DNA from: a virus | Lineage: Duplodnaviria; Caudoviricetes | Length of the DNA stretch: 64,000 nt | Virus record (IMG/VR): IMGVR_UViG_3300028603_000021 | Span: 32,001-96,000 of that record | Reading direction: 5' to 3' (one strand) | Part shown: piece after piece, positions 1-64,000 of the stretch | Position numbering within the stretch: position 1 is the stretch's first letter | Layout: each line of letters begins with the position of its first letter | Position numbers and translations under genes: made by a program | The notes under the pieces: generated by a model | Told to the model about the DNA's origin: nothing | Seen by the model: only the letters and a program-made list of their open reading frames with translations | The model's database searches: none

Positions 1-509
1 ATATCCACCACAAATTGGACGTAGTAACCATCGGCTCTTTTTAAGAGCCTGACTCTGCGAATTAAATCCTCTGGGTAGTGGTGAATGTCGTTAGTTCCGA
101 TAAGGCGCAGTTTTCCTATGTTGTTTTTATCGGTGAAGGTAATAGATTTCCCCTCAACCTTCCACCCAGACTGTTTATACTCTACGCTTCGCATTGATTT
201 AAACTTGGGATACCCAACTGGTTTTTGTCCGGTCTTAACACGGTCGTAGAATCTAGAGATTGCTGCCCAAGCTCTTTCTGATGCCGCCTGAACTGCGGTT
301 GAGTTAAGCTGACCTGCCCATTCAAACTCCTTGCGTAGTTGCGTGGTATATTTGTACAAATCATACTTACCTACCTTGGTATCCGAATCTTTCGCATCCA
401 TCCAAAGTCGTAAGCACTTGTTACGAACAAACCCGGCAGTCCGGATAGCCGCGTCTATAGTAGCAGCCTGTGCTGGTTTTGTTCTTGCTTTGTACTCAAT
501 TATAATCAC
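1..509 (-). CDS. tnpB: IS200/IS605-family TnpB (RNA-guided endonuclease), N-terminal part; runs off window edge; absent from ORF track
   Basis: Manual translation from GTG at 509: MIIIEYKARTKPAQAATIDAAIRTAGFVRNKCLRLWMD...LNSTAVQAASERAWAAISRFY...GYPKFK...RSVEYKQSGWK...RRVRLLKRADGYYVQFVVD, typical of the TnpB N-terminus; TATAAT 6 nt upstream (leaderless). Confidence 0.9.
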   Translation of the reverse strand, partial: MIIIEYKARTKPAQAATIDAAIRTAGFVRNKCLRLWMDAKDSDTKVGKYDLYKYTTQLRKEFEWAGQLNSTAVQAASERAWAAISRFYDRVKTGQKPVGYPKFKSMRSVEYKQSGWKVEGKSITFTDKNNIGKLRLIGTNDIHHYPEDLIRRVRLLKRADGYYVQFVVD

Positions 510-591
510 GTGTTAATTATACACGTTCTTACGCTGGAAAAGCAAGCGCAATTCATCCCATGACTGAAGTCACGGGCGTTCTTGCTTCGTC
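1..591 (-). mobile_element. IS605/IS1341-like element; left end, no tnpA upstream of tnpB
   Basis: Subterminal hairpin CCCATGACTGAAGTCACGGG (557-576) inside a larger AGCAAG..CTTGCT stem; TTAC (minus strand, 592-595) abuts the end, as for IS608-like targets. Confidence 0.75.
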
Positions 592-687
592 GTAAAAGAA
601 GATAGATACCACTCAGCATCAAGAGTACCTATCGCGTCTAGGATATTATTCTGATAAAGCTCGTCGATCATAGCTATCGCCTTTCTG

Positions 688-777
688 TGGCGGAGGAGCA
701 GGGGGTCGAACCCTGACCGCTGTTACACGGGCACGTTTAGCAAACGTGTGCGACGAGCCACTATTCGCCTCTCCTCC
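688..777 (-). tRNA. tRNA-Ser(GCT)
   Basis: Cloverleaf GGAGGAG/CTCCTCC, anticodon arm CACGT-TTGCTAA-ACGTG, long variable arm, GGTTCGAC T-loop, encoded CCA. Confidence 0.93.
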
Positions 778-800
778 TCAACGCTTGTTTTTTGTCTTGG

Positions 801-1127
801 CTAGACTTTCGTCCACTCGATAATCTCTACCATCCTAGTCGTCTTCTTGGCAACTTCCTCGGGCTCACCGATATCATATTCGTTTTCCTGATTTTCTGTC
901 AACCCCACACTGTATGGGAACCCATAGTAACGCCCGGTTTCATTAGAACGAAAAACCGCCAGCATATACCTATGCCACCTGCCAGAATCAGTTTCTACTG
1001 TGTCAACTAAGTCAAACTCGTCGTTACCGTCATACACCATGTCTTCCGGATATTCCTCAAGCGCCACCCTCAATTTCTCTAGGTCGTTATTTACCGGCTT
1101 TACAGCTATTCCCATCACAAACACCAT
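801..1127 (-). CDS. hypothetical phage protein
   Basis: 108-aa acidic ORF with GAAAGGA RBS, co-oriented with neighbours. Confidence 0.7.
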   Translation of the reverse strand: MVFVMGIAVKPVNNDLEKLRVALEEYPEDMVYDGNDEFDLVDTVETDSGRWHRYMLAVFRSNETGRYYGFPYSVGLTENQENEYDIGEPEEVAKKTTRMVEIIEWTKV

Positions 1128-1134
1128 CCTTTCT

Positions 1135-1326
1135 TTATCTTAGCAGCGCGTAATAGGCAATAACGGCTATCACCAGCACTATACTAAGCACCATCTTGAT
1201 TAATTCGTCCTTCAGCATAAACTTCTCGCCTACAACCACAAATAGCATCATCCCGAGAAAAAGATATGCGCCCCACATATTGTGCAGGCTCCACACGTCA
1301 TCCCCACTTGACCACGTAAAGATCAA
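1135..1326 (-). CDS. small membrane protein (true start probably internal)
   Basis: Two hydrophobic segments. Confidence 0.5.
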   Translation of the reverse strand: MIFTWSSGDDVWSLHNMWGAYLFLGMMLFVVVGEKFMLKDELIKMVLSIVLVIAVIAYYALLR

Positions 1327-1567
1327 AGTTAGAGTTAGTAGGTATCCTGTCTACGCTGTACCCTAGAGCCCCCAGAGAACTCAGCTCAGCACCTGTGAGG
1401 TTGCGCAAAAGAAGCTGAGTATCTCCGTCAGCAATCGCTCTGAGAAGTTTCCTGCTAACCGCAGAGGCGTGCTTCGAAACTTCTCTAGCATAGTCGGCAG
1501 ACACAACGATAGGTGGTGTAGCTTGTTTCACCGAAGCGCCAAACACCTTAGAACCACTCTTTATCAT
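1298..1567 (-). CDS. hypothetical protein
   Basis: AGGAGGAGG RBS directly after tRNA-Lys CCA. Confidence 0.65.
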   Translation of the reverse strand: MIKSGSKVFGASVKQATPPIVVSADYAREVSKHASAVSRKLLRAIADGDTQLLLRNLTGAELSSLGALGYSVDRIPTNSNFDLYVVKWG

Positions 1568-1579
1568 TTCCCTCCTCCT

Positions 1580-1655
1580 TGGTGCGCCCTGTAGGATTCG
1601 AACCTACAAATCCACAGATTAAAAGTCTGTTGCCTTACCGTTTGGCTAAGGACGC
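1580..1655 (-). tRNA. tRNA-Lys(TTT)
   Basis: Anticodon arm ACAGA-CTTTTAA-TCTGT, GGTTCGAATCC, ACCA end. Confidence 0.95.
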
Positions 1656-1692
1656 ATGAGGTAATATAGCGTGCATAAAGATGAGAAATATG

Positions 1693-1769
1693 TGGTGGCT
1701 AGAAGTGGAATTGAACCACTGACACCCCGCTCTTCAGGCGGGTGCTCTACCAGACTGAGCTATCTAGCC
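1693..1769 (-). tRNA. tRNA-Phe(GAA)
   Basis: Anticodon arm CCCGC-CTGAAGA-GCGGG, GGTTCAATTCC, ACCA end. Confidence 0.95.
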
Positions 1770-1773
1770 GTGT

Positions 1774-1848
1774 TGGAGCCCCTTGCAGGAATTGCACCCA
1801 CGTCAGTAGTTTACAAGACTACCGCTCTGCTAATTGAGCTAAAGGGGC
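1774..1848 (-). tRNA. tRNA-Thr(TGT)
   Basis: Anticodon arm GTAGT-CTTGTAA-ACTAC; variant T-loop (TGCAATT); TCCA end. Confidence 0.9.
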
Positions 1849-2111
1849 AGATTTTTGTTGTACGCTTTCTTAACTAGTTCAGCAAGCTCTAGTGCTTGTT
1901 CTTCGCTGAGTATCACTGTTTCTGTCAGAAGGTTTCCATGGCGTAGAATCTGCCATGCTTGCTTAATCCTTCTCCAGGCGCTCGTGCGACTCCTTCCGCT
2001 GTTTCCATACTCCCAGAACGAAAAGTAGATATCGTTTTCTTCTGAGTATTTTTCAACCTCAAGGGAATGGCTAGAACACTCGCACTTGAAGTGCTTTGAC
2101 ACGTGCATCAT
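1839..2111 (-). CDS. hypothetical phage protein
   Basis: CxC-x2-H N-terminus, translationally coupled to upstream ORF. Confidence 0.65.
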   Translation of the reverse strand: MMHVSKHFKCECSSHSLEVEKYSEENDIYFSFWEYGNSGRSRTSAWRRIKQAWQILRHGNLLTETVILSEEQALELAELVKKAYNKNLPL

Positions 2112-2248
2112 TCTTCCTTTTCGTTAGCGTAGATTGCTCGGATAGCAGACTGTGCTTTCTCTTTGGTGGCGTGGTGAGAAACCACTTTTCCAGAATCCTT
2201 CTTGACTACTACCCACTTGTCTCCCTGGCGCTTGACCTTATACGGCAT
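2108..2248 (-). CDS. small basic phage protein (46 aa, below ORF-track cutoff)
   Basis: MPYKVKRQGDKWVVVKKDSGKVVSHHATKEKAQSAIRAIYANEKEE with GGAGG RBS. Confidence 0.7.
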   Translation of the reverse strand: MPYKVKRQGDKWVVVKKDSGKVVSHHATKEKAQSAIRAIYANEKEE

Positions 2249-2260
2249 ATATCCCTCCGA

Positions 2261-2482
2261 TCACGCTTGTATAGCCCACCAAGAGTCTATCATGTAATCT
2301 ATCTCTTGTATAGTGGCTTCGTCTAGCTCCTCTTCCTCGTTCAAGGTAGACGCCAGCTTCATGAGCATCCTTTTCACAAAGTACTCATGAACAGCATCAC
2401 TGTTAGGGGCGCTTTCTGAATACTGCCAAGCTCTTTCTAGACCAGTAGAGACAGCATACATGACTAACTCAGTCAGTGTCAC
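2261..2482 (-). CDS. hypothetical protein
   Basis: GGAGG RBS, GTG start. Confidence 0.6.
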   Translation of the reverse strand: MTLTELVMYAVSTGLERAWQYSESAPNSDAVHEYFVKRMLMKLASTLNEEEELDEATIQEIDYMIDSWWAIQA

Positions 2483-2501
2483 ACGATGACCTCCGTTTTG
2501 A

Positions 2502-2585
2502 TGGTAGGAGCGGTGGGAGTCGAACCCACATGCACAAGGCGACAGATTTTAAGTCTGTTCTGTAAACCAGTTCCAGCACGCTCCC
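2502..2585 (-). tRNA. tRNA-Leu(TAA)
   Basis: Anticodon arm ACAGA-CTTAAAA-TCTGT, variable arm present, ACCA end. Confidence 0.93.
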
Positions 2586-2591
2586 AAAAGT

Positions 2592-2669
2592 TGGTGTCCG
2601 TGGCTGGATTTGAACCAGCACATTTTACGGGTCTAAGCCGTAATCCTCTGCCAGTTGGGATACACGGAC
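2592..2669 (-). tRNA. tRNA-Leu(TAG), short variable region
   Basis: Anticodon arm TACGG-CTTAGAC-CCGTA, 6-nt variable loop, GGTTCAAATCC, ACCA end. Confidence 0.88.
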
Positions 2670-2673
2670 ATGC

Positions 2674-2883
2674 CTAGTATTCGTCCTCGTATTCATCCTC
2701 ATCGTCTTCATACCCATAGTAACTTACTGGACGGCTGGTTATAATCCTCCCATGGCAGTAAGGACACGCTGGAAGATCGTCTACCACGCCCTTAACTGGC
2801 TCAGCAAACTCACCATCACACGAAGTATACCACGTATCCTCGTCATATACCCAGAAACAAGCATCTCTGTCAGTCACTATCAT
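2674..2883 (-). CDS. small Zn-ribbon-like protein with acidic tail
   Basis: C..C and CPYC motifs. Confidence 0.6.
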   Translation of the reverse strand: MIVTDRDACFWVYDEDTWYTSCDGEFAEPVKGVVDDLPACPYCHGRIITSRPVSYYGYEDDEDEYEDEY

Positions 2884-2905
2884 AGTTTCCCCTTATCCTT
2901 GCCGA

Positions 2906-2939
2906 AGATAATTCCGCCCGAAGCATCACTCCGGGCGGG
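2906..2939 (-). terminator. probable intrinsic terminator closing the tRNA-Met/ribozyme unit
   Basis: CCGCCCGGAG-TGATG-CTTCGGGCGG hairpin followed by AATTATCTT (weak U-tract). Confidence 0.55.
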
Positions 2940-2961
2940 TCTAGAAAGGAGGTAGTACTTT

Positions 2962-3011
2962 GGTCTTTGGTTTGAATCCAGACACGCCACGTGGAGGCAG
3001 ACCTTGTGTCC
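2962..3011 (-). ncRNA. minimal HDV-like (theta-type) self-cleaving ribozyme #1
   Basis: GGACAC-AA-GGUCU-GCC-UCCACGU-GGC-GUGUCU-GG-AUUCAAA-CCAA-AGACC: P1 with G1-U wobble, P2, P3, L3 with CC:GG P1.1, J4/2 cytidine; no P4. Confidence 0.85.
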
Positions 3012-3089
3012 GTTTGGCCTCCGAAGAGGCAGATGCCGATACTTCCTAGGAGCTTTCGACACCCCTTGCACCCGTCGATGCAAGCTGGT

Positions 3090-3165
3090 TGGTTGCGCGG
3101 GAGGGATTCGAACCCACCTTAAGCAGCTTATGAGGCTGATGAACACACCAGTATTCTTCCGCGCA
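3090..3165 (-). tRNA. tRNA with CAT anticodon (Met; fMet or Ile2 not resolved)
   Basis: TGCGCGG/CCGCGCA acceptor, loop CTCATAA, GGTTCGAATCC, ACCA end. Confidence 0.85.
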
Positions 3166-3175
3166 TCGTTGTCAC

Positions 3176-3204
3176 AGTATACATCACCTCTGACTGTATG
3201 TCAA
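3176..3204 (-). promoter_or_regulatory. sigma70-type promoter for tRNA-Met/ribozyme unit
   Basis: TTGACA-17 nt-TATACT. Confidence 0.8.
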
Positions 3205-3429
3205 GTAGTACGATGCTGGTATTCCCTGCCAGATAAAGTCTTCATCTTCTTCGTCGCGTATATCTATCTCGGCCTCACACATGCTCATCCCACCTGTGTC
3301 CTCTTTACACCATCCGCAAATTAAATGCTCCCATGCATAATCTTCCGCTTCCTTCAGCGAGTAAAACTTTTTGTCTATATCTCTGCTCGGTAGCTCGATT
3401 ATATACATAGAATCCTTTCTTTGGGACAA
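3184..3429 (-). CDS. hypothetical protein (likely start ~3408)
   Basis: Acidic ORF, GAAAGGA RBS after tRNA-His. Confidence 0.55.
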   Translation of the reverse strand: MSQRKDSMYIIELPSRDIDKKFYSLKEAEDYAWEHLICGWCKEDTGGMSMCEAEIDIRDEEDEDFIWQGIPASYYLTYSQR

Positions 3430-3496
3430 CCGGAGGGAGTTGAACCCTCACCAACTCCGTCACAAGGAGGTATGCAGCCATTACACCACGGTTGAC
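3422..3496 (-). tRNA. tRNA-His(GTG)
   Basis: Loop TTGTGAC, encoded G-1 opposite C73, CCA end. Confidence 0.9.
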
Positions 3497-3672
3497 ATGC
3501 GGCTAAAGGTCTCAGCAGGCTCTTCATAGAAAGGGTCTACCATTTCAGCTCCGGGTCGGTACTCAAGGATTCCAAGGTTGACCAGAAGCTGCCCGAAACG
3601 CTGCTGTGGATGTCTCTCCACCTGTTGCGATAGGCTCTCTACTATCTTTCTGTTGTACTCTTGTCTGGTCAT
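3481..3672 (-). CDS. hypothetical phage protein
   Basis: HPQQRFGQLL..DPFYEE motif recurrent in small phage proteins; AAGGAG RBS. Confidence 0.65.
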   Translation of the reverse strand: MTRQEYNRKIVESLSQQVERHPQQRFGQLLVNLGILEYRPGAEMVDPFYEEPAETFSRMSTVV

Positions 3673-3688
3673 TTCTTTCTCCTTAAGT

Positions 3689-3762
3689 TGGCTGCCCCGC
3701 CAGGGCTCGAACCTAGATTAACCGAGTCAAAGTCGGTTGTCGTGCCATTAGACCACGAGGCA
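3689..3762 (-). tRNA. tRNA-Gln(TTG)
   Basis: Anticodon arm ACCGA-CTTTGAC-TCGGT, U1-A72 pair, GCCA end. Confidence 0.93.
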
Positions 3763-3817
3763 ATGTTGTATTGCAGTTCTTATACTATCGGAATAGAGCG
3801 TGAGAATGATGATAACT

Positions 3818-4579
3818 TCAAACTCTTAAAAGTCCTAAATCTAATTCTTTATGGTGGTTAGGACAGAGGTACACGAGATTTTTTGGGTCATTTATTTCCT
3901 CCATAGTGGCTTCGTCGGGGAATGAGGAGATATTTTTTATATGGCATAGCTCCACATAGGTGTCATACCCACAAGACCTGCACACTTTTACCAGCCCTCT
4001 TCTCGCTGCCAACCTTCTTGCTCCAGTGCGGATTCTTACGTAGTACTCGTGGGACACGTTGTTGCACATCTCTTTGAACTGACCAAACGTTTTAGAGAGA
4101 TAATCCTCATCGGCCTTCTCTTTCATCCCTGCTATCCTACAGTCAGAACATTGCTTTGACGTTGACAATATATTCTTCCCGCAGTAACAAGTGCCACTTT
4201 TCCCAGACTTAGCTGCTACTTTCTTGTGATTTACATAATGAACACCCTTAGTTCGTTTGGGATGTAGAGTGTTGTTATAAGTAGCCGAGCAGCTGCTGTT
4301 GCAAAATACCTTTCCCTTGGCGTCTGCTTCTCGTCTAAGTACGTCTTCTCCGCAGTTATCACAGCTAAGCACTAGTCGCGGGACTGCCCGAGACTTTGCC
4401 GCACAAGCAGCACTACAAAATAATGATCTGCCGTGCTTTATCGCGGCTTGTATCTTAGACTTTTTCCTAGTTACGTCCAATCCGCAACCTACGCAGTTTA
4501 TCGCCAGATGGTCTGAAGATTTCAGATGTCTTAATCTAGAGATAATTTCCTGGTAACAGTCGGGGGTCACTAGTAACAC
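3818..4579 (-). CDS. HNH homing endonuclease with Cys-rich Zn-finger repeats, inserted in tRNA cluster
   Basis: Multiple CxxC / FCSxxC repeats; C-terminal CRSCG..ELCHIK..NLVYLCPNHH. Confidence 0.85.
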   Translation of the reverse strand: MLLVTPDCYQEIISRLRHLKSSDHLAINCVGCGLDVTRKKSKIQAAIKHGRSLFCSAACAAKSRAVPRLVLSCDNCGEDVLRREADAKGKVFCNSSCSATYNNTLHPKRTKGVHYVNHKKVAAKSGKSGTCYCGKNILSTSKQCSDCRIAGMKEKADEDYLSKTFGQFKEMCNNVSHEYYVRIRTGARRLAARRGLVKVCRSCGYDTYVELCHIKNISSFPDEATMEEINDPKNLVYLCPNHHKELDLGLLRV

Positions 4580-4628
4580 AAAGATATGTTATCACAGCTG
4601 TAGTCGAGAGTCAAGTTTTCGAACTAGA

Positions 4629-4704
4629 TGGTAGCGGGTGTAGGATTTGAACCTCTCTTCACCCTTCCAAAGGGTGTATGCTCCCAGTTTACATCACACC
4701 CACT
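4629..4704 (-). tRNA. tRNA-Pro(TGG), atypical acceptor/T geometry
   Basis: Anticodon arm CACCC-TTTGGAA-GGGTG, GGTTCAAATCC, ACCA; folds best as 9-bp acceptor plus 3-bp T stem. Confidence 0.75.
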
Positions 4705-4731
4705 GCGTGGACTCAAACATAGATGAAGATA

Positions 4732-5042
4732 GAGCCTTTTAACGCCATGCTCAGGGCTAACCCTATAAAACCTTTTAACGCCATGTCCGGGGCTGCTCTT
4801 TGTATACCACCCTCTAGCTCCGCTCGTGAAGAAGCTGAGGGGTAAGATAAGAGCAGTTTTAAGTCTTACTCAGGACTAGGAGGTAGGTGGAGCAGTTTAA
4901 TTGCCTTACTCAGGGCGGTCAAGCCGATTCCGGGTGTGCTAGCACTCAGGTTTCCAGACTCCTACCGGGTTAACCTGATACAGCTGTTACCCGCGCCGCT
5001 GCTTGGGGCGGAGCCTTTTTCAGTCGTGCTCAGGACTTGGTT
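4732..5042 (-). ncRNA. putative ncRNA built of repeated H-type pseudoknot modules
   Basis: Five 26-27-nt imperfect repeats (4732-4757, 4768-4793, 4851-4876, 4890-4916, 5011-5036) plus a degenerate one (4981-5010), with compensatory changes; ORF-free; own promoter. Confidence 0.75.
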
Positions 5043-5048
5043 TATCTA

Positions 5049-5077
5049 ATTATAGCAACTTTAGTCGTTCTTGTCAA
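5049..5077 (-). promoter_or_regulatory. perfect consensus sigma70 promoter driving the pseudoknot array
   Basis: TTGACA-17 nt-TATAAT with extended TGn; predicted start ~5042. Confidence 0.88.
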
Positions 5078-5258
5078 ACGGCGGGTCTAGAAGACCCTTA
5101 CCACGCGAAAGCTTGCTGAATATCAAGTAGAGGTAGAAGGGTATCCCAACCGGCCACACGAAGAAGTAGAGAGTATCCTCTGGTTCAAAACCTCCCCTTC
5201 CGCGAGCCAGCCCGAACAGCATCCCACACACCCAAAGTCCTATCAAGTAGATTCCCAT
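5061..5258 (-). CDS. small membrane protein
   Basis: Two hydrophobic segments, AAGGAGG RBS. Confidence 0.65.
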   Translation of the reverse strand: MGIYLIGLWVCGMLFGLARGRGGFEPEDTLYFFVWPVGIPFYLYLIFSKLSRGKGLLDPPFDKND

Positions 5259-5295
5259 TGCTTTACCTCCTTTCCTCTATACTATCACTAGTCAG

Positions 5296-5547
5296 CTACG
5301 GTGTCAACTTCTTTGCAAGGTTAAGGACAGCTTCTTCTTCTGTAGCCCCGAATCCTTCAACCTCAAGGCTGTCATCGTCTGGAAAGATAGCACGGGCTAC
5401 ATAGCCACTTTCTGTTTCCTCTACCTGAACCATATAGCTGCTGACCTTTTCAGTGGTCGTAGTGACCTTAGTACCGAACTCAGACCACACATACGAAGCA
5501 GCCGCTGCCCCTAGAAGAAAAGCTCCCAGCATCTCAAACCACGGCAT
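5296..5547 (-). CDS. hypothetical protein, N-terminal TM and HicB-like C-terminus
   Basis: GYVARA..GFGATEEEAVLNL resembles the HicB fold. Confidence 0.55.
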   Translation of the reverse strand: MPWFEMLGAFLLGAAAASYVWSEFGTKVTTTTEKVSSYMVQVEETESGYVARAIFPDDDSLEVEGFGATEEEAVLNLAKKLTP

Positions 5548-5855
5548 CAGAGGCTGTTCCTGAACTTAGACCAAGACACGCTCCATATGGTATAAAAACC
5601 GTCCACCAGAAGAGCCACATCGTCTACAGAAATTGTTTCTCCACCCTTAGTGAGCTGGATACCCTTAGCAATGGGCGGAATTAATTCAGTGACGCTCTCA
5701 CCGTCTGAGAGCACCCAAGACTCAAGCTCTTGGTCATACCAGCTGCTCCTCGGGTTGTCTGTGAAGAACCACGCTGAGCTATCACCAGCATCTATAAACA
5801 ACGTACCAAACTCTCCTTCAAAATCTAGTCTCATGCTCACCTTCTTTCTGACCAC
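5547..5855 (-). CDS. hypothetical protein
   Basis: Coupled ORF. Confidence 0.55.
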   Translation of the reverse strand: MVRKKVSMRLDFEGEFGTLFIDAGDSSAWFFTDNPRSSWYDQELESWVLSDGESVTELIPPIAKGIQLTKGGETISVDDVALLVDGFYTIWSVSWSKFRNSL

Positions 5856-5888
5856 TTTCGTGATAAGATAATTCCCGCTTTAGTGATA

Positions 5889-6191
5889 TCACTGCTCAGC
5901 ATAAGAAACATGAGGAACCCACCCAGCAGTCTCAAGCTCTGTACACACAGCTGGGAACAATTCATCTGGCACGCGGATACGGAAGATATACACCGGCTCC
6001 CCGAACGGATTTATGCCAACGTCTAGCAACGGGTAGGTAGTCATAGTGGTTTCTATAAACAACGACTGCACAGCGATCTCTGTTTCGTCGCTGCGCTTCT
6101 TGAAAACCCTCTCAGAGGTTGTGTCGGCTACTGTTACATAGCCGACAACCTGCGTAAGCTCTAGCTCTACCGGGTACCCATCACCTTTCAT
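5889..6191 (-). CDS. hypothetical protein
   Basis: Coupled ORF. Confidence 0.6.
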   Translation of the reverse strand: MKGDGYPVELELTQVVGYVTVADTTSERVFKKRSDETEIAVQSLFIETTMTTYPLLDVGINPFGEPVYIFRIRVPDELFPAVCTELETAGWVPHVSYAEQ

Positions 6192-6363
6192 TGTTAGGTG
6201 CCTTCACCTCACCAAACAAACCTTCTTGGATGCCTACCAACTTGTGGCCTCTGTATTTCTTAGACACCCACTGCTCAGCATCGTCCCATCCGAAGAAGAA
6301 TTTATTCAGGGTGATAAGCTTCCTGTGTCCTTTCTTGTCTTCGATAATCAGCTCGTTATTCAT
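6181..6363 (-). CDS. hypothetical protein
   Basis: GAGGAG RBS. Confidence 0.6.
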   Translation of the reverse strand: MNNELIIEDKKGHRKLITLNKFFFGWDDAEQWVSKKYRGHKLVGIQEGLFGEVKAPNNER

Positions 6364-6365
6364 GG

Positions 6366-6545
6366 TTACTCCTCTTCGTCTTCGTAGTACTCGTCGTACA
6401 GACGCCTCACTGCTGCTTGTGGGGAGTACCCAGCATCAAACATATCTCTGAGTTCAGGCTGGGACACCTCCCCAAGCTCCATGCCTAGCATAGCCCACAG
6501 CGACGTGTCTAGCTCGTCGAGCCAGGTATCAAAATCCCACTCCAT
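6366..6545 (-). CDS. small acidic protein (59 aa, below cutoff)
   Basis: MEWDFDTWLDELDTSLW...YEDEEE, start overlaps rIIB stop. Confidence 0.6.
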   Translation of the reverse strand: MEWDFDTWLDELDTSLWAMLGMELGEVSQPELRDMFDAGYSPQAAVRRLYDEYYEDEEE

Positions 6546-7573
6546 CAGAGAGCCTCGATGTGGTACCTGTAGACAGCGTTAGCAGTGTGGCTCAGGTCAA
6601 GCTTCTCAGCGAAGTAGTATTCTAGGTTGTCTCTGCCATAACCCAAGGCCTCAGCAAGGTCAGCATAGCTGTTCGCTACTTTACCCTTCATGCTGTAGCT
6701 AGAGACAGCACCCTTAAGCTCTGCAATAAAATCCTCGTAGTAGCCGTCTTCATCCTCTTGGATGTCGTAGTCTTCTGCGCTGAGGTCGTCGTTGTAGAAA
6801 AGGTCATCCCACGCCTCGTTGAGTTCTGAGGTTCTTACTACATAGCGGCAGACACGCACCTTGGCATTATCGTAATCAAGGGGCACCGACACTACGTCTC
6901 GTGGGTTTACCTCCACACCCACCAAGCGCGGCGCAAACCCAGTCGCGTACTGGTAGCTGCCGACGTGCAACCCGACATCACAGGCTTTTGTTGCGTCGGA
7001 GCTTACTCGGCTGCGTGGAAACTCAACCACGTTACCTACCGCATTATCCAAGCGTCCATGCTCGATAACTTCCCCGTTCACGATGCCGTAACCAGCATGG
7101 ACTGAAAAACCATCCGTGTTTACGCCCTTGTAAGCAAGGAAATTTCCCGAAGCCGTGATAGAAAGACCGTGCCTCGTCAAGAAGTTGTAGAGCTGCTCAC
7201 GGCTCTCCGCGTTAGGGTTCTGCATCAAGTTCTCAAGGAAGTTGAGCATAGGGGTGATGTTTTCGTAGCCGCGCCTGTAGCGTTCGGCAATCGCATCACT
7301 CAGAACCCCAGGAAGAACTTCACCATCGAAGTAGATTCCTCCGTTGTCACCGTATGAGATACGGTCTGTGAGTGCTTCGAGGTAGGTAGCGATGTTACTC
7401 CCAGGTGTGTTGAGCAAGTCACGAAGGTCTTCTTCGCTCACTCCGGAAATCAGAGCCTCGACAATCTTCCGAGAGCGTGGGTGGTCTCCACGGATCACGT
7501 GGAGACTCCCGTCCTCTAGAGTTACCGATGCTGTCGTGTTGTCGTTGCTTGAAGTTATAAGGTATGAATACAT
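6545..7573 (-). CDS. rIIB: rIIB-like protein
   Basis: ITASGNFLAYKGV..VGNVVEFPR..ACDVGLHVG..VEVNPRDVVSVPLDY..KVRVCRY motifs; follows rIIA. Confidence 0.88.
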   Translation of the reverse strand: MYSYLITSSNDNTTASVTLEDGSLHVIRGDHPRSRKIVEALISGVSEEDLRDLLNTPGSNIATYLEALTDRISYGDNGGIYFDGEVLPGVLSDAIAERYRRGYENITPMLNFLENLMQNPNAESREQLYNFLTRHGLSITASGNFLAYKGVNTDGFSVHAGYGIVNGEVIEHGRLDNAVGNVVEFPRSRVSSDATKACDVGLHVGSYQYATGFAPRLVGVEVNPRDVVSVPLDYDNAKVRVCRYVVRTSELNEAWDDLFYNDDLSAEDYDIQEDEDGYYEDFIAELKGAVSSYSMKGKVANSYADLAEALGYGRDNLEYYFAEKLDLSHTANAVYRYHIEAL

Positions 7574-7575
7574 TT

Positions 7576-9525
7576 TTATCCTTCTCCTCTCTCGTTGATG
7601 TAGTTCTGAAGCTCTTCTAAGCCTGCGCTGAACAGAAGTGGGTATTCTTTTCTCGCCTCTTCCAGAGCCTCCTTTATCTCTTTCTCAGCCGCTTGCAGCC
7701 TATCACGCACCTCTGTGAGAACCGTGTGACTTATTCCGCTGCCCTTCAGCCTGAGCAAGGTGGCGATTGTTTTCTGCGTAGTATCCCCGTAGGAGGGAAA
7801 ACCACGAAGCTTACCCAGAGCCTCAGAGCCGCCCTTGGTGCTGCGGAAAGCCGAGTAGTTTGTGAACATGTAGCTGCTCACGTAGTTTTTCCTAGCGAAC
7901 ATCATGAGGGCTTCCTTCGAGATGCTCACGGCAGAAAGTGTGTCGTCAACAAACTTCGAAACGTGCCTAGCGCCCTTGAGCCCCTTGTAGACGTGCTCAG
8001 TGTCCTTCTTAGACACGTGCATGTTAGTCGGGATGATAGTCGTAACAGACGCTAGCTCCTTAACCACGGGAAGGTACTTATCCCAGTCGTTTCTGTTCCC
8101 GTAGACGACCTTTGTAAGGTCAGCATTCTTCTTATTAACTAAAACTTGCTTCCAGTCGCGTGTGAAGACGCGGAGCCTGGGTTCCTTCTTCTCACCCGGT
8201 GCCCTAGAGTCAAGCTTGATGCTGTTGATTTCTTCGTGAGACACGTACATGCGCTCTGGAATAACCTCAGAGGAGGGTTTCGCGCCTGTGATGGCGTACA
8301 CAGTGCACCCATTGTCCTGGGCGTACTTCTTTATCTTGCGTGCGAAATAGCCACTGGGCGCACCTTTGTAGAAAACTATATCACCAGAGCCCCTGTAGTG
8401 AGAGTAGTAGGGAAAAGCTGTGTAGCTCTTGGCTCTCTCCTTTGAATCCGGGGTGTACTTCGTGCACTGAAAGTTAAGTTCGTCTGGACGATATTTCAGA
8501 CTCCTGCCCTTGTAGTGTGGGTCAAGGTTAAAATACAACGCCCCGCCCTGCCACGCCTTCTGCGCAATCTGGTATGCCTCAAGCAGTGTTTCTGCTTCTT
8601 CTACCTCTTTTTCAACCTTAGACTGAAGCAGGGCTTCCGCTTGGGCAATTGCTTGTTTGACAAATTCTTTTGTGCGCTTAGTGGCATGAAGCTCCTCTCG
8701 GCTGGGGGTAAAATCTACAGCCCCTAGTGGAGCAAACACGAGAAGGCTGTTTGCCCGGTTCTTTTCGTCCCAGTCTAAATCTAACGCTGAGTTGCGGAAC
8801 GGGTATGCCACATTCCCCATCACAACTGCCCCGCCGTTATCGACCAGATATATAGAGTCAGACAACTTTTCCGCCGCGTCAACCGCGCTGACTACAGAGA
8901 AAGTCCCGTTGAACTCTGGCATAACATCCCAGTACTGGAAAATGTTCTTCATCTCTGTGTGGAACTGCGAGAGATTTGTATACCCGTTACCAGGAAGTGG
9001 GATGCTAACCAGGACACCGTTGGGCTCGTCTGTTATCGACGCAGACAGCTGAGTAAGGGTAGGGACACCCGCGTCATTCTTGTAAATCGAGTAAACCCCC
9101 TTGTTGCCGTCTTTGACAGTAGTCAGGGTGAACTGGTCTACGTAGGTCAGCGCAGACTTGCACCCCAAACCAAGCTGCCCGGTGGTGTCTGCCGACGTGC
9201 GCTTGGTCGAAGCCCCGTAAGCTCCGTAGATATCAAAGATTTCATCGTGGCTGAGACCTAGGCCAAAGTCCTGCACCGAAAACACGGGGTTAAGAGCGGT
9301 GGGTACACCAACCTTAATCGGCAGGTTGGGCTTGCCAGCAGCTACATGAGAGTCCATGGCGTTCGTGGAGTACTCTCGGATAACCGCTGCCACAGGGTTA
9401 GAGTAAAGGTTGGTGAGAACGTTCATCAGGTGTGGCAGGCTTGCTGTGTCGATTGTCATACCTTGCGTGCGCAAGGTTCCGCCAGACCGGATAACGCTCT
9501 CTTGGTTGGTATTAGGGATGCTCAA
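7576..9525 (-). CDS. rIIA: rIIA-like protein (GHKL ATPase domain)
   Basis: LYSNPVAAVIREYSTNAMDSH, DFGLGLS, STK, GQLGLGCKS, TPSREEL. Confidence 0.9.
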   Translation of the reverse strand: MSIPNTNQESVIRSGGTLRTQGMTIDTASLPHLMNVLTNLYSNPVAAVIREYSTNAMDSHVAAGKPNLPIKVGVPTALNPVFSVQDFGLGLSHDEIFDIYGAYGASTKRTSADTTGQLGLGCKSALTYVDQFTLTTVKDGNKGVYSIYKNDAGVPTLTQLSASITDEPNGVLVSIPLPGNGYTNLSQFHTEMKNIFQYWDVMPEFNGTFSVVSAVDAAEKLSDSIYLVDNGGAVVMGNVAYPFRNSALDLDWDEKNRANSLLVFAPLGAVDFTPSREELHATKRTKEFVKQAIAQAEALLQSKVEKEVEEAETLLEAYQIAQKAWQGGALYFNLDPHYKGRSLKYRPDELNFQCTKYTPDSKERAKSYTAFPYYSHYRGSGDIVFYKGAPSGYFARKIKKYAQDNGCTVYAITGAKPSSEVIPERMYVSHEEINSIKLDSRAPGEKKEPRLRVFTRDWKQVLVNKKNADLTKVVYGNRNDWDKYLPVVKELASVTTIIPTNMHVSKKDTEHVYKGLKGARHVSKFVDDTLSAVSISKEALMMFARKNYVSSYMFTNYSAFRSTKGGSEALGKLRGFPSYGDTTQKTIATLLRLKGSGISHTVLTEVRDRLQAAEKEIKEALEEARKEYPLLFSAGLEELQNYINERGEG

Positions 9526-9596
9526 AGTAGTTCCTCCTCACTAGATTTCCTTCTGAAGTCAGTCTAGTCTACGTCTTTGTGAGAATGATGAGTAAC

Positions 9597-10013
9597 CTAC
9601 CTAGACCATCGTTTCTTCTGCCGGAAGACTACGGGGTAGGCTATCCCAAGCTCTCTGGAAATCTGGCTGACTGTCTTGTTCTCCCAGTCAACAGCATCCC
9701 AGTCCGTCACCCAACGGCCTTTACGCGGCTTAGGTGTTGGCTTTTTTACCTCTGCTCCTACTAAGGTAAGGTCTTTCTGGATAGTAGACACAGAGACGTT
9801 AAACTCGTCTGCCCACTCCTTGGCTGTTTTAATACCGCCGGACTCAGCCAGAACCTTGCGCCTCACGGCACTTCGGCTGAGGCTGCGAGGCTTACCAAGA
9901 GCGTGCCTTACCTGATGGACGCGCTGCCTGGTTACTCCCACGAGTCTGGCTATCTCAGAGTCAGTCATATCCCAGTCTACAGCTTCCCAGTCTGTCATTG
10001 TTGTTTCACCCAC
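9597..10013 (-). CDS. multi-HTH DNA-binding protein
   Basis: SEIARLVGVTRQRV, WADEFNVSVSTIQKDL, SQISRELGI; duplicated DWxAVDW. Confidence 0.75.
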   Translation of the reverse strand: MGETTMTDWEAVDWDMTDSEIARLVGVTRQRVHQVRHALGKPRSLSRSAVRRKVLAESGGIKTAKEWADEFNVSVSTIQKDLTLVGAEVKKPTPKPRKGRWVTDWDAVDWENKTVSQISRELGIAYPVVFRQKKRWSR

Positions 10014-10537
10014 TTTCTAGGGGTCATGCTCAGAAGTAGCTTAGAGATGTTATAAGCATCGTCGCCCCCGTCGTGATGTCGCCCCTCAAGCTCAAGACCA
10101 GCGACCCGCATAGCTGTATCCATACCGCAGCTCTGTCCTGTAAGAACAAAAAACATCAGCTTGACGTTAAGGTGCTGCATGTTCACCGGATAGCGTATGT
10201 ACTTCCTCTCTGCCTCAGTAAAGATCATCCTGCGGTCGTAGTCTCCCCAGGATGCCCATGGGAGCCTAGTGAGGCGGAATTTTTCCTCTAGGGTTCTGAA
10301 AGCTTCCTCTAGGAAAACTCCCTCAGAAAAAACCCGAACCTGTGTCAAGCCAGTCAGGTCTTCGCAGAAGTCACTCAAGGTGAACGACAGCATCGGCTTC
10401 ACTATAACAGAAAAAGGCGGCGTTACCGTCCTCTTGTTAGTATCAACCTGAGAGACACCTATCTGTATGATCTCTGAGGGAGTAGTACTCGGTGTATCCC
10501 AGCACGTAGCCTCCAGGTCTATGACATTGATCTTCAC
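9995..10537 (-). CDS. DEDDh 3'-5' exonuclease (ERI-1/KapD-like)
   Basis: VIDLEATCW, EIIQIG, WGDYD, HHDGGDDA. Confidence 0.9.
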   Translation of the reverse strand: MKINVIDLEATCWDTPSTTPSEIIQIGVSQVDTNKRTVTPPFSVIVKPMLSFTLSDFCEDLTGLTQVRVFSEGVFLEEAFRTLEEKFRLTRLPWASWGDYDRRMIFTEAERKYIRYPVNMQHLNVKLMFFVLTGQSCGMDTAMRVAGLELEGRHHDGGDDAYNISKLLLSMTPRKWVKQQ

Positions 10538-10893
10538 TCCCTATACACTCCTTGACGGTATTCCCGGCTTGCTTTCCGTATATTATCTATCTCGTCCTCA
10601 GATAGCTGCTCGTATTCATCCCAGGTTATGCCTGGAAAGATGGGCTCTTTCAGCAGGGAAAATCCCTTCTCTGCATCCATTATCTCCCTCTCAGTAACAT
10701 AGACCTCCTCTAGGTCACCCCACACCGTGTCCCGCACATACAGTGGATGGACACCAAAGGTTTGTCCCATAAGCTCGATGTTAGACTTGTCGTTGTTGAA
10801 GGCAACTACAGCCTCCGCTAACTCTTTAGATTCTGTCAGAAGCCTGGTTGTGACCGACTCCGGAGTATACGACTCCACTGCATACAGCTTCAT
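10534..10893 (-). CDS. hypothetical protein
   Basis: First gene after promoter, GAAAGGTGG RBS. Confidence 0.65.
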   Translation of the reverse strand: MKLYAVESYTPESVTTRLLTESKELAEAVVAFNNDKSNIELMGQTFGVHPLYVRDTVWGDLEEVYVTEREIMDAEKGFSLLKEPIFPGITWDEYEQLSEDEIDNIRKASREYRQGVYRE

Positions 10894-10914
10894 CTAAACC
10901 ACCTTTCTTGCTTC

Positions 10915-10943
10915 AATATACTTCATATACGACAGATTGTCAA
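10915..10943 (-). promoter_or_regulatory. sigma70-type promoter
   Basis: TTGACA-17 nt-TATATT. Confidence 0.75.
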
Positions 10944-10950
10944 GTAGACA

Positions 10951-10978
10951 AGAAAAACCCCGAACGATCCGTCCGGGG
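10951..10978 (-). terminator. intrinsic terminator
   Basis: CCCCGGACG-GAT-CGTTCGGGG followed by TTTTTCT. Confidence 0.8.
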
Positions 10979-10979
10979 T

Positions 10980-11205
10980 ACCGTGGTAACAGGCTTGGGT
11001 CAGTATCTTGCGTGCGGCCACACACTCAACTCCTGACTAGCGGCTACGTCCTGTTCCAACTATCCGCTCCGTTGTTTACGGCTTGTGTCAAAGCGTTGGG
11101 AATTGAACCCGAGCAACAAACACGAGGTAGCGAGCCTCTGTTATTGCCACACAACCAGTGGCACTTCGTTGACATAGATATCCTGCTACGAGCCTCTGTG
11201 AGAAT
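10980..11205 (-). ncRNA. putative structured ncRNA containing a tRNA-like module (11086-11174)
   Basis: Lies between two terminators, no credible ORF; D-like hairpin, extended anticodon-like arm, GGGTTCAATTCCC T-arm. Confidence 0.55.
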
Positions 11206-11240
11206 AATTAGAAAACCCAATATTCCGTCACTATAATATA

Positions 11241-11269
11241 AAAGAGCTTCGGAGGGTATCCCCCGAAGC
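11241..11269 (-). terminator. terminator after tmRNA
   Basis: GCTTCGGGGG-ATAC-CCTCCGAAGC followed by TCTTTT. Confidence 0.75.
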
Positions 11270-11273
11270 ATCG

Positions 11274-11635
11274 TGGTGGACTCGTCGGCTTCGCAGCCGA
11301 GTCCTGAACTCTTATCCCAAGGTTGTCTACATGTGTATCTGTTTTATATGTTCGCCATGAAAACAGCAAAACCGGCTAGCTCTATGTACGTGCCTTCTTA
11401 TCAGAGCTTTTCAGGGGCACGCCCTCTAAGTTGACGGTTACAGAGTAGAGGAGTCGTCTGTAACCCGCCTAGCTTACGCGGCTAGGGCTTGAGGCTGTGA
11501 CGCTCCGAGGAAAACCCACGGAAGCGTTTCAGAAGTTTTGTCAGTTAGACTTTTTCCAGATTTTTAACGAGGCCATCCGGAACCCTCGACATGCTAACCT
11601 TGTCTTCAGAGCCCAGTCGAAACTGTTTCGAGCCC
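11274..11635 (-). ncRNA. ssrA: tmRNA
   Basis: GGGCTCG/CGAGTCC-ACCA acceptor with G3-U70, TTCGAC, GCATGTCGAGG pk1 region, tag ORF 11542-11474 (A)DKTSETLPWVFLGASQPQALAA*. Confidence 0.93.
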
Positions 11636-11695
11636 ATGTAGTTCTCACTGTCTAACTGTCGTGGTGGTAGAACAAAGTTCCTCCACATCATCCGT

Positions 11696-11917
11696 TCATC
11701 CTCTCTCTCTTATGTTAGCCTCTCTCCTCTTGAAGAGGAAGCTGGCTCCTATGTAGGTGACTATCAGAACTATACTCAGTGCGGTTGTGTAGTGCGGAGG
11801 CGGATTGGTGGCGAGAGCGATACCGAATATCTCCTTTACAAGCAAAGCTGCGCCTAGCAGTGCGAAAGCTTCCTTTACGCACAGCCAGAAACGTATCAAC
11901 GGGGATTTGGCTATCAT
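11696..11917 (-). CDS. small membrane protein
   Basis: Two TM segments. Confidence 0.55.
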   Translation of the reverse strand: MIAKSPLIRFWLCVKEAFALLGAALLVKEIFGIALATNPPPHYTTALSIVLIVTYIGASFLFKRREANIRERG

Positions 11918-11963
11918 CTGTATCACCCTACTGCTTAGATTATAGCAGCTCGCTACGCCCCTG

Positions 11964-12167
11964 TCAACCACCAAGCCTGCGTCGGCGTAGCTTATCGAAG
12001 AGTATCCTACCACCAACATAAGACGCTATAAGCACAACGCTGAGCAGAATTATCACAGCAGACCCTGGATTACATCTACCTAGTGCACCAGCAAAGATTT
12101 CCATGAAGATCATCCCAGCGCCAGCGAAGGCCATACCTTCTAGCCATATCCTAGGTATCATATACAT
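11964..12167 (-). CDS. small membrane protein
   Basis: Two TM segments, basic tail. Confidence 0.55.
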   Translation of the reverse strand: MYMIPRIWLEGMAFAGAGMIFMEIFAGALGRCNPGSAVIILLSVVLIASYVGGRILFDKLRRRRLGG

Positions 12168-12200
12168 CTACCTTACCACACATCTTGTACCTTTTCAACT

Positions 12201-13511
12201 TCACAGCACAAACAGCAGCACAACCGAAAATGCGGCTATAATCCAGAGAGTCAGTGGCATTGTTTTTCTCATGGCAGCGCGGATTACCGTATAGGACACG
12301 ATGCCAAGGACTATACCTGTGGTGATGCTGTATGTGAACGGGATAGCTACCATGGCGATGAAAGCGGGTACTGAGTTAGAGTAGTCTCCCCAGTCCATGT
12401 CCTTGAGCGTGGTAATCATGAACAAACCGACAAGCACGAGTACGGGGGCGGTGGCTACGCTCGGGATAAACACCAGCAGCGGAGCAAAGAACATGAAGGG
12501 CAGAAACAACAGTCCTGTTACGACAGCAGTAAGACCCGACCTACCACCTTCGGCTACCCCAGAAGCAGACTCGATGTACGCAGTACCAGGCGAGCTGCCG
12601 GTAAGACCTGAGATAGTTGTAGACACAGCGTCTACCATCAGCGCTTTCCCGATGTTCTTAGCTTCTCCCTTGTCGTCTACAAGACCTGCGGCCTTAGAGA
12701 CACTCATGAAGGTTGATATACTATCGAACATGTCAGTAAACAGAAGAGCAAACACAGGAGAGATAACAGCCACAGTCATCAAGCCAGCGAAGTCCAGTGC
12801 GAAGAACGCCTCTAGAGAGGGCGTAGCTACTACAGCAGTAGGTAGAGTCACACCTGTAGCGGCGGAAAACATGGGAACCAGCGCAGCTAAGACGGCCACC
12901 CCGATAACCGAGATTATCAAAGCACCCCTCACATGCAGTGCCAGCAGGATAGCGGCAACGACTAGACCGATCAAAAACAACCAGAAGACCGGGGAAGCCC
13001 CACCAAACGAAACCAAGGTGGCGGCGTTAGCTATGACAACTCCCGAGTTCTGTAAGCCGATGAACGCTAGGAACAGCCCGATACCGCCTGCGACTCCTGA
13101 CCTTATGCCTAGGGGTACAGCAGCTGCAATCTTTTCTCTGAGCCGCAGCTGTGGTAATGAGATTATCAAGAACACCACACCTGACAGAAACACAGCTGCT
13201 AGCGCGGTCTGCCATGTGAGTCCCAAGGTCAGCACCAACGTATACGTAAAGAAGGCGTTCAGCCCCATACCGGGGGCTAGGGCAATCGGTAAGTTAGCGA
13301 CGAACCCCATCAAGATGCTAGATAACCCCGCTACCAGCACCGTAGCAAACAGTGCAGCACTGAGTGGTATCCCAGCATCCGACAGGATGAGTGGGTTAAC
13401 GATGATGATATACGCCATCGTCAGGAAGGTGGTTATACCAGCCAGAACCTCGGTACGGATGTTCGTACCAAGGCTGTCCAGCTGGAATCGTTTAGTTAGC
13501 CAGTTTGTCAT
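12201..13511 (-). CDS. NCS2/AzgA-family purine (guanine/hypoxanthine/adenine) permease
   Basis: RTEVLAGITTFLTMAYIIIVNP, ALAPGMGLNAFF, YIESASGVAEGGRSGLT; many TM helices. Confidence 0.93.
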   Translation of the reverse strand: MTNWLTKRFQLDSLGTNIRTEVLAGITTFLTMAYIIIVNPLILSDAGIPLSAALFATVLVAGLSSILMGFVANLPIALAPGMGLNAFFTYTLVLTLGLTWQTALAAVFLSGVVFLIISLPQLRLREKIAAAVPLGIRSGVAGGIGLFLAFIGLQNSGVVIANAATLVSFGGASPVFWLFLIGLVVAAILLALHVRGALIISVIGVAVLAALVPMFSAATGVTLPTAVVATPSLEAFFALDFAGLMTVAVISPVFALLFTDMFDSISTFMSVSKAAGLVDDKGEAKNIGKALMVDAVSTTISGLTGSSPGTAYIESASGVAEGGRSGLTAVVTGLLFLPFMFFAPLLVFIPSVATAPVLVLVGLFMITTLKDMDWGDYSNSVPAFIAMVAIPFTYSITTGIVLGIVSYTVIRAAMRKTMPLTLWIIAAFSVVLLFVL

Positions 13512-13528
13512 TTTTCCTCTTTCCGAGT

Positions 13529-14530
13529 TCAGTTGAACTCTTCCCCGGTCGCCTTCTTGGCGTACTTAGGGTTGATGAACTTAAGAATCAGTCTGGTACC
13601 TTTTGAGGTACGGCGAGGCTCTACGGGCTGCACAACACAACCTTCTCGGATGTGAAGCTCTCTACCGCTTACCTGCTCCATGCCCTTGGCCAGCTCTTCT
13701 GCTTTCTCCTCGCTGAATTCTCCCTCATACAGGATCGGGACACTAAGATACTCTAGCTCATCAGGCAACGGCAGCGACTGAGTGTTGTTTCTGTATTCGA
13801 ACAGCCGCAGGGTAGGCTCTGACTGCCCGTAGGTGTAACCCTTCTGGCATGGGATCATCTCTCCCACAAAATGATGTGTGGTATCGTTACTTAATGTAGC
13901 AAGCACCTCTTGCATACCGCTGTTGCGGAAAGCTTTCCAATAGGAGTTACCTTCGGACTCTTTGATAGCTAAACCACGCTTGAGCAAACCCTTGGAGGAA
14001 ATCCACACCTTACCGTCCCTGTAGATAACATTTTCCTGGGACCCGTGGAGTTTTTCTGAGATAACCACGGTTTCTCCAGGTTCCATGTCATCCTGAAATA
14101 TGCGGTAGTTATCTACGTCGTAGTACGTGATAAACGGTACATCAATTTCTTCGACTTCACCCTGTAGTTCTGTGGGGATAGGTCTGACATACTCCGTGAT
14201 GCCAAGCTTTTCTGATGTGTCTTCCCCTAAAGGTACGTTTGGCTTCAGATAGTCTGGCAGCGAGAGCACGACACCTTGTGAAAGCTCACCACGAAGCCTG
14301 ACCTCTTTAACACGGTTCTTTTCAGCACCAGTAAGGTAGTCTCGGAAAGGCTCAGCTAGCTCATCAGGCAGCAAACTATCCTTGGGGGCGAACAAGACGA
14401 CATCTCCGTCTTGGTACAAACCCTTCTGGACTACTAATGAATAAGTCCCTACCCTAGCGACCTCTAGCTTGTCTGCGTTAGGGTGGGGGAACAGTTTTAT
14501 CTCTTCTAGAGAAACTTTCCACTCTGACAC
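13529..14530 (-). CDS. ATP-dependent RNA ligase, DRB0094/Rnl5 family
   Basis: N-terminal HPNADKLEVA OB domain, RLRGELSQG, motif I EKLHGS, REGCVV, LKFINPKY. Confidence 0.9.
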   Translation of the reverse strand: MSEWKVSLEEIKLFPHPNADKLEVARVGTYSLVVQKGLYQDGDVVLFAPKDSLLPDELAEPFRDYLTGAEKNRVKEVRLRGELSQGVVLSLPDYLKPNVPLGEDTSEKLGITEYVRPIPTELQGEVEEIDVPFITYYDVDNYRIFQDDMEPGETVVISEKLHGSQENVIYRDGKVWISSKGLLKRGLAIKESEGNSYWKAFRNSGMQEVLATLSNDTTHHFVGEMIPCQKGYTYGQSEPTLRLFEYRNNTQSLPLPDELEYLSVPILYEGEFSEEKAEELAKGMEQVSGRELHIREGCVVQPVEPRRTSKGTRLILKFINPKYAKKATGEEFN

Positions 14531-14553
14531 TGAAAATCTCCGATCTTAGTTAG

Positions 14554-14706
14554 CTACTGTCGCGCAGGTTTAGCACTGAGCGAAGTTATCACGGCGTAGT
14601 ATATCGTAAACGGCAGCAAAACTATCCACCAAGCCCAGCTGATAATCCCGCTGAGTTTTATGGATATAAAAATCAAACCTGTTAGGTAAGCGATTGCTTG
14701 TAGCAT
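14554..14706 (-). CDS. small membrane protein (50 aa), similar to 22862-23068
   Basis: LIFISIKLSGIISWAWWIVLLP motif; GGGGAGG RBS. Confidence 0.6.
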   Translation of the reverse strand: MLQAIAYLTGLIFISIKLSGIISWAWWIVLLPFTIYYAVITSLSAKPARQ

Positions 14707-14759
14707 GTGTCACCTCCCCCAGGTGTGACGTATGTCAGAGTGGCGTAGTATACCACTTC

Positions 14760-15020
14760 TTACTTGAAGTAACTTTCTGCCCTGGCCTTAAACTTCTCTA
14801 GGTCTCTGCGGTACTTCCCAGGGAAAAACGCCTTAGTACCCCTCCGAAGACGACCACGGGCGATAGTCACCCCGAGCTTCTTGTTGAATCCGTCCTTGGG
14901 GTGCTTGACAGACCAACCGACCCGGCATCGTCCGTCTTCTCCCTTACTAGCGAGCAGGACGCCTACTGGTTGTCCGTCCTTATCTCGTAAAAACTGCCGA
15001 AGTTCATCCATATTTGACAC
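14760..15020 (-). CDS. hypothetical phage protein
   Basis: VGWSVKHPKDGFNKKLGVTIARGR motif; AAGGAG RBS. Confidence 0.65.
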   Translation of the reverse strand: MSNMDELRQFLRDKDGQPVGVLLASKGEDGRCRVGWSVKHPKDGFNKKLGVTIARGRLRRGTKAFFPGKYRRDLEKFKARAESYFK

Positions 15021-15060
15021 TCCTTCCTTTTCTAAAGGTTACTACACTGATAAATTAGAA

Positions 15061-15642
15061 TTATGAGGACTTCTTCTTTCTCCGGGATTTTCTCTCAGCG
15101 AAGACTACTTTATCGTAGTATTCCGTTATCTCTGGAACGGTAACTCCAAACCAAGCGCTTACCTCTTCGAGAAGCGCCATGTACGATGCCCTGAAATCCC
15201 CGTCAAATCTTTTAAAAAACTTAGCGGCAGTTATCTCCGTTATAGCTTGCCCTATATTTCTCTGGTACCCTGGGGTGCGTGGATGCACGATAACAAGATA
15301 CTTGTCATAGCCACGGAACTCATCACTCAGAGTCAAATCCTTCATAACACGTATGATCCTCTGCCTGCCACCGTGGTTAAGAGTGTTGTAGCGGTTTTTT
15401 ATCTCTGCGATCACCTTGCGGTCATGTGAGACAATATCAGCCCCTTCGATGTCTAGGTGAGTGAAGCCTAGAGCCTCTGCGGTCATGATCTCCATGAGCT
15501 TGCCTACATGGTTCTGCACTGTCTTCCTCTGACTCTCACTCAGGCCACCGAGACCATCAGATATAACCCCAGCGAGCAAGTCCTCAAAAAGCTCTCCTGT
15601 AGGTATTGTGAGTGTTTTTATGTAGTCTAACGCCTTACTCAC
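15061..15642 (-). CDS. Eco47II-like PD-(D/E)xK restriction endonuclease
   Basis: QKTVQNHVGKLME..ADIVSHDRKVIAEIKNRYNTLN. Confidence 0.65.
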   Translation of the reverse strand: MSKALDYIKTLTIPTGELFEDLLAGVISDGLGGLSESQRKTVQNHVGKLMEIMTAEALGFTHLDIEGADIVSHDRKVIAEIKNRYNTLNHGGRQRIIRVMKDLTLSDEFRGYDKYLVIVHPRTPGYQRNIGQAITEITAAKFFKRFDGDFRASYMALLEEVSAWFGVTVPEITEYYDKVVFAERKSRRKKKSS

Positions 15643-17240
15643 AGCTCGATCTCCCACGTAGTCGTACCAGCATGGTACAGGGGGTATATGTTTTTGCTCT
15701 CTAGAAAACCAGGGCTACCGTCGTAGTCCGGAAACAGACCTGGCAGTTTATGCTTCTGGAAAGCCTCCCTAGGGTACACTTTACCACCACTGACAAAGTA
15801 TATAGTGTAAGGATGCCTAGCAACAACCTTGAACCCCAGTGTAGCATAAGCGTCACCCGACGCATACCGATTAGCGGAGTGCGTCCTCAGTCTTCCGTGT
15901 ATGTTTGACAGCAGCTTAGACATGCCTCCGACTACCTGGGTATCTAGCTTGGTAGCGAAGCGGTCTAGCACCTTAGCTCCTCGTCTTGTGCTCACCCCCA
16001 TAACAGCCACTAGCTCGTCACCGTAGAACAGACCCAGCTTGGTTCTGGAGTTTATCGCGCCCTGTAGGTGGTTGTCTTCTAGGAAACCTCTGTAGTCTGC
16101 GGGGGTTAGCTCCTTGGTCTTTGTCTTCCTGGCATACAGCCTCCTAGAAAACATCCCAAGCTTGGCTTTTATCATGGATTTGATGATAGGAAGCTTGTCA
16201 TTAACCTCTGTATCGAAGAACTGAAACAGATGTAAACCAGCAGCAGAGGCCAAATCCTGCTTACTCTGGTGGTAATACCTGTCCTTGCCACGCTCCGTTA
16301 CCGTGCTGTGCCAGTAGGCTCCGTCCACTTCTACACCCACCCTCTCCATCAGGATATCAACTTCCAGACCGCCTAAAACATCACGGTCGCCAACGGTGTA
16401 AGGTATACCTACATCATCCAACCACTCAGTTAGAATTAATTCTTGAGCACTGACTCCTCGATAGTGGTTTGGGTGTCCGTGGCCATTTAGGTGTGTGTTG
16501 GGTCGCTGTAGGAAATCACCCAGAGTTGGGTGTGTTATCACTACCTTGTCCAACGCGCTCTTATACTCTACTTTTGAATAATCGTAAAGGTTCCCATGTA
16601 CCTGACGTGCCTTCGCTTCAAAGGTCTCAGCGGCGCTCTGATCCTTCTTGGCAGCCCTTCTCTTATCTCCGTATCCTTGCAGGTGTCCTACTGGCTTCTG
16701 CCAGAACTCTCCGTGTTCTCGGTCAACTATACATACCGGCACATCGTGGCCACGGTACTCTACCTTGGAGTAATCATATAGATCCCCGTGAACCTCTCTG
16801 GCCTTCTCTATGAAAGTAGCCGTAGTATACGTGTTGGCAGCTGCTCGCTGTGTTCTGCCTCGCTCTGGGCTCCCTCTCCCGCGTAGGTGGGCGTTAGGTG
16901 TCTGTGTGAACTCACCGTAATCTGGGTCTACTATAGTAACAGGTGTTTTGCTGTTGACATAGTTTACCTTAGAGTAGTCATACAGGTCTCCGTGCACTTC
17001 TCTGGCTTTCTTGACGAACTCAGCGGTGCTGTTGCTGAGCTTTGCCCTTACCTTTTCCAGCCCACGCAATCTGTGCCCTTGCCCAGACAGGTGTAAGTTA
17101 GGCTTCTGCCAGAATTCCCCGAACTCTGGGTCTACTATGAGCACTTTTACGTGGGCTCCTTTGTATTCTACCTTAGAGTAGTCGTAGATGTCACCGTGTA
17201 CCTTACGTGCATCTTCTATAAACTGCTCTGTGGTCTTCAT
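15639..17240 (-). CDS. Hef-like putative homing endonuclease with DUF723-type repeats
   Basis: Four FIEKAREVHGDLYDYSKVEY repeats, LEVDI..VEVDGAYWHS nuclease domain, C-terminal GNAT-like module. Confidence 0.8.
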   Translation of the reverse strand: MKTTEQFIEDARKVHGDIYDYSKVEYKGAHVKVLIVDPEFGEFWQKPNLHLSGQGHRLRGLEKVRAKLSNSTAEFVKKAREVHGDLYDYSKVNYVNSKTPVTIVDPDYGEFTQTPNAHLRGRGSPERGRTQRAAANTYTTATFIEKAREVHGDLYDYSKVEYRGHDVPVCIVDREHGEFWQKPVGHLQGYGDKRRAAKKDQSAAETFEAKARQVHGNLYDYSKVEYKSALDKVVITHPTLGDFLQRPNTHLNGHGHPNHYRGVSAQELILTEWLDDVGIPYTVGDRDVLGGLEVDILMERVGVEVDGAYWHSTVTERGKDRYYHQSKQDLASAAGLHLFQFFDTEVNDKLPIIKSMIKAKLGMFSRRLYARKTKTKELTPADYRGFLEDNHLQGAINSRTKLGLFYGDELVAVMGVSTRRGAKVLDRFATKLDTQVVGGMSKLLSNIHGRLRTHSANRYASGDAYATLGFKVVARHPYTIYFVSGGKVYPREAFQKHKLPGLFPDYDGSPGFLESKNIYPLYHAGTTTWEIEL

Positions 17241-18196
17241 CGTTCCTTGGGGTATGAAGGTAGGTTGGGGTTTAGCTTGTGGAATACCTTAAGCAACTCC
17301 CGCGTCTCCTTCTTGTCCTTCCCCTGGATGTATACATACTTATGCTTCGCCGGTATCTCTCGAACATCAGCTAGCTTGTACATCTCACGAGACCTGTCTC
17401 GCAGTGCTTTCTCAACGTCTAGTGGCATATTCTTCCAGACAATCTTATCTCCTACCTGCCACTCTGGATTCCAGTCTATGCCCAGGTCTTTAGCATAGCG
17501 TTTGTACGCACTACGGCTGCGAAAGCTCCTGTCAGATATCCATTTCTTAGTACCGGGCAGGCGGTACTTATGTGTTGCGCCAGATGTCTGGCCTAAGTAC
17601 GTAAAGTTACATGCCTGATAAATAGTCCCAAGTTCTTTTGCCTCGGGGTCAGAGTAGGCTGTAAAGACCCTGAACCGTGTGTTCTTCACAGCCCACCTGA
17701 TTGCATACATGATAAGTGACGACGCTAGGTTCTTGGGAGACCAGCTGACGCAAGCACCACGGCTTATGAGTCTCTCAATCTTCCTAGTGCCGTCACCGAC
17801 CAGCTTAGAGAACGCATTAGGCATGTCCATAACGACAACACCCGCAAGGATTCCCTTGTATCTGGCCGTAAAATAATGAGTCGGGTAGTTGGAGAGCTTT
17901 CCAAGCCACTCGTGTCTCTCGATAAATTCCTTTACTTCTGGGAAAAGAGTCTGGTAGTCGGGGTGTTCCTTCGTAAACTGACTGAACTCAAAGTCTGCGA
18001 CACGTAACGTGTCAGCTTCTTCTTGAGACAGACCAGCAGCCTCAAGGTCAGATTCCATGTTAGACAGACGTATCTCATACTGCCAAGCGTGATCTTTGTT
18101 GTAATCTTTAAACCTCTCACTCGGGTCTGACGACATCTTGTTCTCCATAGTCAACAGTATAGTGGTATTCGGTCTTGCTGTCAAGCGGGATGACAT
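17237..18196 (-). CDS. Mom-like DNA (adenine) modification enzyme, GNAT fold
   Basis: FIERHEWLG..LAGVVVM..LISRGAC..KNLASSLI..TAYSDPEAKELGTIYQACNFTYLG. Confidence 0.75.
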   Translation of the reverse strand: MSSRLTARPNTTILLTMENKMSSDPSERFKDYNKDHAWQYEIRLSNMESDLEAAGLSQEEADTLRVADFEFSQFTKEHPDYQTLFPEVKEFIERHEWLGKLSNYPTHYFTARYKGILAGVVVMDMPNAFSKLVGDGTRKIERLISRGACVSWSPKNLASSLIMYAIRWAVKNTRFRVFTAYSDPEAKELGTIYQACNFTYLGQTSGATHKYRLPGTKKWISDRSFRSRSAYKRYAKDLGIDWNPEWQVGDKIVWKNMPLDVEKALRDRSREMYKLADVREIPAKHKYVYIQGKDKKETRELLKVFHKLNPNLPSYPKER

Positions 18197-18419
18197 GAAC
18201 TACCTGTAGGTAGCGGTTGCTCACATACCACACCTCACCCTCGTCGTTCACAAGAACCATGTATGCTTCCCCGTCTGGGGAATCACACTTATGGCACATG
18301 TCTATCACCGGGTAGAGATCACCAAGGTGGAGTTTAGCCCTTTCGGGGGTAGGGCCCTCCACCTCTCCTCGTGGTCTCCGGCTTACGGGTAGTGGACTAA
18401 CCTCCATACGAACGTTCAT
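18117..18419 (-). CDS. hypothetical protein
   Basis: Coupled to helicase stop. Confidence 0.5.
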   Translation of the reverse strand: MNVRMEVSPLPVSRRPRGEVEGPTPERAKLHLGDLYPVIDMCHKCDSPDGEAYMVLVNDEGEVWYVSNRYLQVVHVIPLDSKTEYHYTVDYGEQDVVRPE

Positions 18420-20272
18420 GCATCCTCCTCTAGCTGCCTACGATATTTTGTGACCAGTGCACGAGCCAAGTGCGCCTGCCTGTCAGAGAGAAAATTCTGG
18501 CTAGCCAGGGAATGTCCTATGCGGCTATCCACCTTGTTGAACCCAACGTCGTTTCTGATTCTCGCCCCGTCGTAGTCCAGAAGGGCAAGTATCTTAAGCT
18601 TACGCAGAAGTTCTTCCTTTTCTTCGTCAGACACAGGTTCAACCTTCTCTTTGCGCTGAACCTTCACGCTAGTGTCTTCCGGGAGCGCTATATCGTCTAC
18701 TACGGCGTTGATAGCCTTGTTGATTATGGTCTGCTTGTCGATGATGGTATGGGCAATCTTAACGTCGATAGAGTTCTCAACCAGAAGGTACTGAGCCAGA
18801 ACATTGTTCATCTGCCCGATGCGGTCACACCTAGCTATCGCCTGCTCCACCATAGCAGGTCGGTAGTCAAGCTCAGCCAAGACTACATGACTCGAAGCAG
18901 TCAGCGTTATCCCCATCCCGGCAGCGGTTATGCTGCCCAGGAAGTACTTAACCTTTGGGTCGTTCTGAAAGGCATCCACCGCGTCTTGCTTTGAGTCCAT
19001 GTCCATACCCCCTATAAGCAGCACAGCTTCGTCTCCCAAGGCTTCCTTGAGCTGTCTTCCGACCTCACGGTGATGAAAGAAAACTACTACCTTATCCTCT
19101 GCCTCTTTTACGTGCTCTATGACATAAGGCAGCTTAGCGATAGCAATCTCTTGCCTTATCTTTGACATCTCAGCGAAGGAGTCGTTTACAGCTACGCGAA
19201 GGTTCTTGACGGCTGCGTGGTAGTCATCCTCTGTCTCGGATACCTTAGCAAGCTCTACAGCGGCGCGAAGCTCAGAGAGTACATCCTCTCTAGACCCCCA
19301 GATAGACTTCTCTTCTTGTACTAGCTTACGCAGCAGCGGTGTCTGTGGCAGTTCGACCACTTGGTGAGAAACCTTCGGCAATTCTGGCAAGGCTTCTTCT
19401 TTAGCCTGGCGAATCATGATAGTGCTGCGGAGCTTGTGGTTAAGCTCATCAAGGTTGCTAGCGCCTGAGAAATCCCAGCCCCAGCCGTTGTTCTTAGCGT
19501 CACAGTATCTGTGTGCGAACGCCCACTTGCTGCCCCAGGTCTCAGGGTCGAGTGTGTGTACCGTGGTAAACAGCTCTATAGGGCGGTTCATGATAGGCGT
19601 TCCCGTGAGAAACAGCTTGTGCTTAGCCGGTATGGGTGGAATCTTCTTCCCCTTACCAAGTATAGCGATAGTGCGCTTAGCCTTCTCGTTCTTGAGTGCG
19701 TGGGATTCGTCCAAGACAAGAAGATCCCATTCTACGGAGTGCAGCTTTTCTTTGTGCTTATCTGCGACATCGTAGTTTATGATGATTATGTCAGTGTCCG
19801 GGTAATCATCTCTGTCAACTACCCCTATCGTATAGGAGTGAAGCAACCACTTGGTAAGCTCTCTCCTCCAGTTGATACGGATAGTAGCCGGGCAGATAAC
19901 CAAGATACGTTTATACTCAGGATGCAGGTTTATAACCCCAGCTGTCATAATGCTCTTACCCATCCCAGGAGGGGCGGCTATGAGGGTATCCCTGTCTCTG
20001 GCAAAAGCTATTGCAGCCTTCTGGTAGTTAAAGTATTTCAGGTCTCTGGGGGCGGGAACTTCTATATCAGAGTCAAGGGCATGTGACGCTTCCACCCTGG
20101 GGGACGGGTCTTTATGGGTTACCTGCCAGCTACCGTTGTCTAGCTTAGTGACCTTGTAACCGTTAGCTTTGACGGCGTTCTTATCCGCACGCCACGCATC
20201 CCAGAAGGCCGCAGACGGAGTTGCCGTCTGCGTACCGTCGTCGGTGGTTGTCCATGTCATAGTCTCTTTCAT
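18416..20272 (-). CDS. SNF2-family (SMARCAL1/HARP-like) helicase
   Basis: PGMGKS, LVLDESH, LTGTPIMNRP, GMGITLTAS, QAIARCDRIGQ. Confidence 0.92.
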   Translation of the reverse strand: MKETMTWTTTDDGTQTATPSAAFWDAWRADKNAVKANGYKVTKLDNGSWQVTHKDPSPRVEASHALDSDIEVPAPRDLKYFNYQKAAIAFARDRDTLIAAPPGMGKSIMTAGVINLHPEYKRILVICPATIRINWRRELTKWLLHSYTIGVVDRDDYPDTDIIIINYDVADKHKEKLHSVEWDLLVLDESHALKNEKAKRTIAILGKGKKIPPIPAKHKLFLTGTPIMNRPIELFTTVHTLDPETWGSKWAFAHRYCDAKNNGWGWDFSGASNLDELNHKLRSTIMIRQAKEEALPELPKVSHQVVELPQTPLLRKLVQEEKSIWGSREDVLSELRAAVELAKVSETEDDYHAAVKNLRVAVNDSFAEMSKIRQEIAIAKLPYVIEHVKEAEDKVVVFFHHREVGRQLKEALGDEAVLLIGGMDMDSKQDAVDAFQNDPKVKYFLGSITAAGMGITLTASSHVVLAELDYRPAMVEQAIARCDRIGQMNNVLAQYLLVENSIDVKIAHTIIDKQTIINKAINAVVDDIALPEDTSVKVQRKEKVEPVSDEEKEELLRKLKILALLDYDGARIRNDVGFNKVDSRIGHSLASQNFLSDRQAHLARALVTKYRRQLEEDA

Positions 20273-20293
20273 GTCCTTAGAGTATCAGATAGT

Positions 20294-20620
20294 CTAGTCG
20301 CCGTCAACCCCGGACAAAAGGACTAACGGAGCGCGGTTCCATCTTATCACCAAGCTCTGGTAGCCGGGTTCAACCTCGTATCCTTCGTTTTGATACACGT
20401 CAAACACTACAGGTAGTATCTCTATAGGCATATCCTCACAAGCAGCAACCTCTACCGAGTATGCCTCACTGTCAGCCTCCTTGACAGCGTTGTAGACATA
20501 CCTCAGCGCACGTATAGTTCTATCTGAGCCTAGCAGACGCGCCCTAGCATCCTCTATAGGGTAAGTCAGGCCATCGTTGGCATACGGATATTCATTTCTC
20601 ATCGTCATTGTCCTCTCCAT
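20294..20620 (-). CDS. hypothetical protein
   Basis: Co-oriented ORF with RBS. Confidence 0.6.
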   Translation of the reverse strand: MERTMTMRNEYPYANDGLTYPIEDARARLLGSDRTIRALRYVYNAVKEADSEAYSVEVAACEDMPIEILPVVFDVYQNEGYEVEPGYQSLVIRWNRAPLVLLSGVDGD

Positions 20621-20627
20621 CCTATGT

Positions 20628-21902
20628 TTAGCCCCCGTCCTTCCAGACCAGGACGGGCTTTGTACGAAACTTCAGCACACCTATTCCGGTGTCCTCGATT
20701 ACCTTAACTACCTCGTCAAAGTTCTTGTAGGCTCCAGAGGACTCGTCTATCGGAACGTCTTCGAAGTTGCCCATGATACCGGCTTCTTCAAGCTCCAGGT
20801 TAACTACGTCTTGGTCGAGAATCTTCTTTGCGTTGCCCCTTGACATCGTGCGCCCTGCGCCGTGGGGTACTGAGTCGCCGTAGCTAACGTTCCCAGGAGT
20901 GAAGATCGCACTACCGTCCTTCATGTTGCCGAGGACGACCATAGGGATTCCGTTGTTGTCGTACGCTGGAATAGTACCTTTACGTCCAATGTATTTACCA
21001 TTACGATACTCTATGAAGTTGTGAGGAATGTGAGAGAACTCGTTAACCCCTTGGTGGAAGACCCTGGCTACCGCTTCGTGTACCATGTAATGATTGTATG
21101 TTGCTATCTCTAGCATGGCTCGGTTAAAGGTGTAGTACACCTGTCCCAGCGCAGACTCGGCTGGCACATAGATTAGGTCATTAGCCAATCTTCCGCCCCA
21201 CGAGGATATTTCCTTCTTGATGGTGGCGTCAAAAACCCTAGCTAGCTTGTTGCCGAGTCCACGCGACCCGAAGTGAGAGGCTACGAAGTTCTGGCCTATG
21301 TCATTCTTCTCGATTGAGAGGAAATGGTTGCCTCCGCCGATGGTGTTGAACTGCTTCAACATGTTCTCGGTGAGGTTGTAGGTCATCAGCTTCTTGAATT
21401 CTTTGTAGTGTGGAGTGTCGCGCTCTTTCCATAGGGGTTCGTAAGAGTTGACCCATGCGCCCTCTGGACGCAGGTACCCGTCAACTATCTCCTGGAATTT
21501 GGCAGAGGTCATACCGGTGTCCCTTAGCTGGTTTCCAACCCCAACGGCCTCGGACACCTGACGGATAGCTTCACGCTTCTCCTTCTCCGATAGAGAGTCC
21601 ACATTGATGTTAATCTCGGACATCCCGACAGAGCACGCGGGGTCAACCCCAACGGTGTCAGGATACAAGTGTGTCGAGGACTCTAGGGTGGTGCCGATAG
21701 CGACCCCGTAGCCGAAGTGGGAGTCCGGCATTACCGAGACCTTTTCAATGCCCGGAAGTTCCATAGAAGCACGCACCTGTGTCAACGCTCCGTACTCGTA
21801 CTCTCCAAACAGCTGGTCGTTCATGACCAGGGTTGCCCATACGTTACCATGGCGCATCTTGTATATATTCCCCGCTTTGAACGGTTCAAATATGTCTGAC
21901 AT
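20628..21902 (-). CDS. rtcB: RtcB-family RNA ligase (2',3'-cyclic-P/3'-P to 5'-OH)
   Basis: MPDSHFGYG, GVDPAC, GGGNHF, HFGSRGLG, HNF, RKG, HGAGR, DESSGAYK. Confidence 0.93.
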   Translation of the reverse strand: MSDIFEPFKAGNIYKMRHGNVWATLVMNDQLFGEYEYGALTQVRASMELPGIEKVSVMPDSHFGYGVAIGTTLESSTHLYPDTVGVDPACSVGMSEININVDSLSEKEKREAIRQVSEAVGVGNQLRDTGMTSAKFQEIVDGYLRPEGAWVNSYEPLWKERDTPHYKEFKKLMTYNLTENMLKQFNTIGGGNHFLSIEKNDIGQNFVASHFGSRGLGNKLARVFDATIKKEISSWGGRLANDLIYVPAESALGQVYYTFNRAMLEIATYNHYMVHEAVARVFHQGVNEFSHIPHNFIEYRNGKYIGRKGTIPAYDNNGIPMVVLGNMKDGSAIFTPGNVSYGDSVPHGAGRTMSRGNAKKILDQDVVNLELEEAGIMGNFEDVPIDESSGAYKNFDEVVKVIEDTGIGVLKFRTKPVLVWKDGG

Positions 21903-21916
21903 ACCTCGTTCCTTTC

Positions 21917-22216
21917 TTACCAACACCCCTTAAACACATGGTGTGCCTCCAGGCCAGGGTAAAACCAGTACGGGTTGCCGTTGCGAAGCTCAACCTCTGC
22001 AAAGCTAGACGGATCTCCCGGGTATGCTTCGAAAAACCTAACGTTTTCTTTACCATCAAACTCATCCTGGTAAGCAAATATCGCTTGCTCTATAGAGTTC
22101 GTGATGCTCATGCCGCCGTGTTCGGAAGATTCATCGACGAACAAGACCAACTCCTCTTTCTCCACAACATGACAGTGAATATCCCTACCAAACGAATCTT
22201 TGTAGTACAAACGCAT
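21917..22216 (-). CDS. hypothetical protein
   Basis: GMSITNSIE motif; AGAAAGGAG RBS. Confidence 0.65.
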   Translation of the reverse strand: MRLYYKDSFGRDIHCHVVEKEELVLFVDESSEHGGMSITNSIEQAIFAYQDEFDGKENVRFFEAYPGDPSSFAEVELRNGNPYWFYPGLEAHHVFKGCW

Positions 22217-22228
22217 AAGCTCTCCTTT

Positions 22229-22813
22229 CTAGGACACTCTTGTCCATTCTCCAGAATCCTCGTCGTAAGTAACTTCTCTGACTACCATCTTGCCTTCCTT
22301 AAGGGCTTTCAAGGTCGGTGGCACGCGGCTGTCGATAACCCTGAAGGTTTCGTTTTTCGGGTGGCTGTATATGTTATACATCGTAACTGTGTAAACCCTG
22401 GGTTTCAGCCCACTGAAGCTAAAACCTTCCGGGGGTTCTATAACCACGGTTTTTCCAGCAAACCTAGCTGTAATCCAGCGCAATCCGAAAAGCCTTTGCT
22501 TATCCCGCTTAAGCCCCCACAGCGCGGCGTTGTAGTATGCTCGGCAGTCTTGTAGCAGCTTATAAGTCTCCTCTGTGTGCTCCACCTCCCGCAGGACGCG
22601 CAGGTTAGACTCGTGATAGCTCTGGAGTGCATGTCCTAACGCTTTGAGGGTAAAAAGGTTGTGCGTGTCGCCACGATACCGGATATATTGATATTTCTCC
22701 AGCATCTGTGTTCTCTGTTTCTCAGTTAAGAACTCCTCTCCGACGGCATATACAGTCCACTCTTGGGTCTGCACCCTGTCGATTCTTCCTTTGGGGGGTT
22801 TTTCAATACCCAC
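22229..22813 (-). CDS. hypothetical protein
   Basis: AAAGGAGGAG RBS. Confidence 0.65.
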   Translation of the reverse strand: MGIEKPPKGRIDRVQTQEWTVYAVGEEFLTEKQRTQMLEKYQYIRYRGDTHNLFTLKALGHALQSYHESNLRVLREVEHTEETYKLLQDCRAYYNAALWGLKRDKQRLFGLRWITARFAGKTVVIEPPEGFSFSGLKPRVYTVTMYNIYSHPKNETFRVIDSRVPPTLKALKEGKMVVREVTYDEDSGEWTRVS

Positions 22814-22861
22814 GTTCTCCTCCTTTCGTTGATCGAAGTCTACTTTAGTGATCCATGAGAA

Positions 22862-23068
22862 TTATGTGATGGTTCCTATAAGTACGAAAAAGACGACCAC
22901 TATCACCCCGAGCAAAGCCATCACACCGATGACTGCGAAGAAGGCGAGCGCAACAGCTATAGGAAGCCAAAGCGGTGAAAAAACCCACCACCACGACCAC
23001 GAGATTACTCCCGTCAATTTCAGGATTAGAAAGATGAGTGTGAGTGCCCAGAGAACAGAATCTCTCAC
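22862..23068 (-). CDS. small membrane protein
   Basis: LTLIFLILKLTGVISWSWWWVFSPLW, a common phage TM motif. Confidence 0.7.
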   Translation of the reverse strand: MRDSVLWALTLIFLILKLTGVISWSWWWVFSPLWLPIAVALAFFAVIGVMALLGVIVVVFFVLIGTIT

Positions 23069-23712
23069 AAGGCTACCTGTGTCCCCTCGTTGAGGCATCG
23101 GAAAGTCACACCCCCTAGCTTAATCTCGGCATTTACGTGATAGTGCCCAAAGTACCAGTTCTTGACGTTCGGCAGCGCTTCCCAGAGCATGGATAACCCC
23201 TCTCCGGTGCGAGTGTTATAGATCTTTCTTCCCGGTAACAGCCGTGTAGTCACTTCACTCGGGCAGTCGTGAGACACCACCGTATGAACACTTCCCAGGT
23301 TAGGCAGGCGAAGGATGTCATCCCATTCCTCCCGGCTGAGTTCTTCCTCCGGCCACCAGTCTACCCCCGTCACGCGAGTGTTAGGCCACGCCCCAGTAAC
23401 ACCGTCAATGCTCCATGCTCCGCCAACATACATGATTCCATCCTCGATAGTTCCGTCTGGTATGTACGAAAAACCAGGATGCCTGAATTCTTTTACCTTG
23501 TGCGGGTTATCGTGGTTACCGCGTATAAACCTAAAGTACGGGGGCTTATCTATAGTTTTCGCATACAGCTCAAGATGTGCGTCTGCCGTTTCAGAGAAGC
23601 CGATACCCACGTCACCGACAAGGATTATCTGGTGGGCGTCGCTATGAAGCTTTCTCAGGCTCGGCAACCAGTATGTATGACCATGCAGGTCACCGACTAG
23701 TACAGTCTTCAT
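23065..23712 (-). CDS. calcineurin-like metallophosphoesterase
   Basis: GDLHG, VGD, RGNHD, SHDCP, FGHYH. Confidence 0.92.
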   Translation of the reverse strand: MKTVLVGDLHGHTYWLPSLRKLHSDAHQIILVGDVGIGFSETADAHLELYAKTIDKPPYFRFIRGNHDNPHKVKEFRHPGFSYIPDGTIEDGIMYVGGAWSIDGVTGAWPNTRVTGVDWWPEEELSREEWDDILRLPNLGSVHTVVSHDCPSEVTTRLLPGRKIYNTRTGEGLSMLWEALPNVKNWYFGHYHVNAEIKLGGVTFRCLNEGTQVAL

Positions 23713-24194
23713 GATAGCCAGATATCCGAGACGTTCTCTACTTGCCTCGTGTACTGGTTCTCCTGTATGTAAGCAAGACGTATCGCCACCGCAACAGCTA
23801 CCCTACCTTCTACTGGGATAGTAGAAAGGAACTCTCCTATCTCGTCAACGCGCTCAGGGCTGAGTGCAAAGTTAGCTGCGATGTTAGCTACTATGTTAGA
23901 AGTCAGCTCTATAGAGTTTTCACGGTTCATGTCGCGCTCTTTGACCATCGAAGCAACGAGGCCATCAATGTCCTCTAGGGAAGCCAACGTAGTAGACGCC
24001 ACATCTATAGCTTCTTGGTACTCTTTAGCTAAGATGTCAAAGTAGTTGTTCTTCAGTCGCTCCAGGGTTTCAAAGTATTCTTTACGTTTATCCCCAACGG
24101 CGGCGTCTGAGAACGCTATACTAGAGAGTGTTTTTCTGAGGTGCGACAGATACTCTTTTTCCTTAGCCCCCAGTACATCATCGTCAAAGTTCAT
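23709..24194 (-). CDS. hypothetical protein
   Basis: Coupled ORF. Confidence 0.6.
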   Translation of the reverse strand: MNFDDDVLGAKEKEYLSHLRKTLSSIAFSDAAVGDKRKEYFETLERLKNNYFDILAKEYQEAIDVASTTLASLEDIDGLVASMVKERDMNRENSIELTSNIVANIAANFALSPERVDEIGEFLSTIPVEGRVAVAVAIRLAYIQENQYTRQVENVSDIWLS

Positions 24195-24523
24195 TGTTGT
24201 GGCTCCTTCTCCGATACTATCGACAAAAGGTAGTTCCTGAGCTTGTCTTCGTCCACGTCTGTGTCTTCTGGGTAAGAGACAACTGTTTTGCCGGGTCGGT
24301 TGATACAGAACACCCTCTCTATCTCAGGAAACTCCATGTACATCTTGACAGCTAGCATAAGGGCTTTTTCGCTTTCGTCTCCAGAAGCAACAGCGGTGCT
24401 TCCCATGATGGTCTCCTCGTCAGAAACAGCCTTCGTCCCCTCCGGATGAAATTCTACTACGTAGTACTCTTCCTCACCGATGGTTACAGTTGAAGCGGAT
24501 ACGTTTACCTTTCTCTCGCTCAC
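24191..24523 (-). CDS. hypothetical protein
   Basis: GTG start with GGAG RBS; divergent from plus-strand block. Confidence 0.55.
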   Translation of the reverse strand: MSERKVNVSASTVTIGEEEYYVVEFHPEGTKAVSDEETIMGSTAVASGDESEKALMLAVKMYMEFPEIERVFCINRPGKTVVSYPEDTDVDEDKLRNYLLSIVSEKEPQQ

Positions 24524-24611
24524 GTCGTTTTCTCCGTTCTGGGAACGATGGGTCACCCCTCCCGTGTGGTATAATAAGCATAGTTTACCATGAATGAAGC
24601 TGGAGGTCAAC

Positions 24612-25253
24612 ATGCTCCTGTCTCTGAAAAGTGACTTCATTGATTACTACGACAACAAGTTTGACACCGTAGAAAGGATACCGCACATAGCTTTACACAG
24701 GATCAGCAGGAGGTTGACAAGAGACAGCGCACTAGAATACCTGTCTAGGAACAAAGACTCTTTGCTGTTCAACAAGGTTGTACCACACGGGAAAGTTACG
24801 GTGTTCGATAATTCTACCTTAGTGGTGTATACTGACATATGTGCTGCTAATGGTGCGGGTATAGAGAAGATGGACGGCAACAAGGCACAGATACTGCACC
24901 CCGATAAGTATGCTTCTCTTTTTTTAGACCCCGGCGGAAAATCTGTTAAGCACATAGTAGTCGGAACTAAGAACTTCTTGGTTGAATGGAAGTCTAGAAA
25001 CAACTGGAAGTCTGACGTTGGTGATACTAACAACAAAGTTATCCGTATATGGGAAGCAGAATACCACAGAGAATTCCCCATGTACAGCATAACATACGTC
25101 GAACACCAGAAAGAAAAGATAGCTGTCAGACTTAACCTAGCTCCGAGGCTTCAGACACTAGAACGCTACCTGAAGCAAGAACAAGTAATCAAGGAACTGA
25201 AAGGATTCTACAGTGACAATACAAGAAGCTCAAGCGGTGATAATCCCCTCTAA
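24612..25253 (+). CDS. hypothetical phage protein
   Basis: GGAGG RBS; SDFIDYYD N-terminus. Confidence 0.65.
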   Translation: MLLSLKSDFIDYYDNKFDTVERIPHIALHRISRRLTRDSALEYLSRNKDSLLFNKVVPHGKVTVFDNSTLVVYTDICAANGAGIEKMDGNKAQILHPDKYASLFLDPGGKSVKHIVVGTKNFLVEWKSRNNWKSDVGDTNNKVIRIWEAEYHREFPMYSITYVEHQKEKIAVRLNLAPRLQTLERYLKQEQVIKELKGFYSDNTRSSSGDNPL

Positions 25254-25740
25254 CGCTCGCGGGGTGGTCTCAGGGCACAGCATGGCCATGGGCGCAGTAA
25301 CGTTCCCCACCGCGTTTCAACAGTACCAGAACATGTGCAACCAACGTGTGTGGAGAGAAGATGCTGTAGGAAGGGTACGGTGGAGAAGCACCCTTGAGCC
25401 CGGAGACTCACTGGTATTCGTAGACCTAACACCCGATGACTACAGAGGTGTGCTTGAGTCCATCACAGAGGCTAATCCTGAGAAAGATGAGCTACACCAT
25501 ATGTACAGGGAGAAGCAGAAATATGTCTTCTTTCCCATCGTCAAGACACGCCCAGATAAGAAGTTCTCTATCGACAGCTTCAAACGATCCATGAAGCGGA
25601 TAAAAGAGATTGCTGTTCAGGAAGCTATCACTGAGATGCTTCTACTCGACGACCTAAACGACGACACCCACACTGCTCAAGTTAGGCAGATACTAGACGA
25701 CATGTTCGAGCAGGACGGCATACACGTAACAACTAAGTGA
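25213..25740 (+). CDS. degenerate macro-domain-like protein
   Basis: AVIIPSN..AMG..FFPIVK..SIDSFKRSM pattern resembles TARG1/Poa1-like macrodomains. Confidence 0.4.
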   Translation: MTIQEAQAVIIPSNARGVVSGHSMAMGAVTFPTAFQQYQNMCNQRVWREDAVGRVRWRSTLEPGDSLVFVDLTPDDYRGVLESITEANPEKDELHHMYREKQKYVFFPIVKTRPDKKFSIDSFKRSMKRIKEIAVQEAITEMLLLDDLNDDTHTAQVRQILDDMFEQDGIHVTTK

Positions 25741-25934
25741 CGACTGGAGGCAAGATGGAGAAAAGCCTGATGATCATGGTTCAGAACATAATAAACGACG
25801 ACGACCTAGATTCTGTGACACTGAAAGAATTCAGGTCTGTACTTTTACACGTCCAAGACTTGTTTACTAACCTAGAACAAGAAGAGGAACCTGAAGTAGA
25901 CGACCAGTCTCTGTTCAAAAAGCACGTACTCTGA
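25737..25934 (+). CDS. hypothetical protein
   Basis: GGAGG RBS. Confidence 0.55.
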   Translation: MTTGGKMEKSLMIMVQNIINDDDLDSVTLKEFRSVLLHVQDLFTNLEQEEEPEVDDQSLFKKHVL

Positions 25935-26506
25935 TGAAGCTCAACTACTACTCAGAAACTAACACTAAAAAGCTCGGGGAAAGTCCTTACCTGGATCACT
26001 ACCCAAAGATTGTGATGCAATCTCTGGATGACCTATCTTCGATCCATGTCATCTCAAACATGGATGAGTATTTCTCCGCAGAAAAACCCCTGTGGGTAAA
26101 GTGGGATTCTGTTACCCTAGAGCCAACTGCCGCTTTTACTCAAGGAGAGGGCGGCGTGGAGCTTGGGCGCGACTATGATACTCTAGTGATAAGCTTCAAC
26201 AACACCAACGGTATAATCCACAAACAGATACCGCCACCAAAGTTGACGTACCTAGGAGGAGGCACATTTTCGTGGTCTAGCTCTTACCTTATCCCAAGTC
26301 GGTTATACAGGGCGCGGTCTACAGATACGTCCGTTCCCCCAGATGACAGCGAGTTTTCCGTACAAGCCGAGATAGACGGCACTGCTGTTCCGGGTGGTGG
26401 AGTTACATATACTACCATCATCCCGCCGTCGCCCGTTTTCACCTACTTCTACTATGTCAGAAACAGGAACGGTAAGTCAAACATACTGGCCGTAGCGCCG
26501 CAGTAA
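25934..26506 (+). CDS. hypothetical protein
   Basis: Coupled ORF, beta-rich C-terminus. Confidence 0.6.
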   Translation: MKLNYYSETNTKKLGESPYLDHYPKIVMQSLDDLSSIHVISNMDEYFSAEKPLWVKWDSVTLEPTAAFTQGEGGVELGRDYDTLVISFNNTNGIIHKQIPPPKLTYLGGGTFSWSSSYLIPSRLYRARSTDTSVPPDDSEFSVQAEIDGTAVPGGGVTYTTIIPPSPVFTYFYYVRNRNGKSNILAVAPQ

Positions 26507-26517
26507 CGAGGTGTGTC

Positions 26518-27162
26518 TTGTCCAAAAAGGGCATCAGTCTAACAACAGTACTCAAGAAATATGACCTCAACCCAGAACAGAAAACAGCAGTAGAAAGCAT
26601 ACGCAACAACAAGATAACCGTGATAACCGGAGTAGCCGGTACATCAAAGACCTTCACATCAGTCTATGCTGCATTGAAGCTCATCACAGACAACTCTAAC
26701 ATAGAAAAGATCTCCCTGACTCGCCCGATGGTGACAACAGAAAAGGTTGGCTTCCTACCAGGGTCGTTGTCAGAAAAGTATTCGCCCTTCCTCTCGCCGA
26801 TGATGGAGTTCTTCAACAAGTTCGGAGACTCCGGTGAGAACACTTACACCTCTCTTCTGGCCGCCGGTAAGGTGATAGAGCGACCACTAGCTTTTCTGCG
26901 CGGGGTAACCATAGCAGACGAGATAATGATCCTCGACGAAGCCCAAGACGCTACCCCAGACCAGATGCTCATGGCACTGACTAGGATAGGGGCATCTGGC
27001 AAGCTTGTGATCACGGGGGATGAAGATCAGAGTGACCTGGAGTTTGTAAGTGGTTTGGATAAAGTTGTTGCTCTGTCCACAAAGCTACCTTACATACAGC
27101 ACATCCACATGACAGAGAACATGAGAGACCCCCTTATCCAGGAGATACTAGATAACTGGTGA
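26518..27162 (+). CDS. phoH: PhoH-family ATPase
   Basis: GVAGTSKT, TRP, GFLPG, LAFLRG, LDEAQ, LTRIG, GDEDQSD. Confidence 0.93.
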   Translation: MSKKGISLTTVLKKYDLNPEQKTAVESIRNNKITVITGVAGTSKTFTSVYAALKLITDNSNIEKISLTRPMVTTEKVGFLPGSLSEKYSPFLSPMMEFFNKFGDSGENTYTSLLAAGKVIERPLAFLRGVTIADEIMILDEAQDATPDQMLMALTRIGASGKLVITGDEDQSDLEFVSGLDKVVALSTKLPYIQHIHMTENMRDPLIQEILDNW

Positions 27163-27185
27163 GATATATGCTATACTGAGCAGGT

Positions 27186-27710
27186 ATGCTTGAGACATTA
27201 CCACCAGGCTTCACCTTAAACCTAGATAAGTTTTACATCAACCCAAAGGGTACGCTGCCCCTGGTCGATTCCACCTATGACCTGGGGCTTATCTTTGGGG
27301 CGTTCGTAGAGGGCGGCGTACACCACATGTCCAGCTCTGGAGGAAAAACTTCGATAGGGTCTGTTCGATGGTACATACCAGAGAAGGAGTTCGAGTTTGG
27401 GAAAACCTTGGTAGAGGCTATCAAGTCTACGACCGGACTAGACGCAGCATACCGCTACCATGTCCCAAGAAACAGGAACAGGTTTATAGTGATATGCTAC
27501 AACAACGCACTGTCAAGATTCTTCGAGGAGTTCGGTCAGGGCAAAGAGAAGCATATCCCAGAGAAATACCTAGTCAACAACCAAAACTATCTTCGCGGTA
27601 TCTACGACGGCAGCACTTCTGTTATGAGCCAGACCAGAGATAAACCGTTGGTAGATGCACTGCTCGAAGACATAAAAGTATATCTAGGTATTGACACCAA
27701 GTTTCATTGA
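27186..27710 (+). CDS. free-standing LAGLIDADG-like (intein-type) domain protein
   Basis: YDLGLIFGAFVEGG and KHIPEKYL..YLRGIYDGS helices. Confidence 0.6.
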   Translation: MLETLPPGFTLNLDKFYINPKGTLPLVDSTYDLGLIFGAFVEGGVHHMSSSGGKTSIGSVRWYIPEKEFEFGKTLVEAIKSTTGLDAAYRYHVPRNRNRFIVICYNNALSRFFEEFGQGKEKHIPEKYLVNNQNYLRGIYDGSTSVMSQTRDKPLVDALLEDIKVYLGIDTKFH

Positions 27711-27719
27711 TGTTATAAT
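27691..27719 (+). promoter_or_regulatory. consensus promoter giving a leaderless mRNA
   Basis: TTGACA-17 nt-TATAAT, GTG start 6 nt downstream. Confidence 0.8.
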
Positions 27720-27725
27720 TACCTA

Positions 27726-28523
27726 GTGCAGATATTCATAGTAGATACATCGTCAGACCTTAACGTATTCTTCCAGAAATCAACCCCAAACCTACCATTC
27801 CTCAACACTAACCTGCTCTCGTTCATGAGAGACGGCTTCACTAGGCAAGCATCCATCCACAACGAGCCCGTAGAGGTATTCTTCCCGGATACCTGGGAGC
27901 TAGATTCGCACGAGAAGAAGTATGACGGCAACTACTCCGAGTACCTGAAAGATGAGTATAACTTAGTGTTCCTGCTCAGCCTTACAACAGTACTTACTGG
28001 AAACATATCCCGGGAAGATGTAGCTGTACTGAAACAGCACCCAGACACTGCTTATTTTAACAACGGCGTTGTCGGCGGCTACATCAAAGGCGAGATGCCG
28101 ACGCCTACGGAAGATTCTTCTCTTTTCGCCGGATTTTGGCCTGTTACAGAAGATAATTTTCTTAAGATAAACCAAGAACTGACCGCACAGCTGTCTGCTT
28201 CCAAGGCTGTGAACGATAACATAACAACCTTCGGAAACCCGGTTATACTATCAGAAAGCTTGTGGAACTCTACGATCTGTGCCCCGTCGTTCATCGGGGA
28301 GAATGTCTCCATACATAACTCATACATCGGAGCTGGTAGTGTCATAACAGGCAACACAACTATCTCTAACAGCAGAATACTTCACTCTTTCATAACAGAT
28401 TCATCGGTAGAAAATGTCAAGCAGATGGAAGGCACCCTAGTAGCGGGTGGCAGCCGTCTCAAGGGCGTGTCTCTATCAAAGAGCCGCGTTCCTTATGGTT
28501 CAGTATTGGAGGGAAATGTCTAG
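27726..28523 (+). CDS. sugar-phosphate nucleotidyltransferase-like protein with left-handed beta-helix, probably inactive
   Basis: C-terminal hexapeptide repeats (PSFIGENVSIHNSYIGAGSVI); N-terminal GGxGTR motif absent. Confidence 0.6.
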   Translation: MQIFIVDTSSDLNVFFQKSTPNLPFLNTNLLSFMRDGFTRQASIHNEPVEVFFPDTWELDSHEKKYDGNYSEYLKDEYNLVFLLSLTTVLTGNISREDVAVLKQHPDTAYFNNGVVGGYIKGEMPTPTEDSSLFAGFWPVTEDNFLKINQELTAQLSASKAVNDNITTFGNPVILSESLWNSTICAPSFIGENVSIHNSYIGAGSVITGNTTISNSRILHSFITDSSVENVKQMEGTLVAGGSRLKGVSLSKSRVPYGSVLEGNV

Positions 28524-28890
28524 CATACGATTTAAGAACCTTCTTCCTATGGGAGAAGATATCATGGAGGACTACCTTGATAACGACCTGAACATGAGTG
28601 AAATTTCTAAGAAATATCACGTTCATTACTCTAACTTGCGGCGTTACATAAAGTTCCGCATAAAAGAGATGGGTATCGAGGAAGAATTCAACATACAGCA
28701 CGTTAACCAAGAAGATTTCCCATACCTAGACATAGGTGATACATTTCAGTTTGCTGAGTGGCTGACTATATGGCGTATAATAAAGCTGAGCAAGAAAGAC
28801 GGGGATCTGGTCTTCGAGATGATACCCAGCAAAACTAGAAATCCTGTGAGACACTGGATAAACGACGAGCTTGCTGAGCAAGAGGGATAA
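28516..28890 (+). CDS. HTH protein
   Basis: NMSEISKKYHVHYSNLRRY. Confidence 0.6.
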   Translation: MSSIRFKNLLPMGEDIMEDYLDNDLNMSEISKKYHVHYSNLRRYIKFRIKEMGIEEEFNIQHVNQEDFPYLDIGDTFQFAEWLTIWRIIKLSKKDGDLVFEMIPSKTRNPVRHWINDELAEQEG

Positions 28891-28891
28891 G

Positions 28892-29584
28892 ATGCCAACC
28901 AAGAAACACAAAAAGATAAAAGAACTTGGCATAGGTGCTGACGTCATCAGAGATGTGGTAGATAATGCTATGTCTCTACAGAAGGTTGCTGAGAAGTATG
29001 ACCTGAGCTATACCGAAGTTCAGAGGTTCATCCGAGACAACAAGATGAACGTCTACGACGACGAGCAGCTAGAGGCTATCGCCATGTCTGAGGAGTTCAA
29101 CCCGCTTGGCGTAGTTACCCACTTCTTTCAGTCGGTTCACCATGCGTCCAAAGAGCTGGCGTTTACCGGGATACTTGCACAGATGTTCCGAGAAGAGCTG
29201 GCCAAGAAGATCTCTGAGGTTGGTGTAGAGGGAATAGCAAACTCTCCTAGCGCGGCAAAGCTCGTGAAGAACTGGCAAGATAACGCTAACAAGCTGACGA
29301 AGCTCGTAGAACTATCCCCTAAGCTGCTCACAGCCTACATAGATCTTTTTTCTCAGGTGCTAGATGTACAGAGGGAAGTATCTTACGTAAAACTTATCAC
29401 AGACCTTCTCAGGAAGGAAGACCCAGCCCTCTACAAGAAGATACAGAAGGCGCTCGACGCTGACCCGACAGCTAAACGTGTATTAGATGCACTAGCACGT
29501 GAGGACGTTCTCATGTACTGGGACTCAGACACTGGACAGGTAGTCAGAACAAGAGTTGAGCTAGAAGACTCGCTGGAGTCTTAG
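28892..29584 (+). CDS. HTH protein, candidate terminase small subunit
   Basis: SLQKVAEKYDLSYTEVQRF; directly upstream of terminase large subunit. Confidence 0.55.
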   Translation: MPTKKHKKIKELGIGADVIRDVVDNAMSLQKVAEKYDLSYTEVQRFIRDNKMNVYDDEQLEAIAMSEEFNPLGVVTHFFQSVHHASKELAFTGILAQMFREELAKKISEVGVEGIANSPSAAKLVKNWQDNANKLTKLVELSPKLLTAYIDLFSQVLDVQREVSYVKLITDLLRKEDPALYKKIQKALDADPTAKRVLDALAREDVLMYWDSDTGQVVRTRVELEDSLES

Positions 29585-29585
29585 T

Positions 29586-32252
29586 ATGTCCAGAGCTAAA
29601 GACGCCAAAATGTCAGTCACCTCTGCCTGGGGTGACTTGATCGGTCGTGCCGAACACATAGCCGACGAAACTAAAGGCGGCTCGATATACCGAGTACAGC
29701 CTGTTGACCTAGAAACCTTCGTCACGAGTCCGGACTACCTGGGTAGAGATATGTGGGGTATGAGTGATAAGCAGAAGGAATTTATCGAGGCCGCTACTGA
29801 CTTCGAAAACGGGATAACATTCTTTGTCTTGATGGTTGGTAAGGGTGCCGGTAAGAACTGGGCTTGTGGTATTGCATACCTATATGCGGTTTACAAGCTT
29901 CTGTGTATGCACGACCCACATGCTTACCTAGAACACGATGACGCCAAAGCTATAACCCTTCTCAACGTCGCTATCAACGCGCTGCAAGCAAAGAAGAATT
30001 TCTTCGACCCTATGATCAACACACTAAGGGGTGCTGGTCGCAAGGCTTTCAGGGATTTCGGGTTTGACCCAGATACTGATATAACTACATCTCAGGTTAT
30101 ATTCCCTAAGAATATAGAAGTTATCTCAGCCAACTCTAAGGGTGGTGGTATCGAAGGATACGACGTACTCTTCGGCATCGCAGACGAGGTTGACGACGTT
30201 GAGTTCTACGGTGTAGAGAAGATTCTTGACACGCTCAGAACATCATCTCAGTCCAGGTTCAAGGGTAAAGAAAAGGTTGTAGCTATCTCTTACCAAAGAT
30301 ACTCTGGCTCATCAGGTAAGATCGCCCAGCTCTACAGCACTGCTATAGGATCAGCGCACATATATGCTAGGCGTTATGCTTCCTGGGAATTTCACCCAGC
30401 AAGAACACGAGAAGATTTCCAGACGTACTTTGACGAAGACCCCGAGAAGGCAGCCTGTATCTACGGGTCAGAACTTATGGGCAGCTTCGTGGACTCGTGG
30501 ATAAAGGACACCTTGAGGATAAAGAACGCCATGAACTGGGAGCGTAAGTGGATTCTTGACTGGCCTCTTCCTTACGACCCAGACGAGATAGGTTCAGAAA
30601 AATGGAAGGCTAAGCTTGCACACCTAGAATGGCAGGCGCAACCAGCGTCTGAATACTCATACAGGGATAACTCGGGTGTCATACACACCTTAGACCCGTA
30701 TGACTTACCTATACGTGTGCCTGGAGACCCCAACACGGTTTACGTCTTGTGCGGCGACCCGGCGGCTGGCTCTGAAAAGAACGGCGGTGACGGCTACGGA
30801 GTAACGCTAGGCCACAGAGAACTAGTAAGGGTGGGGGACTTCGAGTACCCACGCCCAGTTATAGATTTTTCATTCAGGTTCATCGGCAGGATGTTTCCAG
30901 AGGGGCAGATTCAGATGTCTGCTATGGAAAACTTGATATCTAAACTGAAAGATAGGTATGGTTATAACATACAGTACTTTTCGTTCGACGGATGGAACTG
31001 TCAGGTGGTGGGGTCTAGGGTACTAACTCCATCAGGGTATAAGCTGGTAGAGACATTGAAGAAACATGATGACGTAGTAGGAAATAAAAACATCAATAAG
31101 GTAGTGGAAACAGAGGTGAAGCATGATATTCCGACTAAAACCATCAAAACCGACATAGGGTTAGAATTCACAGTAACCAGTAACCACCCCTTGCTGACGA
31201 AAGATAACAAGTGGTTGCTCGCAGACCAGCTACAGCCAGGAGACAAGCTGAAGCTGTTCTTAGGTGACGACCACTTTGGGACGACGCACGATCCAGATAA
31301 AGCACTATTCCACGGAAAAGATGAGAACGACCACGTGCCAGAGTGGATATTCGGAGCTACGGAAGAAAGCATCGGTATGTTCTTAAGCGGCCTCTACGAA
31401 AGTAAGGGTAGTGTAGTCGTAGATATAAACGGCGTAAAAAGCCCTCATGTAGAGTACAACACCTTAAGCGAAAAACTCTCCAAAGAGGTGCAGCTGCTTC
31501 TTCTACAGCTGGGGATAAAATCATGGAGGACATCTCTAGGAGAAGACTACAGTATACTGATCTACGGAGAAAGCCTAGAGTTATTCAGGAATCTAGTAGG
31601 CTTCAGATCAACCGAAAAGCTGTCAAAAGCTTTAGTGACAGAAGGGTCTAGATGCAACTGCCCAGAGGCAACAGTAACGTCTGTTGAGGACTCTGTGTCT
31701 AGCATAGTACACATGGAAGTAGACGGAGACCACACTTACGCTGGCGAGGGGGTTGTAAACCACAACAGCCTACACCTGACTCAGTGGATAGCTAGAACAT
31801 ACCCCGGTGTTATTGTTCAGGACGGTAACATAGTCCAGACTAAGGACTATACCGCACTGAGGGATGCTATCTTCGGTGAAGCTCCGCCTACAAGCGGTCA
31901 AGGTGAAAAAGAAACTAACGGCGGCATAGATATACCATGGAACCCAGTGTTATTCGAAGAACTTCGTAACCTGCGGGAAGACAGAAGCAAACCTAAGATA
32001 AAGGTGGATCATACTTCTACTAGTACTAAAGATATTGCCGATACTGTAGCAAAACTAGCTTATATAACTATGTATGCTTGGCCGTTTATAGACACTGTTC
32101 TGCACTCTGTTGGGCAGGAACCTCCCCTCTCGGGAGTAGACCCACAGATGCTAGACAGGCTGAGGACTAACACGGCGTCAGAAGAAGATAAGAAAGTATA
32201 CTACGAGGCCGTGGCATCAGATGTAGTAGGATTGGGGTTGTTTAAACGGTGA
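29586..32252 (+). CDS. terL: terminase large subunit containing an intein
   Basis: Walker A GKGAGKN, Walker B GIADEVDD, nuclease CGDPA / SFDGWN / KDIAD. Confidence 0.9.
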   Translation: MSRAKDAKMSVTSAWGDLIGRAEHIADETKGGSIYRVQPVDLETFVTSPDYLGRDMWGMSDKQKEFIEAATDFENGITFFVLMVGKGAGKNWACGIAYLYAVYKLLCMHDPHAYLEHDDAKAITLLNVAINALQAKKNFFDPMINTLRGAGRKAFRDFGFDPDTDITTSQVIFPKNIEVISANSKGGGIEGYDVLFGIADEVDDVEFYGVEKILDTLRTSSQSRFKGKEKVVAISYQRYSGSSGKIAQLYSTAIGSAHIYARRYASWEFHPARTREDFQTYFDEDPEKAACIYGSELMGSFVDSWIKDTLRIKNAMNWERKWILDWPLPYDPDEIGSEKWKAKLAHLEWQAQPASEYSYRDNSGVIHTLDPYDLPIRVPGDPNTVYVLCGDPAAGSEKNGGDGYGVTLGHRELVRVGDFEYPRPVIDFSFRFIGRMFPEGQIQMSAMENLISKLKDRYGYNIQYFSFDGWNCQVVGSRVLTPSGYKLVETLKKHDDVVGNKNINKVVETEVKHDIPTKTIKTDIGLEFTVTSNHPLLTKDNKWLLADQLQPGDKLKLFLGDDHFGTTHDPDKALFHGKDENDHVPEWIFGATEESIGMFLSGLYESKGSVVVDINGVKSPHVEYNTLSEKLSKEVQLLLLQLGIKSWRTSLGEDYSILIYGESLELFRNLVGFRSTEKLSKALVTEGSRCNCPEATVTSVEDSVSSIVHMEVDGDHTYAGEGVVNHNSLHLTQWIARTYPGVIVQDGNIVQTKDYTALRDAIFGEAPPTSGQGEKETNGGIDIPWNPVLFEELRNLREDRSKPKIKVDHTSTSTKDIADTVAKLAYITMYAWPFIDTVLHSVGQEPPLSGVDPQMLDRLRTNTASEEDKKVYYEAVASDVVGLGLFKR
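30999..31766 (+). mobile_element. intein (256 aa) in terL with degenerate LAGLIDADG domain
   Basis: Starts CQVVGSRVLT, block B TSNHPLL, ends VNHN followed by S; block E FLSGLYESKGS. Confidence 0.9.
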
Positions 32253-32797
32253 GCGAAGCAGAGGAAGCTCGTTTTCGCATAGAGCAAGAGATAGACAAGA
32301 TAAAAGATGCCAACCTGCAAGATTTCTTGAAGATGGCTATAAATCACTTCCCGGAATACTTCTGGACGGCACCCGCCTCTGCTGGAAAGTACCACTACCC
32401 AGATGAAAGAGAGCGGGGTGGGTTAGTACTGCACGTCAGGCGTTTATGTGCCCTTGTTCCTGTCTTTACTAGGATGCACGACCTCAACATGTGGGAGCAA
32501 GACATCCTCTACGCTGCGTGCATACTACACGACGCATTCTCGCGTGGAATACCCCCGAACGACGCTACGTTTTCTCTGCCGTTCCACCCGCTGCTGCCAC
32601 GCCAGCAGTTCCCGTTTAACGGTGTGGCAGACAGATACATACCCTCCAGCATCTACGAGGAAGTAATGGAGTGCGTTGAGTCGCATCTAGGCAGGTGGAG
32701 CCCAAGCCCGTTACTCCACAGCAAAAGAAAGCTGCCGACGATCTTTCAGATGATAGACCACATCGGCAGCCGTCCTAACATAAAAGTAGAACTCTAA
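32249..32797 (+). CDS. HD-domain phosphohydrolase
   Basis: APASAGKYH, GGLVLH, ACILHD, HLGRW. Confidence 0.85.
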   Translation: MSEAEEARFRIEQEIDKIKDANLQDFLKMAINHFPEYFWTAPASAGKYHYPDERERGGLVLHVRRLCALVPVFTRMHDLNMWEQDILYAACILHDAFSRGIPPNDATFSLPFHPLLPRQQFPFNGVADRYIPSSIYEEVMECVESHLGRWSPSPLLHSKRKLPTIFQMIDHIGSRPNIKVEL

Positions 32798-33066
32798 GCC
32801 GGAATTATAAGACCAGAGTCTTCTTGTGCGCTTTGCTTCTTTGCATCTCTGTAGGAAGAAAGAAACGGGTCTAGCAAAAACGGTGTGATACCGCTGAGGT
32901 ACGTGGTGAACTGCAAGAACGCCACTACCTCTTCTTTTGTCAGGTACTCATCGTCTACCAGCTTTTGCAGGTATGTCTCAAGGTTCTCAGACAGAACCTC
33001 GACCTGCTCATCGGTAGGGAATGGCATCGGTATCTGAAGGTTGAACCCGTATGTGTTACTCATCAT
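32794..33066 (-). CDS. hypothetical protein
   Basis: Last gene of convergent minus-strand block. Confidence 0.55.
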   Translation of the reverse strand: MMSNTYGFNLQIPMPFPTDEQVEVLSENLETYLQKLVDDEYLTKEEVVAFLQFTTYLSGITPFLLDPFLSSYRDAKKQSAQEDSGLIIPA

Positions 33067-33526
33067 CTTCCTCTCTTTCTTCTGTTATGTCTAAGTACTC
33101 ACTGCCGGATTTCTTGTAGAAAGCAGACGCGGCTAGTGGCAAGGTGTGTGGGTAGTTTCTGTACCCGGCTTTTTTAGTGCTTACTACGGTTACTGTGTTG
33201 TCAGTAACCTCTTTCACTTTATACTCGTAAGAGTATTTACGTCTAGTAACCTCGTTTCCAAGTATATCAGACATCCTGTATACGATATCACCAGGTTCCA
33301 TATCAGTAACCTTCTCGAACACTGGTACTTCTGTGAGGTTAGCATCTTTAGCAGCGGCTTTCCTAGCTGCTTTGCGCTCTTCGACCTCCAGTCTCTCTTG
33401 CTCCCGAGCCCAAGGACACATCTTTGGTCTCCGACCCGGGCCGGTATGTGGGAACACCCCACCGCAGTGTGAACACGGCAGCATGATATAGGTGTCGTCC
33501 GGAGCTGGGTCTCCACATCTAACCAT
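33056..33526 (-). CDS. hypothetical protein with Zn-finger-like N-terminus
   Basis: CSHCG..GRRPKMC. Confidence 0.6.
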   Translation of the reverse strand: MVRCGDPAPDDTYIMLPCSHCGGVFPHTGPGRRPKMCPWAREQERLEVEERKAARKAAAKDANLTEVPVFEKVTDMEPGDIVYRMSDILGNEVTRRKYSYEYKVKEVTDNTVTVVSTKKAGYRNYPHTLPLAASAFYKKSGSEYLDITEEREEDDE

Positions 33527-33953
33527 CCGTGACTTCCCTGTGCAGCAAAACTAGGTTACTTACGTCGTCGAACATCTCCTTGTTACGTACCTCGTCGTCA
33601 CCGAACGGGAACAGGTAAACCAACATATCCCTGTGAGTCTCAGCGGCCTCGCGTATGATACGCAACCCATCTCTGACTAGATCCTCGTCCAGAGCACTCT
33701 TGTAGTGTTCTCGGTCAACTACACCCATTATGTTAACACCAGCACGCCGGAAGATGGGTGCAGGAATCTCTTCTGACAACATATAGCCGAAATACTTAGT
33801 CATCTCTGGGTAGGCATCAGCGAGCATCTTGGCGTCTTCATCTATCACTGCTACATGACCGTCTTTGCGTATAAACGCAGTTATAGGTACGACTACAAGG
33901 TTGTCAGCTCCTGTGTAGTTAATCAGAGGCTCATCTGTAGTTGCGCTCATCAT
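33519..33953 (-). CDS. degenerate macro-domain-like protein
   Basis: VVPITAFIRKDG..AKMLADAYPE..REHYKSALDEDLVRDGL resembles phage macrodomains. Confidence 0.45.
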   Translation of the reverse strand: MMSATTDEPLINYTGADNLVVVPITAFIRKDGHVAVIDEDAKMLADAYPEMTKYFGYMLSEEIPAPIFRRAGVNIMGVVDREHYKSALDEDLVRDGLRIIREAAETHRDMLVYLFPFGDDEVRNKEMFDDVSNLVLLHREVTDG

Positions 33954-34962
33954 GGTAAACTCTCACTCCGTTCTCTTTCACAGCTGTAGGCGATACCATA
34001 ACTATCTCAGCTGCGTCAGGAAAATCAATCAGGTTGTCAACTCCAACATAAGTCATGCTGCTCTTAAGCCCATCCGAAAACTCGTCTAACAGGTCGTATA
34101 CAGATTTATCCTCATACTGCACAAACCCAGACACGCCTTCTATGAACGAAGAACCGCCCTTAGCTTCTGAGCTAGCTTCCCCGCTGTAGGGCTTGTACCA
34201 ACGGTCACCTATCTTTACTGGTTCGTTAGGAGTTTCTCTCGCTGCCGCTAAGGTACTTCCGCACATCACAGCGTCTGCACCTAAGGCTAGAGCCTTGCAG
34301 AAATCACCCGGAGTGTTAACCCCACCGTCAGAGATTATAGCAGCAGATACGTCGTACTTACGCGCTTCAGAGATCAGCCAGGCTTGCGGTGTCCCAACCC
34401 CTGTAACTTGTCGTGTGGTACATGCCGACCCACTTCCCACGCCTAGCTTGTAGATCGTGTATGTATCCTTGCTGTCGTCTTCTCTGAGCCTAAGCATAGG
34501 AGCTTTAGGGTTTCCAAAATTCCCAACGATAAGCGGGTACTTACCGCTCCAGTCGTGGAAATCTGGGAGGATAGCTCCGTTGGCTATATCTATAGAGATA
34601 AAGCAATGTAAGTTTTCTAGTATATTCCTGTACGAGATAAACTCAAACAAGCTCACGGCTATGCCGTACTCTATCCCCTCGTCATAAAGCTCGCTAGCAA
34701 CCTCAACCCTTTCGTAGAATGAGTTTCTGCGAGAAAACACGTGCATACCCCCAGCATGATACATATGCTTAGCAAAGTCTAAGTAGATTCCTCCGTCTAG
34801 AACATCGAACGCCGCCATGCTAGCAGACAGCAGGGGTAGTGGAAGCTCAATATCGTGCAACATACCAGTTGTATCAACATCGTGCCTGCTTTTAACCTTA
34901 GAATAGACAGCTGGCATTATAGCTATGTCATCAAACGTAAATGCTACTTTAGGTGAGCCCAT
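33931..34962 (-). CDS. GMP reductase / IMP dehydrogenase family
   Basis: FTFDDI, DIANG, KLGVGSGSACTTR, ISDGG, KALALGADAVM, GEAS, EGV. Confidence 0.92.
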   Translation of the reverse strand: MGSPKVAFTFDDIAIMPAVYSKVKSRHDVDTTGMLHDIELPLPLLSASMAAFDVLDGGIYLDFAKHMYHAGGMHVFSRRNSFYERVEVASELYDEGIEYGIAVSLFEFISYRNILENLHCFISIDIANGAILPDFHDWSGKYPLIVGNFGNPKAPMLRLREDDSKDTYTIYKLGVGSGSACTTRQVTGVGTPQAWLISEARKYDVSAAIISDGGVNTPGDFCKALALGADAVMCGSTLAAARETPNEPVKIGDRWYKPYSGEASSEAKGGSSFIEGVSGFVQYEDKSVYDLLDEFSDGLKSSMTYVGVDNLIDFPDAAEIVMVSPTAVKENGVRVYHDERNYR

Positions 34963-35870
34963 GCTACTCCTTCCAGGTCTAACCACTCGACAGTCTTCGT
35001 TTTTATCACAGCAGCTAAGTCAACCATCATAGCTTTGTCCACAGATGCACCACCCAGGTATGCGGCTTTCAGGTAGTTATACGTTCCTATAGTCTGCGAG
35101 TACGGGTTAAGCTCTGGTCTCTTCTGTGACTCTTTTATAGCTTGGATTGTTGGCCTAAGCTCTCCCTTCATAAATAGCCTAGCAAGGTTGATGCTGGCTT
35201 CCTCGTCTGGCAAGCCGCCTAGTGTGGCAGAGAAAGTAGCGCTTGTGATAACCCCTGAGTCGTCAGAAGCAGCTATAAGCTTCTCTAGCAGAGAATAAAC
35301 CTGGCGGAGAGACCCCTCCGACTGCTCGACGAGTGTCCAGAAGTCCTTCCTGTCTTCCACAACTATGCCGTACTTATCCAAGACCCTGTTGACAGCTATG
35401 CCGATCTCAGACGTGCCTGGAGGCGTAGTAGAGTAATGAAGGCATCTAGTGCGTATAGTCTTCAGTAATTTCCCAGGTTCGTTAGTAAGTAAGATAAAAT
35501 ATACATTTTCTTGTGCTGTTTCTAGTGTTCTCAGCAGGGCAGACTGGCCGGGGTTGCTGAGCTTATGAACCTCATCAAGTATAAACACCTTGTTTTTAGC
35601 AAACAAGGATGTGCGCATAGAGGACTCTATCAACCCACGTATGACATCTATGCCACCGTCACTACCACAGTCCACCTCTTCTACCTGCGCTTTAAGCTCT
35701 GTTGCGATGATATGGGCTAAAGTGGTTTTGCCGGTTCCAGTGTCCCCGGTTATGAGAAGGCTGTGGTTCAGTTCGCCGTTCTCAAGCTGCCTCTTGAGTG
35801 GCTCTGTGATATGGCTGTTGCCTATCACTTCCTCGAAGGTTTTGGGTCTCATCTCCTGTGCTAGGTTCAC
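34944..35870 (-). CDS. dnaX: clamp loader, DnaX (gamma/tau)-like
   Basis: RPKTFEEVIGN, GDTGTGKTT, ILDEVH, TIRTRC. Confidence 0.88.
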   Translation of the reverse strand: MNLAQEMRPKTFEEVIGNSHITEPLKRQLENGELNHSLLITGDTGTGKTTLAHIIATELKAQVEEVDCGSDGGIDVIRGLIESSMRTSLFAKNKVFILDEVHKLSNPGQSALLRTLETAQENVYFILLTNEPGKLLKTIRTRCLHYSTTPPGTSEIGIAVNRVLDKYGIVVEDRKDFWTLVEQSEGSLRQVYSLLEKLIAASDDSGVITSATFSATLGGLPDEEASINLARLFMKGELRPTIQAIKESQKRPELNPYSQTIGTYNYLKAAYLGGASVDKAMMVDLAAVIKTKTVEWLDLEGVAWAHLK

Positions 35871-35904
35871 GTAGGTATCCTATCATCGTTCATTATGAGA
35901 TTTA

Positions 35905-36252
35905 TTAGTCCTCCTTGTGATGCTGAGAGATAGTCCACGACAGATGGGCGTCTTTTTCCAGGGGCGGTAGAAACGGTAACGAGGTTTCACTCTGGTCTGG
36001 TGCTGGGATTAGTCGCTGTCCTTGAGCGTCTGGATAGTCGTTTAAAAACTCCAACCACCACTTAGCCTCCTGGTAGTTGTTAACCTGCAAGAATAATTCC
36101 CCAGGCATGTCACGCATCCTCACAGCTACACACCCGTAAGTCCCGTCTCCTGTGTTGCTCGCACTGAGTTTACCAAATGGAGCCTCCCCGTCTCTGAACT
36201 CCATAACCGTGTGCGAGGAAAGCATATAGCCGTTGGGCATCTTCCATCTCAT
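35905..36252 (-). CDS. hypothetical protein, similar to next ORF
   Basis: Shared GxLxxxVxxxxEAxxWL motif. Confidence 0.6.
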   Translation of the reverse strand: MRWKMPNGYMLSSHTVMEFRDGEAPFGKLSASNTGDGTYGCVAVRMRDMPGELFLQVNNYQEAKWWLEFLNDYPDAQGQRLIPAPDQSETSLPFLPPLEKDAHLSWTISQHHKED

Positions 36253-36527
36253 GGTACTGCCTCCGCAGGTAAGAAGTATACGTTAGAGTACAAGATATTA
36301 GTTATACCAGCAATAGTGATAGTCTTAGTAGAAAACTCGTTCAGCCAGAACTCAGCTTCCTCTAGTGTGTCTACTGGATAGTACAGAGTACCTGCTTGTG
36401 CTAAGGACTCAAACGCAGCTCTGTGGTGGTAAACGATGGTACCAAACTCGCCAACAGCAGGCAGTGCATTCCTCTTAGCGATTATGCTGTAGTCGTCTTC
36501 GTTGTCTCCGAACGGGTATTTAAGCAT
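36249..36527 (-). CDS. hypothetical protein
   Basis: GTLYYPVDTLEEAEFWL. Confidence 0.6.
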   Translation of the reverse strand: MLKYPFGDNEDDYSIIAKRNALPAVGEFGTIVYHHRAAFESLAQAGTLYYPVDTLEEAEFWLNEFSTKTITIAGITNILYSNVYFLPAEAVP

Positions 36528-36596
36528 GGTGCCCTCACAACTAACGTGCCTCGGCCACACGTGGCAGCCGAGGCATTACTCTAAGTCTCGTAACTA

Positions 36597-37061
36597 TCAG
36601 AACTGAATGCTATAACCCAACGACGCAACCGGAACGATGCTGACTCCGCTGAACCCAAAATCTCCTCGGAACAGAGCACCTGCTTCGAACTGTAGGCCGT
36701 TATCGCCGCGAACCCCAAGGGTAGCGGTTCCTAACCAGTAGAAGTCAGAAAATCCCCAGTCAGTACCAACGCCAGCACGCGCCGCTACGAACATCGCTGC
36801 ATCACTAGCTTCTGCTTGTGGGAAGAAGGCTCTTACACCGCCGAAAACAGTCCCAGTGTCCATGGTCGCCCCAGCGCCAACAAGAAGGTCTACAGAGGGG
36901 CTTACTGAGAAGCCGAACTCTCCTGTCAAGAGCGGCTGAGCTTGTACAGTGGGGGTGAAACCGATGTCACCAGCACCTACCTGAAATGTGAAGTCGTTAG
37001 CGAAAGCTGCGGTAGCAAACGCTAGGACAAGCGAAACGATAAAAATCTTAATCTTAAACAC
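36597..37061 (-). CDS. outer-membrane beta-barrel-like protein
   Basis: Signal peptide ending AFA, amphipathic Gly/aromatic strands, C-terminal LGYSIQF; own promoter and AAGGAGG RBS. Confidence 0.7.
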   Translation of the reverse strand: MFKIKIFIVSLVLAFATAAFANDFTFQVGAGDIGFTPTVQAQPLLTGEFGFSVSPSVDLLVGAGATMDTGTVFGGVRAFFPQAEASDAAMFVAARAGVGTDWGFSDFYWLGTATLGVRGDNGLQFEAGALFRGDFGFSGVSIVPVASLGYSIQF

Positions 37062-37118
37062 TAATTATCCTCCTTAGGAATGAATAACACTTAATTATAC
37101 TATGTGTTCTATCTTCTG

Positions 37119-37706
37119 TCAACCGTCGATACCTGTTAGACCTCTGAGGGCTGCACTGTATGCTATAGCCTCCCGACTCTGGTGGATAACATCAGCCAAG
37201 GCGTTGTGAGCTTGGGTAGTGTCTCTTTCTACTTCTAACAACGGAACCCCGGCGTGCCGAGCAACGTCTATCAATGTCCGGAGATCGCGTCTCTTCCAGA
37301 ACTGAGAGAAGGGGTTCTGTGCTCCTGTTTCCCTGTAAAGCCTGTCTAGAAGACCAAAGTCAAAGTCTATACCGCGAGCCCACGGGATCACGCCCTTGTT
37401 GAGGGTGACCCACGAATAAAGCTCCTCTAGCACAGTACGCATCTTTCTAGCTTCTTTATCATACACGATATCGAAGAATATATCCCTCCTGTCCGTACCC
37501 AACCACCACTTCAGAGTACCTGCGTCTACCCTTCCGTAGGTAAGCGCGTCTGACAGGTCTATGTTCCTGTGGAATACGTTTGCCGTATCTATGTCTCCGC
37601 CGCGTAAGTCAAACCGTACTGCCGCTACCGAGATAACAGCAGCGCTGTCTGTAGCGGTGCCTAGTGTCTCTAGGTCTACCATCACATGCTTCAAGTTGGT
37701 CTCCAT
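37119..37706 (-). CDS. DEDDh 3'-5' exonuclease (Rv2179c / ExoVIII N-terminal-like)
   Basis: VMVDLETLG, TLKWW, WARGIDFD, RDLRT, HNALAD. Confidence 0.88.
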   Translation of the reverse strand: METNLKHVMVDLETLGTATDSAAVISVAAVRFDLRGGDIDTANVFHRNIDLSDALTYGRVDAGTLKWWLGTDRRDIFFDIVYDKEARKMRTVLEELYSWVTLNKGVIPWARGIDFDFGLLDRLYRETGAQNPFSQFWKRRDLRTLIDVARHAGVPLLEVERDTTQAHNALADVIHQSREAIAYSAALRGLTGIDG

Positions 37707-38335
37707 TTCTTCCCGAATCCTACGGGCAAGCACGCCTCTCCGTCATCTTCGAGCAGTGCTTTAAAGTCGTTGAGTGGTAAGTATCCCCACCCGTTTCTTC
37801 CCCAATCAGCTCCCCATGAGTTTTTCAGACGTATCGTTCCTTCCCTGAGGTTGACACCATCAACAAGATAGGCATTGCTTCCTACAACCTCACCAGTGGC
37901 CTCTATATCCCCAACTTCTGGGACAGTCGTCATCATACCACGGTGCCACTTAGTGCCAACAACCACAGGGCCGTAGAGGAGAAGATAGTTAACCAGAACA
38001 TCTACATCGGTTGTCCAGTAGTAGCTACGTATCACCTTGCTCTTCCTGAGGAGCTTAGCACCGCCCCTGATGGTCGCCTGACCAGGAGTAACCTCACCAG
38101 CTTCGAAAAACTCGTATGGAGAGATATAAAACCCGGCTTTAGGAAGCTTCTTAGCCCGAGAATCAAACCAGAAGCTCCATGCTAGCCCAGGAGAGTAAGG
38201 CAACCTTGCGGTTGATTTAGGCTGCCGCGTGCTAGGCCAGTAAGAGGTCTTCTTATAGGTCTTCTTGACCAGAACCTCGGCGTCAAACAGGGCATCACGC
38301 GGGTCTTTCACGTGTACGTAGCCACTTTTTATCAT
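37691..38335 (-). CDS. papain (C1)-fold protein lacking catalytic Cys/His
   Basis: GPVVVGTKW, KNSWGADWGRNG; GSNAY replaces GGHAY; no catalytic Cys. Confidence 0.65.
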   Translation of the reverse strand: MIKSGYVHVKDPRDALFDAEVLVKKTYKKTSYWPSTRQPKSTARLPYSPGLAWSFWFDSRAKKLPKAGFYISPYEFFEAGEVTPGQATIRGGAKLLRKSKVIRSYYWTTDVDVLVNYLLLYGPVVVGTKWHRGMMTTVPEVGDIEATGEVVGSNAYLVDGVNLREGTIRLKNSWGADWGRNGWGYLPLNDFKALLEDDGEACLPVGFGKKWRPT

Positions 38336-38631
38336 GGTGTCAGGTTTCTTAAGAATGCTTGGTAAGAACTTTTTGGCTGAAGTCCGTGAAATACTTTTTC
38401 TTGCCCGTTTATGCTCATGATTACAGTAGGCACCGAGGTTATCTTGTAGTCAACCATAACCTTAGGGGCAACATCTGCGTCCAAGTATACGAACTCTACG
38501 TCGTTGTACTCGTCAGACAGGCTTTCCATCATAGGGTGAAGGAATTTACACGGCGCACACCAGCTTTTCGCTCCAAAATACAGTACATGGTTAGGTTGAA
38601 GTGTGGGAGGGATTCCGTCTAGTTCTTTCAT
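38332..38631 (-). CDS. thioredoxin
   Basis: WCAPC, SVPT. Confidence 0.9.
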   Translation of the reverse strand: MKELDGIPPTLQPNHVLYFGAKSWCAPCKFLHPMMESLSDEYNDVEFVYLDADVAPKVMVDYKITSVPTVIMSINGQEKVFHGLQPKSSYQAFLRNLTP

Positions 38632-38950
38632 CTCTTATCATCTCCAGTGCGTTTTCCGCAAGTTCAATATCTTCAGGGTGAGTGTCTATGTAACGAGAGA
38701 TCAACCTCTCTGCTATCTCATATGGATTTTTGTTGTAGTGTTCCCAGAACTTCTCCTTTCCCCAGCTGTGCCTCTGGTAGAGGTGGATACCGTGGTCAAG
38801 CGGTAATGCACCGAAATCGAACTTGTTTTTCCGCCCTCCGGAAAACTTCCTGAGCAACGACTCGTGGTGGAGGTCTACGTTGTTCGTGGTTCCTGTGATG
38901 CAGCACGGCTGACTTCCCAAGAACATCAGGTAGCTTTTGCTCTTAAACAT
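38591..38950 (-). CDS. DUF968/HNH-like protein
   Basis: YLMFLGSQPCCITG..DLHH..LPL..H...H. Confidence 0.6.
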   Translation of the reverse strand: MFKSKSYLMFLGSQPCCITGTTNNVDLHHESLLRKFSGGRKNKFDFGALPLDHGIHLYQRHSWGKEKFWEHYNKNPYEIAERLISRYIDTHPEDIELAENALEMIRDERTRRNPSHTST

Positions 38951-39980
38951 TGTCTAGTACATATTTTTTGGCAGCCTCAAACACGTCAACCTCAGCCAGC
39001 GCCTCTAGTATCTTGTCTCTTCCGTTGAACTTTCTATCTTCTATGCCTGGGAGCATACCTTCTGGTAAGGTGTACCACGCACCACCTCGTACAACGCCAA
39101 GAGCTTCACTGTTATCTGCACTGGTTATGATAGTGGCCAGCTCATCTACGATGTCAATATAGCCGTCAAAATCCATCGTGTAAGTAACCGTTTTACCGGG
39201 TGGGCTCATCTTATTCTTCTCAACGGTAGCCGTAACATCGACGTGTGTTGCATCCCCGCGCCCGGCTCTGATTTTCTTTGCTTTAAGCTCGATAATCATA
39301 GTCGAGTGGAACGTCAGAGCGTGCCCACCTGGAGCCACAGGCTTCGGGGCATAGATGTTCAACGAGTCACGCAGCTGGTTGGTAAAGATCATCCACACTT
39401 TGTTTCGTGCAACCGGCCCGTTAAGCTTAGGCATGAAGTCAGACATTATCTTTGCTCGTCTTCCCATGTTAGCATCTCCAAGCTCCCCGTCCACCACAGC
39501 CTTTATCGGGGCTCCAGCAACAGAATCGAAGACTATCATATCAAACGAGCCAGAGTTGGCCATTTCGATAGCAATCTCCCCCGCTGTCTCTAGGTCGTCT
39601 ACCTGAACCCATGCAACAGCGGCCATGTCTACGCCAAGCTGTGTTGCCCACCTAGGATCTAGTGCATACTCAGTGTCGATAAAGGCAGCCGTTCCGCCTT
39701 TTGCTTGCAAGTTAGCGATAGCCTTCAGAGCGTGGGTCGTCTTACCCGAAGACTCCCACCCTGCTATCTGTACAATCCTACCCCTGGGATATCCGCCTAT
39801 ACCAGTGGCGATATCAAGCACTAAGCTCCCCGTAGAAACAACATCAACAACATGCTCTACATCTCCGAGCTGAAAACTCTCCCCATAAGGCTTTTTTTCT
39901 AGCTTAGCGAGAAAGTTTCTGATGGTCTTGGGGTCTTTAAGGTGAAGGCTGAGATCGGAGTCGTCAACTTTCATCACCAT
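38943..39980 (-). CDS. recA: RecA-family recombinase
   Basis: STGSLVLDIATGIGGYPRGRI, GWESSGKTT, FDSVA, NQLR, GGHAL, KNK. Confidence 0.95.
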   Translation of the reverse strand: MVMKVDDSDLSLHLKDPKTIRNFLAKLEKKPYGESFQLGDVEHVVDVVSTGSLVLDIATGIGGYPRGRIVQIAGWESSGKTTHALKAIANLQAKGGTAAFIDTEYALDPRWATQLGVDMAAVAWVQVDDLETAGEIAIEMANSGSFDMIVFDSVAGAPIKAVVDGELGDANMGRRAKIMSDFMPKLNGPVARNKVWMIFTNQLRDSLNIYAPKPVAPGGHALTFHSTMIIELKAKKIRAGRGDATHVDVTATVEKNKMSPPGKTVTYTMDFDGYIDIVDELATIITSADNSEALGVVRGGAWYTLPEGMLPGIEDRKFNGRDKILEALAEVDVFEAAKKYVLDNV

Positions 39981-40711
39981 CAGCTACCTCTTTTCCCGAT
40001 CAGCTCTAGCAACCTTTCGTAGACCGCTCTCTGAACAATAAGTGGAGCATTAGAGTCATACTTACCCATAGCCATGACTTCCTGCACAGCCGTCTCTCCT
40101 AGCAGCTTGTCACTGTCCGACAAGTCAGACGAACGGATGTCTTCGAGAAGTGCTAGTATGGCGTCTTTGGGGTCTGACCTAGCAACTGGTAACGCCCAGT
40201 CCGGCATCTCGGGAGGTTCTACTACTACGTTTCTCTCTATCTTCGCTCCCTTGAGTCCCTTCAGGTCATACAAGTATGCCCCCACACCGAACTTAACCGC
40301 CGCTCTTTTAAGGGCATCAGAAGTTGCACCCTTAAGCTGGTCAGCGCTGCTAGGAGCGCCTATGTCGCTCTTGGTGAGCCCAAGGATGGTTAGATCACAC
40401 TTTATACCGCCGTACTTGTGGGTTACGTGGTCATACCTGTAATTCCCGTCGTAGCTGGGCTTGCTTACTGTCTTACCCTCATCGTCTAGGGCATAATCCC
40501 TAGTATCTTCCAGCAGGACGGTACTGTAAGAGTCACTCCAGTTCTCTGCTCCTACAACACTGTTGAGCCTAGCGGCTACTACCCTTGCGTCTATGTAAAC
40601 CAACACGGAGCCACGGCTCCCTGGTCTGAAGCTTATCTCAGATAACTCAAAAGGCTCAGCCAGACGGTTGTAAACCCAGTTATCGAATTTCAATGGTAAA
40701 CTCAAAGTCAT
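39980..40711 (-). CDS. Rad52/Rad22-family single-strand annealing protein
   Basis: YIDARVVAARLNSVVG, KSDIG, KGATSDALKRAAVKFGVGAYLY. Confidence 0.9.
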   Translation of the reverse strand: MTLSLPLKFDNWVYNRLAEPFELSEISFRPGSRGSVLVYIDARVVAARLNSVVGAENWSDSYSTVLLEDTRDYALDDEGKTVSKPSYDGNYRYDHVTHKYGGIKCDLTILGLTKSDIGAPSSADQLKGATSDALKRAAVKFGVGAYLYDLKGLKGAKIERNVVVEPPEMPDWALPVARSDPKDAILALLEDIRSSDLSDSDKLLGETAVQEVMAMGKYDSNAPLIVQRAVYERLLELIGKRGS

Positions 40712-40728
40712 CTCCTTAGGTGCCTAGT

Positions 40729-40817
40729 ATAGCACAGACCCGCTCGCGGGTCAACGGTGGGTTCAAAGGTCTCGAATTCGAGACCTTTAATAGCACAGAC
40801 CCGCTCGCGGGTCAACG
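40729..40817 (-). repeat. two exact 28-bp direct repeats (tandem promoter/operator units) flanking a 24-bp perfect palindrome
   Basis: ATAGCACAGACCCGCTCGCGGGTCAACG at 40729-40756 and 40790-40817; AAAGGTCTCGAATTCGAGACCTTT at 40765-40788; minus strand reads TTGACC-17-TATACT / TATTAA. Confidence 0.85.
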
Positions 40818-40820
40818 TCC

Positions 40821-42125
40821 TCAGAAGGTCGAAAGAACTTCGTCCCTCAGAGCAAACTTGCCGAACTCTTTGTAGAACATCAGGTCTCTCACGAACACCG
40901 GCCCGTTACGCTGCTTAGCAACCTCAAACTTAACCGGCACTTCTACCTGGTCTTTCAGGTAGGCATCTATGTTCGCAATCTCTGCTATGCTTGCGATGTC
41001 TGGATACATGAAGGCAACGATAGAAGCGTCTTGCTCCAGAGAACCAGAATCTCTCAGGTCTGCTAGGTTAGGTGTACCACCCCTCTTGACTACCTCACGG
41101 TTAAGCTGCGCAGCTATCACTAGTGGTATGTCAAGCTCGCTAGACACGTTCTTAAGCTCTCGTGATATGGTAGACAGCTGGTCGTTTCTGGTAGCCCCAG
41201 CGGTGCCCCCGATAAGACCGATGTAGTCTATGTACACTACATCACACCCATGTTCGTATACGAGCTTACGTATCTTCTGTATGACTGTGTTAACCGTGAA
41301 CGGGCCTGAATCATCTAGGAACAACGGCATCTCGCTGTACCACATCAAGGCTTCTTTAACAGCATCAGTAAGTTCTTTCCTCTTAAGAAGCTCCTCTCCG
41401 TTTACCTCTATCTTAGAAGAAACTAAGCGGTTCATAAGCTTTGGCACAGACATCTCCATGGACAGGAAACCCACGCTTGCCCCTATCTCTAGGTTGCTTC
41501 TGACAGACTGAAGCAGCATGGCCGACTTTCCTACGCCAGGACGAGCTGCAAGGTACGATATCTCCTTGGCGTCAAAGTCAACCAAGCGCGAGTCTATAGA
41601 TTCAAGTCCTGTATATTTCAAACTAGTCCTTTCTCTTGTAACCATCTCCATGTAGGATGATATAAGGGCATCACCTGAGGAAAACTCCTTCTGTACATCC
41701 TTGGAACTTACCTGGTGGATTAGCGATGCCAGCATCGTTGTGTAGTCGGATAAGTCGCCGTCTCCCTTCTTGATGGCGTTGTCTATCTTCTTAACCCCAG
41801 ATTCTAGCAGGCGGTACCCAGAAAACTCGGACAGTTGAGTGACGAACGCTACGAAAGCAGTAGCATCTACTCGGTATGACAGCATGTCATTGATCTCTGA
41901 CTCTGTTATGCCAGTGTGTCCTCTCTTGTAGAGAGAATTCCACACTGTCTTGATGTTTATATCCAGCCCAGATTCAAACAGCTCTACCATAGCTGAGTAC
42001 ACAGCCGCATTCCCTGGATAGAAGAAATCATCTGGAGTCAGCACAGACGCTGCTCTGGTGAACAGCTCTGGCGAGTACATCACGGTTCCTAGTACAGATA
42101 GTTCGGTTTCTTTTGAGTTAAGCAT
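40821..42125 (-). CDS. dnaB: DnaB replicative helicase
   Basis: AARPGVGKS, SMEM, IDYIGL, AQLNRE, DLRDSGSLEQDA, KQRNGP. Confidence 0.95.
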   Translation of the reverse strand: MLNSKETELSVLGTVMYSPELFTRAASVLTPDDFFYPGNAAVYSAMVELFESGLDINIKTVWNSLYKRGHTGITESEINDMLSYRVDATAFVAFVTQLSEFSGYRLLESGVKKIDNAIKKGDGDLSDYTTMLASLIHQVSSKDVQKEFSSGDALISSYMEMVTRERTSLKYTGLESIDSRLVDFDAKEISYLAARPGVGKSAMLLQSVRSNLEIGASVGFLSMEMSVPKLMNRLVSSKIEVNGEELLKRKELTDAVKEALMWYSEMPLFLDDSGPFTVNTVIQKIRKLVYEHGCDVVYIDYIGLIGGTAGATRNDQLSTISRELKNVSSELDIPLVIAAQLNREVVKRGGTPNLADLRDSGSLEQDASIVAFMYPDIASIAEIANIDAYLKDQVEVPVKFEVAKQRNGPVFVRDLMFYKEFGKFALRDEVLSTF

Positions 42126-43566
42126 TAGTCCTTTCTTCATCTATAGGTACAAACTCATCAGACGCCACATCAAATTTCCATGCCGGTGCTGACGTTCTGA
42201 GGCGTTTCAGGTTTTCATCCGCTGCACGACGCTTATCCACGAGAGCCTTCGCCCGTTGCAACCACGGGTCATTCTCTATATTATCCCAGATGCTCGCATG
42301 AGAATCATCCGCCTTCTCTGCCGCTAGCTTTTCATCTTGTATGCGGTTAGCCTCTCGCTGAAGTTCGGAAATACGCTTAGCTTCGAGCATCTCCTGGTAA
42401 AACTTAGCATTCTGCCTCACCAACGCCATGAGGTTTCTACCACCCTGCGACAGGAAGTCTAGTGACGACCCACCCTCGCGCACCACCTTGTGCAGAGTCC
42501 ACAAGCACTGCTCGTGCGAGTACTCTTTCAGCAGGGAGTTCTTGTACGCGCCCACCACAGTCGCATAGAACTTCTTGGTAGAGGTGGCCACGACACCGGT
42601 TATGTCCTCGTGTAGAGCAGCCCACAGCCCTGCCAAGGCGACGTGAGGATTCTTGGGGTTCGGGTCATACGCAGAGACGGCGAAGGAGAAGCGCGGGTAC
42701 TTCGGAAAAGCCAAGCCCGGCTCACGAGACGCTAACACTTGGTTGATTAAATGCAGTGACGTACCGTCTGCATAAGCTTCACGCGCAACCTTAACTGCGT
42801 CGTCGTTCGTCTCTGCATCACGTATCCTTTTGGAATAATCAGTGGATGACACGGTAGTGGCATCCGAAATAGTCGCCCCTGACGGCGTTTCCTCGGTTTT
42901 GGGTGAGTTAAGGTCCTTTATTCTTTTCTTATCTATTCTAAGGGGCTGCTCCACACTAGATTTATCCCGTGCAGCACGTGATTTCTTCACAGTTTCCGTA
43001 GGCTCGGTTCTGGAAAAATTTTTCTCAACGCTTGGAAATATTTTTCCGAGGAAGGCCTGTTTCTGCTTAGGCGGGGCTAGTTTCTCAACCAGAAAAGTCC
43101 TGAATTCCACCTCATCTCTTTCCAACCAAGACTCCCATGCGTCTATGAAATAACCCTCGTGGTCGTCGCCTACTGATAGCCCTAGCGAGCTGCTCTCAAA
43201 CCTCAGCCGTTTCCCGAGCAAAAACAGCCACCCATCTGCAAACGCATCACGACGTATGAGCTTCAGATCCTCCAGTGTAGACAAGTGGTTGTTTATACTC
43301 TTAGGCGTAAATCCCGTGGCCTCACACAACTCATCTAACGAGAAGTAAGCTGGTAGCCAGCCGTCGTCGTACAGAGATGCTACACGTGACACCCATCCCT
43401 CGCTCTTGTACTTCAGGGATTTTTCACCCTGTCTCCAGACACGTGTGAGTAGTAACCTGTACACACCACCTACCGACGCGCTGTCAAAAAACCTCAGATA
43501 CTCTGGGGTTCTAAGAAGCGAATACGGTGTTATGAGGAACGGTTCGTTTATCTGCTTTCGTGACAT
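42118..43566 (-). CDS. putative replication initiator (N-terminal wHTH)
   Basis: SLDELCEATGFTPKSINNHLSTLEDLKLIRR; directly upstream of dnaB. Confidence 0.6.
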   Translation of the reverse strand: MSRKQINEPFLITPYSLLRTPEYLRFFDSASVGGVYRLLLTRVWRQGEKSLKYKSEGWVSRVASLYDDGWLPAYFSLDELCEATGFTPKSINNHLSTLEDLKLIRRDAFADGWLFLLGKRLRFESSSLGLSVGDDHEGYFIDAWESWLERDEVEFRTFLVEKLAPPKQKQAFLGKIFPSVEKNFSRTEPTETVKKSRAARDKSSVEQPLRIDKKRIKDLNSPKTEETPSGATISDATTVSSTDYSKRIRDAETNDDAVKVAREAYADGTSLHLINQVLASREPGLAFPKYPRFSFAVSAYDPNPKNPHVALAGLWAALHEDITGVVATSTKKFYATVVGAYKNSLLKEYSHEQCLWTLHKVVREGGSSLDFLSQGGRNLMALVRQNAKFYQEMLEAKRISELQREANRIQDEKLAAEKADDSHASIWDNIENDPWLQRAKALVDKRRAADENLKRLRTSAPAWKFDVASDEFVPIDEERTNA

Positions 43567-43578
43567 TCTTCCCTCCGG

Positions 43579-43607
43579 TTGACACTAGTACTGTATAGTG
43601 CTAGAAT
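43579..43607 (+). promoter_or_regulatory. sigma70-type promoter
   Basis: TTGACA-17 nt-TAGAAT, extended TG, ATG 9 nt downstream. Confidence 0.75.
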
Positions 43608-43616
43608 GGTTTATAT

Positions 43617-44186
43617 ATGACTGAATCTTATGTACGCGGTAAGGATATCATCGTTGCCGTAGATATCGCCTTGAACAAAACAGGCATAGTAATCATGTCC
43701 GGGATGACAGTAGTAAGAAGTGATGTTTTTACACTGAAAACATCTGGAAACTATCTTGACAAACTCGATAAGATTCATGCTTACTTCTTAGAATACTTCG
43801 ACGAACTATTTAAGATGGAGCCTAACAGCATAGAATTAGTCTTAGAAGGCCGACTTTCGCGTGGTTTTTCGGGTAATGTACTTGCCTCTATAGAAGGAGC
43901 CAGAGTGACCACCTACCTTTCTTTCCATGCTAAGCTAAGAGAATATGTGAATGGTGAGAAACCTAAAGTTTTCATATACAGCCCCGGCACCGTTAAAAAA
44001 TTCTTCGCTGGGAGAGAAAACGCCACTAAGTCAGCCATGCATACCGCGGTTGTCTCACGGTTCTCATCCTTGAAGAAGATAAAATTCCAAGAGGATGTCT
44101 ATGACGCTATCTACTTAGGGTTATATCACCTATCCGGAAAGGAGAAAAAGAAGAGTGATACTAGACGAGGTAAAAAAGTATCCTGA
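43617..44186 (+). CDS. RuvC-like Holliday junction resolvase
   Basis: VAVDIALNKTG, LVLEG, PGTVKK..ATK, DVYDA. Confidence 0.85.
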   Translation: MTESYVRGKDIIVAVDIALNKTGIVIMSGMTVVRSDVFTLKTSGNYLDKLDKIHAYFLEYFDELFKMEPNSIELVLEGRLSRGFSGNVLASIEGARVTTYLSFHAKLREYVNGEKPKVFIYSPGTVKKFFAGRENATKSAMHTAVVSRFSSLKKIKFQEDVYDAIYLGLYHLSGKEKKKSDTRRGKKVS

Positions 44187-44625
44187 GCTTAGCGAGATAC
44201 TGATAGACCGTGATAAACTCCTGAGAAGCTTAGGCATAGATATGGTCACACGCGAATATATCGTCCTAGCCGAGCTTACGATACCAGAGCTGCAAGACCT
44301 ACAGATTAAGTCTCTGATGTGGTCTGAGACGGTGAACGAAGCACTCAGCACAGCTGAGCTTCTTAGGGACAAGCAAGCTGGAGAAACAGAGCGTATCGCC
44401 TCCGAAGTCATAAAAAACATGATGTCTATGGAGACTGAGTATAAGGTCACAGAGGCTAAGGCACACGCTAAGGCTTCTCCTAAGGTTATCGAGGCTTCAA
44501 ACAAGCTCAGCACCTTAGTCGCATACTGTAAGTTCTTAGACAGGCTCAGGGAAACCATAGATAAGTACCACTACACCGTAAAAGGTCGCACACGTAAGAT
44601 GGACGAGATAGAAAGGAAGTACTGA
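44155..44625 (+). CDS. helical protein, possibly UvsY-like recombination mediator
   Basis: Coiled-coil, KVTEAKAHAKASPKV segment; replication context. Confidence 0.4.
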   Translation: MILDEVKKYPELSEILIDRDKLLRSLGIDMVTREYIVLAELTIPELQDLQIKSLMWSETVNEALSTAELLRDKQAGETERIASEVIKNMMSMETEYKVTEAKAHAKASPKVIEASNKLSTLVAYCKFLDRLRETIDKYHYTVKGRTRKMDEIERKY

Positions 44626-44626
44626 G

Positions 44627-45496
44627 TTGAGCATACAAGACGCAAGAGAAAAGCTTGAGTTTGCAGAAGCGCACCCAGATATATTCGATCCAGTCAAGGT
44701 TCTAGACAAAGGGTTCGTAAGACTCGTAGACTGGTACGGCACCGACTCGCGTATCGCTGAGGCGGCGCGTGTGTCTTACAAAGGTGGCACCAAAGCGGTG
44801 AGGAACGATGCCGGTCTGGTTGACTACCTCATACGTCACTCACATACTAGCCCTGTAGAGCAGGTTGGCGTGACCTTCCACATCAAAGCCCCTATATTCG
44901 TGGCTAGACAGCTCTTTCGACACAGAACCAGCTCGATAAACGAGATAAGCGCTCGATACTCGGTTGTGGAGGAGGAATTCTATGTTCCAGCAAAGGCAAG
45001 AGCCCAAGATTCAGTCAACAAGCAAGGGAGTGTCTTCGACGAGCGTCTGAGCAGCCCTAAGATGAAGGCTATCGTTGAGGAAGTGGACAACATCTCTTAC
45101 TCTGCGTATAAATCTCTGCTGAAAGAGGGCGTAGCGAGAGAAATGGCCAGGATAGTGCTCCCGGTTAACCTCTACACGGAGTTCTACTGGAACCAGAACC
45201 TACATAACCTTCTGCACCTCATACGGCTCAGGGTTGACGAGCACGCACAGTGGGAGATACGTCAGTATGCCGAAGAAATGTACCTGACGGCTAAGATATT
45301 GTTCCCTGGGGCGGTTTCCTCATGGGAAAACCACACCAAAAACTCGGTAAAGCTGTCGGGACATGAAGTAGAGATGCTTCATGAGACACTTACTCCAGAC
45401 ATCTTAGAAGCATTGCTGGAAACTGTTGAAAAAAGTGACCTTCCTTCTGGCATCAAAAGGGAAACTTCGGAAAAGTTTAAAGCCCTGGTGAAGTGA
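44627..45496 (+). CDS. thyX: flavin-dependent thymidylate synthase
   Basis: HTSPVE, RQLFRHRTSSINEISARY, AREMAR, HAQWEIR. Confidence 0.95.
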   Translation: MSIQDAREKLEFAEAHPDIFDPVKVLDKGFVRLVDWYGTDSRIAEAARVSYKGGTKAVRNDAGLVDYLIRHSHTSPVEQVGVTFHIKAPIFVARQLFRHRTSSINEISARYSVVEEEFYVPAKARAQDSVNKQGSVFDERLSSPKMKAIVEEVDNISYSAYKSLLKEGVAREMARIVLPVNLYTEFYWNQNLHNLLHLIRLRVDEHAQWEIRQYAEEMYLTAKILFPGAVSSWENHTKNSVKLSGHEVEMLHETLTPDILEALLETVEKSDLPSGIKRETSEKFKALVK

Positions 45497-46578
45497 TGGA
45501 CGAGATCTTTGCTGGGCTAGATACTGTCCTGAAGATAGTAGACACAGACTCTGATGTCTTGATACAGTCTTTCGGGACTAAGCTCTATGTGGCCTCGAAC
45601 AACGAATACCACGCAGCGATACATGAGGTTGTTACTGATACAGAGCCATTCCGTATAGTCTTGGAAGGAGAAAGTGCAAAACAGCTCCACAAAGCATTCT
45701 ACGGTGGTAGCATCTCTGTAGACGACAACATACTTACTGTAGACAGCGACGGGTCGTCTGCTGAGTTCCTCGGTCTCACAGGTAAAGAAAAGCTTACGGT
45801 CAAACGCTTAGGAGCTAAGTACACAGCAGATGACCCCGTAAGTATCGAGCCGACAGAACTACTCAGATTGTTTTCCGAAACAAAGCACGCAGCAGGCAGC
45901 CGTGATGTAGGGGATGTGCGCTTCACTGGGTATCACATCTGCATAGGTAGCTCGACTTTAGAGGTCATGGCCACTGATGGGAGTGTTATATCCTTGACAG
46001 ATGCGAAGGCTACCTACCACGGAGACGACGCTCACACCTTAGTGGTTGGGGAGGAGTTCTCGGTGGTTCCTGCTCTGATGCCAGGGGCTGAAAAAGCACT
46101 GTTGGCCTGGAAGGAAGGTACTATATCGACTACCTTCACTAAAGGTAAAGAGACCTTGAGGGTAGTTTCTAACATCATAGCCCAGTCACCGATACTTTAC
46201 CAAGAAGTCGTAGAAAAAACCGTCAGTGCGAACACCAACGAGTATATCATACCTCGCTCAGACTTCGTTACCGCACTCAACAAGGTAATATTCTTCACCG
46301 GAGACGACCAGAAGCAGAGGATAGACATCGAGGTAGAGGGCTCGGTCTGTACTTTCAGGGCTAAGAACAACAAAGGTTCTGTCACAGCGATTTCTGCCAT
46401 AACTCCGCTGGTTACTGAGCACGAAAAGCTTAAGTTCGGGATAAATCTTACATACCTTCTAGCGTTCCTGAAATCAACGAAGTACGAGGACATACACCTG
46501 TGGGTTAACACCGACAAAACTCCGATATTGTTTACTACAGGCACAGGAAAGGAGATAATCGCCGTTTTCAACACTTGA
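45493..46578 (+). CDS. dnaN: DNA polymerase III beta-type sliding clamp
   Basis: ~360 aa three-domain pattern, VMATDG, FGINLTYLL, KTPILF. Confidence 0.8.
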   Translation: MMDEIFAGLDTVLKIVDTDSDVLIQSFGTKLYVASNNEYHAAIHEVVTDTEPFRIVLEGESAKQLHKAFYGGSISVDDNILTVDSDGSSAEFLGLTGKEKLTVKRLGAKYTADDPVSIEPTELLRLFSETKHAAGSRDVGDVRFTGYHICIGSSTLEVMATDGSVISLTDAKATYHGDDAHTLVVGEEFSVVPALMPGAEKALLAWKEGTISTTFTKGKETLRVVSNIIAQSPILYQEVVEKTVSANTNEYIIPRSDFVTALNKVIFFTGDDQKQRIDIEVEGSVCTFRAKNNKGSVTAISAITPLVTEHEKLKFGINLTYLLAFLKSTKYEDIHLWVNTDKTPILFTTGTGKEIIAVFNT

Positions 46579-46603
46579 CAGCCAAAAGGATACCTGCTAT
46601 ACT
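46575..46603 (+). promoter_or_regulatory. promoter for small ORF and ssb
   Basis: TTGACA-17 nt-TATACT with extended TG. Confidence 0.8.
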
Positions 46604-46638
46604 AGCGTCATACCCACATTTGGGTGAAAGGATAAAAC

Positions 46639-46854
46639 ATGACAAACACACTTGAACGTCAACCATCAGCTTCTTCTCTCACACTACGTGAGAACTTCGA
46701 CGCATTCGTCGCAGCCTTTGAGGACGAGTTCCGTGCACAAGCAACAAAGAAGAACGAAGCCTCAGAACGCAGGATGCGTAACCTACTCCGTAAGTTCACC
46801 AAGCAAGTCTACGAGCCCTACAGGGACACGACACTCGGAAGGAACCGCGAGTAA
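46639..46854 (+). CDS. small protein, weakly Hc1/histone-H1-like
   Basis: KNEASERRMRNLL motif; GAAAGGA RBS. Confidence 0.45.
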   Translation: MTNTLERQPSASSLTLRENFDAFVAAFEDEFRAQATKKNEASERRMRNLLRKFTKQVYEPYRDTTLGRNRE

Positions 46855-46860
46855 CCACCT

Positions 46861-47580
46861 ATGAATGACGTAACTTTGAGTGGGATTATAAGCGGATCGT
46901 TTCAGGAGTACGGTAACGACGGAATCCTGTTTAAGGCTGTTGTATCGGCTGGCAGTAACAACAGCGATGAATTCACGTGCTTAGCTTTCAGCAACAACGC
47001 CTCCTTCATCAAGCACAAGGGTAAGAGTGGTCAGCGCATCGTTTTCCAAGGCAGACTAGGTAGCGATAAACTCGGTACGGAAAACTACCACAGTGCCCTT
47101 ACTGTGGGTCGAGTCCTTGCGATAACTGACTCCGACAACGGTACTGACTCTGCATCTATCGTAGTCACAGGAGAATCCGAAGTACAGGATATCCGATACG
47201 TTGGGCAGAAAGAGACACCGTTGGTTCCCATCAAGATGACCAACCTCAGAAGCTTCCGAGGACGAGACGGGCAGACCAACACTTACAAGACATTCATCGG
47301 TGCCTCCGCATGGTCTGACAGGGCTGTGGCATTAAACGCTTCGTCTCCAGAGGGTGTCTACCCGCTGGTAGTCTCAGGATTCCTGAGGTCTAGGAACTAC
47401 GAGAACCAGGACGGCGACACCATCGAAAAGATTGATGTATGGGTGCAGGAGGTTCTACAGGGAGAAGGGCTCTTCGGTGACGAAGACTCCTCCCCGGCGG
47501 AGACTTCTAAGCTCGAGAAAAGCAGCAAAACCGAGAAGAAAGAGCCACGACGCGCTGCCGTTGACGACGCTCCTTTCTAA
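46861..47580 (+). CDS. ssb: single-stranded DNA-binding protein with two OB folds
   Basis: Two OB-like repeats (VFQGRL; VSGFLRSRNYENQDG), acidic tail DDAPF. Confidence 0.85.
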   Translation: MNDVTLSGIISGSFQEYGNDGILFKAVVSAGSNNSDEFTCLAFSNNASFIKHKGKSGQRIVFQGRLGSDKLGTENYHSALTVGRVLAITDSDNGTDSASIVVTGESEVQDIRYVGQKETPLVPIKMTNLRSFRGRDGQTNTYKTFIGASAWSDRAVALNASSPEGVYPLVVSGFLRSRNYENQDGDTIEKIDVWVQEVLQGEGLFGDEDSSPAETSKLEKSSKTEKKEPRRAAVDDAPF

Positions 47581-47602
47581 ACACGAGGGTAATTCCCTCG
47601 TA

Positions 47603-47658
47603 GACTCGCAGACTGATTGCCTCCACGTGGCGCGAGTTGGGTCAAGCTAAACATCAGT
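47603..47658 (+). ncRNA. minimal HDV-like self-cleaving ribozyme #2
   Basis: GACUCGC-AG-ACUGAU-U-GCC-UCCACGU-GGC-GCGAGUU-GG-GUCAAG-CUAA-AC-AUCAGU: 7-bp P1 with G1-U, P2, P3, P1.1, J4/2 CUAA. Confidence 0.87.
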
Positions 47659-47659
47659 A

Positions 47660-47795
47660 CGGTTCGTGGTTGACACCCACACTGAAAACCGCATGGAAAA
47701 GGCACTCGCTCAGGATAATGGTTCAAATTCTTCCGATAAATAGCACTCGACTAGGTGGAAGCCCAAACAGAGTGTGGCGGGTGCCTGGAACATGC
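47660..47795 (+). ncRNA. unassigned structured RNA between ribozyme #2 and dNMP kinase
   Basis: GCATG/CATGC plus AGGCACTCGC/GCGGGTGCCT closing stems, inner GCACTC/GAGTGT stem, two T-loop-like motifs. Confidence 0.55.
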
Positions 47796-47811
47796 ACGAG
47801 AAAGGGGTAAG

Positions 47812-48339
47812 ATGCTAGTAGGTATATCGGGCAAGAAAAGGGTAGGGAAAGACACATTCTACCAGCTGTCAAAAAGCCACTTAGAACACAAAGTTCCAGG
47901 CATAAAAGTAAGAAAATACTCCTTTGCAGATGCAGTTAAGCAGTACGCTGTAACATATTTTAAAACTAACCCAGAAGATAAAGAAGTAACTAGGTACATA
48001 CTACAGGGCATCGGACAGATGATGCGAGATGTTGTACGTAAAGACTACTGGATAGAGAAAGTACTTAACCTGTACGAACTAGATGTGCTAGTCGGAGGTG
48101 TTGACGTAGGGTTTGTCACCGATGTACGCTACACAAACGAAGCTGATATCTTCCACGACGACGATCTGTTGGTCAGAGTCACAGCACCCATCCTCCACTC
48201 AGACCCCCACCCCAGCGAAACAGCTCTGGATAACTATCACTTTGAGTACATGATAAACAACGATGGAACACTAGAAGAGTACAAAAGAAAGGTGGAAGAA
48301 TGGACGGACAAGATGATACTCCCCAGATTGATGAAGTAG
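47812..48339 (+). CDS. deoxynucleoside monophosphate kinase
   Basis: GISGKKRVGKDT, SFADAVK, RYILQGIG, TDVRYTNE, HPSETALD. Confidence 0.9.
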   Translation: MLVGISGKKRVGKDTFYQLSKSHLEHKVPGIKVRKYSFADAVKQYAVTYFKTNPEDKEVTRYILQGIGQMMRDVVRKDYWIEKVLNLYELDVLVGGVDVGFVTDVRYTNEADIFHDDDLLVRVTAPILHSDPHPSETALDNYHFEYMINNDGTLEEYKRKVEEWTDKMILPRLMK

Positions 48340-48911
48340 CCGCTATGCAAAACACGATACTAGCAATGGTGACCGGTGAAACTCCTGCACCAGGTAGGTC
48401 TGTAACCAGTGATCTCATAACTCCCAAGATAACCTTCGAGAAGCTTCTAGACACAGCGGTGATTCCAACACACCACGGTGAGTCTCAGCACGACAACGTA
48501 GGCATGGACTTCTACGCCGCTGAAGATGTTAACTGGAGGCGGGTATTCCATGAAAACACCGTTGGTCATGCAGATGTCATCCAGAAGTCTCCTTCCATAG
48601 TCTCTGTTGCACTAGTGCGCACCGGGTTGCGTGTAGCCCTACCACCAGGGATGCACCTCAGGTTTGCCTCGCGGAGCGGGTTAGCTACAAAGTCACTTGT
48701 CTATGCATTTCCCGGGACAGTAGACTCTTCGTTTCGCGGAGAGCTTATGATACAGCTTCTTGCTTTCGGAACGCATCCGCCCTACCTGAAAGCTGGGGCT
48801 AAGATCGCTCAGGGGATAGTTTTCCGAAGCGAAAGCTATAACATCTTCGAAGGTAAGGTCTCTCTAGATACATCCCGTGGGGAGGCAGGTTTCGGGAGCA
48901 CCGGACTGTGA
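48300..48911 (+). CDS. dut: trimeric dUTPase
   Basis: GMDFYA, SRSGLA, GTVDSSFRGE, IAQG, RGEAGFGSTG. Confidence 0.93.
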   Translation: MDGQDDTPQIDEVAAMQNTILAMVTGETPAPGRSVTSDLITPKITFEKLLDTAVIPTHHGESQHDNVGMDFYAAEDVNWRRVFHENTVGHADVIQKSPSIVSVALVRTGLRVALPPGMHLRFASRSGLATKSLVYAFPGTVDSSFRGELMIQLLAFGTHPPYLKAGAKIAQGIVFRSESYNIFEGKVSLDTSRGEAGFGSTGL

Positions 48912-49183
48912 TGCCTATCTACGACTACAAGTGCCGAGAATGTGGTAACATATGGGAAGTAGAACACTCGATATCGGTGGATGACGCTGTGGAAGAACTA
49001 GGACTGAAATGCCCAGAATGTGGGTCACAAGACATCTTCAAGTACCTGGGCAAGCGCAAGAGCCTTACAGTCAAGTTTATCGGCACTGGGTGGTACATCA
49101 ACGATTCAGCTTTAGAAGCCGCTGGGATGCCAGAAGCTACCAGAAACAGCCCGGAGACCAAGAAGCGTTTGTTCAGAGACTGA
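48908..49183 (+). CDS. FmdB-family zinc-ribbon protein
   Basis: MPIYDYKCRECG..CPECGS..FIGTGWYIND. Confidence 0.88.
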   Translation: MMPIYDYKCRECGNIWEVEHSISVDDAVEELGLKCPECGSQDIFKYLGKRKSLTVKFIGTGWYINDSALEAAGMPEATRNSPETKKRLFRD

Positions 49184-49193
49184 GGAGGGTTAT

Positions 49194-50867
49194 GTGCTGT
49201 CAGAGATACTAGAAAAAGTTGACTTCGTTGCCCTCGTGTCACGAAAAATCTCTCTAACAAAGACCAAGCCAGATTCTTACAAGGGGCTTTCTCCGTTCAC
49301 GAACGAGAAAACCCCAAGTTTCTTTGTGAACGCTCACTCTAAGACGTGGTATGACTTCTCTGCTGGTAAGGGCGGGGGAGTTATCGACTACGTGATGCAG
49401 ACAGAAAACATCTCTAAGGAGGGTGCAGTTGCCTTCTTAGCAGACCTCGTAGGCATAGAGATAGAGCAGAACCACCACCTGACTCCACTGAGGAAGATAG
49501 TCAAACTGAGCTACGACTTTTTCCTAGAGCACGCGGAGCAAGCTTACCCGTACATGAAGTCTCGGGGGTTTTCTGTAGACACGCTGAAGCGCTACGGGGT
49601 GGGATTCGCCCCGGACGGAAACAAGACACTTATAGACCATCTTCTTGCGGCTAAGTGTAAGTCAGACGACATAGTTGCAACTGGAGTCGGGTACATCAAC
49701 AACGGAAGGCTGCTGTCTAGATACCAAAACAGAGTGGTTTTCCCGATAAAAGACGCCTATGGCACTATAGTTTCGTTTACGGGCAGGGCAACCGACGCAA
49801 CCCATCACGCCGCACCGCGTTACGTCCACGGTGCTAGCTCTCCGATATTCCGCAAGAAGGAAGTCGTTTGGAACCTGAGCAGCGTAAGAAACCTTATCGC
49901 TGAGCATAACATGGTTATCGTGTGTGAAGGTCAGATGGATGCGTTGTCTGTGTGTGAAGCCGGTCTTCCTGGCGTGGCGATACTAGGTTCCAACCCCACC
50001 AACGAGCAGATAAAACTGCTTGCTGGAGCAGCAGCAAACATCTACTTTGTCTTCGACTCTGACTCTGCTGGTGAAAAAGCGCTGCTAGAAGCCTTCAAGG
50101 TCGCAGAAGACACTGGGGTAGACTCCGTTCTGTACTCTATAGTGCTCCCGGAGAAAGAAGACCCCAACTCGTACTTACAGTCACACTCCACGGAAGACTT
50201 CTTGTCATTAGTAACTAACGCCAGGTCAGACACCTCTGCTATCATCCGTGCACTCATCAAGAAAAACTTGGGAGCTAACCGCACCAGAAGCCAAGTAGCT
50301 AGCGCTGTCATACGCGAGCTAGCGCCTTACGTTCAGAGTAAGCTCAGCTACCGTGGTTTAGACTTAGTAGAGCGAGCTTCTCAGGAGTTCAGCATAGACC
50401 AGCGCCAGCTACAGCAGATGATCCAGTACAAAAACGCCGACAAAGTGTCTGCACTGGATCTGGATAAGATGACATTCCCAGCACCGATATATGAAAGACG
50501 CATACTCTATTTCGTTCTAGACAACCCTAGTAACATCATAGAGTTCAGGAAAAGCGGGATTTCTTACCTAGACTTTGAATCCTCGCTCGTGAGCAAGGCC
50601 TTAGAAACAGTTGACCCGACCATGGACTCAGCTGCTGTGTTCGACGCCTTGAAAGACGCCCTTGAAGAGGAAGAATACTACACGATACTGGAGTTTTACT
50701 CGAAGGGTCTAGACGGGTCGTTCACGACAGCGCTAGAGGTCATGCGGGGGATGGTGCTCAAGAGAACCAGAGACGCTAAGAACGATTTCCTCGGGAGGTC
50801 TACGCCAGACACGGACTTCATCAGAGAGAAAAGGCGAGAACTTAAGGAAAAGTTAGGAGCAAGATGA
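49194..50867 (+). CDS. dnaG: DnaG-type DNA primase
   Basis: PFTNEKTPSF, RVVFPI, FTGR, VCEGQMDA, FDSDSAG, DP. Confidence 0.93.
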   Translation: MLSEILEKVDFVALVSRKISLTKTKPDSYKGLSPFTNEKTPSFFVNAHSKTWYDFSAGKGGGVIDYVMQTENISKEGAVAFLADLVGIEIEQNHHLTPLRKIVKLSYDFFLEHAEQAYPYMKSRGFSVDTLKRYGVGFAPDGNKTLIDHLLAAKCKSDDIVATGVGYINNGRLLSRYQNRVVFPIKDAYGTIVSFTGRATDATHHAAPRYVHGASSPIFRKKEVVWNLSSVRNLIAEHNMVIVCEGQMDALSVCEAGLPGVAILGSNPTNEQIKLLAGAAANIYFVFDSDSAGEKALLEAFKVAEDTGVDSVLYSIVLPEKEDPNSYLQSHSTEDFLSLVTNARSDTSAIIRALIKKNLGANRTRSQVASAVIRELAPYVQSKLSYRGLDLVERASQEFSIDQRQLQQMIQYKNADKVSALDLDKMTFPAPIYERRILYFVLDNPSNIIEFRKSGISYLDFESSLVSKALETVDPTMDSAAVFDALKDALEEEEYYTILEFYSKGLDGSFTTALEVMRGMVLKRTRDAKNDFLGRSTPDTDFIREKRRELKEKLGAR

Positions 50868-51736
50868 ACACAAAAGATTACCTGTTCTCTGCGTCCTCTT
50901 ACAAGGAGTACCAGCAGTGTGGGTTAAAATTCCGCTACAAGCGAGTAGATAAGATTCCATCTGGCGACGAGATCTCTCATCACAGATGGTTTGGACGGAT
51001 CGTGCACGACCTGGTTTACATCGGTCTAGCCGAGAGGAACGGCAGCAAAGACTACACCCTCAGAGACAAAGCTCAGAAGAGGTATGCAACCTCTCTGGTG
51101 GCCGGGATATGGGACACACGACCCAAAGACGAGACGGCTAAAGCTGTCATGGAGGGGGCTGGGGATAAACCAGAAAACTTCTTCCCCGGTAAGATACAGT
51201 CTTTACAAGGCACTCCCTCGGCTATAGAGAAAGGCTGGGAAAAACAAGCCAGAACTATGGTAGGAAACGGGATAACTGCCCTAAGCCCTATCCTCAACGA
51301 TATCATAGAGATAGAGGCTAAACTCCTCTGGAAGTGGCACGACAGACGGTTCATAGGGTACGTGGACATCATATCCAAGGAAGACGGCAAGATTCACTTC
51401 TATGACCTGAAAACCGCCTGGAACAAGCCCGGCAAGAGCCTAGAGAAAGACTTTCAGTTCTACAGCTATTCTCTGGCTCTGAAGGAAAAGTATAACCTAG
51501 ACTACTACCCGACAGGACACTGGGTACATCTCAAAGACGGGTCTGTGCTAGATTTTGATGTAACGCAAGAGATAATCGACTACCACGACAAAGATGCAGA
51601 CCAGCTGTTCGAAAGGCTAGAGAACGATGTATTCCCAGCGAGCCTGGGAAGCCCGTTATGCAGGTTCTGCGACTACAGAAACCTGTGCTACGGAGAAGAT
51701 TTCGACTGGGAAGGGTGGAAACCAACGCTATGGTGA
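50864..51736 (+). CDS. PD-(D/E)xK (RecB/Cas4-like) exonuclease
   Basis: SASSYKEYQQC, GYVD, DLKT, QFYSY, CRFCDYRNLC. Confidence 0.88.
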   Translation: MNTKDYLFSASSYKEYQQCGLKFRYKRVDKIPSGDEISHHRWFGRIVHDLVYIGLAERNGSKDYTLRDKAQKRYATSLVAGIWDTRPKDETAKAVMEGAGDKPENFFPGKIQSLQGTPSAIEKGWEKQARTMVGNGITALSPILNDIIEIEAKLLWKWHDRRFIGYVDIISKEDGKIHFYDLKTAWNKPGKSLEKDFQFYSYSLALKEKYNLDYYPTGHWVHLKDGSVLDFDVTQEIIDYHDKDADQLFERLENDVFPASLGSPLCRFCDYRNLCYGEDFDWEGWKPTLW

Positions 51737-51942
51737 TAAAGGGACTCAACAACCATGTTATACTGACTCCGATACCCAACGAAGAGCTATGGGGCGTTGC
51801 CGTGACTGCAAACAAAAACCTGGGTATAAGCCCAGGCGATAACGTCTTGTTTGCTTTCGGTAGCTACTACGAGTTCTCAGTGGAGGGGACGGCATACATA
51901 GCCGTGCCAGAAGCTGATGTAGTAGCGCTCGTCTCCACCTAG
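51730..51942 (+). CDS. GroES-like protein lacking the mobile loop
   Basis: IKGLNNHVILTP..PGDNVLF..VEGTAYIAVPEADVVALV. Confidence 0.65.
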   Translation: MVIKGLNNHVILTPIPNEELWGVAVTANKNLGISPGDNVLFAFGSYYEFSVEGTAYIAVPEADVVALVST

Positions 51943-52328
51943 GGTATAGGGGTCTGTGTACCCCTGTCGCTGCCCCCACCATTTTTCTTTTGTGGCGGGG
52001 TATCCTTACCACCCTTACCGTCTTCGTATTCTTTCTGAGCCTTCTCAAGCTCTGACAGCAGGTCGTCTATCTTCTTCTCTCTAGCCGCTTCTTCTTCCGT
52101 GGGGACATAAGCAATAAGCTCCCCACGGTGTTTTTCTATCGTCTCTCTTATGATCTTGGCGGTCTGGGCTTCTACGAATTCTTGCAGCTTAACTGGGTCT
52201 ATAACAGCAGTACCGTCTTTCTTCTCGGCTGTTCCTAGTTTGTCTAGAGCACCGAAAAGCCCCTTGAGCACTGGTGCAATATACGGAAGAAACTTAAGTA
52301 TAAGACCTAGTATGGCGAATATCTGCAT
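51939..52328 (-). CDS. hypothetical protein with hydrophobic N-terminus
   Basis: Lies downstream of holin-like gene and endonuclease. Confidence 0.55.
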   Translation of the reverse strand: MQIFAILGLILKFLPYIAPVLKGLFGALDKLGTAEKKDGTAVIDPVKLQEFVEAQTAKIIRETIEKHRGELIAYVPTEEEAAREKKIDDLLSELEKAQKEYEDGKGGKDTPPQKKNGGGSDRGTQTPIP

Positions 52329-52335
52329 ATTATCA

Positions 52336-53934
52336 TTATCTCCTTATCTCCCATGTTTTAGTTCCTGCTGCGAAAACCTTAGCAACACCCCTCGACTTGA
52401 GGAATGTTTCAGCGTCTTCACCATCATACTCCGGGAACATAGACGAAATCTTGTGCTTCTGAAACTTCTCGCGTGGGTATAGCTTACCCCTGTAGGTGAA
52501 ATAAAGAGTGTACGGGAACGACCCAACCAGAGAAAATCCGTTAGAAGCGTACACATTGCCCGTAGCATAGCGGTTAGCAGAGTGTGTACGTATCACAGAG
52601 TCAGGTACTGCGCTTAGGAGCTTGGAAAATCCTCCGATCACCTGGGTGTTTACCTTAGAGACGAACCTGTCGATGGTTTTTATACCGCGCCGTGTCGATA
52701 AGCCTAAAACTGATACAAGGTTTCCCTCGTGCGTTAAACCGAGCTTGGTTTTAGAGTTAACAGCGCCCTGAAGGTGGTTATCACGAAGGAAGTTTCTATA
52801 GTCACTGGATGACAGCTCTACCAGCTTGGTTTTTCTGCCATATATCCTCTCTTCAGTGTGGCCTAGGGCATGGGAAACCATAGATCTGACTATATCTGGT
52901 TTCTCTAGTATCTCATAGTCAAAAAACTGAAGCAACGTCACACCACGAGCCTCGGCAGCGTCTTGTTTTTCTTGGTGGTATCTCTTACCCAAGAAACTGT
53001 GCCAGTATGCGCCATCTACTTCGATTGCAACTGACTTCTCTGGGATGAATATATCCAGTTCCATACCGCCTAGAACACTACGGTCGTTTATAACTGTGTC
53101 AACCCCCAAGCTCCCTACGAAGTCAAGAAGCTGGTTATGTGGCTTAGACACACGCACAGACCGCTTCTGGTGTCCTTTGCCTTCTAGGTGGTTGCTAGCC
53201 GTCTGCCAAAAGTCGCCGTAGACAGGACAAGTTATAAGTATCTTGTTCCTCGCGCTGCTGTAGTCAGACTTAGAGTAGTCATAAGTATCACCGTGCACAC
53301 CTACTGCTCTTCCGATAAATTCTTCACGAGAAAGAGTCCTTTTTTCTCCTGATTTCTCGTAACCTCGTACACGGTGTCCTCTACCCTTAAGTAACTCATT
53401 TGGTAAAATCCAGAAGTCTCCGTGCTCTGGGTCTGTTACACATACCTTAGTCTTCGCATTGATGTAGCTGGTTTTAGAATAGTCGTAGAGATACCCATGT
53501 ACTGCCTTAGCTAGGCGTATAAACTCCTCTTGTGACCTGACGTTCTTGTCTCTAGAAGCTTCAGACCCTCTGCTCGGATGCCCTCTACCCTCTAGGTGAT
53601 GATGAGCTGACTGCCAGAACTCGCCATAATCCGGGTCTATGATACACACCTTAGAGAACGAGCCAGCATAGCTTACCTTAGAGTAGTCGTATAGTCCGTT
53701 ATGCACCTCAGAGGCGCGAGCTATAAACTCTTCTTGAGACATAGAGATACGATTTACATACCTCTCTCTGTTACCGTTTCCAGAGAGGTGTTTGTTGGGG
53801 GTTTGCCAGAAATCTCCGAACTCAGGGTCGGTGATGCACACCTTAGTTTTAGAATTTACGTAAGATACCTTGCTGTAGTCATAAAGATCTCCGTGCACCT
53901 CACGTGCTTTTTCTATGAACTCTTCAGTTCCCAT
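52336..53934 (-). CDS. Hef-like putative homing endonuclease with DUF723-type repeats (paralogue of 15639-17240)
   Basis: Four EFIEKAREVHGDLYDYSKV-type repeats, IEVDGAYWHS, NHLQGAVNSKTKLGL. Confidence 0.8.
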   Translation of the reverse strand: MGTEEFIEKAREVHGDLYDYSKVSYVNSKTKVCITDPEFGDFWQTPNKHLSGNGNRERYVNRISMSQEEFIARASEVHNGLYDYSKVSYAGSFSKVCIIDPDYGEFWQSAHHHLEGRGHPSRGSEASRDKNVRSQEEFIRLAKAVHGYLYDYSKTSYINAKTKVCVTDPEHGDFWILPNELLKGRGHRVRGYEKSGEKRTLSREEFIGRAVGVHGDTYDYSKSDYSSARNKILITCPVYGDFWQTASNHLEGKGHQKRSVRVSKPHNQLLDFVGSLGVDTVINDRSVLGGMELDIFIPEKSVAIEVDGAYWHSFLGKRYHQEKQDAAEARGVTLLQFFDYEILEKPDIVRSMVSHALGHTEERIYGRKTKLVELSSSDYRNFLRDNHLQGAVNSKTKLGLTHEGNLVSVLGLSTRRGIKTIDRFVSKVNTQVIGGFSKLLSAVPDSVIRTHSANRYATGNVYASNGFSLVGSFPYTLYFTYRGKLYPREKFQKHKISSMFPEYDGEDAETFLKSRGVAKVFAAGTKTWEIRR

Positions 53935-53972
53935 TATCTTTTATTCTATCACTACCGACACCGCATGTCAAA

Positions 53973-53998
53973 CAAAAAGGCGGCCATTTCTGACCGCC
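53973..53998 (-). terminator. terminator after holin-like gene, followed by a TTGACA-17-TAGAAT promoter (53943-53971)
   Basis: GGCGGTCA-GAAA-TGGCCGCC followed by TTTTTG. Confidence 0.8.
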
Positions 53999-54018
53999 GT
54001 GAGGAGGGGGAGAAGAGG

Positions 54019-54453
54019 TTACTCTCTCTGAAGCTTAACTATCTTCGAGGCAGTAGAAGCGGCAACCTGACGCTCGTTCTTCGCCATGCCGTTAGACATC
54101 AAGAAGGCGAACGCTGTGAGGGCAGCTGCTTGCAGGGCAGCCGAGATGCCGGAAGCTCCGGCTAGATATCCTAGCCCAAGATACCCACCGACACCACCGA
54201 TTATAGCTGCTACGGCTAGCGAAAGCCACTGTGTAGCACGGCCTTCCGTGCCGAACCAGTCCTTACCAAGAGCCGTTAGAGCTTTGGTGATCCACGGTAC
54301 TACAAGACCCACAGCAAGAAAAACGGTTTCTTGACTCTGGAACCAAGTTCTAGGGTCTAGGGTCACTGGAACAGCTTGGGCGATAGCAACGCCCACGAAG
54401 AAGACTGCTACAGTGATAGCAACGTATTTAACTATGTTTACGAAACTAAGCAT
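54019..54453 (-). CDS. holin-like membrane protein
   Basis: 3-4 TM helices, charged C-terminus, end of structural block. Confidence 0.6.
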   Translation of the reverse strand: MLSFVNIVKYVAITVAVFFVGVAIAQAVPVTLDPRTWFQSQETVFLAVGLVVPWITKALTALGKDWFGTEGRATQWLSLAVAAIIGGVGGYLGLGYLAGASGISAALQAAALTAFAFLMSNGMAKNERQVAASTASKIVKLQRE

Positions 54454-54456
54454 ACT

Positions 54457-55614
54457 TTAATACCTCCGGAAGTTACGGACGTTATACGCATCCGCTCCCT
54501 TGATTGTAGTACCGTCGTCAACGATGTCAACATCTGAAGGGGTCTGCATTGCACTACCATCCCAGATGTAGCCGTCGCGCACGAGTCCAGAACCAGCGCG
54601 GTTGATAGGCGCGATGTTCTCTGAAGGCGCGTAGCCAAGCCAACGCAGGAAGTGACCAGGAATCTCGATACCCTTGTCAGCCGTAAAGTCACCGGCAAAC
54701 CCACCCTGTAGGTACACGTAGTCGAACAGCGGAAGCTGGTTGTACATGTAGATAGGCTGGAAGTAAGCAGTAACGGTGCTAGTAGAGCCGTCTGTGAGCT
54801 GGAAGCTACCGGTGAAGCTTGTAAGCTCGTTAACGTCGGATTCAGCTATACCCTTAGGAAGAACCTTACCGAATCGGTTATACCCAGCAGGAGCAAACTT
54901 CTCGATGTACCCTTGGTCAGTCCATGTAACCCTAGTTGCCTTACCTTCACCAGTCGGGCTGCCGGTGCTAACCTTGTCAACAATACCTGCACTGTCAAGG
55001 GCGTCGATATCACCGTCATACTGAACTAAAGTCCTCTGCTCTTGGGTAGAGTTGTTAGAGACCAAGTAAAGTAGGGAAACTTTCTTAAGGAGTGGAACTG
55101 TTATGATGGAAACAGAGGGTTTAATTCCGATGCTGTACGCACCAGGATCGTATCCCTTCAGGTCGTCTCTGCCGTCAGAAAAGACTGCCCAGTCAGCTGA
55201 GAAGGTTGACGGGAACGACTTATCTCCAGTAAAAGTGATTGCCGTGGCGCTCGGTGTAATAGTCCCGCCACCTGACACAGTGACCAAATCAATAACTTGC
55301 CCAGATGCTACTTCAACAACCTCGTCAAGGGTTACCGGAGTTGCTACCGTTACAGAGCCACTCAACACAACCTTCCCATCAACAGTAATCTGGTAGTCAG
55401 TAGTAGCGCTTGACGCGGTAAGTGTAGTAACAATGCGATGCAGTCCAGACGTAGCAGCAGTCTGAGGGAACGAAGTTCCTAGAGAAACGCTCTTGTCACC
55501 AACAACGTCACCTATGCCTTGCAGCCAGTGCTGCCCTTCTTTGTAGAATTTTCTGACCTTGTACTCGCCCGTCTGTACATAAGCAGTGTCAGTCAGGAAT
55601 TGGAAATACTTCAC
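54457..55614 (-). CDS. probable virion structural protein
   Basis: Thr/Ser/Val-rich beta protein, GGAGG RBS, late-gene context. Confidence 0.55.
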   Translation of the reverse strand: MKYFQFLTDTAYVQTGEYKVRKFYKEGQHWLQGIGDVVGDKSVSLGTSFPQTAATSGLHRIVTTLTASSATTDYQITVDGKVVLSGSVTVATPVTLDEVVEVASGQVIDLVTVSGGGTITPSATAITFTGDKSFPSTFSADWAVFSDGRDDLKGYDPGAYSIGIKPSVSIITVPLLKKVSLLYLVSNNSTQEQRTLVQYDGDIDALDSAGIVDKVSTGSPTGEGKATRVTWTDQGYIEKFAPAGYNRFGKVLPKGIAESDVNELTSFTGSFQLTDGSTSTVTAYFQPIYMYNQLPLFDYVYLQGGFAGDFTADKGIEIPGHFLRWLGYAPSENIAPINRAGSGLVRDGYIWDGSAMQTPSDVDIVDDGTTIKGADAYNVRNFRRY

Positions 55615-55743
55615 GTTATCCTCCGTGTCGGATTGTTATGTTCTGTTAACCGACGCATACTCAGGTTGTTCCCCGAGGTGTATAACAAGTACGGGTTAGG
55701 TTGCGTCTTTTATATTTCAGGATACTACTATAACGAGGAAAAG

Positions 55744-56097
55744 TCAACCAGCTTCCTTCTCTAGGGAGATGTTTCGGTATGCTTCCATGCGTTTATCTCC
55801 TTTGTAGCCGGAAAAAACCAGCTTAAGGTAGTTAGAGATAAACTCCCAGAAATATCTCACAGGAAACCCGATAGACCCCAAGCGCCTCCACTGCTTGACG
55901 TGGATGTATTCATGCCGCATGATGTCGGGATCGTTCGCCTCTAGCGGTAACGCAAAGATACACTCACCGATGGTCTGACCACCGAACTGAGCGCCGCCGA
56001 GAATGCTAGAAACAACCCAAAGCTCTGCATCCCTGTGGGTTCGCTTCTCAGTCACTTTATTCCTGTAGAGGAATTTACCTATCTTAGTTGCTAACAT
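55744..56097 (-). CDS. HExxH zincin-like small protein
   Basis: GQTIG..MRHEYIHVKQW..AYRNISLEKEA. Confidence 0.65.
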   Translation of the reverse strand: MLATKIGKFLYRNKVTEKRTHRDAELWVVSSILGGAQFGGQTIGECIFALPLEANDPDIMRHEYIHVKQWRRLGSIGFPVRYFWEFISNYLKLVFSGYKGDKRMEAYRNISLEKEAG

Positions 56098-56106
56098 ATA
56101 CCACCA

Positions 56107-58866
56107 TCAGAACACAGTCACCCTTACCTCTCCGCGTCCACCAGCAAGACCCCTACCGCCGCCTCCGCCACCGGGAACAGCCCCCTCACTACCTGATACT
56201 GTGTTACCATCACCCTTACCGCCGTCACCACCAAACCTGCTACGTCCACCACTAGCACCAGAAGAGCTTAGTTGATTGGTAGGATACGACCAGCCACCAC
56301 CAGCCCCACCATAGACACTATTCCCAGCCGAGCTACCACCGTAGACACCCCCCTTACCCCCCGCCCAATGCGAGGGTATCGGTAGTACGGGAATTCCAGG
56401 ATGATAGGTTGTTCTACCCCCACCTTGCGCCTGAACGAAATTACCAAAATAGCTATGCATGACCATACCAGTCGGAAGGCCAACACCTATAGGTATAGAA
56501 CCTGATGGTAATGAAGAAAGTGGTATCCATAGCTCTGCGTAGTCACCACCATCGCCCCCATTAGCACCCTTGCTCGGGTTGTAGCTTATGTCCCCCTTAG
56601 CCCCCGCTCCCCACAACTGTACAAATACCATAGTACCGATAGACGGTTTAGTCCATGTTCCGCTAGCAGTGAAAACCTGAAGTGTTGCCCTGGAGGAATC
56701 CACATATCCTTTGTTAGCGATATCCTCTGGGTGACTCGGGCTTGCTACTCTTGCCCGTCCGGACGAATCTCTTCGCACATACCTGTTTGGGAGATTTTGT
56801 GCTGAAGAAGCGAAGTACAGCCAAGCAACATTAATAAGATTATACCCCTGAGTGTTGGCGGCCATGTTACCGCCTGGATCCATGCCATCGGGCATGGAAA
56901 CTCCATCCCAAGCTGTAGTTCCAGCTAAGAGTAGCGCTTCTCCTGCGTTTTTGTAGAAGCCTGGAGTTCTCCTAGCTATCCTGTCAGCGGTATTGGCTGC
57001 TGTTGCTCCGTGAGCACCCATATCGTTCATGTGGGCAGTCAAAGCACCGCCGCTACCAGAGATGCCAGCAACAGCACTGTCTACATAACCCTTTGTAGTT
57101 AGGGTATCTGACGGAGCGCCTGTCATGTTGGTTACTACGCTGCTGCTGTATCTGAGATTTCCAGAGATACCTGTATCCCCTGCTTTGTTAACTGGAGTGA
57201 AACCCAGCGCTCCTGATACACTAGAACTTATCCACCTCTGAGACCCAGCGTTGTATGCTAGAACGTTGTTCGCAGGTATGCTAGACGGCAAAGACACGTC
57301 TCTCAGATTTCTAAGCTCGTAACCAACCGCGTCGAACGCCGTAATGGATGAGTTGTACACTAAAACGTCCCCGTTGTTCAACGCCGGGACATCAGCCATG
57401 CTAGCAAGGGTGAGTGTGTCTGCTATCTGGAATGCATAATCAGGGTTGAATGTGTCGATGGCAAAAGAGCTAGCCTCGGTCAGAGTGAGAAACGAGAACC
57501 AGCTAGACTGAGACCTTGCCACGGGAAAATAGTCCCCGTCCAAGATATCGCGGTTATACCACGACGTTGGGTTATGCTCTACCATAGCGCGTATGTTCGA
57601 AGTTCCTGAGATGTCAGACCTTATAATCCCCGCAGAATAATACAGCTGAAAGGTATCGGGATTGTAACGATTCTTCTGCACAGAAAGCATAACATCTTTT
57701 TTGACGCTTGCGCCGTAAGACAAGGCCAGCATGACAGCATCCCCATACTTAGCGGAGGGGTCTGAAACCAAGACACTTCCAGCCTCAGTAGAGACATCCC
57801 CGACTGGAACTTCTGCGATTATATGCTCTGAACCAGTAAACACATAACTCAAGAGAACCACGCCAGCATAGTCACCGTCATAAACAGCGCCGTACCTACT
57901 AGAGTAGGTTACACCACCGCTGACGAAGTTTTCTTGTAACTGCTCAGCTGAGAGCACCAAGAACTCTATACCGCTTGTATCGCCTGGCGGGTCTCCAGCT
58001 ACAGAAAGCTGCGACATCTGCGACGGAGAGATATTTAGTTTTATCCTTCCACGCGATGCATCAATGACCTTATATGTACCCGGGGCTGGATCTGGCGTGG
58101 AAGACACATCTTGCGGTACATATACATACTTAGGAGTTCCAGAATTAGTCCTAGACAGTATGATATGACCACCGTAATCTATACCAAAATTAGTATAAGG
58201 GAACTCTACCTCAGAATTATACGTACCAACGAAGTTATTTAGGGTAATTCCAGCAGATAGGAGTGTAGAGTCATACCTATGATTTCTGATGGGGGTTGGG
58301 TACTCTGCTCCTAACGATAGCTTAGACAGGAGTACGCTTTGCTCTCTGAATACAGAAGAGGAGCCGTATGAAAATGCCACATTAAGTGGATCTTGCGGTA
58401 TGCCATTAAATCTTACTTCATAATACCCATATCTGTACGTCTGCCCATTGTCTTCTGTTTTTACTGGCTTGTAAGGTAAGGCACGTTTGTTCAGGAAATC
58501 ATTAGATATCTTATATTTACCTGATTCTGTCTCAACATCAGTAGCAAGCACCTGCCACTCGTTAACCTGTGGAGTTCCTGTAGCTTGGTTTATAACCTCA
58601 AATCTATAGTATTCACCCTCACTCTTACCGAACAGACTCCCGACGGCCTTAACGCTAGGTGAAAATAAGTAAACTCCCTGCCCGTCAGGGCTCCCAGGGG
58701 CAGAGTATGCAAAAGCGTCATCACTGAAGTAACCGCCGTTGTTCTGGATTATGTTAGTGGAGAAACCAAAGTTAGCACCAAGGAATCCCCTTATATACTC
58801 AAGGAAATCGGTGAAGTTAGATGTCCCTAATGGAACTCCTTCGTAAGTGTTCAGCTTAGTTATCAT
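56107..58866 (-). CDS. tail fibre / receptor-binding protein with Gly-rich C-terminus
   Basis: ALGFTPVNKAGD, TKGYVD, FTASGTWTKP, GGGG-rich end. Confidence 0.75.
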   Translation of the reverse strand: MITKLNTYEGVPLGTSNFTDFLEYIRGFLGANFGFSTNIIQNNGGYFSDDAFAYSAPGSPDGQGVYLFSPSVKAVGSLFGKSEGEYYRFEVINQATGTPQVNEWQVLATDVETESGKYKISNDFLNKRALPYKPVKTEDNGQTYRYGYYEVRFNGIPQDPLNVAFSYGSSSVFREQSVLLSKLSLGAEYPTPIRNHRYDSTLLSAGITLNNFVGTYNSEVEFPYTNFGIDYGGHIILSRTNSGTPKYVYVPQDVSSTPDPAPGTYKVIDASRGRIKLNISPSQMSQLSVAGDPPGDTSGIEFLVLSAEQLQENFVSGGVTYSSRYGAVYDGDYAGVVLLSYVFTGSEHIIAEVPVGDVSTEAGSVLVSDPSAKYGDAVMLALSYGASVKKDVMLSVQKNRYNPDTFQLYYSAGIIRSDISGTSNIRAMVEHNPTSWYNRDILDGDYFPVARSQSSWFSFLTLTEASSFAIDTFNPDYAFQIADTLTLASMADVPALNNGDVLVYNSSITAFDAVGYELRNLRDVSLPSSIPANNVLAYNAGSQRWISSSVSGALGFTPVNKAGDTGISGNLRYSSSVVTNMTGAPSDTLTTKGYVDSAVAGISGSGGALTAHMNDMGAHGATAANTADRIARRTPGFYKNAGEALLLAGTTAWDGVSMPDGMDPGGNMAANTQGYNLINVAWLYFASSAQNLPNRYVRRDSSGRARVASPSHPEDIANKGYVDSSRATLQVFTASGTWTKPSIGTMVFVQLWGAGAKGDISYNPSKGANGGDGGDYAELWIPLSSLPSGSIPIGVGLPTGMVMHSYFGNFVQAQGGGRTTYHPGIPVLPIPSHWAGGKGGVYGGSSAGNSVYGGAGGGWSYPTNQLSSSGASGGRSRFGGDGGKGDGNTVSGSEGAVPGGGGGGRGLAGGRGEVRVTVF

Positions 58867-59570
58867 ATGTTAGTATACTTACTCCCTCCGGCGCTCGGTT
58901 CTACTACGATGACCTTGTTGACCTTAACGCCCGATGCAATAGTGTTGTTGAGGAGTGCCTTAAACGATGCCACCTGGAAAGCGTCGAGGATGACCCTGTA
59001 GTTATTATTTCTTACACGCAGAAAAGGTGAGGTAACCGGAAGTGAGAGCGTTTCACCAGTATATGATCTTACCACGTAAAGCTTCGCTGTAACTGGGCGA
59101 ACTACGATAGTTATGCCATACAGCAAACTTCCTTTGTTTGACCTCAAAGGGGCGTCTAAAGTTGATGATGTTCCGTCAAAGACTTCCTTATAAGATTCCC
59201 GTATGTCAACCACAACATCCATCATAGCAGATTTAAACAGAAGGCGCAAAGCTTCACTTATGCCGTCTTTTGTGACGTTCTGTCTGATTGCGAAGAGTAT
59301 CCTGATACGATATCCTTCGTCACCCTCCCCTGGGTACCTTGAAACATCAAACATGGAACCAAGTCGGTCAAGGTACTGACCATAGGCTTGCGGGTAGATT
59401 ATGGGAAAATCCCCTTCGTACAGAAGCCTAAGATTGGATTTCTGTGTAGTAGCGTTAGTGATATACAAATTACCTAGTGTTTCCTTTACGGTAACCCTAG
59501 CTGAAGATATCCCAGAAGCAAGACTTCTGGTGAAGTTGTATAGAACGCTATCAGATCGTTTGCTACTCAT
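58863..59570 (-). CDS. baseplate wedge-like protein
   Basis: AYGQYLDRLG..RYPGEGDEGYRIRI motif. Confidence 0.65.
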   Translation of the reverse strand: MSSKRSDSVLYNFTRSLASGISSARVTVKETLGNLYITNATTQKSNLRLLYEGDFPIIYPQAYGQYLDRLGSMFDVSRYPGEGDEGYRIRILFAIRQNVTKDGISEALRLLFKSAMMDVVVDIRESYKEVFDGTSSTLDAPLRSNKGSLLYGITIVVRPVTAKLYVVRSYTGETLSLPVTSPFLRVRNNNYRVILDAFQVASFKALLNNTIASGVKVNKVIVVEPSAGGSKYTNI

Positions 59571-61014
59571 CTAAATCCTCGTAGTGAAGAAAATAAGGTG
59601 GATACTTAGAGTAAAGACGCTCAACACTCGCAGATATCTCTGTTACCATCGACTGATATTCAGAATAGAACTCAAAGTAGATAGATGGCAATGTGCTGCT
59701 AGTTTTAACACCGGTAATTGTTTCTACCTGTCCCGGGTATGACTCTCTAGTCTTATAGGAGCCGTAGTCATTTATGTAAGATAAGTTAACGAATGAGTAG
59801 TCTTTAGTTTTTATATCATCAGGAGAAAACGCTGTTTCGACTTTCATATACACTCCGTAATAATCTCCTGGAGCTAAGTCTGGTACTCTTAGTCTGCTGT
59901 TAGCTGGAGAAAATGCCCTATTCCTCAGGTCGAAATATGCTGATGACCCATCAGGATTAAACGGGTACAGTTCCCCAGACGGGCTCAGCAACAAAGAAAT
60001 CCGCACCTGGTCAAACAAAGAGGTTCTCGAAGAAGCGCCAAGAAGTATGTCATCGTTTGTAGTAAACTGACTGCCTTCGTATATAGTTATACCGTTTGGA
60101 ACAGAGGATGTCACAGCCCTGTAGCCTATACCCCCACTCATAGAAAGATAGATATTTCTTCTTACTAAGTTCGGGATGCTGGTGTTGTTAACAATATAGA
60201 AAGCAGAGTACATCACACCAGACGACAAAGCGTTCTTGGATTCTATATAAGGAATTCCGCCAGCGGTAACCTTCGCAACCCTGAGCAATGATGGATCTGG
60301 TACTGATGAAACCGAGTAGTACGACTGGTATGAAGATATGTCAGCTGGTGACATGTCTCCGGTAACAGTAGCTGCTTTCAGCAACAGGGGCAGAGATTTT
60401 ACTGAAGAAAACTTTACAGGGTACACAAAGAACTCTGATAACACCCTTGAGGTGCTTAGATATGCACGGTCACTCACACTGGTAGGTAATACCAAAAACT
60501 CGCTAGAAAGGGGCGGAGTTACGTTTATGGTAGCCGTTGACACAACCGCTGGAGACATTACGATCTCGCTGTCGTAGGCGGGTACCTCAGTAGTTCTAGA
60601 ACTAGAGATTCCATAAACCATAAACCCAGATGATATTGTTGTACTTACAGGGAGACCAGTACCAAGAACGGGGCGTGAACGAGTAGATACCGAAGCCTCT
60701 CCGGTCAACATAGGAGCAAACAAAAAGGCTCCAGATCCCGGTAATAGTGTTAGCGGATAAACCAAGCGCTCGTCTACGAACGAGACTGGTGTTTCTCCGT
60801 GCCTCTTGGCAAAGAAGACAAACGACTCGTCCACTGTAGACGTATGCAGCTGTCTGTTGAGAAAGTCCGGTGAAAAAACTGAAGACCCACTACTGCCTAG
60901 GTAAGTCACTACATCTTCTGAAACAGAGAACACAACAACGTCGTCACCGCTTACCACAGTAAACGGAGATAAACTTTCGATGTTCTCTATCGCAGGAAGG
61001 CTGATGGTCTGCAT
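59563..61014 (-). CDS. putative virion structural protein
   Basis: Ser/Val-rich, within baseplate operon. Confidence 0.5.
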   Translation of the reverse strand: MQTISLPAIENIESLSPFTVVSGDDVVVFSVSEDVVTYLGSSGSSVFSPDFLNRQLHTSTVDESFVFFAKRHGETPVSFVDERLVYPLTLLPGSGAFLFAPMLTGEASVSTRSRPVLGTGLPVSTTISSGFMVYGISSSRTTEVPAYDSEIVMSPAVVSTATINVTPPLSSEFLVLPTSVSDRAYLSTSRVLSEFFVYPVKFSSVKSLPLLLKAATVTGDMSPADISSYQSYYSVSSVPDPSLLRVAKVTAGGIPYIESKNALSSGVMYSAFYIVNNTSIPNLVRRNIYLSMSGGIGYRAVTSSVPNGITIYEGSQFTTNDDILLGASSRTSLFDQVRISLLLSPSGELYPFNPDGSSAYFDLRNRAFSPANSRLRVPDLAPGDYYGVYMKVETAFSPDDIKTKDYSFVNLSYINDYGSYKTRESYPGQVETITGVKTSSTLPSIYFEFYSEYQSMVTEISASVERLYSKYPPYFLHYEDLDE

Positions 61015-61022
61015 AGTTTACA

Positions 61023-61436
61023 TCAGAGCTTGAAGACGTTACCTGTTCCGCCATCCCACAGGATGGTTATGTTGCCACCGTTGGGAAGTATCGGGTTGAA
61101 CCCTTCGTCTATGTAAACTACGGGCTGTCCTGAGGTATCGTCGTAGATTATGATAGCTCCCACTAGGTTCCCGGTGACGTTGGTGAACTCAGTACTACCT
61201 GCTGGGATGGTGGCAGTACCGTATGTGTCCGTGCCAACCGTAACACTGACTGCTGTGCCTACTACACCTGCCGGTACTTCCGTTGAAAAATCTGTAGCTT
61301 CAGCAAAATCTGGGGTGTTGTATCCACTGGCCTCTGTGTTAACCAAAGCAACTTTGTAAGCAGTACCAGTTGTTGTCCACGCCAAAGTCCCTGTTAAAAA
61401 CTTTTCTCTGGCTTTTGCGTATAGTTGATTCGCCAT
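61023..61436 (-). CDS. tail-associated structural protein
   Basis: MANQLYAKAREKFL..PNGGNITILWD, recurrent in phage tail regions. Confidence 0.65.
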   Translation of the reverse strand: MANQLYAKAREKFLTGTLAWTTTGTAYKVALVNTEASGYNTPDFAEATDFSTEVPAGVVGTAVSVTVGTDTYGTATIPAGSTEFTNVTGNLVGAIIIYDDTSGQPVVYIDEGFNPILPNGGNITILWDGGTGNVFKL

Positions 61437-61456
61437 GATCTATCAATCTCCTTTTC

Positions 61457-63679
61457 TTACGTTATAAATTTTATCCCAACTAATGGGGATATCGTAGTGT
61501 CAGGTAATGATACACTACCAAGCCTGAAAAGCTGTGTTGCACTAGATGTATAGTCCGATATGTACTGATACTGTATAGTGAGTGGGTCTATAGGGTAGGA
61601 AAGTCCTGGATATCCAAGCAGAGGCTCGGAAAACAAGTAGGACGAAACATACAAGAACTCTAGAGAGGTAAGTACCAGCCCAAAGTTGATAGTGGACACA
61701 GACACAAAATCCTCTGGTGTAACAGCAGACATGAGCGCTGAGTAAAAGGAAGAAAGTATCTTAGCATCCCCGAAAAGTATAGAATAGGTTGTGTTGCCCC
61801 CACCGGCAGGCACAGAGTCGTGTATGATGCCAACAGCGCCTTGATCGGTGGCTGTGGTAGCTACATAGTCACTACCTGAAAGTTTAACTGGAGTACCGTC
61901 AGCTATCGTTCCGGCTTGGGTGATATCTTCTTCGTAAGATGTAGCTACGGTTTTCAATGCAGCCAGATCATAGTCTGCTTTGTAGATAGTATACGTATCC
62001 AGAGTAAGCTCTTTAGAGATAATCAAGTTGAAGATGTTCTCTATACCGGGTATAGTTCCAACCCTAGACAAGACCTCAGAGTATTTAAGAGAATCCCCTG
62101 GGTTCTTGGTTTTTAAGTATGAGTTGATAGTGGCACTAACCTGTGTCATGATTGTAGATGTTGTTACTCCCACGGTTGGCTTGATTACCATGGAGAAGTG
62201 AGTCTTTATAAGGTCTGGAGACGATACTATCAAGTTAACCCCAGCTGCTTTCCATGAAGAATCCAGAGCTTTCTTTACCTCGTTTTTCTTAGACGGGGAT
62301 ATGACACCATCCTCGTTAGATACCAGCAGTATAGTTGTCCCTCTGGGGCTTACATCCGAAGTGAGGGTCTTGGCAAAGGTGATACCAGATATCTGCAAGG
62401 CTCCTGCTTCCAGGGCGCTTGGTGTGGCCTTAGAAAGGCTGGAAAGGTAAGCTCTGAGGTACGTTCTGTACTCCTCGTCGTTATCCTCGTCAGACCCACC
62501 AGCAACCATGTGTGAGGTTGGTATCTTATACTCTGAGGTAAGAACATCATCCGGATCAAATATAACAGTGTCACTTATCTGGTCGGGGCGCTGAGAAACC
62601 ACCAACCCGTAGGTTCCAGCTACGAACTGCTCTATGTCGGTTGTATAGTTCGCACCCTCATCGTAGTCAGTTCCTCCGTATGAGAATGTCCTCAGGTAAA
62701 GGGTCTTGACAACCCCACCGTCTGTTATGGTTATAGACGGTACGGGGCTGTTAGAGATAGCATCCTTAAGAGTTATAACACTAGTATCTTGCGACATGTA
62801 TTCAAATATCAATCCTGCTTGTTTCGTAACTGCCCCTGGCGTACCTATAGGCATATCAGAATATATAGCAACTATCGGGTTTCCGTCAACGTCTTGCTTT
62901 ATCTCTACGAAACCACGAGGGGAGAAGTTATAAGCATTAACCACACTGAGCTTTCCACTGTTGTAACCGAGAAGGTTAGTGAATCTGCTGTAGAATGGGG
63001 CACTGGAAACCGGCTGACCAGACGAGAAGAATATTATACCAGGATTACTAGTGTTTAGAACGTTAGAAATTCCCGGAGGTGGAGACGGGAACGAGGTTAT
63101 CCCACCTTCTATGATGTTAGTTTTCGCGCCGGTCAGGACAGCGGCAACCGGCAGTATCAGATACTGAACATTCCTGTTACCAAGGTCTATCAACGGCTCA
63201 ACCGTATCTCCTTCGTTCACAGGGGTCAACACCGCATCGTCGTTACGGGGTTGAATCAGAGAAAAAACAATTCCTTCGTCACCTTGGTTGTTGAAACCGA
63301 TGAATTTCGTTGAAGACTCAACTCCGCTCACAAACTTTCCAGTGTCGTAGTTGTAGTTAGCGTAACGAAGCTTAACAGACGTGGGGTTTGCTAGGGGGGA
63401 TTCCCCGTACAGCACGACATACCCCATGCTCCTGGTAGCAGGAGACCTAGGCAGCTGGAATGTACCGTTTATCAGCTTGTCTAGGTAAGCACCAGACGCG
63501 GTAGCTATGTAAGCTTGTTTCTCTACCTCAGCTATGTCTCTGTGCACATCCTCCAAAGCCGCAGACACAGAAAATATCATATCGTGGACAACGGATCCAA
63601 CAGAGAAGTCTGTAACTCTGCTCTGTATGCGCGAGTAGAACGCAATTATGTTACGCTTGATTTCACTTAGAGTCTTCAC
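61457..63679 (-). CDS. baseplate J-like protein
   Basis: VTDFSVGSV, TASGAYLD, GGSDEDNDEEYR, KATPSALE, KAAGV; GTG start overlaps upstream stop. Confidence 0.85.
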   Translation of the reverse strand: MKTLSEIKRNIIAFYSRIQSRVTDFSVGSVVHDMIFSVSAALEDVHRDIAEVEKQAYIATASGAYLDKLINGTFQLPRSPATRSMGYVVLYGESPLANPTSVKLRYANYNYDTGKFVSGVESSTKFIGFNNQGDEGIVFSLIQPRNDDAVLTPVNEGDTVEPLIDLGNRNVQYLILPVAAVLTGAKTNIIEGGITSFPSPPPGISNVLNTSNPGIIFFSSGQPVSSAPFYSRFTNLLGYNSGKLSVVNAYNFSPRGFVEIKQDVDGNPIVAIYSDMPIGTPGAVTKQAGLIFEYMSQDTSVITLKDAISNSPVPSITITDGGVVKTLYLRTFSYGGTDYDEGANYTTDIEQFVAGTYGLVVSQRPDQISDTVIFDPDDVLTSEYKIPTSHMVAGGSDEDNDEEYRTYLRAYLSSLSKATPSALEAGALQISGITFAKTLTSDVSPRGTTILLVSNEDGVISPSKKNEVKKALDSSWKAAGVNLIVSSPDLIKTHFSMVIKPTVGVTTSTIMTQVSATINSYLKTKNPGDSLKYSEVLSRVGTIPGIENIFNLIISKELTLDTYTIYKADYDLAALKTVATSYEEDITQAGTIADGTPVKLSGSDYVATTATDQGAVGIIHDSVPAGGGNTTYSILFGDAKILSSFYSALMSAVTPEDFVSVSTINFGLVLTSLEFLYVSSYLFSEPLLGYPGLSYPIDPLTIQYQYISDYTSSATQLFRLGSVSLPDTTISPLVGIKFIT

Positions 63680-64000
63680 ACTTGCGCTCCTGCGGATAAC
63701 GACAGCTGTATAACTAGGTCGTCCACGCTTACCGGTGCTACATCGCACACCACAGACACAACAGTAGGAGACTCGAACTTACACACTACTTTTATGACAG
63801 ACGCTGTGCGAGAGTCCTTACCTATCTCTTCTGCAACATCAGACGAGAGCTGGGCTTCAACTATGGATTTATTCCGGTAGCTCTGGCCGAGGTAACTATC
63901 CCACGGTACCCCGAACGACCTATCCGCTGGATGGTATCCGCGAGTCGTCATCAGTCTGTGCAGCAAGGCTTGGGCATAGTTAAGCACTCCAGAAACTATC
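63676..64000 (-). CDS. gp25-like baseplate wedge protein (5' end probably outside window)
   Basis: QALLHRLMT.RG..P...FG..KDSR; precedes baseplate J. Confidence 0.7.
   Translation of the reverse strand, partial: IVSGVLNYAQALLHRLMTTRGYHPADRSFGVPWDSYLGQSYRNKSIVEAQLSSDVAEEIGKDSRTASVIKVVCKFESPTVVSVVCDVAPVSVDDLVIQLSLSAGAQV

Follow-up and report, generated by a model that had tools for sequence, protein, structure and literature searches.

A theta-type HDV-like ribozyme 78 nt past a CCA-bearing phage tRNA-Met: sequence context and a possible role in transcript punctuation

Theta ribozymes are minimal HDV-like ribozymes, some of which are associated with phage tRNAs. According to the published catalogue, 42% of the theta occurrences are non-tRNA-associated (526 in annotated phages; 7704 unique sequences overall) (PMC10879173). 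These isolated ribozymes lie in non-coding DNA, in sense orientation with the neighbouring genes, and have been assigned no function; hairpins or terminators are not mentioned in the main text of that study (PMC10879173). Only 4.5% of the theta-associated tRNAs carry their own CCA, and theta-bearing phages are enriched 140-fold in DRB0094 RNA ligases and 250-fold in tRNA nucleotidyltransferases (PMC10879173). The initial annotation of the locus described here started from the premise that the cut of a theta ribozyme falls at a tRNA 3' end. The premise describes the tRNA-associated class but does not extend to the 42% lying elsewhere, so that displacement from a tRNA marks an already published class.

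We examined a window of 64,000 nt (the whole stretch of DNA analysed, positions 32,001 to 96,000 of IMG/VR record IMGVR_UViG_3300028603_000021), taken from a complete virus record of 190,018 bp. The ribozyme, referred to as rz1, comprises 50 nt on the minus strand (2962–3011), and its predicted cut lies between C3012 and G3011. Helix P1 (3011–3006 with 2985–2980, GGACAC/GUGUCU, 6 bp) begins with a G-U pair, G3011-U2980, as is usual in the theta class, where P1 has 6–7 bp. It is followed by the J1/2 segment AA (3005–3004) and by P2 (3003–2999 with 2966–2962, GGUCU/AGACC). P3 (2998–2996 with 2988–2986, GCC/GGC) is capped by L3 (UCCACGU, 2995–2989), in which CC 2994–2993 can pair with GG 2979–2978 to form P1.1; this core is the same as the commonest published ones. 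A short L4 of 7 nt (AUUCAAA, 2977–2971; 5–8 nt in the class) takes the place of a P4 helix and leads into J4/2 (CCAA, 2970–2967, of the form C-N-A-A), whose first base, C2970, is by this parse the predicted catalytic cytidine. Every element of the nested double pseudoknot that had been read from the sequence was recovered at its position on the minus strand. P2 deviates from the published layout: it has only 5 bp, with A-A mismatches beyond, where the published layout provides a 7-position field. The motif is intergenic and lies on the sense strand.

A field-by-field comparison with published theta sequences agreed with the assignment of rz1 as a theta-type minimal HDV-like ribozyme. The entries of Supplementary Data File 2 of Kienbeck et al. 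2024 (PMC10879173) have the same field order and P3/L3 core; sequence 1904 shares L4 AUUCAAA together with J4/2 CCAA, and sequences 1891 and 1934 share the P1 pair GGACAC/GUGUCU. A metagenomic ribozyme directly after a CCA-less tRNA-Met (L237) has P1 and L4 in common with rz1, and the theta ribozyme L138 is a natural example of a 6-bp P1 and a 5-bp P2 in a total of 50 nt. Among 75 non-redundant relatives P2 has 5 bp in 2 and 6 bp in 13, P1 has 6 bp in 28, and G1 is paired with U in 62. We consider it very probable that rz1 is a real theta-type ribozyme, with cleavage predicted from its family. Judged by sequence and position it belongs to the published non-tRNA-associated class and not to a new one. 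On its own, rz1 adds little, as the published catalogue already lists thousands of theta ribozymes that are not at tRNAs.

The frequency of the motif by chance was assessed with a descriptor. Its 5' half required a P1 of 6–7 bp starting with G, a J1/2 of 0–3 nt, a P2 of at least 5 bp and a P3 of 3 bp; its 3' half required an L3 matching U-NN-NCGY whose NN pairs with the dinucleotide that follows P1, an L4 of 3–11 nt and a J4/2 of the form C-N-A-A. Applied to both strands of the 190,018-bp genome, this search, which had been proposed as a check in the initial annotation, returned rz1 as the single full match, and a looser version also found a second ribozyme, rz2. The full descriptor gave no match in 100 dinucleotide-preserving shuffled genomes, and with the C of J4/2 replaced by A, G or U it gave none in the 190,018-bp genome. 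The partial motif (core, P1 and P1.1, with P2 and J4/2 dropped) was observed twice, compared with 0.14 times per shuffled genome. No HDV-type family was found by Rfam in window 1–6000 (gathering score and E <= 10); this silence on rz1 is expected, because rz1 is a P4-less pseudoknotted variant.

Upstream of rz1, a sigma-70-like promoter (3176–3204, minus strand, TTGACA-17-TATACT, 11 of 12 positions matching) predicts a transcription start at ~3169, 4 nt ahead of a tRNA-Met gene (CAU; 3090–3165, minus strand; ARAGORN, Rfam tRNA 46.9 bits). The tRNA ends at 3090 with ...GCGCAACCA, and its own CCA is encoded in the genome, as had been claimed. Between tRNA and ribozyme lies a spacer of 78 nt (3012–3089, minus strand; MFE -32.1, z -2.7) with three hairpins, H1 (3084–3065), H2 (3064–3031) and H3 (GCCUC-UUCG-GAGGC, 3030–3017). 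H3 ends 5 nt ahead of the cut, and the spacer closes with CAAAC (3016–3012) directly before it. Neither ARAGORN nor the Rfam tRNA model detected a tRNA in the spacer, and acceptor pairing is absent; an Rfam search gave no match and no paralogue was found in the genome. We also considered the spacer as a decayed or unrecognised tRNA and rejected this, as it lacks the T arm and acceptor stem, unlike the 78–91-nt spacers of other phages described below. The predicted cut thus falls in RNA that is not tRNA-like, 78 nt beyond the nearest tRNA 3' end, outside the +/-5 nt that define the tRNA-associated subclass. Since tRNA-Met has its own CCA and the predicted cut lies in non-tRNA RNA, the RNA whose 3' end rz1 would define is not a mature tRNA. 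To this extent the earlier proposal of a 3' end on a different RNA stands, without the general premise from which it started.

The linker after the ribozyme contains an anti-Shine-Dalgarno-like tract of 11 nt, ACCUCCUUUCU (2943–2953, minus strand). It is followed by a GC-rich hairpin of 11 pairs and AAUUAUCUU (2914–2938, minus strand), which is terminator-like or an attenuator. The hairpin passes a loose terminator scan (5 T in 8); its tail, AAUUAUCUU, is a weak one and is able to base-pair with the SD region downstream. Directly after the hairpin comes the ribosome-binding site of ORF69 (2674–2883, minus strand), a 69-aa ORFan with four cysteines (zinc-ribbon-like) and an acidic tail, for which a homologue search returned only itself. 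Two tRNA-Leu genes come after ORF69, and no promoter match for ORF69 or the tRNA-Leu genes was found before 2482. The locus had been described as a self-contained transcription unit. Promoter, tRNA, structured spacer, ribozyme and hairpin are indeed all present; however, as the U-tract is weak and the downstream genes lack a promoter of their own, the unit is probably read through and not self-contained. Anti-SD-like tracts of the CUCCUUUCU type adjoin both ribozymes of this phage (2943–2953, minus strand; 47570–47578, plus strand).

The fold of rz1 has a competitor. The 3' half of H3, GGAGGC (3017–3022), is perfectly complementary to GCCUCC of P3/L3 (2993–2998) on the minus strand; in the resulting nested fold GGAC pairs with GUCU as well. 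This alternative was calculated at -21.0 kcal/mol, compared with -17.8 kcal/mol for H3, P1 and P3 without the pseudoknot helices P2 and P1.1, and the MFE structure of the 301-nt transcript holds the GGAGGC/GCCUCC pairing and lacks P1. As the alternative is favoured in these calculations, cleavage by rz1 could be slow or conditional, and the GGAGGC/GCCUCC pairing is a possible folding switch that would block the ribozyme. By a rough hand estimate, the full native fold may lie near the same energy as the alternative. Which of the two is reached may depend on whether the UUCG hairpin forms co-transcriptionally.

The second theta-type ribozyme, rz2 (47603–47658, plus strand), gave a complete parse in the looser search. 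It has a 7-bp P1, a P2 of 6 bp with one additional bulged U, the P3/L3 core of rz1 and CUAAAC at J4/2. It starts 22 nt past the stop codon of the SSB gene and 1 nt past a 7-bp hairpin (47584–47601). Approximately 136 nt of structured RNA separate it from a dNMP kinase gene. Three sister phages (SSB 53–55% identical) keep the gene order around SSB; at the position of rz2 they have a gap of 65–73 nt that holds a GC hairpin with a U-rich tail (terminator-like) and no ribozyme. In the predicted MFE structure, an anti-SD-like tract in the last SSB codons reaches over the ribozyme and pairs with the SD of the dNMP kinase gene. Cleavage by rz2 could, according to this model, free the ribosome-binding site of the kinase gene.

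The phage encodes 28 tRNAs and a tmRNA. CCA ends are encoded in 24 of the 28 tRNA genes, and none of the 28 abuts a theta core. Because CCA-less tRNAs are few, none abuts a theta core and the spacer is not a tRNA, rz1 is most likely not a tRNA trimmer and would instead divide a long transcript. The genome also carries a set of RNA end-repair genes: a DRB0094-family RNA ligase (TIGR02306, 252 bits; window 13529–14530, minus strand), RtcB (window 20628–21902, minus strand), a metallophosphoesterase (window 23065–23712, minus strand) and a PolyA_pol + HD nucleotidyltransferase of the CCA-adding type (genome 162914–164638, plus strand, equal to L104:1270-2994). With both the ligase and the nucleotidyltransferase, its gene content is typical of phages that carry theta ribozymes (PMC10879173), which agrees with the assignment of rz1.

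Several further observations concern the phage and its tRNA array. Genes for rIIA-like (HATPase_c_3) and rIIB-like (PF26926) proteins adjoin the array (window 6545–9525, minus strand); their nearest isolate relatives, in Streptomyces and Microbacterium phages, are only ~32–41% identical, and the phage lineage has no cultured relative. An HNH endonuclease gene lies between tRNA-Pro and tRNA-Gln (window 3818–4579, minus strand) and also occurs in an ENA contig (L222, 1305–2066). It is missing from two otherwise 99%-identical contigs (L223/L224), a presence/absence polymorphism of a mobile gene. Near it, an IS605 OrfB/TnpB-like gene differs in orientation between contigs.

Relatives of the locus itself proved scarce. 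Blastn of the locus against isolate phages gave no match, and exact and degenerate rz1 patterns and the 3' half of tRNA-Met retrieved no relatives from IMG/VR. A first metagenome scan returned nothing, and a second returned only other theta ribozymes that share L4, with no orthologues. In sister phages identified via SSB and rIIB homologues (48–55% identity), both ribozymes are missing from the syntenic regions. No diverged orthologue of rz1 was found in the collections searched, and hence there is no covariation for it. A candidate motif in common with a sister phage, AAAGUAC, was not enriched and was dropped. The unit is 100% identical in near-identical contigs from four samples. Samples containing the phage include ERZ27247346, IMG 3300009868 and SRR6032601.

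In order to see what isolated theta ribozymes follow in other phages, we surveyed two core families picked from IMG/VR by core sequence, with related sequences included. In the first family, 62 of 100 matches parsed as full ribozymes; 13 were tRNA-adjacent and none lay 70–90 nt from a tRNA. The catalytic position is C in all 62, in a parse whose scoring favoured C. Among the unique isolated copies of this family, 21 of 35 have a helix of 5 bp or more that ends no further than 3 nt from the cut, compared with 19/175 and 33/175 in control windows 40–200 nt away. The second family shows such a helix in 11/24, with 26/120 and 18/120 in the controls. The pattern of a hairpin followed by a cut is matched exactly by rz2 and more loosely by rz1 (5 nt). 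None of 34 isolated copies (non-redundant set) lies inside a same-strand ORF, and 12 of 28 lie 22–63 nt downstream of the stop codon of an ORF with 80 or more codons. The enrichment of upstream hairpins does not prove 3'-end protection, as such a hairpin could merely insulate the folding of the ribozyme.

In eight IMG/VR loci of other phages (L169, L194, L218, L177, L164, L189, L200 and L121) the 78–91 nt between a called tRNA and the theta ribozyme are tRNAs missed by ARAGORN. T arm and acceptor stem are clearly recognisable in them, and several show an odd D arm and a CAU anticodon loop. Some members of the published isolated class may thus turn out to be tRNA-associated.

Based on the sequence context we propose that rz1 acts as a transcript-punctuation and 3'-end-forming element and not in tRNA trimming, a role that we hold to be somewhat better than evenly probable. 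Transcription would proceed from the promoter at 3204–3176 or from promoters further upstream, and the UUCG hairpin H3 would form first. Next, the double pseudoknot would fold (P1, P2, P3 and P1.1). As in other members of the family, C2970 with Mg2+ would catalyse the reaction, in which the 2'-OH of C3012 attacks the phosphate between C3012 and G3011. On the upstream side this would leave tRNA-Met and a 78-nt three-hairpin trailer, terminated by hairpin-CAAAC and a 2',3'-cyclic phosphate. The RNA downstream of the cut would carry a 5'-OH on the folded ribozyme, followed by the anti-SD-like linker, the strong hairpin, ORF69 and the two tRNA-Leu genes. In this way rz1 would uncouple the upstream stable-RNA part from the downstream message and leave a 3' end that is closed by a hairpin and capped by a cyclic phosphate. 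Immediately behind the SSB gene rz2 would do likewise, where the sister phages carry a terminator-like hairpin. The invariance of the unit among near-identical contigs, described below, speaks weakly for constraint under this reading too.

We rank this punctuation as the most likely role, ahead of a special 78-nt RNA and of a downstream 5' end. If the 78-nt three-hairpin RNA were itself the functional product, tRNA 3' processing would free its 5' end and the ribozyme its 3' end. Extra stable RNAs are known from phage tRNA clusters, e.g. the species 1 and 2 RNAs of T4. The spacer is tRNA-sized, folds better than its shuffles and has boundaries that coincide exactly with the two processing sites; it is also identical in five contigs with ~1% flank variation. 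However, neither Rfam, nor blastn against isolate phages, nor a search of its own genome yielded a homologue or paralogue, no covariation is seen, and the sister phages carry unrelated sequence after their tRNA-Met. Moreover, the general hairpin-before-cut rule accounts for H3. Three near-identical contigs, each from a different sample, have no variant in the 548 nt between the promoter and the start of the ORF, with flanks differing by ~1%; as roughly 5 variants would be expected, zero is weak evidence of constraint. Such small-RNA biogenesis appears unlikely to us. Slightly more unlikely is a role at the other side of the cut, in which rz1 would make a 5'-OH, ribozyme-capped start, either for an RNA of ~105 nt (ribozyme, anti-SD-like tract and terminator hairpin) that acts on ribosome-binding sites or for the stability or translation of the ORF69/tRNA-Leu message. 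Processing of 5' ends by HDV-like ribozymes is known from R2 and other retrotransposon RNAs, and ORF69 lacks its own promoter. The tract ACCUCCUUUCU is mostly unpaired in the centroid fold, between the ribozyme and a strong hairpin, which is a typical sRNA layout. Against this, the tract is a single unconserved 11-mer, and its pairing with the SD of ORF69 appears only in a low-frequency MFE structure and is absent from the centroid. Among isolated relatives, 6 of 30 have the next ORF start no more than 44 nt away, but 16 of 25 are nearer to the upstream stop than to the downstream start. The effect of a 5'-OH would also depend on host RNases.

An inactive relic or a chance motif, ribozyme-like but non-cleaving on account of its short P2 or a trapping alternative fold, is in our view very improbable. 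The 5-bp P2, an alternative fold that beats the nested native part by 3 kcal/mol and the lack of rz1 in sister phages would fit such a relic. Nevertheless, none of the invariant nucleotides is altered, nor is the catalytic C, the motif lies between genes on the sense strand, and the chance expectation lies far below one per genome. The same genome holds a second intact copy in rz2, rz1 is identical in four samples, and L138 is a natural relative with the same helix lengths. 

The punctuation reading may be extended tentatively, and with considerably more doubt than the role of rz1 itself, to a general proposal. Modules of hairpin and theta ribozyme might be a protein-independent way in which phages end or punctuate transcripts, replacing intrinsic terminators after genes and stable RNAs. 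Their cyclic-phosphate hairpin ends would resist polyadenylation and 3' exonucleases, and might be reopened, extended or rejoined by the phage HD-domain CCA-adding enzyme, RtcB and DRB0094 ligase. The proposal is built on two intact ribozymes despite mostly CCA-bearing tRNAs, on rz2 in place of the sister hairpin and on the hairpin-before-cut trend. If true, the isolated theta ribozymes, published in their thousands, would gain a function, and the proposal may explain the enrichment of RNA ligases and CCA-adding enzymes in theta-bearing phages. The value of the finding lies in this context, since the published catalogue assigns the isolated class no function.

Of the known systems, the isolated theta ribozymes (PMC10879173) are the closest to rz1. 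They share the P4-less double pseudoknot with an RCC-U-CC-NCGY-GGY core, the GG of P1.1 and the C-N-A-A of J4/2, as well as the non-coding position in sense with the neighbours in a large tailed phage with DRB0094 ligase and CCA-adding enzyme. The differences are the P2 of 5 bp instead of a 7-position field and the location within a tRNA array, 78 nt past a CCA-bearing tRNA. Whereas the isolated class has no assigned function, the context of rz1 and rz2, with the upstream hairpins and the terminator-like hairpin of the sister phages at the rz2 position, suggests one. The tRNA-associated theta ribozymes are of the same family and also cut a few nt past a helix, with L237 as the nearest by P1 and L4. 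In contrast to them, rz1 is predicted to cut 78 nt off the tRNA instead of within 5 nt, this tRNA carries an encoded CCA, and the intervening RNA is not a tRNA.

With drz-Mtgn-1 to -4 (cited in PMC10879173) and the HDV/CPEB3 ribozymes, rz1 shares the nested double pseudoknot, the G-U pair at the cleavage site and the catalytic C in J4/2. Products of the HDV class carry a 2',3'-cyclic phosphate and a 5'-OH, and the same is predicted for rz1. Unlike the HDV/CPEB3 class, rz1 has no P4 helix and no match to an Rfam HDV family even at E <= 10. Intrinsic terminators and 3' stabiliser hairpins resemble the ribozyme modules in placing a hairpin-closed 3' end between genes, and rz2 occupies the very position of the sister hairpin. 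Unlike at a terminator, however, the end is predicted to arise by self-cleavage of the RNA after the hairpin; the polymerase may continue, and the upstream RNA would end in a cyclic phosphate instead of a U-tail with a 3'-OH.

Follow-up and report, generated by a model that had tools for sequence, protein, structure and literature searches.

An array of coremin-like mini-pseudoknots, supported by covariation, leads tRNAs in a phage

A promoter and five small RNA modules precede a phage tRNA gene

The DNA that we analyzed (hereafter the window) is a 64,000-nt stretch, bases 32001-96000 of IMG/VR record IMGVR_UViG_3300028603_000021, a 190,018-bp virus record rated complete. It carries rIIA and rIIB homologues, an RNA ligase, ten tRNAs and a tmRNA, mostly on the minus strand. 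The nearest rIIA relatives are actinophages, the Streptomyces BE/BK-cluster phages, at only 32-35% identity. On the minus strand at 5077-5049, there is a sigma-70-type promoter, TTGACA-17-TATAAT, which is a 12/12 match to consensus with an extended -10 TG and the only such match in 1-8000. Its -35 box overlaps the last codons of a 65-aa ORF (5258-5061), and its predicted start is near 5042. About 6 nt after this predicted start begins the first of five modules of 26-27 nt, which are followed by tRNA-Pro(UGG) at 4704-4629 (36.5 bits in Rfam), 27 nt downstream of the last module, and then by an HNH endonuclease ORF. We found no minus-strand ORF of 30 aa or more in 4732-5060. Since no minus-strand terminator lies between 5049 and 4629, the modules and the tRNA are presumably co-transcribed.

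The five modules lie on the minus strand at 5036-5011 (m1, GUCCUGAGCACGACUGAAAAAGGCUC), 4916-4890 (m2, GCCCUGAGUAAGGCAAUUAAACUGCUC), 4876-4851 (m3, GUCCUGAGUAAGACUUAAAACUGCUC), 4793-4768 (m4, GCCCCGGACAUGGCGUUAAAAGGUUU), and 4757-4732 (m5, GCCCUGAGCAUGGCGUUAAAAGGCUC). Each can be described as an H-type pseudoknot with a 3-bp stem 1 (S1, GYC/GRC), a first loop CU, a stem 2 (S2) of 4-5 bp between the hairpin loop and the 3' tail, and an A-rich third loop, GUUAAA(A/C). In m1, S1 is GUC/GAC and S2 is GAGC/GCUC, in m2 they are GCC/GGC and GAGUA/UGCUC, while in m4 S2 is GGAC/GUUU. The spacers are unequal (94, 13, 57 and 10 nt). The 94-nt spacer (5010-4917; MFE -32.9 kcal/mol) and the 57-nt spacer (4850-4794, one hairpin) fold into hairpins, but not more stably than shuffled sequence (z -0.94 and -1.23, respectively), and neither matches an Rfam family, which led us to reject the idea that they are cargo sRNAs. 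The 3' AAGAGCA of the 57-nt spacer can alternatively pair with the UGCUCUU at the 3' edge of m3. The 13-nt spacer (4889-4877, CACCUACCUCCUA) is unstructured and is an anti-Shine-Dalgarno-like tract. Its 12-nt complement CTAGGAGGTAGG occurs once exactly, and twice with one mismatch, elsewhere on the minus strand of the genome, although the significance of this is doubtful.

We next determined whether this arrangement exceeds chance. The pattern GYCCYGRRYAHGRC-N5-12-GYTY matches only these five sites in the whole 190,018-bp genome, and the reversed control matches none. A covariance model built from the family described below (R1) scores m1 to m5 at 37.3, 25.1, 37.9, 28.6 and 40.7 bits (E 1e-8 to 2e-4), while the next hit in the window scores 13.8 bits. 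Over the whole genome, R1 adds one sixth copy, UUCCUGAGCAAGAAGUAAAACUGCUC, at G000:C1:20120-20145 (coordinates of the 190-kb record; 22.4 bits), which fills the 33-nt spacer between tRNA-Ile and tRNA-Cys, starts 2 nt after the CCA, and has a compensated outer pair, U1-A14. The observation behind the original prediction, a promoter-led array of five covarying modules with unequal spacers, therefore holds. The additional degenerate copy that it listed was not recovered by the model at E ≤ 10, and only a CCUGAGUG fragment at 4950-4941 (within the 94-nt spacer) and a GAGCA just 5' of m4 resemble parts of a module.

Both helices of the pseudoknot covary

Within the genome, m4 and m5 are a recent, diverged duplicate pair (83% identity over 30 nt). 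They differ at five module positions, four of which lie in stem 2, and all four keep pairing (6:26 G-C to G·U, 7:25 A-U to G·U, and 8:24 G-C to A-U). In stem 1, m1/m3 and m2/m4/m5 swap U2-A13 for C2-G13. The stem switches that had been predicted are therefore real.

We then extended this analysis to many loci. Since MAFFT left-aligned modules of unequal length, we used the subset of 49 distinct 26-nt modules. In these, the structure (((..[[[[[.))).......]]]]] gives 93.6% standard pairs, four of eight pairs show double-sided changes, 0 of 500 shuffles reach the observed covariation score, and slid controls give at most 45% pairing. Covariation in stem 2 is seen at 7:25, 8:24 and 9:23. Pairs G1-C14 and C3-G12 are invariant, while pair 2:13 is U-A in 37, C-G in 11 and U-G in 1 of the 49 modules, and the unpaired bases C4, U5 and A18-A20 are invariant. 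Since our module filter required stem 2, we repeated the test on candidates chosen by the 5' half and an AAA spacer only. With A7, the tail is GCUY in 69 cases and GCCY in 4, while with G7 it is GCUY in 0 and GCCY in 9 (p = 2e-9, four loci). Similarly, GAAC goes with GUUY, and GGAC goes with GUUU. Finally, G·U pairs at 6:26 (16 of 49) and 9:23 (11 of 49), which would be C·A mismatches on the other strand, fix the functional strand as the RNA sense of the minus strand and led us to reject a DNA-level repeat.

The modules belong to a widespread family absent from Rfam

We wondered how widespread such modules might be. We therefore performed two-module pattern scans of IMG/VR, JGI metagenomes and GTDB genomes. 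A first scan mostly hit pentapeptide-repeat genes (ADLSKANL...), which were removed by requiring the GY prefix and stem 2. Filtering for the full knot gave about 55 unrelated loci (numbered with the prefix L). All 56 module clusters are intergenic and lie on the strand of the flanking ORFs, and their contexts vary, including 1) two to four modules between a terminator-like hairpin and the scaffold and major-head genes in two lineages of small siphophages (the L013 family and L097), 2) one or two modules between successive small phage genes, sometimes 6-13 nt after the stop codon (L095, L103, L124 and L153), 3) modules just before a consensus promoter (L010 and L172), and 4) ORF-free arrays of four to eight modules interleaved with hairpins (L109, L144, L118 and L123), with up to eight modules in L109 and L144. 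In 9 of 40 phage clusters, the module starts within 15 nt of a stop codon. A promoter directly upstream is seen only in this window, in 1 of 43 clusters, and tRNA linkage is not general since most module-bearing loci have no tRNA.

The family is also cellular. R1 hits 18 of 151 sampled genomes of the phylum Actinomycetota at 29-41 bits, or 17 of 150 without one unpublished genome, which enters only this tally and none of the locus-level results. In Actinomycetota, the module directly follows an SD-led His/Cys micro-ORF of 18-20 codons (core ..KRFx(V/I)PRxAHCxEGC..). In 11 of 17 loci, the stop codon of this peptide lies at module position -1, 5 or 11, always in the same frame, while in two more it lies 5 nt upstream of the module. 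In about half of these loci, an intrinsic terminator follows. RNase J is present in 3 of 3 Aquicultor-lineage genomes that carry the module, whereas one other carrier genome, a 1.7-Mb Methylococcales MAG of unknown completeness, shows none.

Searches for relatives of the locus itself were negative. A distant-mode blastn of 4300-5500 against 50,697 phage records gave no match, and a rIIB-based search of IMG/VR found no related loci, which precluded a comparison of the leader with orthologues. The Streptomyces BE/BK phages nearest by rIIA do not carry the module, with none in NootNoot and one weak hit in Muntaha. Rfam 15, searched at gathering scores over the window and at E ≤ 10 over 4300-5400 and on L009, L010 and L013, returned only tRNAs, the tmRNA and noise.

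The module is almost identical in sequence to the coremin motif

A literature search by sequence words returned only AFLP-adapter noise. We compared the module with the coremin motif, or xrRNA-C, of beny-, cucumo- and other eukaryotic RNA viruses, which stops RNA-degrading enzymes. The coremin sequence, rebuilt from the numbering in PMC6546385, is (C)GUCCGAAGACGUUAAACUAC, that is, (C)GUC-CGAA-GAC-GUUAAACUAC plus a downstream hairpin. It aligns to the family consensus GUCCUGAGCAUGACGUUAAACUGCUC with 19 of 20 identities plus four extra loop bases. The two share the GUC/GAC hairpin stem with a C-G closing pair (3-5 bp in coremin), a loop that starts with Y and has A near its end, an identical GUUAAAC(U) spacer, and pairing of the loop with the bases after AAA. 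In coremin, the adenines are proposed to dock in the stem-1 minor groove, and tandem copies also occur in those viruses. The spacers of the window modules read GUUAAAA (m4 and m5), UUAAAAC (m3), AAUUAAAC (m2) and UGAAAAA (m1). In a "Watson-Crick" coremin variant (xrRNA-WCC), loop bases 6-8 pair with the three bases after AAA, and disruption and restoration of these pairs controls Xrn1 resistance (PMC10321173). This is the loop-to-tail pairing that we see here.

There are also differences. The coremin loop consensus is YGAD (4 nt) or YGNNAD (6 nt), while the module loop is 8 nt, C-U-G-A-G-Y-A-N, which starts with Y and has A at the penultimate place, but with U rather than G as its second base. 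Loops of 6-8 nt are tolerated in the BNYVV coremin context, and the Xrn1-resistant heptaloop CGAGUAA is one U short of the m2/m3 loop CUGAGUAA (PMC10520033). Stem 2 is 4-5 bp rather than 3 bp or non-canonical. Coremin needs a second hairpin (at least 4 bp) directly downstream for Xrn1 resistance. Here only m1 clearly has one, a short hairpin starting 1 nt downstream, while m2 and m4 are followed by the next module after 13 and 10 nt, m3 by a hairpin at about +9, and m5 by nothing clear. Moreover, the carriers are dsDNA phages and bacteria, which lack Xrn1, and the sequence likeness could be convergence on a minimal fold. The module is therefore best described as a long-loop, Watson-Crick-paired coremin-type knot with an extended stem 2. 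We found no published report of it in phages or bacteria. The top-ranked papers of a search for coremin in phages or bacteria do not mention coremin, the papers found on coremin and Xrn1 all concern eukaryotic RNA viruses, and a search for exoribonuclease-resistant RNA with bacteriophage or RNase J returned nothing on a phage xrRNA.

A possible mechanical roadblock in the leader of a tRNA operon

Taken together, our analysis establishes the modules, their covariation, the strand, the promoter, the family and the sequence match to coremin, whereas resistance to nucleases or helicases, co-transcription with the tRNA and release by RNase P are inferred from sequence and by analogy. Our tentative reading, which we prefer to the alternatives without considering it secure, is that the locus encodes a promoter-driven, ORF-free leader RNA of about 340 nt, in which each module is a compact knot resisting being pulled apart by enzymes that thread RNA. 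The first candidate is 5'-to-3' decay by RNase J or 5'-end-dependent RNase E scanning, although ribosomes or Rho are also possible. A flaviviral xrRNA, which has a different fold from coremin, also halts bacterial RNase J1 in vitro, which argues for a general mechanical block (PMC5760640). In this view, m1, at about 6 nt from the 5' end, would deny a 5'-end-dependent nuclease its landing pad and armor the primary transcript of the tRNA-Pro/HNH unit, the later modules would act as fail-safes, and RNase P cleavage at tRNA-Pro would leave a long-lived leader with two hairpin-bearing segments bracketed by knots. The modules in siphophage capsid leaders would be in keeping with this reading, as would the position of m1 at about +6 of a consensus promoter and the near absence of a leader from the tRNA-Met unit of the same window. 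RNase J in the Aquicultor-lineage carriers and the actinophage kinship of rIIA make this enzyme a plausible target, whereas the Methylococcales MAG without RNase J, the lack of a clear downstream hairpin at most modules and possible convergence speak against the reading. Several contexts fit a pure 5'-exonuclease block less well, since mature tRNAs hardly need 5' protection, the Actinomycetota module overlaps the stop codon of the micro-ORF, and some phage modules sit just after stop codons or just before the next promoter, which keeps the direction and the target of the putative roadblock open.

The original prediction, which took the array for a decoy or antitoxin-mimic RNA against defence RNases or, alternatively, for protective brackets around cargo sRNAs, is thus only partly supported. 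It was right about a promoter-driven non-coding RNA, covarying H-type pseudoknots with an A-rich third loop and the lack of an adjacent toxin gene, and its idea of protective brackets is close to the reading that we favor because the module is a near-copy of the coremin exonuclease-blocking motif, but kinship with, or mimicry of, type III antitoxins is not supported.

Exoribonuclease-resistant RNAs have so far been described only in eukaryotic RNA viruses, while here a 26-nt module nearly identical to the plant-virus coremin motif is maintained by compensatory changes in many unrelated phages and in about one in eight sampled Actinomycetota genomes. If it blocks RNase J or RNase E, it would be a general and very compact device for setting RNA lifetimes in bacteria and phages, would explain differential stability within phage operons, and would give synthetic biology a portable 26-nt stabilizer. 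Clear Watson-Crick covariation in hundreds of natural variants would also settle the still unsolved fold of coremin. For this phage, it defines a previously unannotated leader RNA in its tRNA cluster.

Alternative readings

Among the alternatives, which we all consider unlikely, the one that survives best is that the knot is a punctuation or insulator element, marking processing sites or keeping neighboring RNAs (tRNAs or cistrons) from misfolding into each other, perhaps through recognition by an endonuclease rather than as a passive block. The sixth copy fills a tRNA spacer, modules sit between small phage genes and next to hairpins, and different stem-2 sequences within one array would limit cross-pairing. 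However, most tRNA spacers in this genome have no module, no enzyme is known to recognize such a site, and m2 and m3 share the same stem 2.

Slightly less likely is a phage counterpart of flaviviral sfRNA, in which the leader, released from the tRNA precursor by RNase P, would itself be the product, and its five knots would stall and sequester the host 5'-to-3' decay machinery (RNase J or scanning RNase E) or another RNA translocase, slowing host RNA decay globally to the benefit of phage transcripts and reprogramming host RNA turnover during infection. This would imply that the coremin fold is an ancient, cross-kingdom viral device shared by dsDNA phages, bacteria and eukaryotic RNA viruses. 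The tRNA-Met unit in the same window (3204-3090) has almost no leader, with its promoter at 3204-3176 and the tRNA from 3165, and the 340-nt leader is therefore not needed just to make a tRNA, which leaves room for a function of the leader itself. The consensus promoter, the five tandem modules and the recurrence of ORF-free arrays of 4-8 modules in other phage loci are in line with this idea, and in flaviviral tandem xrRNAs several exonuclease-blocking knots likewise lie in series and yield a stable non-coding RNA. However, the idea rests purely on analogy, with no stoichiometric argument or expression data behind it, tandem copies can simply be fail-safes, and the flaviviral fold is different and much larger (a three-way junction ring of about 70 nt) and lies in a 3' UTR rather than in a 5' leader.

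About equally unlikely is a translation- or termination-linked element acting on the ribosome (pausing, termination efficiency, blocking of read-through or re-initiation) or on 3'-to-5' decay so that the upstream ORF keeps its stop codon. The fixed-frame geometry of the Actinomycetota micro-ORF suggests such an interplay with the terminating ribosome, or protection of the ORF's 3' end, rather than 5' protection, and the phage modules close to stop codons also point this way. Moreover, coremin stalls ribosomes and drives -1 frameshifting, also in E. coli, and xrRNA-WCC drives -1 frameshifting without the second hairpin (PMC10321173). However, in this window no ORF runs into the array, the nearest stop is 24 nt upstream, before the -10 box, and four of the five modules are far from any ORF. 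Modules never lie inside long ORFs, so they are not frameshift signals.

A ligand-binding aptamer is improbable. The very small H-type knot with invariant unpaired bases resembles the preQ1-I riboswitch aptamer (RF00522), which is of similar size and has an A-rich tail lying in the stem-1 groove. However, there is no match to RF00522 at E ≤ 10 over 4300-5400 or on L009, L010 and L013 and no other riboswitch match in Rfam, there is no expression platform since modules are followed by other modules, hairpins or a tRNA rather than by an SD, there are up to eight copies in a row, there is no link to queuosine genes, and the downstream genes share no function (tRNA, capsid, lemA and DNA polymerase).

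The least likely reading is the antitoxin mimic or multivalent decoy for ToxN-like or other host RNases. Like ToxI, CptI and TenpI, the modules are short pseudoknotted units with an A-rich loop, present in several copies behind one strong promoter, in a phage rich in anti-defence-type cargo (tRNAs and a tmRNA). However, type III antitoxins are near-identical head-to-tail repeats of constant length (about 34-45 nt) that lie next to their toxin gene and are cut by it, none of which applies here. TRF finds no tandem repeat, the start-to-start spacings are 120, 40, 83 and 36 nt, and copy identities are 67-86%. A search of the 190-kb genome with PF13958 (ToxN), without separate searches for CptN and TenpN, found no match, Rfam gave no match to an antitoxin model in the window, and the same module occurs singly or in pairs in capsid-operon leaders, between small phage genes, in a tRNA spacer and after a bacterial micro-ORF, where an antitoxin decoy makes no sense. 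Its sequence matches coremin, not any antitoxin.

Finally, the 5'-terminal stabilizer stem-loops and RNase III-processed intercistronic hairpins of phage mRNAs, such as the T7 R sites and the SP82 stabilizer, are also intergenic or leader RNA structures that set the differential stability of segments of polycistronic RNAs. Those are simple hairpins or long duplexes recognized by RNase III, while the element here is a 26-nt knot with strongly conserved sequence.

An additional module and an alternative pairing

In addition to the modules in the window, we found a sixth module, UUCCUGAGCAAGAAGUAAAACUGCUC, on the minus strand of the phage genome (G000:C1:20120-20145, corresponding to 1501-1526 of locus L175), which lies outside the window, about 11.9 kb before its first base. 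This module fills the spacer between tRNA-Ile and tRNA-Cys, starting 2 nt after the CCA of the former, and its outer stem-1 pair is compensated to U-A. Within the array itself, the spacer between modules m2 and m3 (window 4877-4889, minus strand), CACCUACCUCCUA, contains an anti-Shine-Dalgarno-like ACCUCCU. When we searched for its 12-nt complement, CTAGGAGGTAGG, we found that it occurs on the minus strand once exactly (G000:C1:15093-15104) and twice with one mismatch, but since SD-like words are common, this may be chance. Furthermore, at window 4851-4794 (minus strand), the 3' edge of m3 (UGCUCUU) can alternatively pair with AAGAGCA just before m4, enclosing the 57-nt spacer hairpin. This alternative pairing would compete with stem 2 of m3.

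Modules in cellular genomes and in ORF-free arrays

We next inspected the module in cellular genomes, using 17 loci (L192-L205, L207, L180, and L182) from Actinomycetota genomes, among them the Aquicultor MAGs. In these genomes, the module follows an SD-led 18-20-aa His/Cys micro-ORF with a core ..KRFxVPRxAHCxEGC.., a peptide for which NCBIfam has no model. In 11 of the 17 loci, the stop codon of the micro-ORF lies at module position -1, 5, or 11 in one fixed frame, and a terminator often follows. Neighboring genes include arsR, lemA-TPM, serS, a PLP-dependent enzyme (PF00291), and a P-type ATPase. A different arrangement is seen in two other module-bearing loci, L109 (rc coordinates 2901-3344) and L144 (rc 1464-1919), which are ORF-free arrays of eight modules. 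In L109, the modules are interleaved with long perfect hairpins, and each block is followed by a tRNA-T-arm-like GGGUUCCAAGCCC segment.

Other features of the window

A 253-aa ORF with an HNH endonuclease domain (window 3818-4579, minus strand) sits between tRNA-Pro and tRNA-Gln inside the tRNA cluster and is possibly a homing endonuclease. A search of the window against Rfam at gathering thresholds reported no ribozyme anywhere in it, including at 2962-3011 on the minus strand, where a minimal HDV-like ribozyme had been proposed, which does not exclude minimal variants lacking a model, but showed that the phage encodes a full-length tmRNA (RF00023, 106.6 bits) at 11274-11635 on the minus strand, although ARAGORN did not call it. 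Finally, an intact 436-aa xanthine/uracil-family permease (window 12201-13511, minus strand; PF00860, 135 bits) lies next to the RNA ligase gene. PHROGs labels its family as "tail protein," which is probably a misannotation.

Follow-up and report, generated by a model that had tools for sequence, protein, structure and literature searches.

Why does a predicted self-cleaving RNA lie between two replication genes of a phage, tens of kilobases from any tRNA? The locus that raises this question is contained in a 64,000-nt stretch of DNA (hereafter the window, to which all coordinates refer unless stated otherwise) from an IMG/VR virus record of 190,018 bp that is judged complete. A row of same-strand replication genes occupies 45493-51736 (+) in the order clamp-like gene, orf71, ssb, dNMP kinase (dnmk), dUTPase (dut), zinc-ribbon protein, DnaG-type primase, and PD-(D/E)XK nuclease. 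A sigma70-like promoter with 11 of 12 consensus matches and an extended -10 element (46575..46603, +) lies ahead of orf71 and ssb, and the transcript containing the ribozyme likely starts there. The ssb gene (46861..47580, +) encodes a 239-aa protein of the Pfam SSB family (PF00436) and ends with a stop codon at 47578-47580 (+). The first downstream cistron is dnmk (47812..48339, +), for which ATG 47812 was chosen by comparison with the N-termini of relatives, and the ssb-dnmk spacer is 231 nt long. From ssb to the primase gene, neither a plus-strand terminator nor another promoter is predicted, in agreement with the operon setting in the original prediction, which was made from the letters of this DNA; the ribozyme sits inside one same-strand gene row.

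Immediately 3′ of ssb is a hairpin (47583..47601, +) in which 47583-47589 pairs with 47595-47601 to give 7 bp and a 5-nt loop, with an energy of -11.1 kcal/mol. Considered as an intrinsic terminator, it is followed by no U run and is unlisted in the terminator scan. Only A47602 separates it from a 56-nt minimal HDV-like (theta-type) ribozyme (47603..47658, +), assigned from its pairings and its fit to the family. The self-cleavage site predicted from the ribozyme family (47602..47603, +) lies 5′ of G47603, which is position 1 of P1; the cut would fall 22 nt past the ssb stop codon and 1 nt past the hairpin. Both the distance to the stop codon and the hairpin without a U-tract ending 1 nt before the predicted cut had been put forward previously, and the coordinates and the sequence agree with them. 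The whole of 47581-47658 had also been presented as the ribozyme: 47603-47658 stands as such, whereas 47581-47602 is upstream flank and hairpin.

The canonical order of the nested double pseudoknot, with P1, P2, P3, and P1.1, is present at 47603-47658 (+), and its pairings were checked by script. P1 joins 47603-47609 with 47632-47638 in 7 bp, with G47603·U47638 as the closing pair at the cut, and is separated from P2 by a 2-nt J1/2. P2 joins 47612-47617 with 47653-47658; it is only 6 bp long and is adjoined by a U·C mismatch. P3 joins 47619-47621 with 47629-47631 (3 bp), with a 7-nt L3 at 47622-47628, and P1.1 is formed by two base pairs, C47623 and C47624 with G47640 and G47639. A 6-nt L4 (47641-47646) is followed by J4/2 (47647-47652), which opens with C47647, the catalytic position. 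The metal-binding reverse-wobble nucleotides U47622 and G47627, the P1.1 cytidines C47623 and C47624, and the catalytic C47647 are all present, and the layout, as read from the sequence, is that of a minimal HDV-like ribozyme without a single exception.

The published theta ribozyme layout (supplementary table of PMC10879173) is matched block for block by 47603-47658: the site shares with theta ribozymes the 7-bp P1, 2-nt J1/2, P2, 3-bp P3, 7-nt L3, the two G residues of P1.1, the 6-nt L4, the J4/2 with the catalytic C, and the length of 56 nt (Kienbeck et al. 2024, PMC10879173). All four theta ribozymes assayed in vitro in that study were active, and activity was killed by a C-to-U change; the exact sequence of the ribozyme described here was not found in those parts of the supplements that were searched (PMC10879173). 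We gathered theta ribozymes from viral contigs by a sequence-pattern scan, in which 85 of the 91 analysed matches had both P1 and P2, and trained a covariance model on 62 distinct phage theta ribozymes, none of them from this phage. The site matches the model over its full length with 54.2 bits (E 7e-13), a score that is partly circular because the training set was gathered with a pattern that the site also fits, and the independent evidence for the predicted ribozyme is the pairing of P1 and P2. Across the family alignment P1 covaries, with 164 double-change cells compared with 50.7 in shuffles, and none of 500 shuffles reached the observed value. The cut-adjacent P1 pair in the same alignment is G·U in 33 sequences and G-C in 14, and the L3 of the site is the invariant L3 of the 62 phage theta ribozymes.

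Scanned with a descriptor, the whole 190-kb genome gave only two sites, and 20 shuffles gave none. The 15-nt core likewise has exactly two copies in the window, 47618-47632 (+) and 2985-2999 (-), where 0.08 matches would be expected in the shuffled window, and 0 of 100 shuffles gave two. The claims of an HDV-like ribozyme and of a core duplicated on opposite strands were therefore upheld, the former by the complete set of core nucleotides and pairings together with the theta model score, the latter by the search of the window against shuffles. At gathering thresholds, the only Rfam matches in the window are tRNAs and a tmRNA. The Rfam HDV models RF00094 and RF02682 match the site end to end with 20.7 and 20.5 bits, compared with gathering scores of 50 and 44, and RF02682 was recorded as the best Rfam match there (20.5 bits, E 0.09); these scores fall below threshold. 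The models expect a full P4, which is absent in minimal variants. The minimum-free-energy fold has a z of -0.4 and does not show P1, the method being unable to model pseudoknots. From this anatomy and family fit, we consider it very probable that the RNA at 47603-47658 self-cleaves. The minimal P4, as read here, is too small for a ligand-sensing domain, of which there is no sign; the ribozyme is probably constitutively active.

The second copy of the core belongs to a sister, ribozyme 1 (2962..3011, -), which has the identical 15-nt core, a 6-bp P1, and a differing P2 and J4/2. P1 and P2 of the two ribozymes are wholly different and yet complementary, as had been noticed before, and the pairings hold in both. 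Ribozyme 1 lies about 80 nt behind a tRNA-Met and likewise after a hairpin, and it is a partial match to the theta covariance model, with 18 bits. By ARAGORN and Rfam no tRNA lies within 42 kb of 47603-47658, the nearest being at 4704, which agrees with the earlier statement that none is nearby. The tRNA-associated class of theta ribozymes cuts no more than 5 nt from a tRNA 3′ end; the site described here does not, and its upstream partner is an mRNA hairpin, unlike the tRNA context that gives the theta subgroup its name (PMC10879173). It belongs to the "isolated" class of that study, which comprises 526 occurrences, mostly in sense orientation and in non-coding sequence, with a function that the authors give as unknown (PMC10879173). 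Among our 85 canonical theta ribozymes, 47 lie next to a tRNA called by ARAGORN and a further 22 or so have a T-arm motif upstream; several of those that are tRNA-free follow a hairpin that ends 0-2 nt before the cut.

The viral contigs also contain HDV-like ribozymes in other settings. Ribozymes of the ribozyme-1 type, with a 6-bp P1 and about 40 nt of conserved upstream sequence, are found in L004, L005, L008, L010, L016, L022, L028, L036, and L045, and several of these have, within about 10 nt downstream, a sequence resembling the 5′ half of a long-arm tRNA. At the head of tRNA arrays in L015, L020, L026, L027, L030, L035, L043, and L044 are HDV-like ribozymes that have a full P4; in those eight loci the ribozyme starts about 15 nt past a promoter-like -10 element, and cleavage would remove a very short leader, giving the array transcript a 5′-OH. 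[quoted passage not shown] An isolated theta ribozyme on another viral contig (L106, 1218-1610, -) is located about 110 nt upstream of a Cas_csx3-family gene.

Relatives of the phage were found by a protein search with its SSB (44-55% identity), and six contigs were compared. The gene order Thy1, clamp-like gene, small orf, ssb, dnmk, (dut,) zinc ribbon, primase, and nuclease is kept in all six. Their ssb-dnmk spacer (n = 6) is only 64-77 nt long and contains, in every case, a strong GC-rich hairpin and then a ribosome-binding site. Hairpin energies in the relatives range from -18 to -30 kcal/mol, stronger than the -11 found here, and a U-tract follows the post-ssb hairpin in two of the six; with so few U-tracts, the ancestral post-ssb element may never have been a true terminator. 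A search of the six relatives with the theta covariance model, in line with the earlier proposal to look downstream of ssb in related phages, detected no ribozyme (0 of 6). In the phage studied here the ribozyme, a 47-nt tail, the core of a folded RNA, and a short 3′ spacer account for about 210 of the 231 nt, and because the spacers of relatives are 64-77 nt, we read ribozyme, tail, and folded RNA as a lineage-specific insertion. We read it as sitting directly behind the hairpin position common to all six relatives. The 7-bp hairpin followed by an unpaired A is reminiscent of tRNA-ribozyme junctions, and we considered whether it is a remnant tRNA acceptor stem; we do not take this as the principal interpretation, since ribozyme-free relatives have a hairpin there and nothing T-arm-like precedes it. 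The sole close relative, contig L017, is 99.3% identical and has 0 substitutions in 47581-47811, which leaves no within-lineage test of selection. A 39-nt stretch in the dnmk/dut overlap region (48369-48407) is present in the window and missing from L017.

The tail behind the ribozyme (47659..47705, +; 47 nt) contains a small hairpin (47666-69/47677-80) and is homologous to the tail behind a gp32-associated ribozyme in contig L037: the local alignment score is 31, compared with 12.8 ± 2.5 in shuffles (n = 2000), none of which reached 31. A promoter within the tail was considered and rejected, the -35-like hexamer in the hairpin loop having no matching -10 and being absent from the promoter scan. 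The core of the folded non-coding RNA follows (47706..47779, +), with T-loop-like hairpins at 47713-15/47732-34 and 47744-48/47770-74; its whole extent is 47660-47795. The 74-nt core is 82% identical to an unannotated tRNA-array sequence of Klebsiella phages KP13-26, FKP3, and KP2025, in which it lies between tRNA-Phe and tRNA-Arg, and weaker copies are present in L014 (9588-9684, in a tRNA-Trp/tRNA-Gln gap) and L092 (about 5293-5347). Two helices of the folded RNA show compensatory changes. It matched no Rfam family and is present as a single copy in this genome, right behind the ribozyme. In the other phages it occurs without a ribozyme; here it is the apparent cargo downstream of one. The genes upstream of the ribozyme differ between phages (SSB vs gp32). 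The "Drum" RNA motif was also considered as a ribozyme-associated candidate and set aside: the published paper shows otherwise and Rfam gave no match.

Among the viral contigs with the 15-nt core, three related ones place the ribozyme behind a gp32-type single-strand-binding gene, whose protein family is unrelated to bacterial SSB. From the gp32 family 80 loci were fetched, of which 79 were analysable. Most of these consist of the gene, a conserved hairpin, a U run, and the ribosome-binding site of the next gene. An HDV-like ribozyme follows the gp32 hairpin in six of the 79, L148 (=L037), L151 (=L006), L152 (=L031), L211, L214, and L219, in each case between the gp32 hairpin and an accessory gene, and the six fall into two sub-lineages with only 68-69% identity between their gp32 proteins. 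Five of the six lack the U run and have the ribozyme directly against the hairpin; the sixth keeps the U run and has the ribozyme 56 nt further on. The descriptor and the theta model missed L211, L214, and L219 because L3 is 8 nt long there. The gene after the ribozyme is of the GmrSD_N type in five loci and encodes a HATPase_c_3 ATPase in one, and in other members of the gp32 family the slot of these accessory genes is empty or filled by other genes. Two of the GmrSD proteins are 31% identical, yet P1 of the ribozyme is unchanged. Within the family the ribozyme thus stays while the cargo varies, and some cargo occurs without it: GmrSD-type cargo has no ribozyme in three of the eight gp32-family loci that contain it, from which it follows that the ribozyme is dispensable for such insertions, and a fixed link between the two was rejected. 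In L018, an HDV-like ribozyme (6722-6773) is found 57 nt downstream of the gene for a crAss-like major capsid protein; its cut comes 1 nt past the end of a strong hairpin, and about 17 nt separate the ribozyme from the start of the following gene.

These comparisons bear on the proposal that the ribozyme replaces a terminator and thereby segments the operon. In favor of replacement, all six relatives have the hairpin, two of them have a U-tract, and the gp32 family has ribozyme-abutted hairpins that lack one. However, there was no straight swap behind ssb, the ribozyme having been added behind a pre-existing hairpin together with cargo. Operon segmentation is the best-supported reading of the comparative data and needs amending in the same two respects, in that the hairpin was there before and the cargo co-arrived. 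Our preferred explanation, which we put somewhat above even chances, is that a genuine minimal theta-type ribozyme was acquired in this phage lineage with a small non-coding insertion, whose 5′ boundary it forms, and segments the operon RNA.

In that event, transcription from the promoter at 46575 would read through ssb into dnmk, dut, and the primase gene, and the emerging ribozyme would fold into its nested double pseudoknot and cut between A47602 and G47603. Since cleavage by an HDV-type ribozyme takes place at the 5′ edge of the ribozyme itself and requires no upstream sequence, the upstream RNA would end exactly at the start of the ribozyme. The upstream product would be an orf71-ssb message ending in the 7-bp hairpin plus an A with a 2′,3′-cyclic phosphate, a 3′ end much like that left by a terminator or a processed stem-loop. 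Hairpins at 3′ ends are a barrier to 3′ exonucleases, and a cyclic phosphate end is not open to polyadenylation. The downstream product would have a 5′-OH on the compact ribozyme fold, followed by the T-loop-like RNA and the enzyme cistrons. A 5′-OH escapes the sensing of 5′-monophosphate by RNase E; in hosts with RNase J it can instead mark an RNA for decay, as in the case of glmS. The two halves of the operon would then decay independently, and downstream transcription would not be attenuated. We infer the cleavage itself and all of its consequences for RNA stability, including stabilization of the ssb mRNA and nuclease resistance of the 5′-OH product, the latter depending on the host. A translation-coupled switch, in which the terminating ribosome would melt the hairpin and free its 3′ arm to rival P1, was rejected on the pairing, which is 5 bp for the alternative compared with 7 bp.

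Several known systems share parts of this arrangement. Intercistronic stem-loops and terminators, such as that of gp32, define and protect the 3′ end behind a highly expressed gene by means of a hairpin, as here; unlike with those elements, the end at this site would come from self-cleavage in place of termination or a cut by a host nuclease, leaving transcription undiminished. For hammerhead and twister ribozymes located between operon genes, cutting of the transcript into pieces of different stability has been suggested but not demonstrated (PMC6765202). That proposed role is common to them and to the site, whereas the ribozyme class is different, and in contrast to hammerhead and twister, the HDV type cuts so that its upstream product is free of ribozyme sequence. 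The HDV-like ribozyme upstream of glmM in Faecalibacterium prausnitzii (RF02682) also belongs to the bacterial world and also lies inside an mRNA, but its P4 is full and a metabolite link has been proposed for it, whereas the site has a minimal P4 and no sensor domain.

A wider hypothesis, possible but held tentatively, is that the ribozyme is a portable read-through boundary module for promoter-less cassettes inserted behind the 3′ hairpins of genes with very high expression, such as ssb, gp32, and major capsid genes. The cassettes would be a folded RNA here and GmrSD-like genes in the marine gp32 phages. Loss of the U-tract would let transcription enter the cassette, and the ribozyme would restore the native hairpin end of the upstream message and free the cassette RNA. 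This would make it a prokaryotic counterpart of the HDV-like ribozymes of R2 and L1Tc, which mark the 5′ edge of a promoter-less inserted element and free it from the host co-transcript (PMC6765202). A likeness to R2 and L1Tc may lie in the sequence downstream of the ribozyme, which recurs in other phages (the folded RNA without a ribozyme there) while the upstream gene differs, but in the gp32 family the ribozyme is kept with varying cargo and some cargo lacks it; unlike R2 and L1Tc, there is no reverse transcriptase or sign of retrotransposition, and the cargo is a small folded RNA or, in the gp32 phages, a defence-type gene. We infer the mobility of the module from its patchy distribution only.

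The ribozyme might instead serve what lies downstream, making the 5′ end of the T-loop-like RNA at 47660-47795. In tRNA arrays elsewhere, the folded RNA would be freed by RNase P and tRNA 3′ processing, and the ribozyme would substitute for them here. The conservation of the folded RNA in the tRNA arrays of three Klebsiella phages (82% over 74 nt), its copies in L014 and L092, and the compensatory changes in two of its helices are in line with this, as are its single genomic copy right behind the ribozyme and the absence of both ribozyme and folded RNA from the six relatives; sister-type ribozymes, moreover, are often directly upstream of tRNA-like sequence in other phages. However, no 3′ processing signal, whether tRNA, ribozyme, or terminator, follows the folded RNA, which would remain part of the dnmk message unless separated from it by a host nuclease, and the ribozyme and its 47-nt tail would remain on its 5′ side after the cut. 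The gp32-family ribozymes, furthermore, precede protein genes, not folded RNAs. This is the leading alternative to our preferred explanation, and we consider the function unlikely as the main one. It is compatible with segmentation of the operon, since the cut is identical in both, and given the conserved folded RNA and the tail shared with L037, the same cut may equally free the 5′ side of the folded RNA.

We regard it as improbable that the ribozyme is an evolutionary passenger, a leftover of a tRNA-array or accessory cassette that may still cut but has no selected effect, or that is crippled here. Its sporadic distribution (none of the six relatives and only six of the 79 gp32 loci) would suit such an origin, as would the lack of spacer variation relative to L017 and the homology of its tail to the 5′ untranslated tail of the ribozyme-plus-GmrSD cassette of L037, which suggests a portable module common to both phages that has no gene in the present one. 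Yet all catalytic and pairing positions are intact, and ribozymes with the same P1 persist across gp32 proteins that are 68% identical and cargo proteins that are 31% identical; that P1 is kept in such diverged gp32 lineages argues for maintenance. A cut exactly 1 nt past the hairpin and the recurrent loss of the U-tract also look designed, not accidental. Finally, chance resemblance to a ribozyme, for which the subthreshold Rfam HDV scores and the pseudoknot-free fold lacking P1 could be cited, is extremely improbable in view of the two descriptor matches against none in shuffles, the two copies of the core against 0.08 expected, the 54 bits of the theta model, and the presence of both P1 and P2 in 85 of the 91 pattern matches.

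Published work already covers both the ribozyme class and members of it that are not associated with tRNA. In the literature that we searched, we found no description of HDV-like ribozymes downstream of ssb or gp32 genes, nor any mention of a U-tract being exchanged for a ribozyme. Of the published theta occurrences in annotated phage genomes, roughly 40% have no tRNA next to them and no assigned function. The ssb site is a simple testable case, combining a single promoter, a single hairpin, and a single ribozyme with two defined products, and the related phages amount to a natural experiment in which the same hairpin is followed by either a U-tract or a ribozyme. This alternation makes operon segmentation by self-cleaving RNAs directly testable. 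If segmentation is true, it would explain how phages can keep SSB high relative to the replication enzymes while downstream transcription is not lowered, and it would be a natural precedent for the ribozyme insulators of synthetic biology.

The genome also encodes enzymes that act on RNA ends. On the minus strand of the window are genes for RtcB (20628-21926; 195 bits), an RNA ligase with a PHA02142-type OB domain (13529-14530), and a metallophosphoesterase (23065-23712), and a PolyA_pol/CCA-adding-type nucleotidyltransferase is encoded at genome positions 163145-163519 (+). RtcB joins exactly the two types of end that such ribozymes make. Together, RtcB, the ligase, the phosphoesterase, and the CCA-type enzyme constitute an end-healing and sealing kit for RNA that fits ribozyme-made ends. 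RNA ligase and nucleotidyltransferase classes are enriched 140- and 250-fold, respectively, in theta-ribozyme phages (PMC10879173). A Ro60/Y-RNA partnership was considered for the T-loop-like RNA in a genome with RtcB and was rejected, as no Ro60 (TROVE) gene is present in the genome. In the same part of the window, a tmRNA at 11274-11635 (-) was detected by Rfam with 106.6 bits and was not called by ARAGORN, and the minus strand there also contains genes for a xanthine/uracil permease-family protein (12201-13511), an Eco47II-like nuclease (15061-15657), and a Mom-family protein (17237-18196).
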